56,654 bases of DNA from Deltaproteobacteria bacterium (GCA_016218865.1 JACRCU010000484.1:1-56654); one strand, 5' to 3'. Numbered from the stretch's first letter, positions 1 through 56,654 are shown. Translations and numbers: made by a program. The notes: generated by a model from the sequence alone, not told the origin.

Positions 1-1
1 C

Positions 2-2929
2 CACCTGGGCTTTGCGCTGCGCACGGTCGATCCCATGGGCGTGCCGTTGCCGATCGAGACCACCGCGGCCTGTCCGGGCGACGTCGCCGACCCGGCCCAA
101 CCAGCGCCGAGCGCGAACGAAGCGGCGGTATTCGGCCTCACCTGGCGCGCCGACCAACCGATTCCGGCCGACGTGGCCGCGGCGCTGCTGCAGCTCGATT
201 GGCACGGCTGGCCGGTGCCCGAAGCGCTGCACGAGCAACTCTCCAGCATGGCTCCCGACGATCTGCCCAGCAGCACCGCCGTGGCGTTGGCCCACGCCAA
301 CTTGTCTGGGGAGCCGGGCGATCGCGCCGAACTGCTGGACCGCTGGCAGCAATTGCGGCCCGACGACGCGGTGCTCATGGCGGCGCGCGCGGCGGCGCTG
401 GACGAAATTGGCCATGCTGACCAAGGGCATCGGCTGTGGGTGAATTGGTCGCGCGCCCACCAGCGCCAGCCCGAGTATCGCTCCACAGCGGCCTGCCGGC
501 AGCGAGTGGCGCTGTGGCGACGCATCTCGGGGGATGGGGCCGCCAGTCGGCTGCTGGACACGTGTCGGCGACAGTGGCCCGATGTGCCGGCGATGCAAGC
601 GGATTGGGCCAGGCAGCTCGAATCCTGGGACGACATCCGTGCGGCGATCGCCGCCCACAGCGCCCTCGCCGGGCAGTCGCCGCGCGCCGACACTCGGGCG
701 CGGCTCGCCGGGGCCCTGATGCAGGCCGGCAAGCTCGCCGAGGCAGCGGCACTGCTTGACGATTTTCGGGCCAAGTACCCGGGGCATACGCGCCCTCTGG
801 AGCAACTGGCCCGCGCCTGGCTGGACGAAGGGCAGTTGGACCAAGCCGAGGCATGGCTGCAGCGCGTGGCCAGCGCGCAACGCCGCACCCAGTGGCTGGA
901 TTTTGCGGCGCGCCTGGCCCTCCGGCGCGGCCAGAGCGACCTGGCCCAGCGGCACCTGCGCCAAGCTGCGGCCATGGCGCCCCAGCGCGCGGACTTGCGG
1001 GCGCGCCTGCAGCGCTTGAGCAAGGGCGCCGACACGCTGAGTGCCCACCACCGCGATCTGCTGGCGCTGGCGCAAAGTGAGCGCGGCAAGGCGCGGGCGG
1101 TGCCTCTGGAAGTCCGCTTCCGGCAAGTTGTCTTGCAGGCGCTGGGCAACGGGCAGCAGGCGCGGCGCGAGGCCGAACTGACCTACCTGGGGCCCAACTG
1201 CAACGGCACCCACACCGTGGCGGTCGACTATGCGCCCGACCTGTCGCAGGCCGACGTGCTGCAGGCGCTGGTGGTGCGGGCCGATGGCCGCATCGACCGC
1301 AACGTGGCGCAAAGTGTCGACCGGTACACCCAAGACGACTCGGGCATGTACTTTGATCTGGAGCGAATTTCGCTCACTTTCAAGAGCTTGCGCCCCGGCG
1401 ACGCCATCGTGGTCGAGTACGAGGTGCGCGACCTGGGCCCGGCGCCATTTGGCCTGGTTTTTGGCGAGCTTCTGCAACTGGCCGATGCGGCGCCGGTGCG
1501 CCAGACCGAGGTGGCGGTGCAACTGCCGGGCGACATGCCACTGCACTTCGCGCTGTACGATCCCCTGCGCCCCGACGCGACCGCGCCGCCCCCGGAAGTG
1601 AGCCTGGTGGGCCGCGCGGACGAGGGCGGTCCATGGCGGCAATGGCGCTGGCAGATCGCGGCGTTGCCGGCCCTGCCGACCGATGCCGATGCGCCGGGCG
1701 ACACCGAGCTCGGCGTCTACCTGCACCTGTCGTCGATGGCGAACTGGCGCGACGCGGCCCGGTGGTATGGCGACGTGCTGGGACAGGCGCTGCCCAAGCC
1801 CGGCCAAGACGCCGTGATCCGCGATCTGGCGCGCAAGCTGACCGCCGGCAAGGCCGATCGCGCCGGCAAGATCAAGGCGGTGTTCGAGTATGCGCGCAGC
1901 CAAGTGCGCTATGTTGGGCTGGAATTCGGTATCCACAGCCTGAAGCCGCACGCGCCGCGCGAGGTGGTGTTGCGGCAATTCGGCGACTGCAAAGACAAGG
2001 CGGCGCTGATCGTGGCACTGCTGGCCGAGGTCGACATCGCCGCGCAGGTGGCGCTGGTGCGGACCGCCGACGGCGGCAAGCTGGCCGACGGCGTGGCCTC
2101 GCTGGGCGTGTTCAACCACGCGATTGCGTACATCGAAGACGAGGAGCTGTGGCTGGACGCTACGGCCAACCTCAACGACATGGCCGAACTGCCCGGCGGC
2201 GACGCGGGCGGCATGGCCCTGCGCATCGGCGAGGACGCGCCCGGCACCTTGGAAACGCTGCCGGAACTGCGGGTAGAGAGCGAGCACGAGCGGCGCGAGG
2301 TGTCGTGGCAACTCAAAGGCGACGGCGGCGCCGACCTGCAGTGGCGCGCCGAGTTGCGTGGCGCCGTGGCTGCCGAGGTCCGCGCGCGCCTGACCGCCGC
2401 GGCCACTCGCAAAGAGCGCGTGGAGCAAGACTTGGCCGCGCGCTGGCCGGGCTTGGCGGTGGCGAGCCTGCTGGCCCATGGCATCGACCCGATCGAAGCG
2501 AGCGTTCGGCTGGAAGCCAGCGGGCAGGTGCCGAAGCTGGGCCAGCTGCGCGATGGCCGCTGGACCATGGCGCCGCTGCGCCCGGGTCAGAGCTGGTCGG
2601 CGGCGCTGGCCGGCGAACAGGTGCGCAAGGCCGACGTGGTGCTGACGCGGCCAGTCGCCATCTCAGAGATTGTCCGCGTGCGAGCGCCGCCCGGCTGGCG
2701 CCACGAGCCGCGCCTGGCGCTGCAGATGCTGCAAACCAAGGTGGGCAAGCTGCGCTTGCAGTCGCGGGTAGAGGGCGATCAACTGGTGTTGGAGGTCGAT
2801 CTGAGTGTGGCGCCGCGGCGGATTGCGGCGGCGGACTACCCGGCGCTGCGCAAGTTCGTGGCGCAGGTCGACGACGCGCTGGGACAGGAGTTTGCACTGG
2901 TGCGCGCCACCGGCGGGGGTGCGCCATGA
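2..2929 (+). CDS. TPR + DUF3857 + transglutaminase-like domain protein (5' end outside window)
   Basis: Frame is open from base 2. TPR-like helices, then a DUF3857-like segment (LRPGDAIVVEYEV), then transglutaminase motifs VRYVGLEFG, FGDCKDKA, FNHAIAY and LWLDAT (Cys-His-Asp triad intact). Confidence 0.8.
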   Translation, partial: HLGFALRTVDPMGVPLPIETTAACPGDVADPAQPAPSANEAAVFGLTWRADQPIPADVAAALLQLDWHGWPVPEALHEQLSSMAPDDLPSSTAVALAHANLSGEPGDRAELLDRWQQLRPDDAVLMAARAAALDEIGHADQGHRLWVNWSRAHQRQPEYRSTAACRQRVALWRRISGDGAASRLLDTCRRQWPDVPAMQADWARQLESWDDIRAAIAAHSALAGQSPRADTRARLAGALMQAGKLAEAAALLDDFRAKYPGHTRPLEQLARAWLDEGQLDQAEAWLQRVASAQRRTQWLDFAARLALRRGQSDLAQRHLRQAAAMAPQRADLRARLQRLSKGADTLSAHHRDLLALAQSERGKARAVPLEVRFRQVVLQALGNGQQARREAELTYLGPNCNGTHTVAVDYAPDLSQADVLQALVVRADGRIDRNVAQSVDRYTQDDSGMYFDLERISLTFKSLRPGDAIVVEYEVRDLGPAPFGLVFGELLQLADAAPVRQTEVAVQLPGDMPLHFALYDPLRPDATAPPPEVSLVGRADEGGPWRQWRWQIAALPALPTDADAPGDTELGVYLHLSSMANWRDAARWYGDVLGQALPKPGQDAVIRDLARKLTAGKADRAGKIKAVFEYARSQVRYVGLEFGIHSLKPHAPREVVLRQFGDCKDKAALIVALLAEVDIAAQVALVRTADGGKLADGVASLGVFNHAIAYIEDEELWLDATANLNDMAELPGGDAGGMALRIGEDAPGTLETLPELRVESEHERREVSWQLKGDGGADLQWRAELRGAVAAEVRARLTAAATRKERVEQDLAARWPGLAVASLLAHGIDPIEASVRLEASGQVPKLGQLRDGRWTMAPLRPGQSWSAALAGEQVRKADVVLTRPVAISEIVRVRAPPGWRHEPRLALQMLQTKVGKLRLQSRVEGDQLVLEVDLSVAPRRIAAADYPALRKFVAQVDDALGQEFALVRATGGGAP

Positions 2930-5900
2930 CCAAGCTATTCGGCAAGGCTGGGTTGGCGCTTATGATGCTCGCGGCCTTGGCGGCGTGCAGCGCCCCGCAA
3001 CAGGCGTGGGAGGTCGACGCCGATCTGGACGAGGTAGAGGCCCGGGCCCGCGCGGACTTGCGCGAGGAGGCCGCTGCTCCGGGCGGGCGCGCGCAAATGG
3101 CGTGGCTGTGCTTGCTGCACGGCCGTGCCTGTTCGGCGGTGGCCGCTCCACCGCTCGACGGCGCCCCAACGCTGGAGCGAACGGTGCGGGTCGCGCTGCT
3201 GACCGATGGCCTGGCCGCGACCGATCGAGCCGTGGCGGCGTGGTGCGACGTGGCCCAGGCCGCACTGGACAGCCCGCAACCCGAGGCCGAGGCCGTGGCG
3301 ACTGCGGCGGCCCGGCGCATCGGCAAGCTGGGACGTGCCGACCCCTGGGCGACCAAGGCGGTGCTGGCCAAGCGCGGCGAGGTCGTGGTGGCGCTGTTGC
3401 AGCAGGGCCCGGTGCGCGAGCGCTTGCGGCGAGCGCGGGAATTGGCGGAGTTGTTGCCCGCGGGAGCGCCGACCTGGGTGCGACCGGCGCTGCAGCAAGC
3501 GACTGCGCCGTGGAGCCGTCGCCTGCTGACTGGCATGTCCGGCGACGTCGAACTGCCGCTCTGGACAACGGCGACGAGCGCCAACTTGCCCGCCCACTTC
3601 GTCGGTTCGAGCGGCGTCGCGTCGCTGGGACTGGCCGCCGAGCCGCCGGGCATCTACCACGTCCGCGCCACCTGGCGGAGTCGCCAAGACGATCCGCAAC
3701 TGCAGCTGGCGGTCGACAGCGCCCGGCCGCTGCGCGCGTGGCTGGACGGCCAACCGCTGCAGGCCTTGGCGAACGGCGCCGACATTACCCCCAAAGCCGG
3801 CTTGCGCACTCTGGATTTGCTGGTTCCGGCCAGTGCCGACGGCGAGACGGTGTGGCTGGGCTGGTTTGCCCGAGAGGGGGTGGGCCCAGATCGCGTGGCC
3901 ACGCGCCAGCCGTTGCCGCCGGGTTTGGCCAAAGCCTTGGCGGTATTGGGCGATCCGCGCGGGTCGGCCCGCCGCGAGCTGCAGCAGTGGTTCCCCAAGG
4001 CCCTGATCGCCGAGCTGGGCGAGGTCCTGCTGGGTGGTGCGGCAGCCGAAGCGGCCGACCTTCTGCTGGGCGTGTGGCCTCGGCACGCCGATGCCGTAGT
4101 GAGCGACGCGGCCCGCCATGTCGACGATGGCAACGCCCAGCTCGCGCTGCGCAGCCTGGCCACGCTGGAGCCATCGGGCGAGGGCCAGCGCGTCACCACC
4201 GAGGGCCGCACCGACGTGGCGCTGCTGCAGGGGCGAGCCTATGCGGCCATCGGACTGGACGATCTGGCCGCGGCTGCCGCCGAACAAGCGGCCCGCCGCG
4301 CCGATGGGCACTGCGGAGTTTGGCTGCAAGCGCTTGAATTGGCTACCGATATTGGCAACAAGCCCGCGCTGCGCCACATCCTGGCCGGAGCGCAACCCTG
4401 CGACGCCTCCGACCGCAGCCTGGTGCAAGCCGCGGCGTGGCGCGCCATCGGCCGACCGGACAAGGCCACCGAGCTGACGGTAGCGGCGCTCGCGGTACCC
4501 GCCCAGGCGCGCGAAGCCCGCCGCCGTCTGGAGGCGACCCAAGGCGAACCGGTAACGGCGGAGCTGCCGGGGTGGCTGCGCGACCGCGGCACCGAGCAGT
4601 GGTTGGCCTACCAGGCGTTGGCGTTGGGTCGGCCGGATGCACCCGCCGCGCGCCGGGAGGCCGAGTGGCTGCAGGCGCAGGACCAGCTCGACGCCATCCT
4701 GGTCGGCGCAGAGGCCAGTTCGACGATCCGCCAGCGCGCCTTGCAGGCGGGAGCGCGGGCGCCATGGCACAGCTTCTTGCGCGACGGCAAGGCCTTGGCG
4801 CAGGCAGCCGACGACCCCAGCTGGGCGAGCTCGGCCAGCACCGCTTACCTGCTGGACCAGGAAATCGTGGTGTTGCTGCCGCGGGGTGGGGCGCTGCGCC
4901 GCGTGCACCAGGTCCTGCGGGTGCTGACCGACGACGCCGCCGACCAGGTAGGCGAAGTGCGCGTGGCCCAGGGCGCAGACCTGGAGTTTGCCCGCACCCT
5001 GCTGGCCGATGGCACCGTGGTCGCGGCAGCGGCCACCGCAGACAAAGAGACCATTTCGCTGCGCGCGGTCGCCAGCGGCGCCGCGGTGGAATACGCGCAG
5101 GTCGTGCTGGTCGAACCCGAGGACCCGACCACGGGTGCTACCCGCTTGGACCCCTTCTTGCTGCAGTCTGGCGATGGACCGACGCGCCTGTCGGAGTACG
5201 TCGTCTTGGTTCCCACCGGTCTTGCCGTCGATCTGCGCCCTTCGCTGCGGGCACCGCCGCCCGAGCAGCGCCTCCTGCCCGGGTGGACCGCCTACATCTT
5301 CCGCAGCGCCAACGTGCCGCGCGCCCGCATCGAGCCGCGCGCCGTGCGCCCCGATCTGGCCCTTCCGAGTGTGCAAGTCGCCAGCCGCAATAGCCTGGCG
5401 GCGCTGATCGAGCCCTGGGATGAACGCCTGGAGGCCGCAGCCCAGGCCACCAGCCCAGAAATCGACAAGTGGCAGGCCTTGCTGCTGGCCCAACCCGAGG
5501 GCCTGCCGCGCTGGCGCTACCTGGCACAGCGGCTGGCGCGCGGCGTGCAGCACAGCCACGACGGCGGCGCCCCAGGGTCCCCGTCGGCGGCCCTGCAGCA
5601 GCAACGCGGCGACCGCGCAGCGGTTTTCTACAGCATGCTGCGGCAGCAGGGCTTGGCGGCGTGCATGGTGCGGGTCCACAGCCTGGCCCGCCAGGCGCCG
5701 CGCGCCGGTGCACAATCGCTCGATCCACTGGACTTCCCGATGGAACTGGTGCGGTTCGAACTGGCCGACGGCCCCCACTGGTACGACCCGGGCCTGGAGG
5801 GCGGCCTGCTCGATCACCTCCGCTCGGGCCTGCGCGGCCGGCCGGCGCTGGCGGTGGGCTGCAAGACCAGCGACCGGCGCATCACAACGCCACAATTGGG

Positions 5901-6519
5901 CCAAGACCGCGACGCTCGCGAGGTGACGGCCGAGTTGGACTGGCGCGACGACGGCAGCGTCGAGGCCAGCTTCCGCGAGCACCTGACCGGGGCGGTCGCC
6001 GCCTTCGTGCGGCAATTCTTGACCACGGCCACCGCCGACGAGCGCAGCGCGCTGTTCGTGGAGCTGGCCAAGGGCGTGCTGCCTGGAGCGCAGGTCGAAG
6101 GCGCCGACATCCAAGGCCTGGCCGACCCGGATGGGCCGCTGGATCTGCGCTGGACCCTGCGCAGCGAAGCCAGCGAGAGCCGCCGCCAGACGCTGGCGCT
6201 GGGGCTGTTGCCGTCGGAGTTGGGCAAGGATTTCGCGGCCCTGCCCGCCCGGACCATGCCGCTGGTGTTCGGCCACGGCCAACGCCAACAACTGCGGCTG
6301 CTGGTGCGGTCTTCGGCGCCGCTGCAACCGCTTCCGGATCAGACCGGCCGCACGCCCCACGTCGCCTGGCAACGGCGCTGGCAGCCACAGCCGGGCGGCG
6401 CCGTGCTCGAATGGCAGGTGGCAACTACGCCGGGCGTGGTGGAGGTCGAGGCCTACCGGGAGTTTGCCGCCGCTGCCCAGGGCGCCGATGCCGCCGAGCA
6501 CGTCCGCCTGCGGCGCTGA
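2926..6519 (+). CDS. Large lipoprotein, DUF3857/transglutaminase-like paralog with degenerate catalytic site
   Basis: ATG at 2926 overlaps the upstream stop (ATGA). Lipobox LAAC. C-terminal half parallels the upstream gene (AVEYAQ, RGDRAAVF, HWYDPG), but the catalytic Cys and His are not evident. Confidence 0.7.
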   Translation: MTKLFGKAGLALMMLAALAACSAPQQAWEVDADLDEVEARARADLREEAAAPGGRAQMAWLCLLHGRACSAVAAPPLDGAPTLERTVRVALLTDGLAATDRAVAAWCDVAQAALDSPQPEAEAVATAAARRIGKLGRADPWATKAVLAKRGEVVVALLQQGPVRERLRRARELAELLPAGAPTWVRPALQQATAPWSRRLLTGMSGDVELPLWTTATSANLPAHFVGSSGVASLGLAAEPPGIYHVRATWRSRQDDPQLQLAVDSARPLRAWLDGQPLQALANGADITPKAGLRTLDLLVPASADGETVWLGWFAREGVGPDRVATRQPLPPGLAKALAVLGDPRGSARRELQQWFPKALIAELGEVLLGGAAAEAADLLLGVWPRHADAVVSDAARHVDDGNAQLALRSLATLEPSGEGQRVTTEGRTDVALLQGRAYAAIGLDDLAAAAAEQAARRADGHCGVWLQALELATDIGNKPALRHILAGAQPCDASDRSLVQAAAWRAIGRPDKATELTVAALAVPAQAREARRRLEATQGEPVTAELPGWLRDRGTEQWLAYQALALGRPDAPAARREAEWLQAQDQLDAILVGAEASSTIRQRALQAGARAPWHSFLRDGKALAQAADDPSWASSASTAYLLDQEIVVLLPRGGALRRVHQVLRVLTDDAADQVGEVRVAQGADLEFARTLLADGTVVAAAATADKETISLRAVASGAAVEYAQVVLVEPEDPTTGATRLDPFLLQSGDGPTRLSEYVVLVPTGLAVDLRPSLRAPPPEQRLLPGWTAYIFRSANVPRARIEPRAVRPDLALPSVQVASRNSLAALIEPWDERLEAAAQATSPEIDKWQALLLAQPEGLPRWRYLAQRLARGVQHSHDGGAPGSPSAALQQQRGDRAAVFYSMLRQQGLAACMVRVHSLARQAPRAGAQSLDPLDFPMELVRFELADGPHWYDPGLEGGLLDHLRSGLRGRPALAVGCKTSDRRITTPQLGQDRDAREVTAELDWRDDGSVEASFREHLTGAVAAFVRQFLTTATADERSALFVELAKGVLPGAQVEGADIQGLADPDGPLDLRWTLRSEASESRRQTLALGLLPSELGKDFAALPARTMPLVFGHGQRQQLRLLVRSSAPLQPLPDQTGRTPHVAWQRRWQPQPGGAVLEWQVATTPGVVEVEAYREFAAAAQGADAAEHVRLRR

Positions 6520-6541
6520 GCGCGGCGGACCCGGGCGGAGT

Positions 6542-6656
6542 TCCGTTCAATCCGACTGAAAGGACTGGGCGAGTCTCAGCGCCCGAACGGGACATCACGC
6601 CCAATTCTCGCCAGTGGCCAATCCGGCCCAAGGGGCCCTTTCGGCGAAAATCCGGT
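6542..6656. repeat. Diverged intergenic direct repeat, copy A
   Basis: Hand ungapped alignment to 8589-8703 gives 53/77 identities over the first 77 nt, with exact blocks TCCGTTCAAT, GCCCGA and ATTCTCGCCA. Confidence 0.65.
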
Positions 6657-6666
6657 GCAGTGCCTG

Positions 6667-7788
6667 TCAGTAGGAAGTCTTCTCGCTGGCCGGCGCCGCG
6701 GACTTGGCGGGCGCCGCCTTGGCCTTGTTCGGCACGCCGCCGGGCGAGGACTCGTTGGCGTTGCTCGCCGCCAGAGCCTGATCAGCCCACTGCGCCGTCT
6801 TGCCGTCGCCCGCCTGCAGCGCCACCGCCCGCAGCTTGACCAGGAGTGCCTTGCGCTTGGCCGGATCGGTCGTTTTGTCGACCGCGGCCTTGAGTTGCTG
6901 CACGTCGGACTTGGCCACCTCGGCGCTGTCCTTGGCGACGTCCTGAGTCTTCTTGTCCTGCGCGACCGCCATCGGCTCGGCTTCGGCCTTGGCTTCGGCC
7001 CGCGGCGCTTGCGCAAACTGGTTGGCCTTGTTCATGGCCTCCAAGTTCTGGCCCCGGTTCTCCGCAGCGCGCGCCATGCCCATCACCGGGGCGGGCGGCA
7101 GCTTGCGCTGGTCGTCGGCGATGCCCTCGGCCAGGGCGGCCTGCTGCGGCGCCTGCCGCTCCGGTTCGGTATTGGCAGCCATGTCGGGAGCGATCGACGC
7201 CGGTTGCGCGGCAATGGTCCGGGTTGGCCGCGCGGCTTCGGCCTTGGCGACGGCGGGCGGCGGCTCGGCGACTGCAGGCGGCGGGGCAGCGGCCGGCGGG
7301 CTCGGCGGCTTGTCTCCCTCTTTGGCAATACCTTGGGCCACTTGCGCCTCCGCCGGCGGGTTCGGCGCTGGGGCCGGCGCGGCCTGCGCCACTTCCGGCG
7401 GAGCCAAGGGCTCGCTGACCGCAACCGCACCGGCATCAACCGCCGGCTTGCTCTCGCGCTGACCGACCGCGACCAGCAATGCCAGCGCGGCGGCCGTGGC
7501 GAGGATCGGGCCAGGGCGCATCAGAAATTCCGCGATCTTGGACCACAGCGACTGCGGTCGCTCGGACGCCGCTTGCGCCGCAGCAGTCAGAACCGCCGAT
7601 CGCACCGCTGGCGACACGTCCGGCAGGGGCAAGGCCGCCAACCGCTCGTGGATCACCACCATCTGCTCAATTTCTTCGCGCCACGCCGCCGGCACGTCTT
7701 CCGGCCGACCGCCCGCCAGCCGCCGCTCGTAGGCGTCGACGAAGGCTGCGTCGTCGTGTTCGCGCTTGTCGTGGGTCATCTCGACCAT
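6667..7788 (-). CDS. Putative anti-sigma factor (N-terminal helical domain, one TM segment, Pro/Ala-rich periplasmic region)
   Basis: Directly downstream of the ECF sigma, with a GGAGGAG RBS. TM segment ILATAAALALLVAVG after a typical PxVRSAVL helix. Confidence 0.65.
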   Translation of the reverse strand: MVEMTHDKREHDDAAFVDAYERRLAGGRPEDVPAAWREEIEQMVVIHERLAALPLPDVSPAVRSAVLTAAAQAASERPQSLWSKIAEFLMRPGPILATAAALALLVAVGQRESKPAVDAGAVAVSEPLAPPEVAQAAPAPAPNPPAEAQVAQGIAKEGDKPPSPPAAAPPPAVAEPPPAVAKAEAARPTRTIAAQPASIAPDMAANTEPERQAPQQAALAEGIADDQRKLPPAPVMGMARAAENRGQNLEAMNKANQFAQAPRAEAKAEAEPMAVAQDKKTQDVAKDSAEVAKSDVQQLKAAVDKTTDPAKRKALLVKLRAVALQAGDGKTAQWADQALAASNANESSPGGVPNKAKAAPAKSAAPASEKTSY

Positions 7789-7848
7789 GGTCTCCTCCCG
7801 GTGGGTCCCTGCCTGCGGCCGTTGGGCGCACAGGCTCCCACGGGTCGC

Positions 7849-8466
7849 TTAGGCAAAGTCTGCCAATGCCTCGCGCAAGGCCTTGAGTGCGTACCGCATT
7901 CGGCTCTTGACGGTGTTCTCGTTGGTGGCCGTCGCTTCGGCGATCTCGGCGAAGCTCAAGCCACTGATTTCGCGCAAGGTAAACACCTCACGTTGTTCGT
8001 CCGGCAGCGTCTGCATGGCCGCCTCGTAGGCCTGGCGGAACTGCTTGTCCGCGGTGTTGCGCGAGGCGTCCAGGCCCGGCGCGTCCGAGGCGATGCGCTC
8101 GCCCAGGGTCAGTCCGTCGTCGTCGCCCATCGGCGCGTCGAGCGAGGGGCCCGAGCGGAACTTGTCGCGCCGCGACGCGTCCACGCACAGATTGCGGGCA
8201 ATGGTGTAAAGCCAAGTCTTGAACTTGCTTTGCCCTTTGAACCCTTGTGCATTGCGCACCACCCGTACAAAGGCGTCTTGCACTACGTCGTCGGGACGGG
8301 CTGCCCCCTGCTGAATTGCAAAGGCTTTCAAGGCCCTGCAATGCCGGTCGTACAGCACCCCTAGCGCTCGGCTATCTCCGCCGACGAACCGCTCGTACAG
8401 CGCCTCGTCACTTGCATTCTCTGTGGCCGCAAGAGCCACAAGTGCCGCCATCATCAGGAGCCACAT
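7849..8466 (-). CDS. ECF (sigma-70 group 4) RNA polymerase sigma factor
   Basis: Region 2 DDVVQDAFVRV..FKTWLYTIARNLCVD and region 4 LPDEQREVFTLRE..SFAEIA..TVKSRMRYA. Start placed at ATG 8466 after an AAGGAAGG RBS. Confidence 0.92.
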   Translation of the reverse strand: MWLLMMAALVALAATENASDEALYERFVGGDSRALGVLYDRHCRALKAFAIQQGAARPDDVVQDAFVRVVRNAQGFKGQSKFKTWLYTIARNLCVDASRRDKFRSGPSLDAPMGDDDGLTLGERIASDAPGLDASRNTADKQFRQAYEAAMQTLPDEQREVFTLREISGLSFAEIAEATATNENTVKSRMRYALKALREALADFA

Positions 8467-8574
8467 CGGCGCCCTTCCTTTCCGACGCGCCACGCGCGAG
8501 TTCGATCTACCTTGCCGCCAACGGCCTGTCCGCGGCGCCCAGGACCTGAGCCCGGCCTGCCGAATGCGCAGCAG

Positions 8575-8592
8575 CGGATTGTAGCAAATCCG
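8575..8592 (-). promoter_or_regulatory. Candidate extended -10 (TGCTACAAT, minus strand) inside inverted repeat CGGATT-N6-AATCCG
   Basis: Sequence cggattgtagcaaatccg lies about 110 nt upstream of the sigma factor start. Confidence 0.4.
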
Positions 8593-8703
8593 TTCAATTC
8601 GGCTCGAAAACCCAGGCAATTCTCCGGGCCCGAGCCGGGGTCCCCGCCTGATTCTCGCCAATTGCGTGGCGGGCCCGGGCAGACTTCCACGCGTGAATCA
8701 GGT
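8589..8703. repeat. Diverged intergenic direct repeat, copy B
   Basis: Aligns without gaps to 6542-6656 (see copy A). Confidence 0.65.
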
Positions 8704-8734
8704 TGGGGTGCATATTAGCAGGCCGATCGGGCAG

Positions 8735-10006
8735 TTACAAGCCGGCCGACCCCGCTGGCGGCAGGAGCGTCACCACCGACTCCAGGTGTACCGTCCACAC
8801 AAAAGCATCTATCAAAGCCGCCTGTTGCACAACCCAGCCCGCCTTGCGCAGCGGGCCGAGGTCGCGCACCAGCTTGTCGAGCGCGCAGGATACGTAGATG
8901 AGCCCCGCTGGCTGCAGGCGGGCCGCCGCGGCACACACTTCGGGCGCACCCTGTCGGCCCGGATCGAGTAGCCAGATTTCGCTGGGTTGTGTGGGCAGCG
9001 CCGCGCGCTCGGCCTGGGCGCAGACCACCTCGACGCGGTCGCTCAAGCCGGCGGCCGCGACGGAGCGCCGCAGGCGTCGCACGGCGTCCACATCGGCCTC
9101 GACCGCGCGGACGCTGGCGCCCCGCTGCAGGAACATTCCGGTGAAGTTGCCGGATCCGGCATAGAATTCCTGGACGTAGCTGGGCGGCGCCAAGCCGTCG
9201 AGCGCCCGCGCAACCTGCTCCCGCAAGGCGCGGTTGCCGTGGGCACTGGCCTGGCAGAAACCGGCGGCGTCGGTGGCCACAGTTAGCGGACCGTCGACCT
9301 CGGGCAGGTCGACCTCGCCCAGGCCCCAGCGGTCGGCGTGACGGCCAATCTGCAGTTGCAGGCCGACCACGCCCAGCGCGCCGGCCAACTCGGCCGCCGG
9401 CGGCACCGCCGCACCGGTGGGACGGCCAGTCAAGTCGGCGATCACCCCCTGCCTGCCCAGCACCGCCCGCAGTTCACCGCGGTCCAGGTAAGGGCCCAGG
9501 ACGGCGCCGGCGCGGGCCCGCAGGTGCTCCAGCTCGGGCGCGAGGACCGCGCAGGCGGCGTCGGCCACCAGCACATCGGACTGGCTGCGCAAGAACCCAG
9601 CCCCCAGGCCATCTTGCCGCATGCGCAAGTGCAGGCGGGTGCGGCGGCGGTGGCCGCGCGGCTCGACCGCTGCCAGGGCGATCGCCGCGGTCGGCAGGCC
9701 CAAAGCCCGCGCCAGCTGGGCCCTTTTCCACTCGCGCTGGCGCTCGAGGTCCCAGCGCTGCAGCCCGCAACCGCCGCACTCGTCGAACACGGCACAGGCG
9801 GGGGCGCACCGCTGCGGCGACTCGGCCACGACCTGGAAGGCGCCGGCACGCAACACCCCGCGCTGCTTGGTCAATTGCTCGATGCGCAGCCGGTCGCCCG
9901 GCACGACGCCAGCGGCAAGCACCACAGGGCCATCGGGATGGCGGACGATACCGTCGCCCAGGCCCCCCAGGTCAGCGACGTCAGCCTCGAAGGGACAGTC
10001 AATCAC
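8735..10006 (-). CDS. RNA m5U methyltransferase, RlmD/TrmA family
   Basis: TRAM-like N-terminus, Fe-S motif CAVFDECGGC, SAM motif FYAGSGNF, LLDPGRQG, catalytic YVSC, and HLE motif. Confidence 0.85.
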   Translation of the reverse strand: MIDCPFEADVADLGGLGDGIVRHPDGPVVLAAGVVPGDRLRIEQLTKQRGVLRAGAFQVVAESPQRCAPACAVFDECGGCGLQRWDLERQREWKRAQLARALGLPTAAIALAAVEPRGHRRRTRLHLRMRQDGLGAGFLRSQSDVLVADAACAVLAPELEHLRARAGAVLGPYLDRGELRAVLGRQGVIADLTGRPTGAAVPPAAELAGALGVVGLQLQIGRHADRWGLGEVDLPEVDGPLTVATDAAGFCQASAHGNRALREQVARALDGLAPPSYVQEFYAGSGNFTGMFLQRGASVRAVEADVDAVRRLRRSVAAAGLSDRVEVVCAQAERAALPTQPSEIWLLDPGRQGAPEVCAAAARLQPAGLIYVSCALDKLVRDLGPLRKAGWVVQQAALIDAFVWTVHLESVVTLLPPAGSAGL

Positions 10007-10085
10007 GGTGCGATCGCCAAGGTGGAGTGGCTGCGGCGGCGAGCGTCCACGTTGGGCGGGACCTCAGCGGCAGAGGACGGACCCG

Positions 10086-11603
10086 CTAGGTCGCGCCGCG
10101 GACGCCGCCCAAAGCGTCGATGAGCCGCAGCATCTCGGTCGCGTGGGCGTCGAAGGCCTTGCGATCGCGAGCCGGCAGGGCCGGTTCCAGTACTTCGCCC
10201 AGCCCGGTCGGATCCAGATAGGCGCCGTTCTTCTTGACGCCGAAGTGCAGGTGCGGCCCAGTCGAGCGGCCAGTCGTGCCGACCTGACCGATGACCTGGC
10301 CCTTGCGCACGCTGTCGCCCGCCTTCAGGTTGGTGGCGAAGCGGTGCAAGTGCATGTATTCGGTCACGTAGCCGTCTACGTGGCGCAGACGCACCATATT
10401 GCCGGCGGCGCCAGCCCGGTGGGCCGAGACCAGCGTGCCGTCGGCCGCAGCATAGATCGGCGTGCCGGTCGCGGCCGCAAAGTCCACACCGTAGTGGGCC
10501 TTCATGCGGTGCAGGATCGGGTGCAGGCGCATCCCGAAGCCCGAGGTGCGGTTGCCCACGCGCAGCGGCTGGCGCAGGAACATCGCTTCCAAGCTCTGAC
10601 CGTCCAAGCCGAAGTAGCCGGCGGCCCCGCGCTCGTCGTCGAAGAACACGGCCGTGGTGCGCTGGCCGGCCGGAGTGCGAATGTCCACCGCCGCCACGTC
10701 CAGGTAGCGGACCAGCTGATCGCCGTCGACCAACTTGTCGACCACCAGGCGCAACTCGTCGCCGGTCTTGAGGTCCACCGCGGGATGCAGACGATCCGAA
10801 AGAATCACAGCCAGTTGCGCAGCCAGGGCCTCGCCCTCGCCGCAGCGCTGCAGCGACGCTTCCAGGCTGCCGACGATGCCGCAGCGCACGGCCTGACGCA
10901 GCAAGGTGCCCGGCATGCCGCCTTCTTCGGCTACATAGCGATCGCCGCGGCGCTCGATGGTCACGCCCTCGCCGCTCGCCGGCGCAATCACCAGGGAGTG
11001 CAGCGCGCCCGCGTCCATCACGGCCACCGGCCGCAGGCGCGCCCACAGGCGCCAGCCGGCCTGCAGGTGCTCGGGCTTGCGCAGCGTGGAATAGGCCTCG
11101 ATCACCTCGCGCTGCGCCGCGCCATTGATGTCGAGATGGGCCAGGGCCAGACCAAGGCTTTCGCCGGGTTGCACGACCCAGCTGCGGGTGCGCTCGCTGG
11201 TGGCGGCGGGCTGGGAACCGGCCATCGGCGCCTGTACGCGGGGTGCGGGGCTGGCCGCTGCCGCCGTGCCTGCAACGGCGTCGCCGCGCGCTCCGCCAGT
11301 GTGCCCCAGATCGGCATTGGCTTCGGCGGTGGCGGGCAAAGCCGCCGCAGCGTGCAGTGCCGACAGGCGCTCAAGCGGCTCCATGGGCGTCAGCTCGGGC
11401 GCAGAGTGCCACAACGACCAGAGGTTGGTGGCCACTACGCCCAGGACCACCACTGCGCCAGCCAGGCTGGGCCACAGGGCACCGCGGCCACCGCGCGCCA
11501 AGCCACGGCCAAGGGCACCGGTGCGGTAAGCGCTTGAGGTGTGGGCGATTTTCAGGGGCACTGGCACTCCAATGTGGGGGATTCGGCCGGGCGAAGGTGA
11601 CAC
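10086..11603 (-). CDS. M23 family peptidoglycan DD-metalloendopeptidase (MepM-like); start uncertain
   Basis: SGFGMRLHPIL..HYGVDFAA, YMHL and STGPHLHF zinc motifs; N-terminal TM anchor. Confidence 0.9.
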   Translation of the reverse strand: MSPSPGRIPHIGVPVPLKIAHTSSAYRTGALGRGLARGGRGALWPSLAGAVVVLGVVATNLWSLWHSAPELTPMEPLERLSALHAAAALPATAEANADLGHTGGARGDAVAGTAAAASPAPRVQAPMAGSQPAATSERTRSWVVQPGESLGLALAHLDINGAAQREVIEAYSTLRKPEHLQAGWRLWARLRPVAVMDAGALHSLVIAPASGEGVTIERRGDRYVAEEGGMPGTLLRQAVRCGIVGSLEASLQRCGEGEALAAQLAVILSDRLHPAVDLKTGDELRLVVDKLVDGDQLVRYLDVAAVDIRTPAGQRTTAVFFDDERGAAGYFGLDGQSLEAMFLRQPLRVGNRTSGFGMRLHPILHRMKAHYGVDFAAATGTPIYAAADGTLVSAHRAGAAGNMVRLRHVDGYVTEYMHLHRFATNLKAGDSVRKGQVIGQVGTTGRSTGPHLHFGVKKNGAYLDPTGLGEVLEPALPARDRKAFDAHATEMLRLIDALGGVRGAT

Positions 11604-11770
11604 TTCTCCGACTATCTGTCAACCGCAACCCGACCTCGCGATGGGGCCGAACCGGGCAGTGATCGTCGTACTGTGGGCTCGGCGCGCACCTGTCGCCCCT
11701 TGCCGAAGGGGGGAGCGAGGCATAGGCTGCGATCAGGCGGCCGGTTCCGGCGGCCCGCGGAAGGGCGGCT

Positions 11771-14014
11771 GTGGCACAGGGACGGTCTCTGCTGAAAAAC
11801 CTGCTCCGTCATCGCATTGTCACGTCGACTTGCGCGGCGGCTGCGCTCCTGTCCCAGGGGTGCGGCGGGCCCACCAACGCGGCCACTGTGGCCGATGCAC
11901 AGGCGTCGGACGCGACTGCCGCGGGCGATTCGCTTGCAGATACCATCCTATGGACGGATTCTGGCGACGGGGACCAGGCCGCCACGGCAGACGACGGCGC
12001 GGCCACCACCGATCTGCCCGGTGATCTGGGCCCGGCCGATGCGACGGCCGACCAAGGGCCCGCACCCGATGCCGCCGCCGACGCAGACGCGGGATCCGCC
12101 CCAGACGCGGCCGCCTTGGACACGGCGCCGGACGCCGCCCCGACCGACACGGCGAGCCCGATCGCCCTGGACGGCAACTCGCCGGCCCAGTTCGGCGGCA
12201 GCCTGAACACCTGGAACGTGCTGCCCACCAGCGCCATCGTGGCGGTGGGCAAGCCGCCGTTCAAGCCCGGCCAACCGCCCAATCCCTATCCGAATTACTC
12301 GGCGGGGCTCATCGACGATCTGACCGGCGACGGCGTGGCAGACCTGCTGCTGTTTGCCCAGTCCGGCGATGCGCGGGTGGTGACCGGGCCGGTGGGCCCG
12401 AGCGCGTCCGTCGCCAAGCTGCAGGGCCAGCCAGACCAGGACCCGCGGGTCCACTCGGCGGCGCTGTGGATGCGCCCGGACGGTACCCGCTACGCGCTGT
12501 TGGCCGGCTCGCAACTGCACGCCTGGCGCTGGACGGGCAGCACTTGGGTCGACGAAGGGGAAACTTTTGGTGTGCCCGAGGCCGGTTCCAATGCCCGCCA
12601 CTGCGTGAGCACCGTCGACTTGGACAGCGACGGCCTGCTGGACCTGCTGGAGTGCCGCTACCAGTGCGATCCGGGCGCCGCCCACCGCGCCTGGATCGAC
12701 CGGGGCGATGGACTGCTGGTGGACAAGACCGCGACCTTTGGCCTGGTCGGCAGCGGCGCGGCCTGGAACGCCGGCGCCTTCGATCTGCACGACGACGGCC
12801 AACTGGACATCGTGTGGATGCACGACGGCTGCGCCAACCCGAACAACACCCAGGCGCTGTACGAGAACAAGGGCCGCGACGGCGCCGGGCAGGTGCTGTT
12901 CGAACGCGTGCAGCCAAACCCGCTGTTCGACTTCCCCAAGGCGCCGATGCCGTACACGTCGCCGATGGGCTGCGACAACGCTGATTTTGACGGCGACGGC
13001 CACCTGGACCTGGCGATCGCCAACGTGGGGCTGATCTATCCGCTGGAAACGGCGATGAAATACCTGATGACCGAGGATCCCGACATCCCGCGGCTGGCGC
13101 AGAACAACCTGCTGCTGCAGAAGGCGGACGGGAGCTTCAGCGACGCAGGCCTCAAGGCTGGGCTGAAGTCGCTGGTGGACCCGCAAAAGGGCCTGGACAT
13201 CACGGTATGGGGCATCGGCGCCTGGGATTTCGACCGCGACGGCTGGGTCGACTTGGCCTATGCCGCCGCGCCGGATGCCGACTCGTACGAGAACCAGCTG
13301 CGCGGGCCGATGCGGCCGCTGCTGCTGCGCAACCAGGGCAATGCCAGCTTCGTCTCGGTCAGCGACAGCCTGAACCTGCCGCAGCCGGAGCTGGCCAATA
13401 CCCTGGCCCTGGGCGATCTGGACGGCGACGGCGACCAGGACTGGGTGCTGGGGCAACTGGCCGCGCCGCCGATCGTGCTGCAAAACCAAATCACTACGCC
13501 CTTCCATGAGTTGCGCGTGCAACTGCGGGGCCGGCTAAGCAACCCGCTGGGCGTCGGCGCGCGCATCACCGTGACCGCCGGCCAGGTGGCGCGGACGCGT
13601 TTGCACGGCACCACGGGCACTTTTGCGACCCACCACCAGCTGCTGAGCGCGTTCGGCCTGGGCACAGCGACCGCAGCACAGGTCCAGGTGCGCTGGCCGT
13701 CGGGCCGGGTGCAGGATCTGGGCACGGTTGCGGCCGACCAGACGCTGAACGTCGAGGAGCCGGACACGCTGCAACTGTCGGCGCGGACGGGCAAAATCGG
13801 CACAACTTTTGAAGTGGAGCTGGGCCTGGGCGCGCAGCCGCAGGTCGAGCTGGTGCCGCCGGGGGTGCTGGCGTGGGCGTCGCCACTGCAGTGCGACAGC
13901 GCCCTGAAATGCAAAGGCAAGCTGGTTGCGCAAAACGTCGGGACGGGCTATCTCAAGCTAGCAGTGGCCGGCCAGACGCTGGCGGTGTGGCCCAAGCTGA
14001 CGGTGCTGCCCTAG
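11771..14014 (+). CDS. FG-GAP/VCBS repeat + ASPIC/UnbV (CRTAC1-like) lipoprotein
   Basis: Lipobox-like SQGC, acidic D/A-rich linker, repeated D-x-D-x-D-G-x-x-D motifs, and ASPIC-like GVGARITV..AFGLG..VRWPSG. Confidence 0.8.
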   Translation: MAQGRSLLKNLLRHRIVTSTCAAAALLSQGCGGPTNAATVADAQASDATAAGDSLADTILWTDSGDGDQAATADDGAATTDLPGDLGPADATADQGPAPDAAADADAGSAPDAAALDTAPDAAPTDTASPIALDGNSPAQFGGSLNTWNVLPTSAIVAVGKPPFKPGQPPNPYPNYSAGLIDDLTGDGVADLLLFAQSGDARVVTGPVGPSASVAKLQGQPDQDPRVHSAALWMRPDGTRYALLAGSQLHAWRWTGSTWVDEGETFGVPEAGSNARHCVSTVDLDSDGLLDLLECRYQCDPGAAHRAWIDRGDGLLVDKTATFGLVGSGAAWNAGAFDLHDDGQLDIVWMHDGCANPNNTQALYENKGRDGAGQVLFERVQPNPLFDFPKAPMPYTSPMGCDNADFDGDGHLDLAIANVGLIYPLETAMKYLMTEDPDIPRLAQNNLLLQKADGSFSDAGLKAGLKSLVDPQKGLDITVWGIGAWDFDRDGWVDLAYAAAPDADSYENQLRGPMRPLLLRNQGNASFVSVSDSLNLPQPELANTLALGDLDGDGDQDWVLGQLAAPPIVLQNQITTPFHELRVQLRGRLSNPLGVGARITVTAGQVARTRLHGTTGTFATHHQLLSAFGLGTATAAQVQVRWPSGRVQDLGTVAADQTLNVEEPDTLQLSARTGKIGTTFEVELGLGAQPQVELVPPGVLAWASPLQCDSALKCKGKLVAQNVGTGYLKLAVAGQTLAVWPKLTVLP

Positions 14015-14036
14015 TCGCCAGGGCGCGAGGATTGCG

Positions 14037-15194
14037 ATGTCCCAGGAATTTGCCCAGGCTACGGTGGACGAACAGGGCCGGCCGCAGCTGCGCGTCGACG
14101 GCGGGCTGGTGGTGGCGCACACCCACCTCTACTCGGCCCTGGCGCGGGGAATGCCGCCGGCGAGCCCGCCGCCTGGCAATTTTTTCGAGATCCTGCAGCG
14201 GGTTTGGTGGCGTCTGGACCGCGCCCTGGATCGCGACGGTCTAGCGGCCGCGGCGCAGTGGGGTCTGGCCGAGGCGGTGGGACGCGGCGCCACCTGCGTC
14301 ATCGACCACCACGAATCGCCTGGGTTCATCGAGGGTTCGCTGGATGTGATCGCCGATGCGATGCAGGAACTGGGGGTGCGCGGCGCCGTGGCCTACGGCA
14401 TCACCGCCCGCAACTTCGGGTCGGCCGAGTGGCGCGCCGGTCTGGCAGAAAACATCCGATTTCTAAAGACCAATCGCCGCCCGCTGGTGCGCGGTCTGGT
14501 CGGCATCCACGCCGCCTTCACGGTGCCGGATCAGGCCCTGCGGGAAGCGGCGCAAGTGGCGCGGGATTTTGGCGTGGGCCTGCATGTGCACGTGGCCGAG
14601 GACGCCATGGATCGCGACGCGTTGGAGCGGCTGGCGGCGGCCGACGCACTGGTGCCGGGCTCGGTGTTCGGCCACGGGGTGCACGCCACGCCCGAGCAGG
14701 TGCAGCTGGCCGCCCAGAGCGGCGTGTGGTGGGTGCACAACCCGCGCTCGAACGCCATGAATCGCGTGGGCTATGCCGAGCTGGGGGCGGCGGGCGCCCA
14801 GGTGGCGCTGGGCACCGACGGTATGGACGGCGACATGCTCGCCGAGGCGCGGGCAGCCATGCAACTGAGCAGCGCGACGGGGCATTCTCTGGATCCGCTC
14901 GATCGGCTGCGCGCGGGACAGGCGCTGGCCCGGCAGCTGTTCGGTGGGTGCGACGACGCCACCGTGTTCGACTACGCGCCGCCGACGCCGCTGCACCCGG
15001 GCAACGTGGCCGGCCACCTGTTGTTCGGTCATCCGCGCGTCAGCGCCGTGCAGGTCGACGGCCGGCGCCTGACTTTGGAACACAGCGAGCTTGCAGCGAA
15101 AGTTCGCCCCGAAGCCATGCGAATGTGGCAGATCATGGCCGGTCTGCAGGCCGAGCCCGAGCATGGCCTTTTGCTGCAGCGCCTGCAAAGCTAG
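14037..15194 (+). CDS. ssnA: Amidohydrolase, SsnA-like (purine catabolism associated)
   Basis: HTHLYSALARGMP, WWRLDRALD, IDHHESP, GIHAAFT, HVHVAE, HNPRSN and LGTDG; adjacent to a ygfK-like gene. Confidence 0.75.
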   Translation: MSQEFAQATVDEQGRPQLRVDGGLVVAHTHLYSALARGMPPASPPPGNFFEILQRVWWRLDRALDRDGLAAAAQWGLAEAVGRGATCVIDHHESPGFIEGSLDVIADAMQELGVRGAVAYGITARNFGSAEWRAGLAENIRFLKTNRRPLVRGLVGIHAAFTVPDQALREAAQVARDFGVGLHVHVAEDAMDRDALERLAAADALVPGSVFGHGVHATPEQVQLAAQSGVWWVHNPRSNAMNRVGYAELGAAGAQVALGTDGMDGDMLAEARAAMQLSSATGHSLDPLDRLRAGQALARQLFGGCDDATVFDYAPPTPLHPGNVAGHLLFGHPRVSAVQVDGRRLTLEHSELAAKVRPEAMRMWQIMAGLQAEPEHGLLLQRLQS

Positions 15195-15227
15195 CGAGCG
15201 CCGCACCGGCACAGCGAGGACAAGCAC

Positions 15228-17144
15228 ATGGCGGAACTGCGACCGATTGGCTTGGGCGATCTGCTCGGCCGCCTGCAGCGCGAGTGGCCGAGCAAGCAGC
15301 GCCTGTTCGACATGGAAGGCGGCGATTTCTGGCGCGGTTCGCCGCTGGACCTGGGCGTGGCGGTCCACGGTCAGCGCGCCAGTACCCCGGTGGGGCCGGC
15401 GGCGGGTCCGCACAGCCAGCTGGCGCAGAACATCGCCATGGCCTGGCTGGCCGGCTCGCGGATCGTCGAGCTCAAGACGGTGCAGATCAACGATCAGCTA
15501 GTCATTCCAAGACCTTGTATCGACGTGCAGACCGTCGGCTTCAACGTCGAGTGGTCGCAGGAGCTGCGTCTGGAGCAGTCGGCTCTGGAGTACGCCAAGG
15601 CCTGGGTGCTGGTGCACGCGCTGGCGGCGTGGAACCCGCTTGGGCTCAAAACCAGCGAACTGGACACGGTCTTTGACCTGTCGGTCGGCTACTCGCTGGC
15701 CGGCGTGCAGAGCGAGCGGGTGGCGCGCTGGATCGACGGCCTGCGCGACGGCCGGGCGCTGATCGCGCAGGCCAGGCAGCAGGTCCCCAGCGAACTGCAG
15801 CACTTGGTTCAGGTGCCGGTACCGGATTGCGTGAGCCGGACCCTGACGCTGTCGACCTTCCACGGCTGCCCGGCCGACGAGATCGAGAAGATCGCCGAGC
15901 ACCTGCTGGTCGCCCACGACCTGGACGTGGTGCTCAAGCTCAACCCGACGCTGCTGGGCCACGACTTCGTCGCGCACACCCTGAACGACGTGCTGGGCTA
16001 CAAGGAACTGCGGGTGCGGCCCGACGATTTTGCCCACGACCTGCAGTGGCCCGACGCGCTGGCGCTGATCGGTCGGTTGCGCGCGGTGGCCGAGCGGCAG
16101 GGTCGCGCCCTGGGCGTCAAGGTCAGCAACACGCTGGTGGTCGAGAATCACAAGGACTTCTTCCCCAAGACCGAGAAGGTCATGTACCTGTCCGGCCAGC
16201 CGCTGCATGTGCTGACCAGCGAGCTGGGCGCCCGCGTGGATGCGGCGCTGAATCACGAAGTTCCGCTGTCGTTCTCGGCAGGTGTCGACGCGGTGAACTT
16301 CGCCGAGGTGGTGGCCTGCGGTTTCGTCCCCGTGACCGTGTGCACCGCCCTGTTGCGCCCGGGCGGCTACGGGCGGCTGCCCAAGTACCTGGCGCGGCTG
16401 CAGAGCGACATGGAGAAGCTGGGCGTGGCCGACCTGCCGGCCTATGTGGCCGCCAAGGACGCCGGCAAGCCTGGGCAATTCCTGCAGGACTACGCCAAGC
16501 GGGTGCCGACCGAGGCGCGCTACGCCGCCGCCAAGAACGCGTCGATCCCGCGGCGCTTGGCCAAGGATCTGCAGTACTTCGACTGTGTCGACTGCGGCAA
16601 GTGCGTGCCGGTGTGCCCCAACGGCGCCAACTTCGCGCTGAAGGTGATGCCGCGCCAGCTGTCGGGCGACGTGCTGGTGGTGCAGGCGTCCGGGCAGGTG
16701 ACGGTAGAGGCCGGCCCCGTGCAAGTGCTGGCCGCGGCGCGGCAATTCCTCAATTTTGCCGATGCCTGCAACGAGTGCGGCAACTGCGACGTCTTCTGCC
16801 CCGAGGTGGGCGGGCCGTACCGGGTCAAGCCGCGCTTCTTCAGCAGCGAAGCCAGCTTGCACGAGTCGCCGCACCTCGACGGGCTGTGGGCGCAGTCGGC
16901 CACGGCCGCGCTGGGGCGCATCGACGGCCAGCAGGTGCGGGTCGCGCGCGAGGGCACACACCTCCTTGTAGATGATGGGCAAATTCAGGCACGGCTCGAC
17001 GCGGCGACCGGCGCGGTGCTGTCGGCCAGCTGTGCCGAGACGGCGGCGGCGGGGCATCGGTTGCCGGCGTGGCGGGCCGCGGCGCTGGGGCTGCTCCTCG
17101 ACCTGGCGCTGCAGGAGCCGACCTCGGTGCAAGTACCGGAGTAA
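15228..17144 (+). CDS. ygfK: YgfK-like oxidoreductase, short form with C-terminal 4Fe-4S motifs
   Basis: Signature TPVGPAAGPHSQLAQNI..ELKTVQ..PRPCID..NVEWSQEL, TLSTFHGCP, KLNPTLLG and MYLSG. Fe-S motifs CVDCGKCVPVCPN and CNECGNCDVFCP. Confidence 0.75.
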   Translation: MAELRPIGLGDLLGRLQREWPSKQRLFDMEGGDFWRGSPLDLGVAVHGQRASTPVGPAAGPHSQLAQNIAMAWLAGSRIVELKTVQINDQLVIPRPCIDVQTVGFNVEWSQELRLEQSALEYAKAWVLVHALAAWNPLGLKTSELDTVFDLSVGYSLAGVQSERVARWIDGLRDGRALIAQARQQVPSELQHLVQVPVPDCVSRTLTLSTFHGCPADEIEKIAEHLLVAHDLDVVLKLNPTLLGHDFVAHTLNDVLGYKELRVRPDDFAHDLQWPDALALIGRLRAVAERQGRALGVKVSNTLVVENHKDFFPKTEKVMYLSGQPLHVLTSELGARVDAALNHEVPLSFSAGVDAVNFAEVVACGFVPVTVCTALLRPGGYGRLPKYLARLQSDMEKLGVADLPAYVAAKDAGKPGQFLQDYAKRVPTEARYAAAKNASIPRRLAKDLQYFDCVDCGKCVPVCPNGANFALKVMPRQLSGDVLVVQASGQVTVEAGPVQVLAAARQFLNFADACNECGNCDVFCPEVGGPYRVKPRFFSSEASLHESPHLDGLWAQSATAALGRIDGQQVRVAREGTHLLVDDGQIQARLDAATGAVLSASCAETAAAGHRLPAWRAAALGLLLDLALQEPTSVQVPE

Positions 17145-17269
17145 TTGGCTGTTCATTGGCAGTTGGCGGCGGTGCATGGCAGTGCTAGCATGGCCGGGCG
17201 GCCGCAGGGTCCGCGCGGCAGTGGCATCGGCGCAGGATCCAAGATCGGCGCAGTAGGGAAAGGTGTGGC

Positions 17270-17779
17270 ATGGTCCGGCTTCGCACGATGGCTTCCCGGT
17301 TGACGTTCCTGGCTCTTTTGGCCGGCGCGTGGCTGCTGCTGGCGGGCTTCCGGCCGTTTTCGCCGATCCAGACGGTGTGCCCCAACTGCCCGGAAAAGGG
17401 CGACAAGGTCGTGCTACCCGACGGGCGCATCCTGGTTGCCAACGTCGTCGCCAAGAATCAGGACGGCTGGGTGATCGAGCGCTACGGCGAGCTGCGCTTC
17501 GTCCAGTTCGCCGAGGTCAAGAAGGTGGAGTGGTCGGCGGGCGCCGAGCCGCGCGGCCTGGACGGCTACGACCAGATTCTGCTGAAGAACAAAGAGCAAA
17601 CCGTGTTGCACGGCACGCTGATCCAGGTAGAGGCCGGCAAGCCGATGGCGCTGCGCAGCCCGCGCGGCAACGTCTATACGGTGATCAGCTCGGCCGCACT
17701 GCTCTATTACCAGCGCGGTCAGCGGCGCGCGCCGCCCAAGGACCCGTCGGCGCCCGAAGTTCCGCACGCCGCGCCCTAA
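17270..17779 (+). CDS. Hypothetical exported protein
   Basis: Hydrophobic signal-like N-terminus, CPNC motif, host-like codon usage; 16 nt upstream of coaX. Confidence 0.7.
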   Translation: MVRLRTMASRLTFLALLAGAWLLLAGFRPFSPIQTVCPNCPEKGDKVVLPDGRILVANVVAKNQDGWVIERYGELRFVQFAEVKKVEWSAGAEPRGLDGYDQILLKNKEQTVLHGTLIQVEAGKPMALRSPRGNVYTVISSAALLYYQRGQRRAPPKDPSAPEVPHAAP

Positions 17780-17795
17780 AGGCCTGAAGTCCATC

Positions 17796-18578
17796 ATGAA
17801 AGACTTGCTCCTGACTGTGGATGTTGGCAACACCAACACCGTGCTCGGCGTCTACCGCGGCGCCGAGCTGCTCGACCACTTTCGCCTGGAAAGTCGCCGA
17901 GGTATGACCACCGACGAGGCGATGGTGCTGGTCGGCCAGCTCATGCACCACAAGGGCTACGACACCCGCGACCTGGGCGCGGCGGTGGTCGGCTCGGTAG
18001 TTCCACAATTGACCACGGTTTTCGCGGACGTATGCAGCCGAGCGCTGGGGCATCCCGCACTGGTGGTGGGGCCCGGCACCCGCACCGGCATGCCGATCCT
18101 GGTCGACAACCCCAAGGAAGTGGGCGCCGACCGCATCGTCAACGCCATAGCCGCCTTCGCCATCTACAAAGGCCCGTGCATCGTTGTGGATTTTGGCACC
18201 GCCACCACCTTCGACGTGGTGAACGCCAAGGGCCAGTACCTGGGCGGCGTGATCGTGCCGGGCATCGGCATCAGCGCCGACGCGCTCTTTGCCCGGGCGG
18301 CCAAGTTGCCGCGCGTGGAAATTACCTTGCCGCCCAGCGTGATCGGCCGCACCACCGTGCAAGCGATCCAGTCGGGGCTGGTGTACGGCTACGTGGGCCT
18401 GGTCGACGGGCTGTGCACACGGCTGCGCCAAGCGATGGGCGTGCCCGACGCGCCGGTCTGCGCCACTGGCGGGTTGGCCAACCTCATCGGCGCCGAGAGC
18501 GCCTGCATCGGCGACGTGCTGGAATTCCTTACGCTCGACGGCCTGCGCATGGTGTGGGAGCGCAACCGCGATGAGTAG
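17796..18578 (+). CDS. coaX: Type III pantothenate kinase
   Basis: DVGNTNTVLG, EVGADR, VDFGTATTFD, GGVIVPG, ATGG and LTLDGL. Confidence 0.96.
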   Translation: MKDLLLTVDVGNTNTVLGVYRGAELLDHFRLESRRGMTTDEAMVLVGQLMHHKGYDTRDLGAAVVGSVVPQLTTVFADVCSRALGHPALVVGPGTRTGMPILVDNPKEVGADRIVNAIAAFAIYKGPCIVVDFGTATTFDVVNAKGQYLGGVIVPGIGISADALFARAAKLPRVEITLPPSVIGRTTVQAIQSGLVYGYVGLVDGLCTRLRQAMGVPDAPVCATGGLANLIGAESACIGDVLEFLTLDGLRMVWERNRDE

Positions 18579-19230
18579 CGACCCGTCGCTGCGGCTGGCG
18601 GTCACCGAGATCTACGCATCCATCCAAGGCGAATCGACCCACGCGGGTCGGCCGTGCGCGTTCGTCCGCCTGGCCGGCTGCCCGCTGCGCTGCACTTGGT
18701 GCGACACCGAGTACAGCTTCGCGGCGGGCGAGCGGCGGTCGATCGACGACATCTGCCAACAAGTCAACAACTTGGGCGTCGCGCTGGTGGAGGTGACCGG
18801 CGGCGAGCCGCTGGCGCAAAAGCCGACGCCAGAGCTGCTGCGGGCGCTGTGCGAGGGCGGCTTCGAAGTGTTGATCGAGACGAGCGGCGCCTATCCGTGG
18901 CGGCACCTGGACCCGCGGGTCAAGATCATCGCGGACCTGAAGTGCCCCGGCTCGGCCGAGTCGCACCGCAACCTGCTGCCCGAGCTGGCGCAATTGCGCC
19001 CACAGGACGAGCTAAAGATCGTGGTGGCCAGCCGCGGCGACTTCGACTGGGCGCTGCAGGTACTGCGCGGCGAGCTGGCCGGGGTGGCGGCGACGGTGCT
19101 GTGGAGCGCGGTGTGGCAAAATGTCGCACTTGCCGACCTGGCGGCGTGGCTGCTGGCCGAGCGCGCCCCGGGCCGCATGCAAGTCCAGCTGCACAAGGTG
19201 ATCTGGCCCGACCTCGATCGCGGCGTGTAG
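18571..19230 (+). CDS. queE: 7-carboxy-7-deazaguanine synthase (radical SAM)
   Basis: EIYASIQGES..FVRLAGCPLRCTWCDT, TGGEPL, IETSG and QLHKVIW. Confidence 0.93.
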   Translation: MSSDPSLRLAVTEIYASIQGESTHAGRPCAFVRLAGCPLRCTWCDTEYSFAAGERRSIDDICQQVNNLGVALVEVTGGEPLAQKPTPELLRALCEGGFEVLIETSGAYPWRHLDPRVKIIADLKCPGSAESHRNLLPELAQLRPQDELKIVVASRGDFDWALQVLRGELAGVAATVLWSAVWQNVALADLAAWLLAERAPGRMQVQLHKVIWPDLDRGV

Positions 19231-19238
19231 GCCGCAGT

Positions 19239-21359
19239 TCAAGGTCCGATCAAGTCGCCCACGTGCCGGTCGAGCCACTGCAGCTGCAGGAGCAAGACCT
19301 GCACCGCGTCCAGGGCCGGCCCGTACAGCTGGGGAGCGGCCGGCGCATCCTGCAACCCCGCCAGCGCCAAAGACATTCCGTAGGCCGCCCGGCTGCCCAG
19401 CAGGAGCGCGGCCAGCCCCTGGTCGCCTGGATCGTTGCCGCCCGCTTGGCGATAGCCCTGCCGCAAGGCGCGCGCCAGCTCGGGTCGCGCCGCCGGATCC
19501 TGGTGCGTAGTCAAGCGCTTCCAGTTGGCGGACGTCCGGCAGATGGCTTGGGCGAGATCGCTCTCTGGGAAGTCCCAGGCGGCGTAGTCGAAGTCCAGGG
19601 CGCCAACCACCCGTGCCTGCCGCCCCTCCCCCTGCCACTGCAGGTTGTGCCAGCCAAAGTCGCCGTGGACGATGCCATGCGGCCGATTCCGTAAGGTCTG
19701 CGCCAACGTACCGAGCCAAGGCTCCAGCAGGGCCTGCAGCTGGTCGCCCAGCGCCTCGCCCTGGTCGAACAGGCCCAGCTGAGCACGCAAAGCTAGCCAA
19801 TGGCTGGGGTTTTCGTGCAGGCGCAGCAGCGGCGCCACCGCGCTCGACAGGCCCTGCGGCGCGCGCTGCCAGCCACCGACGCGCTGCAACCCCTGATGCA
19901 ACTTGGCCAAGGCCGCGCCCATCGCCTCCGCCTGGCCGGGCTCCAGCTGGAGCAGGGGCTCCTTCACGGTCTGGCGCAGTGGCTGGCCGGCAATGGCGTG
20001 CTGCACCACTGCGAAGCCGCCGCCGCACGGCTGGGCCGCCTGACCCTGGCCATCGCGCAGCGGTTGCGGCACGGCCAGGCCCAAATCCGCTTGCCGCGCC
20101 AAACGTTCTTCCAGGTCGGCGGTCTGCTCCACGTGCTCGGCACTGCGCCGCCCGGGCAGATAGCACTTGGCGTACAGGTCGCTGGCGCCAGCCTGCTGCA
20201 GCTGGACCAGCAGGGCGTTGTGCCCCATGCGGAGCCGCGCCACTTGCCAGTCGGACCCGGTCGCCACTTGGGCAAGCACCTCCGGCACTTGCTCTAGAAT
20301 CTGCCGCACCGCCGTGGTGGCCTTGCCGGCCTGGGCGTCGACGCGACCGTCCAGAGCCATGGCGCGCTGCATCGCCGCCTCAGCCCGGTCGTCGTGGCCC
20401 AACTCGGCACAAACGCGGGCCATTTCCAGCCAAGCGCCGGCGTGCTCGGGGGCGCGCGCCAGCACCGACTCCAACAGCGGCAGCGCCCGATCGGCCTGAC
20501 CGCGGCGAGTGAGCGCGTCGGCCCAAGCCAGCAGCGTGCTCGGGGCCAGTGCGCCGCGGTTGGCCAGCGGCTCTAGCACGGTCACCGCGCGCTCGGTCTG
20601 TCCGCACAGCAGCAGCGCCTCGCCCAGCAGTTGCTGGAAGGCATCGACCTGCGGCCGCAGCTGCACCGCCTGATTCGCCGCCTGGCGCGCCGCCTCGGGT
20701 TGACGCAGCGCGACCCAGCGCACTGCCCGCAGCCCGGCCAAGGCGGCAGGGTCGGCGCCGGCCTGTTCCAGTGTGCTCAGCGCCCCTTCCATGGCGTCGC
20801 TGGCGCCCAACTCGGGGGCAAGTCGCTGCACGGCCGCCAGAACGAGGGGCGCTGGAGCGGCCGGTTGCAGGTCCAAAAGGCCCTGGAGCGCCTCGTCGGC
20901 CACGTCGAGTCGGCCAAGATCGGCCGCAGTATCGACAAGTTGCGCCCAGGCCTCGGCCGCGGTCGCGGGATCGTCGGTGGCCTCGGCCAGCCAAGCCAAG
21001 GCGTCGTCGCCGCGTCCCGCCGCCAAGAAGTCGTTCGCCAGCAGCAGTGCTGGGCGACCACCGCCGCGCGGATGCCGGGCCGCTCGCGCCAGCAGCTGCG
21101 CCCGCCGATCCGCGCGCGTCCCAGACAGTTGCGCAAGGGCCATCCAAGCGGCGGGGTCGTCGATACCGCGCTCGACGGCAGCTTCCAGGTGGTCGCGGGC
21201 CCCCTGGGGATCGTCCAGGGCCAGCGCCAGCTTGCCGATGAGCGCGTGCAGGGCCGCAGGATCCGCGTCGGTCCGCGCCAGCCCGGCCAGCGCCGCCGCG
21301 CGCGCCCCTGCCAGATCGCCCACTTGCAGGGCCTGGCGGATGCGGTCAGCGGGATGCAC
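19239..21359 (-). CDS. TPR-repeat protein fused to APH/homoserine-kinase-II-like phosphotransferase
   Basis: About 340 aa of TPR-like helices, then LAKLH, IVHGDFGWHNL and GALDFD. Confidence 0.75.
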   Translation of the reverse strand: MHPADRIRQALQVGDLAGARAAALAGLARTDADPAALHALIGKLALALDDPQGARDHLEAAVERGIDDPAAWMALAQLSGTRADRRAQLLARAARHPRGGGRPALLLANDFLAAGRGDDALAWLAEATDDPATAAEAWAQLVDTAADLGRLDVADEALQGLLDLQPAAPAPLVLAAVQRLAPELGASDAMEGALSTLEQAGADPAALAGLRAVRWVALRQPEAARQAANQAVQLRPQVDAFQQLLGEALLLCGQTERAVTVLEPLANRGALAPSTLLAWADALTRRGQADRALPLLESVLARAPEHAGAWLEMARVCAELGHDDRAEAAMQRAMALDGRVDAQAGKATTAVRQILEQVPEVLAQVATGSDWQVARLRMGHNALLVQLQQAGASDLYAKCYLPGRRSAEHVEQTADLEERLARQADLGLAVPQPLRDGQGQAAQPCGGGFAVVQHAIAGQPLRQTVKEPLLQLEPGQAEAMGAALAKLHQGLQRVGGWQRAPQGLSSAVAPLLRLHENPSHWLALRAQLGLFDQGEALGDQLQALLEPWLGTLAQTLRNRPHGIVHGDFGWHNLQWQGEGRQARVVGALDFDYAAWDFPESDLAQAICRTSANWKRLTTHQDPAARPELARALRQGYRQAGGNDPGDQGLAALLLGSRAAYGMSLALAGLQDAPAAPQLYGPALDAVQVLLLQLQWLDRHVGDLIGP

Positions 21360-22638
21360 GTTCGGCCTCGTCGACGTGGGCCTGCCATTGGCGGCAGGCA
21401 GCGGTCACCCGCGCCACACCAAGGCGCTCGGCCAGTTCGTGGGCGGCGGTCAGTTCGGCGCGCGCCTGCCGATAAAGGCCTTGAGCCGTCAGAACTTGCG
21501 CCACCACCCAGCGCGCCTGAGCGTGGGCCACCGGCTGCAGCAGCTCGGCCGCCAACTGCGCCGCGATCCGCGCGTCCTGCCGCGCTTCGTCGCTGCGCTC
21601 CTGCGCCAGCAGGGCCTGGGCCCGCGCCAGCCGCCCCTGCAGCTCGCGGTGCGGGTCGCGGTTGGCCTGGGCTTCGGCGATCCACAGCGCCGCATCGGCG
21701 TGCGACAAGCTGGGCTCCTGGTTGGCCTGCATAGCATCCAACGCCGCCTGCGCCAGGGCGGCCAGCTCGGGCCGGGTCCGCCGCGCCAGGTCACGCAACT
21801 CTGCCGCCGTGCTCGGGTTCTCTGGGTCCAGGCCCAGTTGCGCCAGCGCGCGCCACAGCCGCAGCTCGTCGCCCTGGGCGTCGCCCCACGCCAGATCGCC
21901 CAAGCCCAGGTCGCTCGCCTCGATCGCCTCGACGAAGTGGCCGCCCTGCACTGCCAGCCGCGCCCGCAGCCCGGCCGCCGCCGCCCGCAGCGCCGCCTGC
22001 TCGGGGGGCAAAAGCTGCGCCGTCCCATGCGCTTGCCTGGCATACTCCAGCGCCTGGCCGCGGTCGCCGTCCTGCTCGGCTTGCTCGGCCAGCACGCACG
22101 CCCCCTGCACCTGGGCGCCGCGGTCGCCGGCCAAGTGACCCTGGTCGATCAGCCCCTGTCCCACTACCCGCACGCCCTGGGTGTGGCCGCCGGTCACCAG
22201 CAGCGTCAGCAGCACCTGCAGCGTCGCCACCCGCGGCCGCGGATCGGCCAGCGCCGTGGCCAGGCGATCGGCCTCGGCGGCAAAGGCGATCGCCACGCGC
22301 GGCTCGGCCTCGACCGTGGCGGCCTGGCACAGCAGCCGGGCGCGAACCGCGCCATCCAGGTCCATCGCCAAGTACTTGCCCAGCACCTGCCGCGCCTCGC
22401 TCGGCTGGCTCAGGGCCGCCAACAGCTCCGCCAGGTGACTGGCCAGCAGCGCGCCCAGCTCGGGGTCGGCGGCGGCCGGGTCTTGCAGCAACTGCCGCAG
22501 GATGTCGGCGGCTTGGGCGTACTGGCCATCGGCCGCCAGCGCCAGCGCCCCGGCCAGAGCGGCGGCAAATTCCGGCGGTGCCTCGGCAGCGCGGCCCGGA
22601 TCGGCGCCTTCAGGGTTTTGATTCGGGTCCAGCGGCAT
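21346..22638 (-). CDS. Hypothetical all-helical TPR-like protein
   Basis: Ala/Leu-rich helical repeats; overlaps the downstream gene by 14 nt; GAGGTG RBS. Confidence 0.6.
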   Translation of the reverse strand: MPLDPNQNPEGADPGRAAEAPPEFAAALAGALALAADGQYAQAADILRQLLQDPAAADPELGALLASHLAELLAALSQPSEARQVLGKYLAMDLDGAVRARLLCQAATVEAEPRVAIAFAAEADRLATALADPRPRVATLQVLLTLLVTGGHTQGVRVVGQGLIDQGHLAGDRGAQVQGACVLAEQAEQDGDRGQALEYARQAHGTAQLLPPEQAALRAAAAGLRARLAVQGGHFVEAIEASDLGLGDLAWGDAQGDELRLWRALAQLGLDPENPSTAAELRDLARRTRPELAALAQAALDAMQANQEPSLSHADAALWIAEAQANRDPHRELQGRLARAQALLAQERSDEARQDARIAAQLAAELLQPVAHAQARWVVAQVLTAQGLYRQARAELTAAHELAERLGVARVTAACRQWQAHVDEAERASR

Positions 22639-22733
22639 TTCGGCACCTCATCGCCGCGCCGACCTTGCCGCTGGGGCCGGGCTGTGTCAAGAAGCACACC
22701 ACCCGGCGCCGCGACGCGCACTTGCGAGACTCC

Positions 22734-24089
22734 ATGGCCAGCGCGCCGACTGTGAACGACGACCGACCCTTTGGCGTGCGCCTGCGCCAGGACCTGAACG
22801 CCCTGGTGCGCGGGCCGCGCGAGCTGTGGCTGCTGTTCGCCCTGAAATTCCTAGAAAGCGTCGCGCACTTCGCCATCTACAACCTGCTGGCGGTCTACCT
22901 GAGCGAGGACCTGCACTACGGCGACCAGCAAGCGGGCATCATCGCCGGCACGTGGCTGACCGCGGTGTCGATCGTCATGTTCTTCTCGGGTTTCATCGCC
23001 GACGTGATGGGCATCCGCAAGGCGATGCTGCTGGCGGTCTCGTCGGTGTTGGTGGGCCGCACCATGATGGCGGTGCTCCACGACCCGGTGCTGCCGCTGG
23101 TGGGCCTGGGCATCTCGACCTGGGGCGTGGCGTCGATGATTCCAACGATGACCGCTGGCGTGCGCCGCTACACCACCAAGGACACGGTTTCGTTTGGCTT
23201 TTCGCTGTTCTACGTGATCATGAACGTGGGCGCGCTGGTGGCGCCGCTGCTGGTGGGGTCGCTGCGCGGCTGGCTCAAAGCCGGCCTGGACTTCGACTTG
23301 TTGGGTCTGCACGCCCACTTCTCCACCAGTCAGCTGGTGTTCAGTGTCGCCTCGGCCGTGACAGCGCTGTCGGGTGTGCTGGCCCTGGGTCTGACCGGCG
23401 AGCCTGCCGTCGACAAGGACGCTCCGCCCAAAAACAATTCGCTGCTGGCCGTGCTGAAGGACGTGGCGGGCGAGCGGGCCTTTTGGGGCTTCATGCTGTT
23501 CGTCAGCCTGTTGGTGTTGGTGCGTTTGATCTTCCAGCACGCGCACTTGACGTGGCCCAAGTACACCCAGCGCGAGATCAGCCCGGACTTCAACTTCGCG
23601 TTTTACTGGGCAATCAACCCGGCAATGATCATCCTGCTCACGCCGTTGGTGACCGCTCTGACCCGGCGGCTGCCGGCGTTCTGGTGCATCGTGACCGGAT
23701 CGCTGATCACCACTGCCTCGGTGTTCTTCCTGGCAGCTTCGTCGGCGGTGTGGGCGCAAGTGGCCTTCATCGTGACCCTTTCGCTGGGCGAGACGCTGTG
23801 GTCGCCGCGTCTGTACGAATACACGGCCACCGTGGCGCCGCCGGGGCGCGAGGCGTCGTACATGGGCCTGTCGCAAGTGCCGATGTTCGTAGCCAAACCG
23901 GTGGTGGGTTGGATGTCGGGTTGGATGCTCGCCACCTGGTGCCCAGACACCGGTCCGCGCGACGCCCAGTTCATGTGGCTCATCATCGGCCTGACCACCC
24001 TGGTGGGCCCGTTGGCCATCGTGGGCTTGAAGAAAGCCATCGAAACGGGCAAGAATTCGCCAGGCAACGCTGCCACAGCCGCTGCGTAG
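22734..24089 (+). CDS. MFS transporter, POT/oligopeptide-like
   Basis: About 12 hydrophobic segments; GFIADVMGIRKAM (MFS motif A), GFSLFYVIMNVG, AINP and GETLWSP. Confidence 0.85.
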   Translation: MASAPTVNDDRPFGVRLRQDLNALVRGPRELWLLFALKFLESVAHFAIYNLLAVYLSEDLHYGDQQAGIIAGTWLTAVSIVMFFSGFIADVMGIRKAMLLAVSSVLVGRTMMAVLHDPVLPLVGLGISTWGVASMIPTMTAGVRRYTTKDTVSFGFSLFYVIMNVGALVAPLLVGSLRGWLKAGLDFDLLGLHAHFSTSQLVFSVASAVTALSGVLALGLTGEPAVDKDAPPKNNSLLAVLKDVAGERAFWGFMLFVSLLVLVRLIFQHAHLTWPKYTQREISPDFNFAFYWAINPAMIILLTPLVTALTRRLPAFWCIVTGSLITTASVFFLAASSAVWAQVAFIVTLSLGETLWSPRLYEYTATVAPPGREASYMGLSQVPMFVAKPVVGWMSGWMLATWCPDTGPRDAQFMWLIIGLTTLVGPLAIVGLKKAIETGKNSPGNAATAAA

Positions 24090-24219
24090 ACCGCGGTGAC
24101 GTCCTCGGGCGTCGAACAGTCACCGCCCGGGCCTGCCGCAGGTGGCACGCGTTCGCGGCGCACCCCATCGTGTGCAACGTACCCATTCGTCCCTATCCGT
24201 TTTTGGCAAGGAGTCGCTC

Positions 24220-27033
24220 ATGAAAACTCTGTTTCAGCACCGCCACTGGTCGCGCTATCTGGCGGGCCTGTGCAGCTTCGGCGCCACCATGTGCCTGGGT
24301 CTGCTGCCCGCGATCGCCGACGCGCCGCGCAAAGCGATGTTCTCGGCCAATCAGACCGGCACGCCCGCGCCGTCGTTCTTGAGCGGGGCCCTGGGCATGA
24401 ATGCCAGCGCCCTGGGCGAGGTCAAGCCCGACAACGACAAGGTGGCGATCCGCCTGGCCACCGACGTGTTCAACCGCGAGTTCCTGCTGCAGGCCGCCTA
24501 TACCGAATTCGAGGAAACGCCCAAGTTCCACGGCCTCAAGTCGCGCATCGTCAACTTTAGGAAAATGCACAACAAGGTCTACATGATCGAGGCGTCGGCG
24601 GGCAACACCGGCTCCGAGGACATGCCGACCACGCTGCTGCTGGCCGAGTTCCCCATCGTGGGCGAGACCGGCGACTGGGTGGAGATCGACTGGGGCGCGG
24701 GCATGAAGAACGTGTTTGCTTCCGAAGAGATGCACGCCTCGGACACTGGCGACGGCAGCCAGGCCACGCCGATGCTGCGCGCCTACAAGATCCGCTTCGA
24801 CTTCGTCGACTCGGCGGTGGTGACCAGCGAGAACCAGATCGTCATCCGCCAGGTCGCCCAGCTGGAAGTGCCCGATCGCCAAGGCGCCATGGAGCCCACG
24901 GTCGAGATCAAGTACTACCTGACGCTGTACCAGCCCGACAAGTCCTTCAAGCCCACGGTATCCAAGGGCTTCCAGAAGATGGGCTTCTTCGAAGTCGCAC
25001 CGCAGCTGGAAAAGGGCGGCGGTCAGGTCATCTATGCGGCCAAGTACAACATCGCCAAGCCCATCGTCTATGCCATCAGCGCCAACACCCCGGCCGAGTA
25101 CAAGAAGGCGGTCAAGGAAGGCGTGTTGTACTGGAACAAGGTGCTGGGCGAAGACCGCATTCAGGTGGTGGACGCGCCGGCCGGAATCGTGCCGCCCGAC
25201 TTCAACTTGAACATCATCCAGTGGATCAACTACGAGGCCGCGGGCGCTGCCTATGCCGACGCGCAGATGGACCCGCGCACGGGCGAAATCCTGCACGCCC
25301 AAGTGTACTTGCCCAGCTCGTTTGCCATCGGCGGCAAGGAGTTGGCGCGCGCCGCGGTGTTGCGCTCGCAGGCGGGCACGGTGGGCTCGGCGCCGCGGGC
25401 CAAGACTGCCGGTTTGGTGATGGGCGGCGGCAAGACCAGCCAGCTCTGCAACCTGGATCTCGCGGACTTTGCGTCGCATTCCATCGCCGGACTGGACGCG
25501 ATCCTCAGCCCCGAGGTGCCCGACGACAAGTTGCTGAAGGCGAGCCAGGACACCATCCGCGCCGTGGTGGCGCACGAAGTTGGCCACACCCTGGGTCTGC
25601 GCCACAATTTCGCCGGCTCGCTGGCCTCGAACCTGCCGCGCGACGAGGTCGACCAGATCTTTGCCGCCTACCTGGCCGGCAAGACCAGCCAGAAACTGCC
25701 CTCGTCCACGGTGATGGACTACCTGGAACAGCGCGAGATGATGATGATGGGCGACCAGATCGCCCGCGGCGTGGTGCTGGACTACGACAAGAAGGCCATG
25801 GCCGCGCTGTACAAAGGCAAGGACACGCCGCCGGAAGAAATGCCGCCGTTCTGCACCGACTCGGCCGTGGGCAAGTACCTGGACTGTCAGCGGTTCGACG
25901 CCGGCAAAAGCGTCATCTCGTCGCGCACCAGCCGGGTGGCCCTGAACAGCGAGCAAGTCGCGCAGACCGTTCTGGAAGTGGCGGTAGCCCTGACCAAGAC
26001 GCCGCCCAAGGGCGTGCAGCCGATGGCCGTAGAAAAGCTGTCGTTCAACCCGCAGGCGCTGGCGCGTTTCATCTTGGGCGAGCGGCACTTGCTGTTCGCG
26101 GCGCTGAGCGAGCAGGTCCAGCTGCTGGGCATCCGCCGCAACCTGGCCTTCGAAGGTCCGCTGCAAGACGAAGAGGCCAAGGTCGCCGAGCTGGAGTACC
26201 TGGCCAAGGAGTTCGAGGCTGCGGGCGGCGTGGCCAAGGTGTTCGCGCCCTTGCCGGCCGACTACGCGGACAAGGTCCTGGCGCACTGGAACGCGCTGCT
26301 GGCCGACAAGCGCTTCATCTCGGGCAAGCGCAAAGACGGCTCGACCTGGCAGTACAGCGACGCGGAGGTGGTCAAGCTCAAGAAGTTCGGCGAGATTCTG
26401 TTCGGCAAGATGAAGCGGTCGCTGGTGATCGAGGACATCCTGGTGATGGCCGGCGCGGCCTTTGGCGGCAAGCTGCGGCTGGTCGACCACGATCTGTCGC
26501 GCGATCTGGCGGCGGTGCTCGAGCAGCGCGGGCTGGAGATCATCACGGCCACCGTGCCCGGCCAGGACATCGTCGTGCCGCTCGACGGCCCGGCGTCCAA
26601 GTTTTTCGCCGAGCAGTTCATCGACGCCGAACAGGTGCAAGTACCCACAGTCAAGGGGATTTCTGGCGCACTCGGTGGCTTCCCAGAAGTGCCGCTGACG
26701 CCCAAGCCGGGCTCGGGTACGCCGGGCAAGCCGGCAGTGGCGGGTACGCCCCCGGCGACGCCTCCGCCCCCCAAGGTCCTGACGCTGCCGCGGTTTGTCT
26801 ATCCGCTGGAAATTCGCCGCGCCGCCGCCGGTCTGCTGGCGCCGGGACGCTGCAGTGCGCCGGAGTGGGGCCTGGCCGAGCGGGTGCGCTTGCACGTCAG
26901 CTACATGAAATTCGTGCAGGCCGCCCTGGCGGGCAAGCTTCCGCCCGGCGAGCTGCGCCCCGACGCGCTGCCGCGGCCGCTGCTGCGCTGGCTGGTCGAG
27001 ATGAAGATGGTCGAGGCGTCGATCGGCGGCTGA
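24220..27033 (+). CDS. Secreted zinc metalloprotease, EcxA/DUF4953-like metzincin
   Basis: AAGGAG RBS and signal peptide; DPRTGEIL, HEVGHTLGLRHNF and Met-turn STVMDY. Confidence 0.85.
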   Translation: MKTLFQHRHWSRYLAGLCSFGATMCLGLLPAIADAPRKAMFSANQTGTPAPSFLSGALGMNASALGEVKPDNDKVAIRLATDVFNREFLLQAAYTEFEETPKFHGLKSRIVNFRKMHNKVYMIEASAGNTGSEDMPTTLLLAEFPIVGETGDWVEIDWGAGMKNVFASEEMHASDTGDGSQATPMLRAYKIRFDFVDSAVVTSENQIVIRQVAQLEVPDRQGAMEPTVEIKYYLTLYQPDKSFKPTVSKGFQKMGFFEVAPQLEKGGGQVIYAAKYNIAKPIVYAISANTPAEYKKAVKEGVLYWNKVLGEDRIQVVDAPAGIVPPDFNLNIIQWINYEAAGAAYADAQMDPRTGEILHAQVYLPSSFAIGGKELARAAVLRSQAGTVGSAPRAKTAGLVMGGGKTSQLCNLDLADFASHSIAGLDAILSPEVPDDKLLKASQDTIRAVVAHEVGHTLGLRHNFAGSLASNLPRDEVDQIFAAYLAGKTSQKLPSSTVMDYLEQREMMMMGDQIARGVVLDYDKKAMAALYKGKDTPPEEMPPFCTDSAVGKYLDCQRFDAGKSVISSRTSRVALNSEQVAQTVLEVAVALTKTPPKGVQPMAVEKLSFNPQALARFILGERHLLFAALSEQVQLLGIRRNLAFEGPLQDEEAKVAELEYLAKEFEAAGGVAKVFAPLPADYADKVLAHWNALLADKRFISGKRKDGSTWQYSDAEVVKLKKFGEILFGKMKRSLVIEDILVMAGAAFGGKLRLVDHDLSRDLAAVLEQRGLEIITATVPGQDIVVPLDGPASKFFAEQFIDAEQVQVPTVKGISGALGGFPEVPLTPKPGSGTPGKPAVAGTPPATPPPPKVLTLPRFVYPLEIRRAAAGLLAPGRCSAPEWGLAERVRLHVSYMKFVQAALAGKLPPGELRPDALPRPLLRWLVEMKMVEASIGG

Positions 27034-27101
27034 TTCTCTAGCCGAATCACGATCTTGCCGCTAGCTGGCGCCGCCCACCGGATGGGCGTATCATCCCCGC
27101 C

Positions 27102-28433
27102 ATGAACCGCTGGTCGTCGATCCTCGCCTTCGTCGCCTGCCTGGCCAGTTCGCTGGCGGCCCCTGCCTTGGCGGCCCCCAAGGCCGACTCGCCCAAGGTG
27201 GTGCGCGCCAAGGCCGAAGCGCTCAACGCCGAAGCCAAAGAAGCCTTCAAGTCCGGTCAGTTCGATCGCGCCGCCGAGCTGTTCATGCAGGTCTACGACC
27301 TGAGCAAGCAGCCGGCCGCCGTCTACAACGCCGCGCGCGCGCGCGAGCAGGGCGGCAAGCTGGTCGAGGCCAAGGCGCTGTTCGAGCTGTTCCTGCGCCT
27401 GGAGCGCACGGCCAAGGGCCAGGAAGACGCCAAGAAGCGCATCGCCGACATCGACGCCAAGCTCAAGCAAGATGCCGAGGACAAGGCCAAAGCCGAGGCA
27501 GAGGCCAAGGCCAAGGCCGAAGCCGAGCAGAAGGCCCGCCAAGAAGAGGCCGATCGCCGGCTGCGCGAGGCCGAGCAGAAAACCCGCGACGCCGAGCAGA
27601 AGGCCCGCGAGGCGCAGATCCTGGCCGAAAAGGAGCAGGCCGCCAAAGCCGAGGCCGAAGCCCGCGCCCGCGCCGAAGCCGAGGCCCGCGGGCGGATCGA
27701 GGCGGAAAAAAAGGCCAAGGAAGCGGAGTTGCGCGCCAAGGATGCCGAGGCCCGCGCCAAAGAAGCCGAGGCCCGCGCCCGCCAGGTGCCGGTGGGGCCG
27801 GCGCCAACGCCGCGCGCCAGCAACCCGCCGGCCGCGGACAAGACCCCGCCCGTAGCCACCGCGCCGCAGCCCAAGCCGCAGCCGGATCCGCTGCCGCCAG
27901 AGCCGACCAGCAAGAGCCTTTTGGGCGGCGTGGTGCTCGCGGCCCTGGGCGGTGCCAGCTTGCAGCAAGCCGCGCCCGACGCGCGCGCCAAGCCGGACTT
28001 GAGTTTTGGTGTGGGCGCCTGGGGTTGGATGTCGTGGGGCGCCAAAGGCGCCGCGCCGTGGTGGGCGGCGGTGTGCGAGGCGGGCTGGGAGGGCTACTCG
28101 GGCTTCTCGGTCAGCGGCACCGCGGCAACGCCGACCGGGCTGGTGGCGGGCGGCGGGATCGCGCTGCCCCGGCTGGCGGGCCTGATGGTGACGGTCAAGC
28201 GCCACCAGGTGCAGTTGGCCAACGGCAAGCCCGATTTCGGCTACACCACCTTGGGCGTCCGGGTGGTGGTGGCGCCCAAGACCACCGTGGTCGCCCTGGG
28301 TTTCGAGGGTCTGGTCGCCTCGGATCGCTCCGACGTGGACCTGAAAGCCACCGACGAGTTTGGCTACGGCCCCGTCGGCCGGCTGACCCTGGAATTCGGC
28401 TTCAATATCGCCAACGCACCCCTTTCGAAGTAG
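27102..28433 (+). CDS. Exported protein: TPR, long A/E/K coiled coil, Pro linker, beta-rich C-terminus
   Basis: Signal peptide; FDRAAELF..YNAARAREQ TPR pattern; KAEAEAKAKAEAE-type helix. Confidence 0.65.
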   Translation: MNRWSSILAFVACLASSLAAPALAAPKADSPKVVRAKAEALNAEAKEAFKSGQFDRAAELFMQVYDLSKQPAAVYNAARAREQGGKLVEAKALFELFLRLERTAKGQEDAKKRIADIDAKLKQDAEDKAKAEAEAKAKAEAEQKARQEEADRRLREAEQKTRDAEQKAREAQILAEKEQAAKAEAEARARAEAEARGRIEAEKKAKEAELRAKDAEARAKEAEARARQVPVGPAPTPRASNPPAADKTPPVATAPQPKPQPDPLPPEPTSKSLLGGVVLAALGGASLQQAAPDARAKPDLSFGVGAWGWMSWGAKGAAPWWAAVCEAGWEGYSGFSVSGTAATPTGLVAGGGIALPRLAGLMVTVKRHQVQLANGKPDFGYTTLGVRVVVAPKTTVVALGFEGLVASDRSDVDLKATDEFGYGPVGRLTLEFGFNIANAPLSK

Positions 28434-28547
28434 CGCCGCTGGGGCCTTGCCGCCCCGATCCGGGCGCGCCGCGCCGCCAGCCGTTGCTGCAGGTGGGCGA
28501 TTGGGCTAGATTGCAGAGCAGACGCCGTCGCGTCGTGTGGAGTGCCT

Positions 28548-28868
28548 ATGCCCGCCCAAAGTCGACTCGGCGACAAGTCGCAGGTACCGGCCGACGCCCA
28601 CGGCTGCCCGGCTTGCCCACACCCCTGCATCGGCCCGGCGGTCGCCGGCTCGCCCAACGTCAACGTGAACAGCCGCGCGGCACTGCGCGTCGGCGATCCC
28701 GGCGTGCACGCCGCTTGCTGTGGTCCCAACACGTGGACCGCGGCAGCGGGCTCGGGCACCGTCTTCATCAACAAGAAGGCGGCGCACCGCCTGGGCGACG
28801 CGGACACGCACTGCGGCGGCAGCGGCAAGATGGTCGAAGGCTCGGGCGACGTCATCACCGGCGGCTGA
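28548..28868 (+). CDS. PAAR-repeat spike-tip protein
   Basis: Three repeats SRLGD / LRVGD / HRLGD with GSPNVNVN, GSGTVFIN and GSGDVITG; His/Cys zinc-ligand candidates. Confidence 0.9.
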   Translation: MPAQSRLGDKSQVPADAHGCPACPHPCIGPAVAGSPNVNVNSRAALRVGDPGVHAACCGPNTWTAAAGSGTVFINKKAAHRLGDADTHCGGSGKMVEGSGDVITGG

Positions 28869-29046
28869 GGCCGCGATCCGCGCCACGAAACCGCTCGTCA
28901 CCGCCGGCCGCTCGGCTCGGCAGCGAAACCTCAACACGAATCGGGTCGTTGGGATCGAGCGATTGGCGCGCTCTGCGCAGACACTCGCAGCTAGCGCGCA
29001 CGGGGCCACGGCGGCGTAGCGGGACACCCAGACAATTGACTGGAAT

Positions 29047-29601
29047 TTAGAAGGGCTTGCGGAACTGTAGGCCGAACGGCGACAGGCTGGTGACGCGCAC
29101 CGTACTGCCGGCGATTTCCAGGGTGGTGAACTGCCGGGTCAGGGCGGCCACGTCGATCTGGGGCGCGATGACCGCCTGGCCGGGCTCGGCGTTGCCGATG
29201 AGGCTGGCCGAGCGCACGCACAGGTCGCAGCGCACGTCGCGGCCCGAGACGCGGGCGGCGTGGCGATCGAGCCAGTCTTTGTTGCTGTAGGTGAGCGGAC
29301 TGCCGCCGTCTTCGCCACCGGCGAGCGCCGCCACGATGCCGACGTGCGACACCACGGAACCCGCCTCGTGCTGGGTGGTTGGGGCTTGGGCGCGGTGGCG
29401 CCGATGGCCGTGTGGGCGCGCCCAAGCCGCCGAAGCGAGCAAGGTGCCGGCGAGCGCGCTCAACGCGAGCAACGTCAACGGCAGCCGGGACCGCCGCAGC
29501 GGTCGCGCAGGACATGGAACACGGTCGGACTGGGCTATCCTCACGGGCACCTCAACATCTCTTTCCACACTACAAATCCGTGACGCGATTTGCAAGCACA
29601 A
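29047..29601 (-). CDS. Hypothetical exported protein (true start probably downstream of the ORF start)
   Basis: Signal-like LTLLALSALAGTLLASAAWA, GC3-rich codons, C-terminal Phe; fills the gap between PAAR and the next gene. Confidence 0.45.
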   Translation of the reverse strand: MCLQIASRICSVERDVEVPVRIAQSDRVPCPARPLRRSRLPLTLLALSALAGTLLASAAWARPHGHRRHRAQAPTTQHEAGSVVSHVGIVAALAGGEDGGSPLTYSNKDWLDRHAARVSGRDVRCDLCVRSASLIGNAEPGQAVIAPQIDVAALTRQFTTLEIAGSTVRVTSLSPFGLQFRKPF

Positions 29602-29703
29602 AGATCATGAAGAGATGTGGCGGGTCGTGGGCGCCGCGCCTTTGCCCGCTCGCAGCCACAGTGGCACAATGGGGCTGCGGCTCCCTGCCGATGCGAGCGC
29701 CCC

Positions 29704-30843
29704 ATGGCCAACGAGACTCCGCCGTTCGTCAGCGGGACCCCGCTGCAACCCCACGTACTGCAAGGCCCTCTGCTGGGTCTGGCCGGCCGCGATGCGCCCC
29801 TGCCGGCCCGCCAGCGCGTGGCCCGCGCCGCCCTGCCCGCCCCGCCAGACGTGCTGGTGCCGGCGCTGCTGTTCCTGACCCAGGATCCCGAGATTGAAAT
29901 TCGCAAGCTGGCCAAGGAATCGCTGGCGTCGATGCCGATCGAAGTGCTGGGACCCGTGCTGGCGGCGATGAAGGAACCGGCGCTGTTCGATACCGCCGCC
30001 CGCGCGCTGATACGGGTTCCCAAGGCCGCGCGGGCAATCGCCCTGAACGCCGGTTGCGCCGACGACACGCTGCGCTGGATGGCGAGCGCCGCCGACCCGG
30101 ACACGGTGCAGGCGATTGGCCGCAACCACGTGCGCGCCCTGCGCTATCCGGCCATCATCGAGGCGATCTACCTGAACCCGCTGGCGCCGCAGAGCTTGGT
30201 GCAGGACCTGTTCGATCTGGCGGTGCGCGCCGGCGTCAACCTGGACCATGTGCCCGGGTTCCGCGAAGCCAAGGCGATGCTGGTGGGCGAGGAGCCCGCC
30301 GACGAGGAAAAGGGCCTGTCGGACGCGGAGTTTGCCTCGGCGATGCTGATGGCGATGGGCCAAGGCGAGCGCGCCATCCACCACGCCGAGAATACCGACG
30401 GCACCGCGACGACCGAGCGCGAGACCGGCAGCCTGGCCGCGCTGCTGTCGCGCATGAGCGTGGCGCAGAAGATCCGCATCGCCATGGTGGGCGACGCCGC
30501 GACGCGCAAGCTGCTGATCCGCGACCCGAAGAAGATGGTGGCGTTTGCCGTGCTGAAGTCGCCGCGCTTGACCGAAGGCGAGATCACCGCGTTTGCCTCG
30601 AACAAGGCGCTGAGCGAAGACATCCTGGCGAGCATTGCCCGCAACCGCCAGTGGACCAAGGACTATGCCACCCGCAAGGCGCTGGTGTTCATCCCCAAGA
30701 CGCCGCTGTCGCTGAGCATGCAGTTCCTGCGCACCCTTAGCCAGAAGGACATGAAGGACTGCTCGGGCTCGCGCGACGTGAACCCCACCGTGGCGCGCAC
30801 CGCCAAGCGGATCCTGACCGAAGCCAACGAGAAGAAAGGGTAG
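29704..30843 (+). CDS. Conserved delta-proteobacterial hypothetical helical-repeat (HEAT/LRV-like) protein
   Basis: C-terminal MSVAQKIRIAMVG..RKLLIRD..VLKSPRLTE..IARNRQW..PKTP block that I recognise from myxobacterial hypothetical proteins. Confidence 0.7.
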   Translation: MANETPPFVSGTPLQPHVLQGPLLGLAGRDAPLPARQRVARAALPAPPDVLVPALLFLTQDPEIEIRKLAKESLASMPIEVLGPVLAAMKEPALFDTAARALIRVPKAARAIALNAGCADDTLRWMASAADPDTVQAIGRNHVRALRYPAIIEAIYLNPLAPQSLVQDLFDLAVRAGVNLDHVPGFREAKAMLVGEEPADEEKGLSDAEFASAMLMAMGQGERAIHHAENTDGTATTERETGSLAALLSRMSVAQKIRIAMVGDAATRKLLIRDPKKMVAFAVLKSPRLTEGEITAFASNKALSEDILASIARNRQWTKDYATRKALVFIPKTPLSLSMQFLRTLSQKDMKDCSGSRDVNPTVARTAKRILTEANEKKG

Positions 30844-30847
30844 TCGA

Positions 30848-32338
30848 CTACTTGGCTGCCGCGACCGGCTTGCCGTCGCTGTCGAGCGCCTGCGCGGTCT
30901 GGCCCTTCAGCGGCCCTTCGGCCAGCAGCGCCTGCACTTGCGGGCCGATCGCCTTGAGGTCGCCGACAATCAGCACCACCAGGTGGTCGTAGTCCAGGTG
31001 CGCCGCTGCGGCCTTCTGCACTGCACCGAGGTCGACCGCCTGCAGCCGCGCCACATGGCCGTCGTACCAGTCTAGCGGCAGCCCGTAGTACGCCAAGCCC
31101 TGGAAGGTGCTGGCGATCGAGCGGCCGGTCGACCAGCGCGCCGGCAGCGACAGGATCGACCCCTCTTTTTCGCGGGCCAGCTCGTCGGCGGTCGCCGGAG
31201 CAGCGCGCAGCGTGGCGATCTCGCTCAGCATCTCGCGGACCGACGGCCCGCTGGCGTCGGCGCGAACCGAGGCCGACAAGCTGAGCAGGCTGCCGCCGCG
31301 CCGGTATTGATAGCCGCCACCGGCGCCGTAGGCCCAGCCGTGCTTCTCGCGCAAGTTCATGTTGATACGGCTGGAAAAGCCCGAGCCGAGCACGCCCATC
31401 ATCAGCTGGGTCGCCTCGTAGTCGGCGGCCGAGCGCTCGGGCCCCTGGCCCAGTACCTGCACCACGGTCTGCTCGGCGCCGGGCACGTCGACGGTGAACA
31501 CCCGGCCCGCGGGCGGCTGCGGGGCGCCGATCGGCGCGAGCTGGGCAGCCGGGGTCTTCCACTCGGCAAACCGCGCCTGCCACGCCTTGGCCAGCGCCGC
31601 GCGGGTCACGTCGCCGACTACGTAAAGGCGCGCGCCCTCTGGCGAAAGCGCGGCGGCGTGCTGCTGACAGCCGGCCACGTCCAGGGCCGCCAGGCTCGCC
31701 TCGGTGCTCAGGCGCCCCCAGGCCTGCGGGCCAAACGCCACGGGACCGACCACCCGCTGGGCCACCGCGGCCGGGTTGCCGCGCGCCTGCATCAGCGACG
31801 CCTTGCGGCGGGCGACGATGCGCGCCAGCTCGTCGGCCCTGAGCCCAGGGCGCAGCAAGCTGTCGGCCAGTAAATCGAGCGCCGGAGCCAGGTTGCGCGA
31901 CAGGACCGCCAGTTGCAGCCCCTGCTGGTCCACACCGCTCCAAGCGTCGATGCTGGCGGCCAGATCGGCCTGGGCCTCGGCGAATTGCACTTTGTCCAGC
32001 TTGGCGGTGCCGGAGCCGAGCAGCTGCATGCAGGCGCTGGCCTGGCCTTCGCGACCGGGCGGATCCCAGGCGGAGCCACCTGCGAGCACCAATTCCATCG
32101 ACACGGTCGGCAGTTCGTGGCGCTCGACCAGCACGACCTCGACGGGCCCGGCGCGGAACACTTGCGGCTTGGGCGTGGCCACCGCCTTGGCGGGTCCAGG
32201 CACCGGTGCCGTGGCGCGCCACGCCTCGGGGTCGGCGGCGGCCTCGGCGGCCCAGCCCTGGGGAACGGCACTGCTGGCCACGAGCGCCGCCAGCCCAAAA
32301 GCGACAGAACTTGTCGCGCACCTGCGGAACTGCATCAT
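30848..32338 (-). CDS. M16B peptidase, non-catalytic subunit
   Basis: ATG overlaps the upstream stop; VLVERHELP and FSSRINMNLREKHGWAYG (R/Y pair); no HxxEH motif. Confidence 0.88.
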   Translation of the reverse strand: MMQFRRCATSSVAFGLAALVASSAVPQGWAAEAAADPEAWRATAPVPGPAKAVATPKPQVFRAGPVEVVLVERHELPTVSMELVLAGGSAWDPPGREGQASACMQLLGSGTAKLDKVQFAEAQADLAASIDAWSGVDQQGLQLAVLSRNLAPALDLLADSLLRPGLRADELARIVARRKASLMQARGNPAAVAQRVVGPVAFGPQAWGRLSTEASLAALDVAGCQQHAAALSPEGARLYVVGDVTRAALAKAWQARFAEWKTPAAQLAPIGAPQPPAGRVFTVDVPGAEQTVVQVLGQGPERSAADYEATQLMMGVLGSGFSSRINMNLREKHGWAYGAGGGYQYRRGGSLLSLSASVRADASGPSVREMLSEIATLRAAPATADELAREKEGSILSLPARWSTGRSIASTFQGLAYYGLPLDWYDGHVARLQAVDLGAVQKAAAAHLDYDHLVVLIVGDLKAIGPQVQALLAEGPLKGQTAQALDSDGKPVAAAK

Positions 32339-33699
32339 CGCCCACCCCCTTGACCCGGCGTCGCCGCCTTGGCGGGCACCGAAAAGACGGCTGCGCGCCG
32401 GTCTGGCATCAAGGTGCTGGCGACCGCGGCGGCAATCGACTGCGGCGTGGCACCGCGGTAGCGCTGCAGATCCTGGGCCAGCGCATCGGTCTTGCCCAAG
32501 TAGTGCTGGTAGGCCTGCAGCACTTCGCAGCGGTTCATCAGCCCTTCCAAGCCCCACACGAAGGCGCTCTCTACGTCGAGCACGGCCCGGTTGCGCTCGG
32601 CGGCGCTCGGCGGCTCCTTGGCCAGCCGCGCCAGCTCCTCGTCGATGACCTTCAGCACCGCGTCGCGCGAGGCGCCCGGCTTCAGGTCGACGATCACGTG
32701 GAACACCGACGACAGTTGCTGGCTGCCCTGGTAGACCGCCACGCTCTGGGCGCTCTGGTCCTGGTGCACCAAGCGCTTGTACAGACGCCCAGTTCCGCCG
32801 TGCCCCAGGATGTGCGCCGCCAGATCCAGGTCGGCATCGCCCGGCTTGTACATCGCCGGCGAGTGCCACGCCAGGTGGATGCGCTCCAGGCGCGCCAGCG
32901 GGTCGCTCACGGTCTGCTCTTGCGCCGCGCTGAGTTGCGGGGTGGCGACCGGCCGATGCTGCGGCGCGGGCGCCTTGGGCAGCGTGCCGAACCACTTGTT
33001 CAGCGCAGCCTTGGCTTGCTTGGGGTCGAAGTCGCCGGCCAGGCACAGGGTGGCATTGCTGGGCACGTACCACTGCTTGAAGAACGACTGCACGTCGTCC
33101 ACGCTCGCGGCTTGCAGGTCTTCGTGGCGGCCAATCGTCATGTAGCGATAGGGATGCCCTTCGGGGTAGAGCATCTGCGAAATGGCAAAGCGTTCCTTGC
33201 CATACGGCACGTTGTCGTAGCGCTGGCGCCGCTCGTTGCGCACCACTTCGCGCTGATTGTCCAGCGACTTCTGGTTGAGCGTGTCCAGCAGCCAACCCAT
33301 GCGGTCCGACTCGAGCCGCAGCGCCGTCTCCAGATGGTGGCTGGGCACCTGCTCGAAGTAGTTGGTGCGGTCGGTGTTGGTGGTGCCGTTGATCTGGCTG
33401 GCGCCGGCCTTCTTCAGGATCTCGAAGTGCACGTCTTCGCCGATGTGCTTGGCGCCCTGGAACATCATGTGCTCGAACAGGTGCGCAAATCCGGACTTGC
33501 CCGGCACCTCGTCGCCCGAGCCCACGTGGTACCACACGTCGACCGCCACCAACGGCACGCTGCGGTCGGGCACGAGCACCACCTGCAGCCCCGAGGGCAA
33601 GGTGAAGACTTCGTGCTTGATTTTGGGCGTGTCGTCGGCCGCCGCCGCGCTGGCCCACAGGACTACAGGGGCCAGCAAAGCCCACACTCTCGTTCTCAT
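32335..33699 (-). CDS. M16B zinc peptidase, catalytic subunit
   Basis: Signal peptide; WYHVGSGDE..GFAHLFEHMMFQG, NGTTNTDRTNY, LESDRM and VRNERRQR. Confidence 0.92.
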   Translation of the reverse strand: MRTRVWALLAPVVLWASAAAADDTPKIKHEVFTLPSGLQVVLVPDRSVPLVAVDVWYHVGSGDEVPGKSGFAHLFEHMMFQGAKHIGEDVHFEILKKAGASQINGTTNTDRTNYFEQVPSHHLETALRLESDRMGWLLDTLNQKSLDNQREVVRNERRQRYDNVPYGKERFAISQMLYPEGHPYRYMTIGRHEDLQAASVDDVQSFFKQWYVPSNATLCLAGDFDPKQAKAALNKWFGTLPKAPAPQHRPVATPQLSAAQEQTVSDPLARLERIHLAWHSPAMYKPGDADLDLAAHILGHGGTGRLYKRLVHQDQSAQSVAVYQGSQQLSSVFHVIVDLKPGASRDAVLKVIDEELARLAKEPPSAAERNRAVLDVESAFVWGLEGLMNRCEVLQAYQHYLGKTDALAQDLQRYRGATPQSIAAAVASTLMPDRRAAVFSVPAKAATPGQGGGR

Positions 33700-33885
33700 C
33701 GCCGCCTCGGTCGTCGGTTGGGTCGCGGGTCCGCGCCCAGTGTGGCGCAGAACAGGGCTACAAGGAAGCAGCCCGCCGCGACATTCCCGCGGAACCGGCG
33801 CGACCGCCGATACCGGTTGCGACAGGGCGGCGATGTGGGCAGGATGGAGCGACCCGGCGCCGGTGCGAGCGGGCCAAGGATGCCA

Positions 33886-35706
33886 ATGCGCAAGCTCGTT
33901 TGGATGGTGCTGGTGCCGGCCCTGGGCACGCTGTGGGCGGCGCCGCTGCTGGCCATGACGCTGGCGGTCAGCTACTTCGACAACCGCTCGGGCCAGGATC
34001 AGTGGCAGCCGCTGAGCAAGGGCCTGGCCGACATGCTGATCACCGACCTGGCCGAGACGGACGGCGTCACGGTGGTCGAGCGCGAGCGCCTGCAAGCGGT
34101 GCTGGGCGAGATCCAGCTGGGCAAGGGCAAATTCATCGACCCGGCCACGGCGCAGAAGCTGGGCAAGGGCCTGGGGGCGACCCATGTGATGACGGGCAGT
34201 TACCAGCTGTCCGGCAACAAAGTGCGCATCGACGCCCGCGCCATCGAGGTCGCGACCGGCGCCGTGCGCGTGACGGCGGAGCACACCGGTCCGGCCGACG
34301 ACGTGTTCGCGGTGGAGTCGAAACTGGCCGAAAAGCTGCGCGAAGGCCTGACCCTGAAGCGGCGCGGCGAGGCCAAGAAGCCGACCAAGGTCTCGGCCGA
34401 CGAGGTGCGCACCTACGGCTTGGGGCTGGAGGCCATCGACGACGGCCACATGGACGAGGCGCGGCGCATCTTGGGCGCCCTGGCCATGCAGCGGCCGGAC
34501 TTCGCCCAAGTTCAGCGCGGTCTTGAGCAACTCTCCCGACGAATCAAGACGTTGCTTGACCAATCCAAGTACGCGCCCGAAAAGATCGTGGCCCTGGCGG
34601 GGCAGATCGAGGCCGGCAAGCTGGATGCCTGCGGCCCGCTGATGAACGAGCTGATGCAGCTGCAGGGGGCGGCGACGCGCGCGGCCGTGACCATCTTGAA
34701 CCCGGCGAGCGGCGACCGCGCCGAGGTCCAAAAGACGCTGGCGGCGTTCTACGCGGTGACCCTGCTGCTGCTCGACAAGCCACCGCTGAGCCAGCCGATC
34801 TGCCCGGGCGCGCAGTCGCCGGCAGCCACGTCGCTGTCGCTGTTCCTGTTCACCATGCACATGCCGGCCAAGCAGGTGATGGACTGCCACCCGCTGATGT
34901 TGGCCCAGGCCCCCAACCCCAAGCAGCGCCAGGATCAGTGCGACCGCGTGCTCAAGCGTGTGCCCGACCTCGCCGATGCCCAAGGTCGCGTGCTGGTGGC
35001 GGCCGCCGACTACCCGGCGCTGATGGTGCAGCTGGGCCAGGTGATGATCGAGCGCTTCCCCAACTCGGCGTATCTGCAGTCACTTCTGCCGATCGTCCAG
35101 AGCTACGTGGAGTTCTTGAAGGTGACGGCCCTGTCCGGCCCGGCGCGGCAGCAGGCCATCGACCGCGGCATCGTCGACAAGGCCCGCCAGCAGGTGGCGC
35201 AAGCCACGGCCTATGCCGATATGTACCTGGCCATCCTGCAGATTCCGCAGCAGCCGGCCCTGCGCGCCTCGATCGCTCCCGGCACCGCGCGCTTGACCCT
35301 GGGCCTGAGCGAGGGCGACATCACCATGGGCACCGCGCGCATCGAGCTGTCGGTCGACGGCGGCAAGACCTGGCCGCACCGCTGGCCGCTCAAGGGCGAG
35401 GCGCCGGGGGCGGCGTCGGCGTCGGTCAAGCTCGCCGTAGCGCCGGGCAGCAAGCTGCTGGTGGGGCTGGCCGAGCGGCTGCGGCGCGACGGCACGCCCG
35501 AGTTCGACCACGTCGCCCGCTGGTATCAGACTGCGGTGTGGCTGGGCACCGAGTCGACCGCCGCAACCGTGGGCAACGCCATGTTCCGCCTGGTGGCGCT
35601 GGACGACAGCGAGCTGGTGCGCTGCCCGGTTCAGCACGACGCCGAGACCAGCGACCGCACCGAAGGCGCGTGGCTGTTCGCCAAGGCCATGTGCAAGGCG
35701 CCGTAA
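33886..35706 (+). CDS. CsgG/TolB-N-like domain protein with TPR and unknown C-terminus
   Basis: Signal peptide; LAVSYFDN..GLADMLITDL..VVERERLQAVLGE..TAQKLGKGLGA..GSY..IDARAIEVATG. Confidence 0.72.
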   Translation: MRKLVWMVLVPALGTLWAAPLLAMTLAVSYFDNRSGQDQWQPLSKGLADMLITDLAETDGVTVVERERLQAVLGEIQLGKGKFIDPATAQKLGKGLGATHVMTGSYQLSGNKVRIDARAIEVATGAVRVTAEHTGPADDVFAVESKLAEKLREGLTLKRRGEAKKPTKVSADEVRTYGLGLEAIDDGHMDEARRILGALAMQRPDFAQVQRGLEQLSRRIKTLLDQSKYAPEKIVALAGQIEAGKLDACGPLMNELMQLQGAATRAAVTILNPASGDRAEVQKTLAAFYAVTLLLLDKPPLSQPICPGAQSPAATSLSLFLFTMHMPAKQVMDCHPLMLAQAPNPKQRQDQCDRVLKRVPDLADAQGRVLVAAADYPALMVQLGQVMIERFPNSAYLQSLLPIVQSYVEFLKVTALSGPARQQAIDRGIVDKARQQVAQATAYADMYLAILQIPQQPALRASIAPGTARLTLGLSEGDITMGTARIELSVDGGKTWPHRWPLKGEAPGAASASVKLAVAPGSKLLVGLAERLRRDGTPEFDHVARWYQTAVWLGTESTAATVGNAMFRLVALDDSELVRCPVQHDAETSDRTEGAWLFAKAMCKAP

Positions 35707-35727
35707 AGCTTAGTGGAGTAAAAGGAA

Positions 35728-36372
35728 CTACACGGCGCGGTCGCCCTTGTTCTCGCGGCCGTCGATGGTCGACAGGACCTTCTCGATCGCCGCGGCGGCC
35801 TGGGCGATGTTCTCTTCGTCGCCGCCCAGCCAGATGCGGCCGAAGGCGCCAAAGGTAATCATTTCCAGGACTTTGATATTGGCGGCTTTCTCGGCCTCGT
35901 TGGTGGCGAGCAGCGCGTAGCCAGCCGGGTGGACCTCGACCGTCAGCATGGTCTGGCCCTCCAAGATCATGTCGCCGTGGCGCATCCGGTTGATCAGCAT
36001 GGTGTGATAACCCTGGATACCCGTGATGGTCTGCGAAGTCATCACCCGCGGCTTCATCCGCTCTTGGGCGGTGATGCCGTAGTGGTCGAGCACCGCATCG
36101 GCGGCAGCGCGCACCTGACCCTGGTCGGTGTGGTGGACTTCCAGCATGCCAAAGGCGCGCTCGACGATCTGCATGCCCGGAATCACGCTGGTTTGCTTGA
36201 GCACCGCGTCGGTCACGTTGTTGATCGACATGCCGGGGGCCACCTCGACCAGCAGCGCCGCCTGGCCTTCCAGGGGCAGGAAGCCGCGGGCGATGGTCGC
36301 GACGAAGCTGGCCGTCTGCGGTTGCAGCACGTCGATCAGGGTGAAGGTGCGAAGTTCGATGCCGGCGGCCAT
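35728..36372 (-). CDS. Bacterial microcompartment tandem-domain shell protein (BMC-T, CcmP/CsoS1D-like)
   Basis: ELRTF..LQPQ..RGFLP..EVAPG..VERAFGMLEVH and PAGYA..NEAEKAA..FGAFGRIWLGG; 214 aa. Confidence 0.9.
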   Translation of the reverse strand: MAAGIELRTFTLIDVLQPQTASFVATIARGFLPLEGQAALLVEVAPGMSINNVTDAVLKQTSVIPGMQIVERAFGMLEVHHTDQGQVRAAADAVLDHYGITAQERMKPRVMTSQTITGIQGYHTMLINRMRHGDMILEGQTMLTVEVHPAGYALLATNEAEKAANIKVLEMITFGAFGRIWLGGDEENIAQAAAAIEKVLSTIDGRENKGDRAV

Positions 36373-36469
36373 GGCGTTCCCCCGCGCAAGTGCGCTGTTG
36401 CGGCGTTGTAGTCCAGCGGGCCGGCGAGGTCAAACCGCGGGCGAGTGCAGCCACAACTCCGTTATTAAT

Positions 36470-37333
36470 TCAAGGCTTTGCCTGCACGTCGCGCACCGGC
36501 AGCTCCACGTTGTCGATGAGCCGCGTGGCTCCATAGCGCGCCGCCACCAGCGCCCGGCCCGCGACCGAAAAATCGTCCAGCGGTTCCAGGCTTTCGGCCT
36601 GCACCAGCCCCACGTACTCGGGCTGGCCACCGCTGGCCGCGATGGTGGCGAGCAGCTCGGCCTGCAACTCGGCCGGTGCGCGCGCGGTAGACGCCACCTG
36701 CTGCTGCAAGTGCCAAAGACCCTTCGAGATCGCCAGAGCGTTCGACCGCTGTTCGGCCGACAGGTAGACGTTGCGCGAGCTCATCGCCAAGCCGTCGGGC
36801 TCGCGGACGATGGGCGCGCCCAAAATCTCGGCTGGATGGTCCAGGTCGCGACACATCTGCCGGATCACCTGCAGCTGTTGCCAGTCCTTTTGGCCAAAGA
36901 TGGCCACGTCGGCGCCGGTCTGGTTCAGCAGCTTCAGCACCACTGTGGCCACGCCGCGGAAGTGCCCGGGCCGGCTGGCGCCGCACCAGCGCTGCGAGAC
37001 CTGCTCCACTTCCACGTGCGTCTGGAACCCGTCCGGATACATCCCTGGCACGTCGGGGTGGTACACGGCGTCGACGCCGCGGGCCTCGCACAGGGCGCAA
37101 TCGGTGGGGAACTGCCGCGGGTAGCGGCCGAAGTCCTCGTTCGGCCCGAATTGCAGCGGATTGACGAAGATCGTCACCACCACGCGGTCGGCGTGCGGGC
37201 GGATCTGGTCCACCAGCTGCAAGTGGCCCTCGTGCAAGGCGCCCATGGTCGGCACCACGCCGATGCGCAGGCCGGCGCGATGCTGTTCGGTGTGCCACTG
37301 CCGCAGCGCGTGGGGATTCGTCAGGATTTGCAT
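36470..37333 (-). CDS. panC: Pantoate-beta-alanine ligase
   Basis: VPTMGALHEGH, IFVNPLQF, RPGHFRGV, FGQKDWQQ, REPDGLAMSSRN and RLIDN. Confidence 0.97.
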   Translation of the reverse strand: MQILTNPHALRQWHTEQHRAGLRIGVVPTMGALHEGHLQLVDQIRPHADRVVVTIFVNPLQFGPNEDFGRYPRQFPTDCALCEARGVDAVYHPDVPGMYPDGFQTHVEVEQVSQRWCGASRPGHFRGVATVVLKLLNQTGADVAIFGQKDWQQLQVIRQMCRDLDHPAEILGAPIVREPDGLAMSSRNVYLSAEQRSNALAISKGLWHLQQQVASTARAPAELQAELLATIAASGGQPEYVGLVQAESLEPLDDFSVAGRALVAARYGATRLIDNVELPVRDVQAKP

Positions 37334-37380
37334 CGGGTCTCGCAGTGGAGCGGCCTAGGCGGGCTCGGCGCCCGTCGTCC

Positions 37381-38352
<972 letters not shown>

Positions 38353-38474
38353 CGGGTGGCCTCCTGGGTTTGGTAGACCCCACCATGGGTTCACGGTAAG
38401 GGATCGCCGCAGCAAAAGGCAAGCCGGATCGGACCAGCTGGGGATGCCGCCGTCGATTTTGCCGACGCGAGCGA
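38353..38474 (-). promoter_or_regulatory. Structured panB leader, possible pan RNA motif
   Basis: Hairpin AGCTGG-TCCGAT-CCGGCT (minus strand, 38422-38439) upstream of panBC; identity not confirmed. Confidence 0.3.
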
Positions 38475-40043
<1,569 letters not shown>

Positions 40044-40240
40044 GGCCTACCTGCGGGGCGCGCAAAAGAAGCGGGCGCGCCTGTTTAGCCCGGTTGGCCG
40101 GCGGATTCAAGCACGCGCCGCGTCCGATCCGCCAGTCTGCGACGGAATAACTCAGCAAATTCGCTCCGTGGAAAATGGCTACCACCCTATGCTAGCCTCC
40201 ATCCTCGCTTTTTGCGCCGCCATCGCCATTGGGAGACGAC

Positions 40241-41782
40241 ATGACCGCCGCCGCCGCACCGAACCAGAAGACCTTCATGGGCCACCCGGTTGGCCTGTTC
40301 GTGCTGTTCTTTACCGAGATGTGGGAGCGCTTTTCGTACTACGGCATGCGCGGGCTGCTCAAGCTGTACATGGTCAACTACCTTTTCGTGGGCGTGCGCC
40401 AGATCTACCAGGGCAAGGGCTACGACGGCTTGGGCAACCCGGATCAGGTCCTCGGCTGGGGACTGATTCAGAAGTTCTTGCCGGCCAGCGACTTGGCGGG
40501 CGCGGCCCAGTGCATCACGGCCAAGACCGCGGCGCTGGTGGCCGGCGATGCCGAAAAGGGCCTGCTGCCGATGGCCGTCGATCTCGCGCACAAGGTCGCC
40601 GAGCAGACTTGTGTGGCTGGGCCCAAAGCCTCTGTGATCTACGGCTGGTACACGGGCCTGGTCTACCTGACCCCGCTCCTGGGCGGCTTGCTGGCCGACA
40701 AGTACCTGGGCCAGCGCCGCAGCGTGTTCATCGGCGGTGCGGTGATGGCCGCGGGCCAGTTCTTGCTGTTCGGTCAAGAAGATGCCTTCTTCGTGGGCCT
40801 GCTGCTGCTGATCTTGGGCAACGGCTTCTTCAAGCCGAACATCTCGACCCAGGTGGGCGCGCTGTACCCGGACGGCGATCCGCGCCGCGACGGCGCCTTC
40901 ACCATCTTCTACATGGGCATCAACCTGGGCGCATTCCTGTGCAATTTCGTCGCTGGCACCCTGGCGATGCTGTACGGCTGGCGCTACGGCTTTCTGGCGT
41001 CGGGCATCGGCATGCTGATCGGCCTGGCGGTGCAGTTCTTTGGCGGCCGCTATCTGGCGCCGGACACGTTGGCGCAGCGCAAGCAAGCGGCCCTGGACAA
41101 CCCCGGCGCGCAAAACAAGCAGGCCGAGCACCACCCGCTGAGCAAAGAGGAGTGGAAGCGCGTGTGGGCGCTGGTCGCGCTGTGCCTGCTGAACGTGATC
41201 TTCTGGGCGGTATACGAGCAGCAGGGCAACACGATGCAGACCTGGGCCGACGAGCAGACCATCTGGCCGACCTGGGCCAGCTCGACCTGGTTCCAGAGCA
41301 TCAATCCGTTCTTCATCTTCCTGCTCGCGCCGGTGCTGGACATCGTCTGGCGCAACCAGGCCGCCAAGGGCAAAGAGCCGTCGAGCGTGACCAAGATGGT
41401 CATCGGCTGCTTCGTGCTGGGCCTGTCGTTCATCGTGATGATCGCCGGCGCCAGCGCCATCGGCGACGGCAAGGGCAGCCCGCTGTGGCTGGTGGCCTGC
41501 ACGCTCATGCTGACCATCGGCGAGCTCTACCTGTCGCCGATCGGCCTGTCGCTGGTCACCAAGGTCAGCCCCACCCGCATCGTGAGCATGATGATGGGCA
41601 TGTGGTTCATGTCGAGCTTCTTCGGCAACATCCTGTCGGGCTACATCGGCCAGCTCTACACCTCGATGAGCAAGCAAGGCTTCTTCTTCGTGCTCATGGT
41701 GTTGGGCATCACCGCCGGCCTGATGATGTGGGCGTTCAACAAGCCCCTGAAGCGCGCGATGGGCACGCACGATCCGTCGTAG
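40241..41782 (+). CDS. Proton-dependent di/tripeptide transporter (POT family, DtpT-like)
   Basis: EMWERFSYYGMR, GNGFFKPNIS, FYMGINLG, FQSINP and GELYLSPIGLS. Confidence 0.95.
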   Translation: MTAAAAPNQKTFMGHPVGLFVLFFTEMWERFSYYGMRGLLKLYMVNYLFVGVRQIYQGKGYDGLGNPDQVLGWGLIQKFLPASDLAGAAQCITAKTAALVAGDAEKGLLPMAVDLAHKVAEQTCVAGPKASVIYGWYTGLVYLTPLLGGLLADKYLGQRRSVFIGGAVMAAGQFLLFGQEDAFFVGLLLLILGNGFFKPNISTQVGALYPDGDPRRDGAFTIFYMGINLGAFLCNFVAGTLAMLYGWRYGFLASGIGMLIGLAVQFFGGRYLAPDTLAQRKQAALDNPGAQNKQAEHHPLSKEEWKRVWALVALCLLNVIFWAVYEQQGNTMQTWADEQTIWPTWASSTWFQSINPFFIFLLAPVLDIVWRNQAAKGKEPSSVTKMVIGCFVLGLSFIVMIAGASAIGDGKGSPLWLVACTLMLTIGELYLSPIGLSLVTKVSPTRIVSMMMGMWFMSSFFGNILSGYIGQLYTSMSKQGFFFVLMVLGITAGLMMWAFNKPLKRAMGTHDPS

Positions 41783-41936
41783 CCGCAGCAACCCAGGGCG
41801 CTGCGTGACGATTCAGTAAAGCTGCAGGCTCGGCCCGCAGGCGCGGTTGAATACCAGCCCGATTGGGGTAGTCTTGCGCGTTGGCCCGCGGCCTGCCCAC
41901 GGCCACCCCATCCCCCTTGCCAACGGACACGGAACG

Positions 41937-43136
41937 ATGACGAACACCTGGAGTAACTGGATTTTCAACGGCTTGCTGATTGTCGGCTTGGCGGTGCCCG
42001 CGCTGGCGCCCGCCGACGAGGCCAAGGAGGACCCGGGCCGGCCGCGCCTGCTGGTGGTGCCGCCGGCGCCGATCGGCGACGTGTCCCTGGTGCAGATCAA
42101 GCGCATCGGCAAGGGTCTGGCCGACCAGCTCAAGACCTCGTCGGTCTTCGACGTGGTCACCGACAAGGACAAGGTTGCGCAGAAGACCGACGGCAAGAAG
42201 AACGCGCCCAAGGCCAGCGCCGCGAGCAAGCGCATCGACGCCGCCGACGCGGTGCGCCAAGAGGGCATGAACCTGCAGGCAGAGGGCAAGTACAAGGAAG
42301 CGCTGGATAAATTTGGCGACGCCGTGGGCCTGTACGAGCGGGCATATCTGGAACTGGTCGACTACGGCAACCTGGCATCGTCGTACACCGGCGCGGGCGT
42401 GTCGGCCTTCTATGCCGGCCGGCCGTCGGCCGAGGTGGCGCACTGGTTCGAGCTGGGCATCGCCATCCTGCCCACCCTGGTCATCGATCGGCGCAAGCAA
42501 GACAAGGCCCTGCTGGAGCTGTTCGACAAGACCCACGAGCAGATGGACAAGCTGCCCAAGCTGAACGTGGTCATCGACGGTCCCACCACCGACGGCGTGG
42601 AAGCGTACGTCGACGGCGTCAAGATCGGCCCGCTGCCGGCCAAGGCGACCGGGCTCATCCCCGGCGTGCACTACGCGCAGATTCACGGCGAGGGCTTTGT
42701 GCCCTGGGGCACGGTGGTGCACCTGCGCGGCAAGGACAGCAAGGTGACCGCCAAGGTCGCGGCCATCAAGGTCGAAGAGAAGAAGGTCGAGGCACCGGTC
42801 ACGGTGGACGTGCTGGCAGACTGTGCGCGCTTCGGCGGCTTCCACCTGCCGGTGTGCAAGGGCCCGGCGCCCAAGCTGGCGCGGCAGGTCGGTGCGAATT
42901 TCTTCGTGTTCTCGGCGATCAAGCTGGACCGCTTCAACCGGCCGACCGTGCACGCCTTCGTCATGGAAACCGGTGACTTGCTGACGATCTCGGTCAAGCC
43001 GCAGGAGCTGGCGGCCGACCTGGGCGACCTGAACAAGAAGATGGCCGAGCTGGAGGCCGACGTGAGCAAGGCGGTCGAGAGCTTCCCCAAGGCCCGGGCG
43101 CTGCAGAAAGTGCCGGCGGTGTGGTCCGCCAAGTGA
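41937..43136 (+). CDS. Exported TPR/PEGA-like protein
   Basis: Signal peptide, TPR-like helices, and PEGA-like VEAYVDGVKIG..LIPGVHYAQIHGEGF. Confidence 0.7.
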   Translation: MTNTWSNWIFNGLLIVGLAVPALAPADEAKEDPGRPRLLVVPPAPIGDVSLVQIKRIGKGLADQLKTSSVFDVVTDKDKVAQKTDGKKNAPKASAASKRIDAADAVRQEGMNLQAEGKYKEALDKFGDAVGLYERAYLELVDYGNLASSYTGAGVSAFYAGRPSAEVAHWFELGIAILPTLVIDRRKQDKALLELFDKTHEQMDKLPKLNVVIDGPTTDGVEAYVDGVKIGPLPAKATGLIPGVHYAQIHGEGFVPWGTVVHLRGKDSKVTAKVAAIKVEEKKVEAPVTVDVLADCARFGGFHLPVCKGPAPKLARQVGANFFVFSAIKLDRFNRPTVHAFVMETGDLLTISVKPQELAADLGDLNKKMAELEADVSKAVESFPKARALQKVPAVWSAK

Positions 43137-45091
43137 GCTTCCGTCCTGTCGTTTTTGCGCTGGCGGCGCTGCTGGTCGCGGCCTGCAGCAGCCCCGCTGC
43201 GCCCAGTACCGGGACCACCGTCGCCAAGGACGCCGGCGTCGACACCAACGAAGTGGACACGGCCACAGCCGACACCGGCAAGGTCGACCCCTGCCCAGGG
43301 GGCGAGGGCTGTCCGTGCGAGGACGACGCCGGCTGCGACGACCAAGACCCTTGCACCATCCGGGGTACCTGCGTCGACGGAGCCTGTACCGCGCCGACCG
43401 CCAAGCCCTGCGACGACGGCAACCAGTGCACCGAGGACTTCTGCAAGCCCGGCGGCGCCTGCGGCAGCAAGCCCAGCACCAGCTGGTGCAGCGACGGCAA
43501 CCCCTGCACGGTGGGCGACACGTGCAAGAGCGGAAGCTGCACCTCGGGCGCGGCCAAGGACTGTGGCGACGGCAACCCGTGCACCGACGACAGCTGTGTA
43601 GCGGGTCAGGGCTGCCAGTACGCGGCGAACAGCGGCGAGTGCCTTGCGGAAAATGCTTGCTCGGAGACCAGTTACTGCTCGCTCGGCGAATGCGAGCAGG
43701 GCAAGGCCAAGCCCTGCGACGACGACAACCCCTGCACCTGGAACAGCTGCGACCCCGAAACCGGCTGCCTGTACGTGGGCATCCCCGGCGCGGCCACCTG
43801 CACCGACGGCGAGCTGATCGCCGGTCGCTGCTGGAAGGCCATGAAACAAGACACGACCTGGGTCAAGGCCCGCGAGGCCTGCCACGCCTGGGGCGGCGAG
43901 CTCGCCAGCATGCGCAACCTGGCCGACAACAGCGCCGTGCGCAAAGTCGCCGACCAGGCTTGCGGGCAAGTGCCGGCTTTCTTTGGCCTCAACGACATCG
44001 CCATCGAGGGCAAGTACCGGTGGATCGACAGTGAAAGCAGCAATTACAGCAACTTCCACAGCGGCGAACCCAACAACGTCGGCAACGAAGATGTGTTCGA
44101 GATCTACGTCGACGGCACCTGGAACGACCTGCCCGAAGGCGCCACCCTGGCCTGCGCCGTGTGCAGCCGCTGGGCCAGCTATCCGTGCGACGACGGCGAA
44201 CCCTGTACGGCGCCTACGGTCTGCGAAAGCGGCTCGTGCCTGCCCGCCACGGTGACACCCAGCTGCGACGACGGCAATCCGTGCACGCTGGACGGCTGCG
44301 CCGTGGGCCTGGGCTGCGGCAACACCCCCAGCGACGACGGCAGCGCCTGCGGCGAATCCGGAGCCTGCCTGGGCGGTTACTGCGTGCTCCCCGCCGCCGA
44401 CACCACCCCCACCAGCTGCGCCGAGCTGCCCAAAGACGCCACGAGCGGCGTGTACTGGCTGGACCTGGACGGCCCGGGCGAGGCCACACCGACCCAAGTC
44501 TACTGCGACATGCAAAGCGACGGCGGCGGCTGGGCTTTGGTGCTGGAGGTCGACGGCGGCGCGGACGACAGCGCCTACGACAGCCCGGTCTGGGTCGGCA
44601 CCTCGCCGGACACAACCGCGCCGCCGTGGCCCGCCAAGATGACCGCGCGCCTCAAGGGTTACGCGGTCACGCCGCTCACGGACATCCGGCTCGTCTTCGT
44701 GGTCGACGGCGCGGCCCGCAGCATGGTCATCGCGGGCGGCCCCATGCCACCGGGCAGCAAGGGCCCCACTCTGCACCAACTGCTCACAGGCCCAAAAATC
44801 AGCACGGGCCTGAGTGTTTTGGACTGGGAGGCCCTGCTGCCCAAGGGCTCGCTGCAGGGGAACTGCCTCACTCAGGGCTTCCAGGTCGCGGCGAGCGGCG
44901 TCAAGCTGCGCCTGGGCATCTTTGGCAACAACGAGAAGGACTGCGACAGCGTCGACTCGTGGATCGGCATCGGCAGCTCGGGCGGGCCGTGTGGCGTGGG
45001 CGGCACGCTGGGCGCTGGCAACGTGGCCTGCTATGGCGCGGACCACGGCCCGGCCAAGGTGGCGGCGATGGTGTATGTGTATGTAAGGTAG
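43133..45091 (+). CDS. Lipoprotein: Cys-rich CDDGNPCT repeats, C-type lectin, fibrinogen-like/USOMP5-like C-terminal domain
   Basis: GTG overlaps the upstream stop; lipobox VAAC; about 8 CxDxxxCT repeats; lectin motifs GLND, EPNN and WND; VYCDMQSDGGGWALV. Confidence 0.8.
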   Translation: MSFRPVVFALAALLVAACSSPAAPSTGTTVAKDAGVDTNEVDTATADTGKVDPCPGGEGCPCEDDAGCDDQDPCTIRGTCVDGACTAPTAKPCDDGNQCTEDFCKPGGACGSKPSTSWCSDGNPCTVGDTCKSGSCTSGAAKDCGDGNPCTDDSCVAGQGCQYAANSGECLAENACSETSYCSLGECEQGKAKPCDDDNPCTWNSCDPETGCLYVGIPGAATCTDGELIAGRCWKAMKQDTTWVKAREACHAWGGELASMRNLADNSAVRKVADQACGQVPAFFGLNDIAIEGKYRWIDSESSNYSNFHSGEPNNVGNEDVFEIYVDGTWNDLPEGATLACAVCSRWASYPCDDGEPCTAPTVCESGSCLPATVTPSCDDGNPCTLDGCAVGLGCGNTPSDDGSACGESGACLGGYCVLPAADTTPTSCAELPKDATSGVYWLDLDGPGEATPTQVYCDMQSDGGGWALVLEVDGGADDSAYDSPVWVGTSPDTTAPPWPAKMTARLKGYAVTPLTDIRLVFVVDGAARSMVIAGGPMPPGSKGPTLHQLLTGPKISTGLSVLDWEALLPKGSLQGNCLTQGFQVAASGVKLRLGIFGNNEKDCDSVDSWIGIGSSGGPCGVGGTLGAGNVACYGADHGPAKVAAMVYVYVR

Positions 45092-45124
45092 TCACGTTTG
45101 CGTGGCCAGCGCTATTGTCCGTGG

Positions 45125-45156
45125 CGCCACGTGGCAGACACCGTGACATCGCGACA
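45125..45156. promoter_or_regulatory. Candidate enhancer (UAS): near-palindrome CGCCACGTGGCA plus CGTGACATCGC
   Basis: About 200 nt upstream of the sigma54 promoter at 45332; matches 54151-54194. Confidence 0.45.
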
Positions 45157-45331
45157 CCTGTCGACGCGGCTCACTTGCAGGCAGGGCAGAGCCCGCCGGG
45201 CGCCACCTGGTGGAACTGTGAGCACCTGCGCTCGAGTTGTGCTGCGAATTCGGGCAACTGGGAACTTCGATGCCTCAGCGCTGACCCGATCTACCACTTG
45301 AGAATTCAGGACCGACTCGGAATTGGGGACT

Positions 45332-45347
45332 TGGCACGGCGCTTGCT
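45332..45347 (+). promoter_or_regulatory. Sigma54 -24/-12 promoter
   Basis: TGGCACG-GCGC-TTGCT matches the consensus TGGCACG-N4-TTGCW; intergenic, about 60 nt before ATG 45411. Confidence 0.85.
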
Positions 45348-45410
45348 ACGGATACCAAGCAGCAGGCCGGCGTTCAGGAGCGCGCACCGTAGCCCGCCGA
45401 GGAGGTCCAT

Positions 45411-45740
45411 ATGCTCACGGTCCGCTCATTCGTTTCGACACACAGCCTCAACTGCGCCGCGTTGATCGTCATCACCGGGCTGCTGCTCGCGGCAACCGGT
45501 GCGGCCGACGAGAAAGCAGCCCGCAGCGGCCACCGGACATTTACCCTTAAAGACCAACCGGTTCGATCGCAAGCCGGGCCGCAGGTCAGCCCGCTGCCGG
45601 AGCAGGCGATCACCGCCAAGCCCGACAAGCCGTCGGTGACCTACATCCTCAGCCGCACGCCGCCCGTCTGGGAATGCAGTCCGGCGACCCCCAACTTTCT
45701 GCCGCGCATCCTGGTCAATGCTCGCTCGGGTCGCCTGTAG
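45411..45740 (+). CDS. Small exported protein, possibly CglF/GltF-like
   Basis: GGAGGAGG RBS, hydrophobic signal, and C-terminal EQAITAKPDKPSVTYILSR..NFLPRI. Confidence 0.55.
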   Translation: MLTVRSFVSTHSLNCAALIVITGLLLAATGAADEKAARSGHRTFTLKDQPVRSQAGPQVSPLPEQAITAKPDKPSVTYILSRTPPVWECSPATPNFLPRILVNARSGRL

Positions 45741-45764
45741 CCGCAGGCCCGCGCCAATGTGCAG

Positions 45765-47141
45765 CTACTCCTGCGCCCGCCACGCCGCAAGCTCCTCCTG
45801 CGAAACACCGAAGGACTCAATCCAGCGGTAGATTTGCTTGCGATCGCGGCCAATGGCGCGCGCTGCCGCCCCCAAATTGCCGCGATGGGCCGCAAGAAGC
45901 TGCCGGAACTCGGCGGCTGAGTCCGGTGGCCGGGTCACGCCGTCGCCCGCCGCACTGGACTGCGGGCCGGGCGTGGTGCGTGCATCGACCGACTCTGTCA
46001 GGTAGAGCGGCAGAGCCGCAATTGTCGCGGGGACCTGGGTTGCGGACAGCCCGTACATCACACGGACGACTTCGCGCATGTTGTCAGGCCAGTCGTGACG
46101 GGCAAGCAGTTCGACCACATCGGGCGACCAGCGAGATGCCCAACTGGGCGCCGCAGGCGCTGGAAGTGCCGCCTGGCAAAGTGCCATCAGGTCCGCGCGT
46201 CGTTGGCGGAGCGGGGGGACGACCACTTCGTGGGCGCGAAGGCGCGCCAAGAGATCCTGGCGAAACTGGCCCAGGCCAACCCGCGCCCCCAGGTCGGCGT
46301 TGGTGGTCGCGACGAATTTGACATCGACGCCGTGGTCCATGTGCCCGCCCACCGGGCGGATCACCGTCGATTCCAGCACCCGTAGTAGCTTGACCTGCAA
46401 TGCCAGCGGCAGATCGCCGATCTCGTCCAGCACCAGCGTGCCCCCGTCGGCTTCACGGATGCGCCCAGGCCGGGCTTCCACCGCGCCCGAGAAAGCGCCC
46501 CGCACGTGCCCGAACAGCTCGGACTCGAACAGCGCTTCGGGAATGGCCGTTACGTTGACATAGACCAGCTTGCCATGACGCCCGCTCAGCGCGTGGACTT
46601 CGGCCGCGGCAGCTTCCTTGCCGACGCCCGTTTCGCCAGTGATCAAGACGGGCCGCGAGTCCTTGGCAGCCGCCGCCAGGCCCGCACGCATGGACCGAGC
46701 TGCCGCCGTCGTGCCGGGCGCGGCGCGGGTGGCCTTGTCGAACGCGGGGTGAACTCCTGGGTCCAGCTCGGCCACGCAGACGCACCCGCCAAAACGGAGT
46801 ACGGCGCCGGATTCGACGCTTGTCTTGCCCGTGACGGGCGCGCCGTCGACCCAAGTGCCGTTGCGGCTGCCCAGGTCGGTCACGTCGAGCACATCGCCCG
46901 CGGGCAGCAAGCCGACGTGGCTGCGCGACAGCGTCGCATCGGCGACGGCCAGCAGGTGCCGCGGGGTAGCATCGGGAGCCGGCTCGCGGCCAACAACGGT
47001 GGTCATGGGCGGCAAGGTCGTGGCCACGCCGACCAGACGCGGATCCAATGCGGTCAGGAAGTGCAGGCGCCAGCGCGGGGTGTGGAGTGGTGGTCCGGCC
47101 GAGGCGAAGCGCGGCGCGGTCTGGGTGGTGGTGGCGCACAT
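45765..47141 (-). CDS. FHA-domain sigma54-dependent transcriptional activator (FHA-AAA+-HTH)
   Basis: FHA VGR..LSRSH..DLGSRNGTWVDG; Walker A GETGVGKE; ELFGHVRGAFSGA; LDEIGD; FRQDLLARL; WPDNMRE; Fis-type HTH. Confidence 0.92.
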   Translation of the reverse strand: MCATTTQTAPRFASAGPPLHTPRWRLHFLTALDPRLVGVATTLPPMTTVVGREPAPDATPRHLLAVADATLSRSHVGLLPAGDVLDVTDLGSRNGTWVDGAPVTGKTSVESGAVLRFGGCVCVAELDPGVHPAFDKATRAAPGTTAAARSMRAGLAAAAKDSRPVLITGETGVGKEAAAAEVHALSGRHGKLVYVNVTAIPEALFESELFGHVRGAFSGAVEARPGRIREADGGTLVLDEIGDLPLALQVKLLRVLESTVIRPVGGHMDHGVDVKFVATTNADLGARVGLGQFRQDLLARLRAHEVVVPPLRQRRADLMALCQAALPAPAAPSWASRWSPDVVELLARHDWPDNMREVVRVMYGLSATQVPATIAALPLYLTESVDARTTPGPQSSAAGDGVTRPPDSAAEFRQLLAAHRGNLGAAARAIGRDRKQIYRWIESFGVSQEELAAWRAQE

Positions 47142-47263
47142 GCTTTCCTCACCGGCGCGTTGGACGCGGGCGAGGGTAGCACGGCGGCGGCGGCGGGGAA
47201 ATCGACGCTGTTTTGGTACGGAGTGTCAGGGACTTGGCTGATCATGGCCGCCGGCGGCGGTGA

Positions 47264-50200
47264 TCAGTTCGGGATGTGGACGCAGCCCTTGGCCGGGTCG
47301 CAGAGATCGAGGGTGGTCGGGTCGCCGTCGTTGCAGCTGTCGGGGGTCAGGCCGGCGCAGGCTGTGCAGGTGGCGTTGCCCCAGGGGTCGAGGCGGGCCA
47401 ACATGCCCTTGCCTTTGGCCTCTTCAATGCCGGCCAAGACGATGGCGCCATTCGGGAGTTCTGCCGCGCCATTGACGCGCGAGTTGCCAATCGCAGGGTA
47501 GCCGGCGAGCGAACGCGACCAGAGCGGAAGTCCCTCAATTGTCGTCTTGATTACCAGCCCGTGAGCGTTTCCACCAACAACGTCATAGCCTGCGAGCAAC
47601 ACGCTGCCGTCACTAAGTAGGGTGCCACGGTTGTAGCTCAGCAGGGTCGAGGTGCCAATCTGCTTCTCCCATTGTACGACGCCGCCGCTGTTGAGGCGAA
47701 TGAGTATGAATTTCGACTCCTTGTTCCCAAAATTCGCGGTTCGGGTTCCCGCCACAAGCCAGCCGCTGCCGTCCTTCCCCGGCCACACCGATGCCGCCGC
47801 GCTGGCTCCTAGGCCTGGATATGTTTGCGAGAAGATGACGGTCCCGTCCGGCTTGGTGGCCACAACCAATGCAACATCGATTCCGTTGTTGGCGGCCTGG
47901 CTGCGACGAAAACCCGCCATTGCCCGGTTGCCGGATCCATCAAGACCGATACCCTGGAACTGATCGCTCCAGTCGGCCTCCGCGTAAACGAAGTAGCTCG
48001 GTACCCCGGCGGGACTGACTCCAACGACCCAGCCAGAGTACAATCCTGAGGTGATATTGTTTGGCGTGAATCCGGCGAGCCAGGCCGTGCCGTCCGGGGC
48101 AATGGCGACATCGTTGGCACCGTCTTGGCCTGCCTTTCCTAAGCTGAGGTCGAAGGAGGTTGGCTGTCCGACCACAAGTGGCATTCGGACAACTCTGGCG
48201 TTGCTGCCGTTTGCACCATCCTGGCGCGAGCCCACAGCAATGATGCTGTCCGAGTTTGTTTCGATGGCGGTAAGGTAGTCGGCTTCCGGCAAGGCAATCG
48301 ATCGCGGATAACCGCTCATCTCCTTCCCGTCGGCACCGAACGCATGAATTTCGCTGTCGTAAGAGTCAGCTGGTTTGCCCGTGGCCACAACCCCTGCTGC
48401 GACGACAACACCGCTTGGAGACAGCGCAACGTCGGCCAATGTCTGGACGGTCCCTGGAACCAAGGCCACGCCGAAGGCTTCCGAGGCTCCGGCGCAGGTT
48501 CCGCCTGCGCAGATGTCGCCAGCCGTGCACGCATCGCCATCGTCGCACGGAGCCTTGTCCACCAGCGCAACGTGAGAGCACCCAGCCTTTCCGTCACAGC
48601 CGTCGGCCGTGCACGGCTCGCCGTCGTCGCACGCTGCGGGCAACTTTTCCGCACAGCTTCCTGCATCAGCGCACGCCGTGTGGCCAAACGCGTCGGCACG
48701 GATGGCCCAACCACTGCTGGCCGCGCCTTTGCTAGCAGTGCTACCTACCGCAAGCAGGCCGATTCCTGCGGGTGTGGGCGCCACGTCCCAGAGGACATTG
48801 GGGCCGGACGCCGATCCAAGTACGGACGCCCAAAGTGCATTGCCCTGATGGTCGAGGACGGCCGCCACGGAACTGCCCTGGTCGGGAGCCTGTTTGTCAG
48901 CCCCAACAAGGACCAGCTTGTCGGTGTCGAAGGCGGCAATTCGGCCGTAGCTTGCGGTGAGCGGCAATTTGGGTTCACTGGCCCACATGAGATTGCCGTA
49001 CAGGTCGCAGCGGGCGAGCCAGACAGTGCCACTCGGGAGGGATCCGGAAGCGCCGCCCGCCATGAAGTATCCACCAGGCACCGCTACGACGCTCATTGCG
49101 ACAACCCCTGATCCGAAATACCGGCGTTTCCAAAGGGTTTCGCCGGTTTCCGTCACCATTGCCGCCCACGGATCGGGGTCCGCAGTCGACGATCCATCGC
49201 GGCCCACCAGCAAGTACTTGGTCGTATCGCCCTGCACTTCCAGCATTGCTTCAGCTTCAGTACCTTGTCCGCTTCCAAGGTAGATGTTTGGCTTTACGCC
49301 GCCGAGGTTGTCAACAATCCCAAACCAGGCGTGGTCAACGGACTTCACTTCGGCTGGCTGCGTGGTGCCGCAATAGGCGACGCCGCCATCACTGCGCGCA
49401 ACGACCGCCGCAATCGACTCGTCGTTGGCACCTGGATACGAGACCTGGACCGGCCCCAGCGATGCCACCGCCTCCCCCCAGGTAATCTTCGCCACTAGAC
49501 CCTTGTCTGTACCCTGCGCGGTCCTGCTCCCGCCGACAACAACAGTTTCGCCGCCGACGTCGAGTGCAGATGCGCCTTCGTAGTCGATACCGGCGAGATT
49601 GGGCTGCCACTTGACCGCTCCCGCATCGTCCATCCCGACGACCCACAGATCGGCACCGCCAGTACCTGCCCTGGCACCAACAGCCACGGCGCGACGACTG
49701 TCGAGCCACTTCGTGCGCTTGAGGAACCCACCGCCTAATGCGGGAAACGTGGTCTCGAAGAGGCTGGGCGCACCGGCCTGGCACTTGCCCGACAGGCAGT
49801 TCCCATCCGTCGTGCACGGCTTGCCATCGTCGCAAGCACTGCCATCCGCAAGGTTGCTGTGCTTGCAGCCGGTCTTGTCGTCGCAGGTGTCCGCAGTACA
49901 TGGCAGGCCGTCGTCGCAATCTGCCAATGACTTCCCGTCGCAAACCCCAAGCTTGCCACAGTCAGTGTTGCCAAGATCGTTGACGCGAAGGGCAAGACCG
50001 ATTCCTTTGTTGCCGTCGCTGCCGGCCACCACGACCCCACCGCTTGGCAAGGCGACAACTACATAGCCTAGCTGAGCGCCGGCGCCGCCGAACTCACTGT
50101 GCCACAGCTCTGCGCCAAGCCCGTTGATCTTCGCAAACCACAGCTGTGCCTCGCCGCTTGCGGTGCCCGCAAAAGTGTACCCTGCCAGCATGAACGAGTC

Positions 50201-52738
50201 ATCGGACAGTGTCGCGAATGCACCCGGCAAGACCGACTGAGTCACTGGCAGCTTCTTGTCCCATACCACGCCACCCGTAGAATCGAAGCGAACCAGCCAC
50301 GGCTGATAGTCCGTCTGAAGGCCGGAGCTGTGCCGCAGACCCAGAGCCAGCAGGCCGCCGTCGCTGGCCGCGATCGCCGCAACGAAGCCCTGGTCCTTGC
50401 CGTCTTCGTAGAAGTACTTCCGTGGCCCCTGCGCCTTGAGATTGGTATCGATGCGCTGCAGATAGCCGCCACCGTGATTTCCTGCACCAGAATGGCCCAA
50501 CAAGCAGAACTGGCTGCCGCAGGGTGCGATGGCGTTGACGTCCGTGGGATAGGCGTTGGGAAAGTACCGCGCGCTTCCGAGTTGGATGATGCCGCTGGCG
50601 CTGACGTTGATGTCCGCGATGGTAGCGTCAGGGTGGGCACCACCGCTGGGAAGGGTGCTGGCGCCGCCGACGAGCCACGTACCGTTGGCGAACGCGTGAA
50701 CGGTATTGAACACCATCGTCGTGCCAGGCGTGCCGAGGAACTTCTGGTCGATGAGTTCGCCTTCGGCGTCGATCGTGACCGCCCAGCCGCGGACGTCGGT
50801 CGGGTAGCCCTTGACAGAGCTTTGGCCGACCGCCAATGCTCGGCCATCGCCAATATCGACGACGCCGCTGAACAGCGAGTATGCCGTGCCGGCACCGTAG
50901 GTCCTCAGCCAGACGATCTTGCCGTCGTCTCGGACCCTGGCCGCCCAGCCGGCGTCCGTCGCCGCGCCCGTGCCCTTGCTGGCCTGGCCGATCACCAGGA
51001 ATCCGTCCGCATACGCGGCGGTTGCGCCGGCTGCCACCGCGGTCTTGAAGCCCGGTATGGCGAATTCCACAGGCCCGAGCGCGGGTCCGCCCGCAACGCA
51101 CTTTCCGCCCTTGCAGCTATCCCCGAGCGTGCAAGCACTGCCATCCTGGCAAGCATCGCCATCCGCGACGGCGACGACCACGCAACCCTTGGTCACGTCA
51201 CAGCTATCCTTGGTGCAATCGTTTCCATCGTCACAGTTCTTCAGGCCGCCCGCCAAGCACTTGCCCTCGACGCAGCTGTCGCTGACGGTGCACGGATTGC
51301 CGTCGTCGCAGGCACCACTGGATTTGGTGACGTGCGTGCAGCCCTTGCTGCTGTCGCAGGCGTCGTCGGTGCAGGCGTTGCCGTCGTTGCAGTCGAACTT
51401 GACTCCGGGCGTGCAGGTGCCGCCGGTGCAGGTGTCGGCCAGCGTACAGGCGTCGCCGTCGCTGCAGGCCGCGCCGGTCTGGGTGACGCTGACGCAGCCC
51501 TGGGCGGGGTCGCACTGGTCGGTCGTACAGCCCTTGCCGTCGTCGCAGTTGACCAGCTTGCCCCCGGCACACAGACCTGCGGCGCAGACATCGCCGGTTG
51601 TGCAAGCGCTGCCGTCGCTGCACGGCGCCTGATTGTTGACGAAGGTGCAGCCCTTGGCAGGGTCGCAGCTGTCGTCTGTGCAGGGGTTGCCGTCGCCGCA
51701 GGCCGTCGCGGCTGAACTGGTGCACGCGCCCGCGAGGTCGCAGTGGTCGCCCGCGGTGCAAGCGTCGCCATCACTGCAGGAGGCCCCGACCATCGGGTCG
51801 TTGGCGCAGCCCTTCAGCGGATCGCAATGGTCGAACGTGCAAACCTTGCCGTCGTCGCAGGCTTTGGGCTCGCTGCCCGCGCAGGCCTTGGCGCCGTCGC
51901 AGGCCGATTGCAGCGTGCAGGCATTGCCGTCGTCGCAAGCCGCGCCCTTGGCGGTGGCCTTGAACTCGCAGCCGGTCGCGGGGTTGCAGGTGTCGTCGGT
52001 GCAGGCATTGCCGTCGCTGCAGGCCACCGCCGTGCCGCCACTGCACGCGCCGGTTTGGCAGGACTCGCCAGCGGTGCAGGCGTTCCCATCGCTGCAGGCC
52101 CCCGTCGTGGCCGCGTGCGCGCACCCCTTGGCTGCGTCGCAGCTGTCGACGGTACAGGGGTTGTTGTCACTGCAGTCTACGATTCCGGTGTGGCCACACG
52201 TTCCTGACTTGCAGGCATCGCCAGTGGTACAGGCATCGCCGTCATCGCAGGCGGCGGAGTTGGCGGGATGGGCACAACCGGCCGACTTGTCGCAGGCCGG
52301 ATCATCGGTGCAGGGATTGTTATCCGCGCACACGACGGCGTTGCCGCCCTTGCAGGTGCCACCCTGGCACGTGTCGCCGCTGGTGCACGCGTCACCGTCG
52401 TCGCACGCGCCGGATGTTGGAGTGTTGATGCAGCCCGTGCCCGGGGAGCAGGTGTCCTTGGTGCAGATATTGTCGTCGTCGCAGTCACTGCAGGCGTTCG
52501 TGTCCGCGGTTTCGGCATCCGTGTCTTGGACTTGGCCATTGCCAGCGCCGGTTGCACAAATGGGCACGCCGCCGGCGTCGACCAAGTGGTAGCCGGCAGG
52601 GCAGCCAATCTTGGGCTCGGCACTGCAACCTGCGCCAAGAAGGCATAGCGTGGCAACCACCGCTTTGAGTAGAGGTTGGAGGCGGAAGAGCGGGCGATAC
52701 CAGCAGGCACCCGATGTTTTCGTCGCGGAGTCAGCCAT
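47264..52738 (-). CDS. Giant (1824 aa) lipoprotein: Cys-rich CxDGxxCTxDxC repeats plus three beta-propeller-like domains
   Basis: Lipobox GAGC; 18 N-terminal repeats, then 2+2+1 more after three ~300-aa domains rich in D-x-x-G-x-x-x-W and GG-x-x-x-x-G blades. Confidence 0.8.
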   Translation of the reverse strand: MADSATKTSGACWYRPLFRLQPLLKAVVATLCLLGAGCSAEPKIGCPAGYHLVDAGGVPICATGAGNGQVQDTDAETADTNACSDCDDDNICTKDTCSPGTGCINTPTSGACDDGDACTSGDTCQGGTCKGGNAVVCADNNPCTDDPACDKSAGCAHPANSAACDDGDACTTGDACKSGTCGHTGIVDCSDNNPCTVDSCDAAKGCAHAATTGACSDGNACTAGESCQTGACSGGTAVACSDGNACTDDTCNPATGCEFKATAKGAACDDGNACTLQSACDGAKACAGSEPKACDDGKVCTFDHCDPLKGCANDPMVGASCSDGDACTAGDHCDLAGACTSSAATACGDGNPCTDDSCDPAKGCTFVNNQAPCSDGSACTTGDVCAAGLCAGGKLVNCDDGKGCTTDQCDPAQGCVSVTQTGAACSDGDACTLADTCTGGTCTPGVKFDCNDGNACTDDACDSSKGCTHVTKSSGACDDGNPCTVSDSCVEGKCLAGGLKNCDDGNDCTKDSCDVTKGCVVVAVADGDACQDGSACTLGDSCKGGKCVAGGPALGPVEFAIPGFKTAVAAGATAAYADGFLVIGQASKGTGAATDAGWAARVRDDGKIVWLRTYGAGTAYSLFSGVVDIGDGRALAVGQSSVKGYPTDVRGWAVTIDAEGELIDQKFLGTPGTTMVFNTVHAFANGTWLVGGASTLPSGGAHPDATIADINVSASGIIQLGSARYFPNAYPTDVNAIAPCGSQFCLLGHSGAGNHGGGYLQRIDTNLKAQGPRKYFYEDGKDQGFVAAIAASDGGLLALGLRHSSGLQTDYQPWLVRFDSTGGVVWDKKLPVTQSVLPGAFATLSDDSFMLAGYTFAGTASGEAQLWFAKINGLGAELWHSEFGGAGAQLGYVVVALPSGGVVVAGSDGNKGIGLALRVNDLGNTDCGKLGVCDGKSLADCDDGLPCTADTCDDKTGCKHSNLADGSACDDGKPCTTDGNCLSGKCQAGAPSLFETTFPALGGGFLKRTKWLDSRRAVAVGARAGTGGADLWVVGMDDAGAVKWQPNLAGIDYEGASALDVGGETVVVGGSRTAQGTDKGLVAKITWGEAVASLGPVQVSYPGANDESIAAVVARSDGGVAYCGTTQPAEVKSVDHAWFGIVDNLGGVKPNIYLGSGQGTEAEAMLEVQGDTTKYLLVGRDGSSTADPDPWAAMVTETGETLWKRRYFGSGVVAMSVVAVPGGYFMAGGASGSLPSGTVWLARCDLYGNLMWASEPKLPLTASYGRIAAFDTDKLVLVGADKQAPDQGSSVAAVLDHQGNALWASVLGSASGPNVLWDVAPTPAGIGLLAVGSTASKGAASSGWAIRADAFGHTACADAGSCAEKLPAACDDGEPCTADGCDGKAGCSHVALVDKAPCDDGDACTAGDICAGGTCAGASEAFGVALVPGTVQTLADVALSPSGVVVAAGVVATGKPADSYDSEIHAFGADGKEMSGYPRSIALPEADYLTAIETNSDSIIAVGSRQDGANGSNARVVRMPLVVGQPTSFDLSLGKAGQDGANDVAIAPDGTAWLAGFTPNNITSGLYSGWVVGVSPAGVPSYFVYAEADWSDQFQGIGLDGSGNRAMAGFRRSQAANNGIDVALVVATKPDGTVIFSQTYPGLGASAAASVWPGKDGSGWLVAGTRTANFGNKESKFILIRLNSGGVVQWEKQIGTSTLLSYNRGTLLSDGSVLLAGYDVVGGNAHGLVIKTTIEGLPLWSRSLAGYPAIGNSRVNGAAELPNGAIVLAGIEEAKGKGMLARLDPWGNATCTACAGLTPDSCNDGDPTTLDLCDPAKGCVHIPN

Positions 52739-52780
52739 GAGAACCCCCTTGAACCTTGCGGATGTGGCCGCACCAAGGAA

Positions 52781-53872
52781 CTAGAAACGCCATGCCAACG
52801 CGGCACCAGACCTGTTCGGCATCACTTGGAATACAGACGTATTTTCCGAATGTTCAGGCCAAAGAGCCAGTACCGCGCTGGCCACCGCCAGTGCACCGGC
52901 GCCTGCCGCGGCGCCCCACATAGCCCCAATGTCGGCCTCGCGCTGACGCAGCTCAGGATACGAAATGCGTGTAAGATCATAGGTATCGCTGGAAGGAAAC
53001 TTCGCGTCGTTGAGGCTGTTGTATTGCAGCAGTGCAGCTGTCGCCACACCGATTGCCACGGCTCCGGCCGCAACCGCAGCCCATCGAACCATGGAACGGC
53101 TGGCAGCCGGAGCCGCCGCACATTCGGCTTGGCTCGCGATCGCGGTGCAGCTGGTCGCCGCAGCTTCGCCGGCCGCCGGCAGCATCGCGACGCGAGCCGC
53201 ACAGGCCTGCTTGGCTTGTTGCAGTGCATTGTTGTGCGCTGCAAGGCGATCCGCCGCACAAGCGGTTTCCGCCAAACACGACGACGACGACGCCACCGCA
53301 TGGTCGGCAAGGGCAAGTTGCTGGTCCACCGGAAGGTCGGCGGCCTTGCCGCATTCCAGCCACTTGGCTGCGGCCGAGCAGGACTGCTTGCGCTCATCGA
53401 AGGCAGCGGCCACGGCGTCGCAGGGAAGCTCACAAATCTCTTTGGTTGCTGCCCTGTTGCAGGCCTCGCGCACCGCTGGCGTCTGCAGGATGTCCGCCAC
53501 GATCGCGAACGAGCTGCGCCGGGCGCAGGCGGCAACGGCCATGGAGGCGTGCTGTCCGCACAAGGCCGGCTGATGGCGGTTGGCCTGGGCGGCGGCGTAC
53601 CAGAGCTCGATGGCCTTGGCCAGACGCAGCATACGGCCGCGCTCTCCCAGTGCCACGGCGCGAACCGACAATTCGTCGTGAAGCGCGGCCGCTTCGCCAT
53701 ACCTGCGGGCGGCCTCGAACTCGTTGGCCTGTTTCACCACAGGCGCGAGACACGCCACCTCGCCCGCAGCAATGCACTGCTCGGCTTCGCTGTCGAGCGC
53801 CGCGGCCTGGCCGGCATCGAAGACGATGGCAAGGAGGGCAAGAGCTAGCGCATAGACGAGCCGTGTGGGCAT
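52781..53872 (-). CDS. Hypothetical exported Cys/Ala-rich helical protein with C-terminal hydrophobic segments
   Basis: GAGG RBS, signal peptide, two TM-like segments and terminal ..GAALAWRF, as in myxobacterial TPR/PEGA-type partners; first gene after a sigma54 promoter. Confidence 0.65.
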   Translation of the reverse strand: MPTRLVYALALALLAIVFDAGQAAALDSEAEQCIAAGEVACLAPVVKQANEFEAARRYGEAAALHDELSVRAVALGERGRMLRLAKAIELWYAAAQANRHQPALCGQHASMAVAACARRSSFAIVADILQTPAVREACNRAATKEICELPCDAVAAAFDERKQSCSAAAKWLECGKAADLPVDQQLALADHAVASSSSCLAETACAADRLAAHNNALQQAKQACAARVAMLPAAGEAAATSCTAIASQAECAAAPAASRSMVRWAAVAAGAVAIGVATAALLQYNSLNDAKFPSSDTYDLTRISYPELRQREADIGAMWGAAAGAGALAVASAVLALWPEHSENTSVFQVMPNRSGAALAWRF

Positions 53873-53926
53873 CGTGACCTCAGGCGGCGAACAGGTGCCG
53901 GCAACGTTCCGACGAGTGTATACCTG

Positions 53927-53942
53927 AGCAAGATGCGTGCCA
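53927..53942 (-). promoter_or_regulatory. Sigma54 -24/-12 promoter
   Basis: Minus strand reads TGGCACG-CATC-TTGCT, matching the consensus, about 55 nt before ATG 53872. Confidence 0.85.
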
Positions 53943-54150
53943 ACGTGGGGGGATTAACCTTCACCTCATTCTAATTACAGACTATCTCGTTCGCTGGCCG
54001 GCGCGCGCAGCCAGACCTGGCCCCGCGCCGCCCCCAGCGACACACCTCGCCCAAGGGCTATCGGCGGGACGGCGGCCACGCGCGAACAAAAGACGATAGG
54101 ATTTCGCTATGTTTCGGGTCGAGACAGCATTCCGACGGGCAGGACTGCCG

Positions 54151-54194
54151 CGTGACCTCGCCGTGACCATGCCACGCCCATGCCACGTGACAGA
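54151..54194. promoter_or_regulatory. Candidate enhancer (UAS): 11-nt periodic CGTGACC/CATGCCACG repeats ending in TGCCACGTGACA
   Basis: About 210-250 nt upstream of the minus-strand sigma54 promoter; 12/13 match to 45126-45138. Confidence 0.45.
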
Positions 54195-54258
54195 TTGGGT
54201 GGCCAAGAGATCCCCGCCGTTCCCTAGAAGCGCCCCACCGCATCCCGGGGCAAACCCG

Positions 54259-56433
54259 TCAATGGCAAAGCGGATCACTAGGGAAACAGTCGCACAGGTC
54301 TTCCAAGCTCGCCTTGTTCCTATCGACGATGCAGTGGCAGCGGTAGTCCTTGTGCGATGGGCAACGCGTTTTCGCGCACTTGCACCATGGGCCGTGGGGC
54401 GGTCCCGCAGCTGGCGCGGCACAGTCGAAGTCCCGGCATGGACAGTGCGCGGAGTCGGCGTCGGGGCACTTGTCGCACCACGCCTTCACGTTCGGGCAGA
54501 ACTGAGCGCACAAGACGGCCGGATCGGAGGATTTGCACGGGTCTGGGGGTGGACACCGCGCCGGATCGCGGTCGACGCACGCTTTGCACCATTCCGCATT
54601 GGGCGCATCCGAGCAGTTGGAGCAGTAAAGCTCCTTGGACTTCGAGGCGCAGGTGCTGCACCAGTGCGAGCGGTCGTCGGCGCAAAATTGCTTGCAAAAC
54701 AGCGCGGGATCCTGGGCCTTGCACGGATCGTCCGACGGACACTTGGACGAGTCCGTGTGCGGACACGACTTGCACCAGCGGGTCTGGTCCTCGGGGCAAA
54801 ATTGCCTGCAGAAAACCGCCGCATCCTGCGACTTGCATGGTTCGCAGCGGTCCTGCCAGTGCTTGGCAAAGGGGCTGGATTTGCAGCGGGTGCACCAATC
54901 CTGGCTGTCGGTCAGGCAACTTCCGCAGAAGATGGCCGGGTCCTTGCTCTGGCATGGAGGTGGCGGTGGTGGCGGCGGGGGGTATCCACCACCGGGCGAC
55001 GGCTTCTCATCCTCCCGGCCGCCGCAGTCATCCGCATCGCAAGCGTCGGTGTCGCCACCACAATCACCGTCGTCCACGCAATCGCCAGAGTCCGCGTCGT
55101 CTCCCGTGTCGGTGTATGATTCGGTTTCCGTGTCCGCGTCCGGAGGACTCACGCTGTCGGGCTCGTGGCTTCCTGTCCCGTACCACACGATCGCCACGAC
55201 GACTGCAACGACCAGCGCCAACAGCGCGGCGACTACCAGCGCCGGCACGCCGGACTTGCCGGAAGCTGACGCGATACCTTGGGTTGTCTCCGGAGCCTCG
55301 CCGGGGGGAGCAACTACTGGGGCAGTCTGGCTTGGAACAGGTGGAGTTGGCGTGACCGGCTTGCGAAGGGGCGCCGGCATGGGTGCCGTTGGCGGCTCTG
55401 GAGGCAGCGGCTGCGACGCCAGAACGGGCGCGATCGGTGCCGGGGTGACCGGCAGGGCGCGCTGCGGAGCGGGCTCGGCAAGCCACTGCTCCAGGGCGGC
55501 GCGCATCGCAGCAGCGGACTCGAAACGGTCGTCCGGCGACTTGGCCAGAGCCCGCGCCACCAAGGCCTCCAGCCGCGGGTCGATGCCTGGGACGAATTCA
55601 GACAGTGCCAAAGGCTGCGCATGGACATGGGCAAAGCACAGCGCGATTTGGTCTGTGGCCATGTACGGCTGCTGGCCGGTCAGGCAGCGAAACAGTATAA
55701 TTCCAAGCGAATAGAGATCCGAGCGACCATCCATCGCCGTGCCCATCACCTGCTCTGGGCTCATGTAGTGCGGCGTTCCAAAGATCGTACCGGTTTGCGT
55801 GAGCGCCGCCTGGCCGACATTGCGCAACGCCTTGGCGATGCCCCAGTCGATGACTTTGACGAACGGCTCGTCCTCGCCGCCGATGTCGCACAAGAAGATG
55901 TTGTCCGGCTTCAAGTCGCGGTGGACGAAATTCTTGCTGTGCGCTTCTTGCAGGGACTTGAGAACCTGGACAGCCACCTTGACCGCGTGGCGCGGCTCCA
56001 AGCGTTGGTGGCCCGCCAAATCCCGTTCCAGCACATGGCCGTTCAGGAATTCCATGGCCATGTAGAGGTCGCCTTCGGGCGTCACGCCGGAGTCGAATAC
56101 GCGAACCGTGTTGGGGTGGCTCAGTTTCGCCGTGATGACAGCTTCGGCAAGGAAGCGCGCCTCGGTTTCCTTGTTCTGCTGCAAGCCAGGGCGCAGCAGC
56201 TTGATGGCATATTCTTGTTTATTGTTAATATGATAGGCAACATAGACGACACCAAATCCGCCGCGACTGAGCTCGCGGGTGACCCGGTAGCGACCAGCGA
56301 TGAGGCCGCCAACGCGCGGGAGGCTCGGACTGGTGGCTTCGGCGGTGGGAGTGCCATCGTTTGGACAATTCGCCTCGTCCGTGAGCGTCTCGCAAAGCGG
56401 ACAGACACGCTGAGGCAGGTGCGGCTGGTCCAC
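54259..56433 (-). CDS. Membrane Hanks-type Ser/Thr protein kinase with N-terminal Zn-ribbon-like motif and Cys-rich extracytoplasmic repeats
   Basis: CPLCE..CPND; SRGGFGVVY, AIKLL, HRDLKPDN, IDWGIAK, GTPHYMSPEQ and DLYSLG; Pro linker; TM ALVVAALLALVVAVVVAIVWY; Cys repeats. Confidence 0.93.
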   Translation of the reverse strand: MDQPHLPQRVCPLCETLTDEANCPNDGTPTAEATSPSLPRVGGLIAGRYRVTRELSRGGFGVVYVAYHINNKQEYAIKLLRPGLQQNKETEARFLAEAVITAKLSHPNTVRVFDSGVTPEGDLYMAMEFLNGHVLERDLAGHQRLEPRHAVKVAVQVLKSLQEAHSKNFVHRDLKPDNIFLCDIGGEDEPFVKVIDWGIAKALRNVGQAALTQTGTIFGTPHYMSPEQVMGTAMDGRSDLYSLGIILFRCLTGQQPYMATDQIALCFAHVHAQPLALSEFVPGIDPRLEALVARALAKSPDDRFESAAAMRAALEQWLAEPAPQRALPVTPAPIAPVLASQPLPPEPPTAPMPAPLRKPVTPTPPVPSQTAPVVAPPGEAPETTQGIASASGKSGVPALVVAALLALVVAVVVAIVWYGTGSHEPDSVSPPDADTETESYTDTGDDADSGDCVDDGDCGGDTDACDADDCGGREDEKPSPGGGYPPPPPPPPPCQSKDPAIFCGSCLTDSQDWCTRCKSSPFAKHWQDRCEPCKSQDAAVFCRQFCPEDQTRWCKSCPHTDSSKCPSDDPCKAQDPALFCKQFCADDRSHWCSTCASKSKELYCSNCSDAPNAEWCKACVDRDPARCPPPDPCKSSDPAVLCAQFCPNVKAWCDKCPDADSAHCPCRDFDCAAPAAGPPHGPWCKCAKTRCPSHKDYRCHCIVDRNKASLEDLCDCFPSDPLCH

Positions 56434-56654
56434 GATGGAAGTTCCTCGCTTGGCGATCTGGCCAGAGCTTAGCCGTGGGTCGCAGGGAGGGCAAGCGGCG
56501 TTATTTTTGGATCTTTGGGAGCACCGCAGTTCGCCCGTCGCGCTGCCGTCTCACAGTGCCGCCCAGAACGAGCGATCCGACCGCATGGGTTTTTTGCGGG
56601 CGGCCCTGTCCTCTGGGTGGGGCGCAAGCGAGCGCCTACAGCGACTCGCCGCGC

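Follow-up and report, generated by a model that had tools for sequence, protein, structure and literature searches.

A candidate module from Ser/Thr kinase to sigma-54 activator, with two promoters and two half-site clusters, in an uncultured groundwater myxobacterium

Genes and gene products of the locus

The locus belongs to an uncultured groundwater myxobacterium (Myxococcota; assembly 5.35 Mb, 82% complete) and lies in a stretch of 56,654 nt that was analyzed over its full length, hereafter the window. A kinase gene, an activator gene, both target promoters and both enhancers are all present within 11 kb. The five genes, two consensus sigma-54 promoters and shared palindrome described in the initial annotation were all found in place; its gene layout needed one correction, as the kinase gene reads in the same direction as the putative operon of promoter P2 and is its immediate upstream neighbor. 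The sequencing runs identified for the organism are groundwater DNA runs. Independent Logan contigs span UAS-A/P1/P0005/bEBP and P2/UAS-B/kinase with zero differences, and an Rfam search of positions 44800-56654 gave zero family matches.

P0001 (54259..56433, minus strand; 724 aa) is a Hanks-type Ser/Thr receptor kinase (PF00069) on the basis of its Pfam Pkinase score (159.3 bits, aa 49-310) and catalytic residues. An N-terminal CPxC...CPxDG zinc-ribbon motif is followed by the kinase domain, a Pro-rich linker, the TM segment, an acidic/poly-Pro linker and the ectodomain. There is one hydrophobic/TM segment (aa 390-423), and 42 of the 48 cysteines fall beyond it, in a WCxxC/WCxC Cys-rich ectodomain (aa 428-724), which bears out the annotation as a membrane Ser/Thr kinase with an extracytoplasmic Cys-rich part. 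Residues K78, E97, H171-R172-D173, K175, N178, D196, G198, T212 and P226-E227 do not vary among the 14 cassette kinases compared. The DFG motif of the other 13 reads DWG in P0001 only (Phe to Trp). The ectodomain is an orphan, matching only itself in a phmmer search of 1.84 billion representatives, and its AF2 model (pLDDT 40) has no nameable fold; the same ordered WCxC ectodomain motifs do occur in the kinases of the three modules closest to this one.

P0004 (45765..47141, minus strand; 458 aa) is an FHA-sigma54 enhancer-binding protein (bEBP), with Pfam scores of 36.7 bits for FHA (PF00498, cut-off 20.7 bits) and 177.3 bits for Sigma54_activat (PF00158, cut-off 20.2 bits). The FHA domain (aa 48-118), which has a conserved extension at its N terminus, precedes the AAA+ domain (aa 146-305) and a putative C-terminal HTH (aa 415-444); HTH_29/HTH_28 matches to the latter score below their Pfam cut-offs, and its segment R434-Q436-Y438-R439-W440 is invariant in 20/20 paralogs. 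Equally invariant are the Walker A motif (GETGVGKE), the DE of Walker B (LVLDEIG) and FHA residues G51-R52, S72-R73, S92 and N94-G95, with H75 conserved in at least 90% of paralogs. We take the Gly-Arg, Ser-x-x-His and Asn-Gly residues to be phosphothreonine-binding positions, and these and the AAA+ motifs are intact as judged from sequence. The sigma-54 contact loop reads GAFSGA, a Ser variant that we assume to be functional; all but one of the 20 paralogs retain GAF[TS]GA, the other, L038, having a deletion. The relatives of P0004 form a family of paralogs that has expanded within a single family of Myxococcota, and none above ~57% identity was found in 107 genomes of the class. A protein homology search with aa 1-140 returned 6 proteins with no informative names, and a contig profile search with the bEBP alignment returned, among the matches listed, generic bEBPs from many phyla. 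None of 36 PDB matches spans both FHA and AAA+ domains: AAA+ matches reach E-values down to 5e-49, and the sole match to the FHA domain is ArnA (5a8i, E 9e-6).

Three further genes encode candidate targets. P0002 (52781..53872, minus strand; 363 aa) is an exported protein with a signal peptide, an Ala/Cys-rich helical part and a C-terminal TM hairpin (aa 261-284 and 317-339). It may be a divergent relative of a TPR/TM-hairpin family whose members lie between kinase and bEBP genes in related cassettes. A default hmmsearch (E≤0.01) with an HMM of nine such cassette proteins missed P0002; with filters off it scored 21.4 bits (E 2.4e-4), a match limited to the TM-hairpin half and high in composition bias. 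BLASTP matched P0002 to L038:4376-5284 (E 0.003).

P0003 (47264..52738, minus strand) is a giant probable lipoprotein of 1824 aa with 11 stretches matching Pfam Dicty_CTDC (172.8 bits). A putative signal peptide, in which a hydrophobic segment (aa 20-40) ends in LLGAGC and is a candidate lipoprotein signal, is followed by ~10 Cys-rich CTDC repeats and three ~370-aa modules, each then followed by CTDC repeats. The three modules are 26-27% identical to one another and are probably beta-propellers: among Foldseek matches to P0003, those recognised are beta-propellers (best CylK, 7fh6, E 1e-10, with a weak AF2 model of pLDDT 52 and pTM 0.56 as query). The leads for the module family are PQQ_2 and SBBP, each in under half of members, and delta_60_rpt scores 25.6 bits against P0003, below its cut-off of 76.5. 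A protein homology search with the module returned 6 proteins with no informative names. In the spacer between the giant and bEBP genes (47142..47263, minus strand), a predicted hairpin immediately follows the stop codon of the giant gene, and the ribosome site of the bEBP gene is paired in a second predicted stem; the RNA fold of the spacer (-53.6 kcal/mol, z -3.72) was equalled in stability by 0 of 200 shuffles.

P0005 (45411..45740, plus strand) encodes an exported protein of 109 aa with no known family and converges on the bEBP gene, the two stop codons being 24 nt apart. It is weakly similar (E 0.001) to a sigma-54-driven 113-aa exported protein encoded before the bEBP gene in L020.

Sigma-54 promoters and upstream half-site clusters

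Promoters were defined by exact match to TGGCAC-N5-TTGCW (-24 element TGGCAC, -12 element TTGCW, 5-nt spacing). P1, TGGCACGGCGCTTGCT (45332..45347, plus strand), lies 64 nt ahead of the P0005 start codon, and P2, TGGCACGCATCTTGCT (53927..53942, minus strand), lies 54 nt ahead of that of P0002. Both are intergenic, and the downstream start codons have GGAGG/GAGG ribosome sites. They are the only two matches in the 56.6-kb window (0.11 expected; 0 of 100 shuffles reach two), while the genome as a whole has 29 consensus sites compared with 0 for a reversed control pattern. The rpoN gene is represented by a DNA-binding-domain fragment (107.6 bits), which is partial (model positions 2-85 of 160) and located at a contig end. 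The computations thus support the presence of rpoN and suggest that sigma-54 promoters are in use in this genome; the two annotated promoters hold up as exact matches in the right orientation and at the right spacing before genes. An AT-rich tract directly upstream of the P2 -24 element (53943..53995; GC 0.45 vs 0.68 for the window) could be a DNA-bending or IHF-type region.

Clusters of G[TC]CACG half-sites occur upstream of both promoters. UAS-A (45091..45147, ~185-240 bp upstream of P1) has six half-sites and contains GTCACG-N4-CGTGGC and the palindrome GCCACGTGGC (45126-45135). UAS-B (54151..54191, ~210-265 bp ahead of P2, with the stop codon of the kinase gene a further ~70 nt ahead) has five half-sites spaced by 11, 9, 11 and 4 nt and contains the palindrome GTCACGTGGC (54191-54182, minus strand). 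The palindrome to which the initial annotation drew attention is thus present at both promoters, but taken alone it is common (51 copies of the 10-mer in the genome) and its shared 9-mer is not significant (1.18 expected; 33 of 100 shuffles reach two). What sets it apart is its position in genome-unique clusters: with a half-site motif defined post hoc, after inspection of both regions, UAS-A (6) and UAS-B (5) are the only places in the 5.35-Mb assembly with at least 5 half-sites in 70 bp, and the next-best cluster in the window has 3.

When hexamers were ranked separately in the two regions, CGTGGC was 4th of 2080 in region A (5 observed vs 0.56 expected) and CGTGAC 2nd of 2080 in region B (3 observed vs 0.15 expected); these single-region enrichments (p ~3e-4 and 5e-4) are lost after correction for 2080 hexamers. 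An exact shared k-mer test of the enhancer regions was not significant, and a motif-free hexamer-sharing test ranked the P1-P2 pair at 194 among 406 promoter pairs. The half-site shows no general enrichment ahead of 13 paralog promoters (17 sites vs ~12.4 expected), although L023 has 6. No clusters of at least 4 half-sites were found in the other related loci examined. On balance, the computations support a local enhancer/sigma-54 circuit in which the two promoters appear to share a genome-unique type of half-site cluster.

Kinase-activator linkage in related loci

The initial annotation proposed a synteny search for kinase, FHA-bEBP and Cys-repeat giant. Linkage of the first two recurs elsewhere: in 23 of 40 related loci (13/20 in a first set, 10/20 in a further set), a Hanks kinase is encoded no more than ~2 kb from the activator gene, where about 2.3 of 40 would be expected by chance given 57 kinase loci in 5.35 Mb. 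The giant fared differently. CTDC genes are found near the bEBP gene in 17/40 loci, which is about chance given 124 CTDC loci per 5.35 Mb; because adjacency at such a density is near chance, the giant does not count as a conserved third component, and a conserved triad of kinase, bEBP and Cys-repeat giant was rejected.

In 8 of 20 paralog loci, sigma-54 promoters (≤1 mismatch) stand ahead of genes for bEBPs or exported proteins. Consensus promoters stand directly before the bEBP gene in L029, L030 and L033, and in L020 before a small gene that precedes the bEBP gene. Autoregulation of the activator, suggested for this locus as positive feedback, is plausible in light of these arrangements. Kinase and activator distances are correlated (Mantel r 0.62), with r falling to 0.29 when one ortholog pair is left out (424 of 5000 permutations as high); co-diversification is weak once that pair is removed.

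Proposed circuit, alternatives and relation to known systems

From the gene content, motifs, promoters, enhancer-cluster uniqueness and recurring kinase-activator pairing, we infer the signal, operon structure and biochemical steps set out here. The kinase would have a single membrane crossing, its catalytic domain facing the cytoplasm and the orphan Cys-rich domain the exterior. A signal at the ectodomain would lead to autophosphorylation on threonine (Thr212 of the activation loop is invariant); the activator's FHA domain would then dock on phosphothreonine, or the activator itself would be phosphorylated, and either event could free its AAA+ domain for oligomerisation. The activator would bind the G[TC]CACG half-sites of both UAS-A and UAS-B and, via DNA looping, remodel sigma-54 RNA polymerase at P1 and P2. 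P2 would drive P0002 and the giant CTDC/propeller lipoprotein, with read-through probably reaching the activator gene and therefore giving positive feedback. P1 would drive the small secreted protein P0005, and its transcript, if unterminated, would reach the activator gene from its 3' end, in antisense orientation.

With moderate confidence, we read the locus as a self-contained module from Ser/Thr kinase to sigma-54 activator; the kinase/FHA-activator/sigma-54 module is probably real, and autoregulation probably part of it. The annotated one-locus kinase/enhancer system inducing a surface protein is thus retained for its local circuit and kinase-bEBP linkage, and not for a conserved giant. 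The assembly totals (57 kinase and 26 bEBP loci per 5.35 Mb) leave 56 other kinase loci and 25 other bEBP loci as possible cross-talk partners, which counts against this reading, as do the DWG motif of P0001, the post hoc choice of half-site motif and the negative motif-free test. The local enhancer/promoter/activator circuit could be real and its neighboring kinase not the input, the FHA domain reading another kinase's phosphothreonine or acting phospho-independently. Besides the number of kinases, the 7.1 kb between the kinase and activator genes, which are not adjacent, the weak co-diversification, and the 15/40 related loci with no kinase within 5 kb of the activator (against 25/40 with one), including the well-covered ortholog loci L029 and L030, speak for such an arrangement. 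We nevertheless consider it unlikely, since adjacency in 23/40 loci is about ten times chance, many of the loci without a kinase lie on contigs under 7 kb, and the three modules closest to this one have kinases with the same ordered ectodomain motifs. It is less likely still that another enhancer-binding protein acts on P1 and P2 and that P0004 has its targets elsewhere. Binding of P0004 to the UAS is a prediction, the assembly has many bEBP loci and, as it is 82% complete, other targets or activators may be unseen; on the other hand, the half-site clusters are confined to the P0004 locus, bEBP genes usually adjoin their targets, and sigma-54 promoters flank paralogous bEBP genes.

Two further readings seem to us highly improbable. 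PADLOC models for PD-T4-6, given with no cut-offs, match the kinase with up to 324.7 bits over aa 43-497, as would fit a defence kinase that acts on its own against phage and has no connection with the sigma-54 genes; we judged these matches generic, as they cover the Hanks kinase domain and many PD-T4-6 models match equally, and P0001 has the TM segment and large ectodomain typical of receptor kinases and recurs beside FHA-bEBPs. A chance juxtaposition of unrelated genes with two fortuitous promoter-like sequences would be in keeping with the negative motif-free similarity test and with CTDC genes being everywhere in the genome, but would have to account for two exact consensus promoters correctly oriented and spaced before genes, for genome-unique enhancer clusters and for a recurrent kinase-activator pairing.

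Myxobacteria have greatly enlarged sets of both eukaryote-like kinases and sigma-54 activators. The closest precedent for the locus is the FHA-domain sigma-54 enhancer-binding proteins of Myxococcus xanthus, reportedly described by Jelsbak, Givskov and Kaiser in 2005 (PNAS 102:3010). P0004 is like the proteins reported there in that FHA replaces the receiver domain ahead of the AAA+ sigma-54 domain and a putative HTH, in the implied input from a Ser/Thr rather than a histidine kinase, and in its myxobacterial host with many bEBPs and many kinases. It differs in belonging to a separate paralog family and in having a candidate kinase, both promoters and both enhancers within 11 kb, all known from sequence alone. 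With NtrC/PspF-type bEBPs (among them FleQ, NtrC1, ZraR and PspF, whose AAA+ domains have solved structures) it shares the AAA+ sigma-54 domain, upstream enhancer sites and -24/-12 promoter, but its N-terminal sensor is an FHA domain. A full-text literature search, with most subscription journals and Jelsbak 2005 outside its scope, returned no paper on a cognate kinase/FHA-activator pair with its enhancer and promoters. The locus had been put forward as an undescribed system; it is not of an undescribed kind, because its wiring is one already suggested for the Myxococcus FHA-EBPs. The circuit logic is not new; here both target sites are visible. The orphan WCxC sensor, the CTDC/propeller giant as output and two promoters with one enhancer type appear to be distinctive.

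The TIGR04201 Cys-rich repeats of TraA of M. xanthus are said to resemble Pfam PF00526 (Pathak et al. 2012, PMC3325183). P0003 is similar to TraA in being exported, in its predicted long Cys-rich repeat stalk with candidate globular binding modules and in coming from Myxococcota. Unlike TraA-type Cys-repeat surface proteins, P0003 lacks both a PA14 domain and a MYXO-CTERM tail (its C-terminus reads ...GCVHIPN), and its heads are probable propellers. The giant's expression appears tied to a sigma-54 promoter, which is true for only 3 of the 29 consensus promoters in the genome. The locus thereby links a switch to one member of a very large, unstudied Cys-repeat/propeller surface-protein family and may offer a handle on when such proteins are produced. 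It also provides a minimal test case for reconstitution, made up of a single kinase, a single activator, a pair of 16-nt promoters and two short, genome-unique half-site arrays.

A broader and more speculative reading, to which we attach low probability, is that the locus is one of a set of diversifying kinase-based surface-signalling cassettes, each with its own fast-evolving ectodomain and private enhancer, and each switching on one of >100 CTDC stalk-and-propeller proteins. If this were true, each cassette would combine a receptor kinase bearing a zinc ribbon with a co-sensor of the TPR/TM-hairpin type and an FHA-sigma54 activator, and positive autoregulation together with the convergent antisense transcript could produce a pulse or a bistable switch. 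Such cassettes would let these bacteria vary their cell surface through kinases as needed, for instance when they touch prey, kin or a surface.

Locus layout and sigma-54 promoters

The minus strand encodes, from 56433 down to 45765, a Hanks kinase (724 aa), a 363-aa exported protein (P0002), a giant protein of 1824 aa (P0003; 47264-52738) and an FHA-sigma54 activator of 458 aa (P0004; 45765-47141). Kinase and P0002 are separated by a 386-nt intergenic region, and P0003 and P0004 by a 122-nt spacer (47142-47263). P0005, a 109-aa exported protein on the plus strand, converges on the P0004 gene, the two stop codons lying 24 nt apart (45741-45764); no terminator-like site was found in this gap, and transcription of P0005 may continue in antisense orientation through the end of the activator gene. 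In published gene calls, the giant and the activator are shorter (1509 aa and 416 aa, respectively) and start later than the ORFs used here. The longer ORFs are favored because Cys-rich CTDC repeats (Pfam Dicty_CTDC) with Pfam matches are present upstream of the giant’s published start, and an N-terminal extension of the activator (W24, L26, H27, D33) is kept in paralogs.

The assembly comprises 5.35 Mb in 576 contigs and is 82% complete; GC content of the window is ~68%. Both regulatory regions are covered by independent Logan contigs that bear out the assembly, with identical pieces also present in a second groundwater study. The DNA runs that best match the window are groundwater metagenomes, and Atlas look-alikes of P0002 are most frequent in Myxococcota. 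GC3 of the kinase, P0002 and giant genes is 0.71-0.75, compared to 0.84-0.93 in housekeeping genes of the window, and cassette genes at paralog loci are likewise below their flanking genes; fast evolution, low expression or within-family transfer could account for this. Elsewhere, the window encodes a PAAR-motif protein (28542-28868) as well as a CsgG-domain protein of 1166 aa (32206-35706).

The sigma-54 consensus TGGCAC-N5-TTGCW has exactly two matches in the 56.6-kb window, P1 at 45332-45347 (+) and P2 at 53927-53942 (-), bearing out the two promoters proposed in the initial annotation. The chance expectation is 0.11, two matches were reached in none of 100 shuffles, and a one-mismatch search of the window gave no additional site. 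Both promoters are intergenic and correctly oriented, 64 nt (P1, before P0005) and 54 nt (P2, before P0002) ahead of start codons with good ribosome sites. The stretch immediately preceding P2 is AT-rich (GC 0.45) and may be a site of DNA bending. The organism uses sigma-54, as indicated by 29 genomic sites for TGGCACG-N4-TTGCW versus none for the reversed control and by an rpoN fragment at a contig end.

Kinase, activator and Cys-repeat proteins

The kinase retains all catalytic residues and the invariant activation-loop threonine, while DWG replaces DFG in this protein alone among 14 cassette kinases (those encoded with an FHA activator). An N-terminal CPxC...CPxDG ribbon occurs in 12 of these 14, compared to 9 of 38 kinase-motif ORFs of this genome. 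A single hydrophobic segment (aa 390-423) precedes 42 of the 48 cysteines; since catalysis requires ATP, the Cys-rich region is inferred to lie outside the cell, which agrees with the membrane kinase and extracytoplasmic Cys region originally described. A search of 1.84 billion representative proteins with this ectodomain returned no match but itself, and structure prediction (pLDDT 40) yielded no usable fold. The ectodomain does align with those of kinases from the two closest modules (L020, L021), through an ordered WCxxC/WCxC series with 22 invariant columns.

Both domains of P0004, FHA and Sigma54_activat, score above their Pfam cut-offs. Across 20 aligned members of the family, little or no variation is seen in the AAA+ motifs or in the residues with which the FHA domain binds phosphate. 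The loop that contacts sigma-54 reads GAF[TS]GA in 19 of them, and the C-terminal helix R-x-Q-x-Y-R-W is invariant; none of 36 PDB matches spans the FHA and AAA+ parts together. The spacer before the activator gene (47142-47263, minus strand) has a stable predicted RNA fold (z -3.72), with a hairpin right behind the giant’s stop codon and a stem pairing with the activator ribosome site. This modeled fold might act in attenuation or in the control of translation.

The giant carries a signal peptide with LLGAGC at its end, some ten CTDC repeats and three ~370-aa modules with 26-27% mutual identity. One module gave a weak model (pLDDT 52), for which the best Foldseek match is CylK (7fh6, E 1e-10), and the matches recognized are beta-propellers. 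No family was assigned to P0005; its sole hint of kinship is a match (E 0.001) to a small exported protein that is encoded ahead of the L020 activator and driven by sigma-54.

Judged from sequence, Cys-repeat surface proteins have undergone a very large expansion in this genome: tblastn with the giant’s CTDC region found 124 CTDC-bearing loci in 5.35 Mb, one per 43 kb, many of them at contig ends (examples in the window are 43283-44386 and 51089-52486). At this density, a stretch of ~15 kb holds a CTDC locus about one third of the time by chance.

Conservation of the kinase-activator pair

No ortholog of the activator was found in 107 genomes of the class, where the best matches have 50-57% identity. 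Its N-terminal module marks a paralog family, present in 21 of 36 genomes of the window’s own family and carried there in one to five copies per positive genome, compared to 11 of 70 genomes in other families. We compared 40 loci carrying this module, in two sets of 20. All 19 activator homologs scanned in the first set have FHA and Sigma54_activat domains. A Pkinase gene resides within ~2 kb of the activator at 13 of the first 20 loci, while in the second set a kinase lies within 2 kb at 10 and within 5 kb at 12. The chance expectation, derived from the 57 kinase loci in the 5.35 Mb of the window’s genome alone, is ~2.3 of 40. Many loci lacking a kinase are contigs of <7 kb, but the well-covered ortholog loci L029 and L030 are truly without one. 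L029, L030 and L033 (G006:C375, G003:C76 and G004:C857, respectively; L033 on a short contig) represent one orthologous cassette, with near-identical sigma-54 promoters ahead of the FHA activator gene and an adjacent CTDC gene.

Of the three-gene synteny anticipated from the window, the kinase-activator linkage is thus conserved well beyond chance, but the giant is not a conserved member. CTDC genes are present in 11 of 20 stretches in the first set and 6 of 20 in the second, near the one third expected by chance, and of the genome's 29 consensus sigma-54 promoters, just 3 lie ahead of a CTDC gene. The giant is therefore better viewed as cargo of the cassette than as a defining member. One locus, L034, keeps the order of the window, with a promoter, a 350-aa exported/TM protein, a CTDC giant, a kinase and an activator on one strand. 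Sigma-54 promoters (≤1 mismatch) precede the activator or an exported-protein gene at 8 of the first 20 loci and, using a slightly different pattern, at 2 of the second 20, a pattern that argues for autoregulation being usual in this family.

A possible third core component is a 240-350-aa protein encoded at nine related loci, between kinase and activator in L031, L038, L121, L126, L127, L128, L130 and L134, and at the operon head in L034. This protein combines a signal peptide with a TPR-like helical region, a proline-rich linker and a membrane hairpin of two helices whose loop is conserved. P0002 shares this organization, but is an uncertain member of the family: a profile of the nine proteins missed it with default filters and, with filters off, matched the hairpin half only (21.4 bits, E 2.4e-4). 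The genome encodes at least 12 proteins of this family (e.g., window 27102-28433 (+), and contigs C118, C363, C462, C131, C55 and C357), with no Pfam family above cut-off in those scanned. Three adjoin zinc-ribbon kinases and none adjoins another enhancer-binding protein. The family looks like a general kinase accessory.

Half-site arrays and a candidate circuit

The palindrome said to be shared by the two promoters is indeed present upstream of both (GCCACGTGGC at 45126; GTCACGTGGC at 54191-54182, minus strand), but carries little weight alone, as 1.18 occurrences of the shared 9-mer are expected in the window and the 10-mer has 51 genomic copies. The stronger feature is the pair of G[TC]CACG half-site arrays that enclose the palindromes: 45091-45147 contains six sites and 54151-54191 contains five, often spaced by 9-12 nt and ~185-265 bp upstream of the promoters. 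The densest other 70-bp stretch in the window has three half-sites; across the assembly, five or more per 70 bp occur nowhere else, and four occur at six other places. Directly upstream of the first array, the gene at 43121-45091 (+) encodes CTDC repeats, a C-type lectin domain and a bacterial fibrinogen-like GGGWT domain.

Because the motif was picked after inspection of both regions, less biased tests were tried. When each region is compared by itself with genome frequencies, CGTGGC comes 4th for enrichment among 2080 hexamers in the P1 region (5 vs. 0.56) and CGTGAC 2nd in the P2 region (3 vs. 0.15), although neither survives multiple-test correction alone. By a motif-free hexamer-sharing score, probably dominated by GC-rich simple sequence, the P1-P2 pair ranks 194 of 406 sigma-54 promoter pairs. 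As a rough estimate, two five-site clusters in two pre-specified 300-bp regions would arise by chance with a probability below ~1e-4, given no other such cluster in 5.35 Mb and allowing for ~19,000 one-position-degenerate hexamers.

Similar sites occur elsewhere. At G000:C435:11204-11525 (L139:805-1126), four GCCACG/GTCACG half-sites with 12-nt spacing are followed, ~250 bp downstream, by a sigma-54 promoter with one mismatch (TGGCATGGGCTTTGCT) and then by a CTDC-repeat ORF of 717 aa. This promoter may be a third target, an ambiguous reading because the sites form a 12-nt tandem repeat within the 5’ part of the coding sequence of a divergent gene. In L023 (G022:C88), 1164-1464 holds six G[TC]CACG half-sites versus ~1 expected, in the 320 nt upstream of a sigma-54 promoter adjoining an activator of 51% identity; recognition of this half-site may be common to some paralogs.

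We consider it reasonably probable that these elements form one circuit. The kinase would sense an outside signal through its Cys-rich domain and autophosphorylate; the FHA activator would read the phospho-mark and assemble on the two half-site arrays, causing P1 and P2 to fire. The place of the activator gene in the operon would provide positive feedback, and any read-through from P1 would be antisense to this gene. The proposed wiring matches the logic reportedly described by Jelsbak et al. in 2005, and the main use of the locus is as a compact test case for this kinase/FHA-activator/sigma-54 logic.
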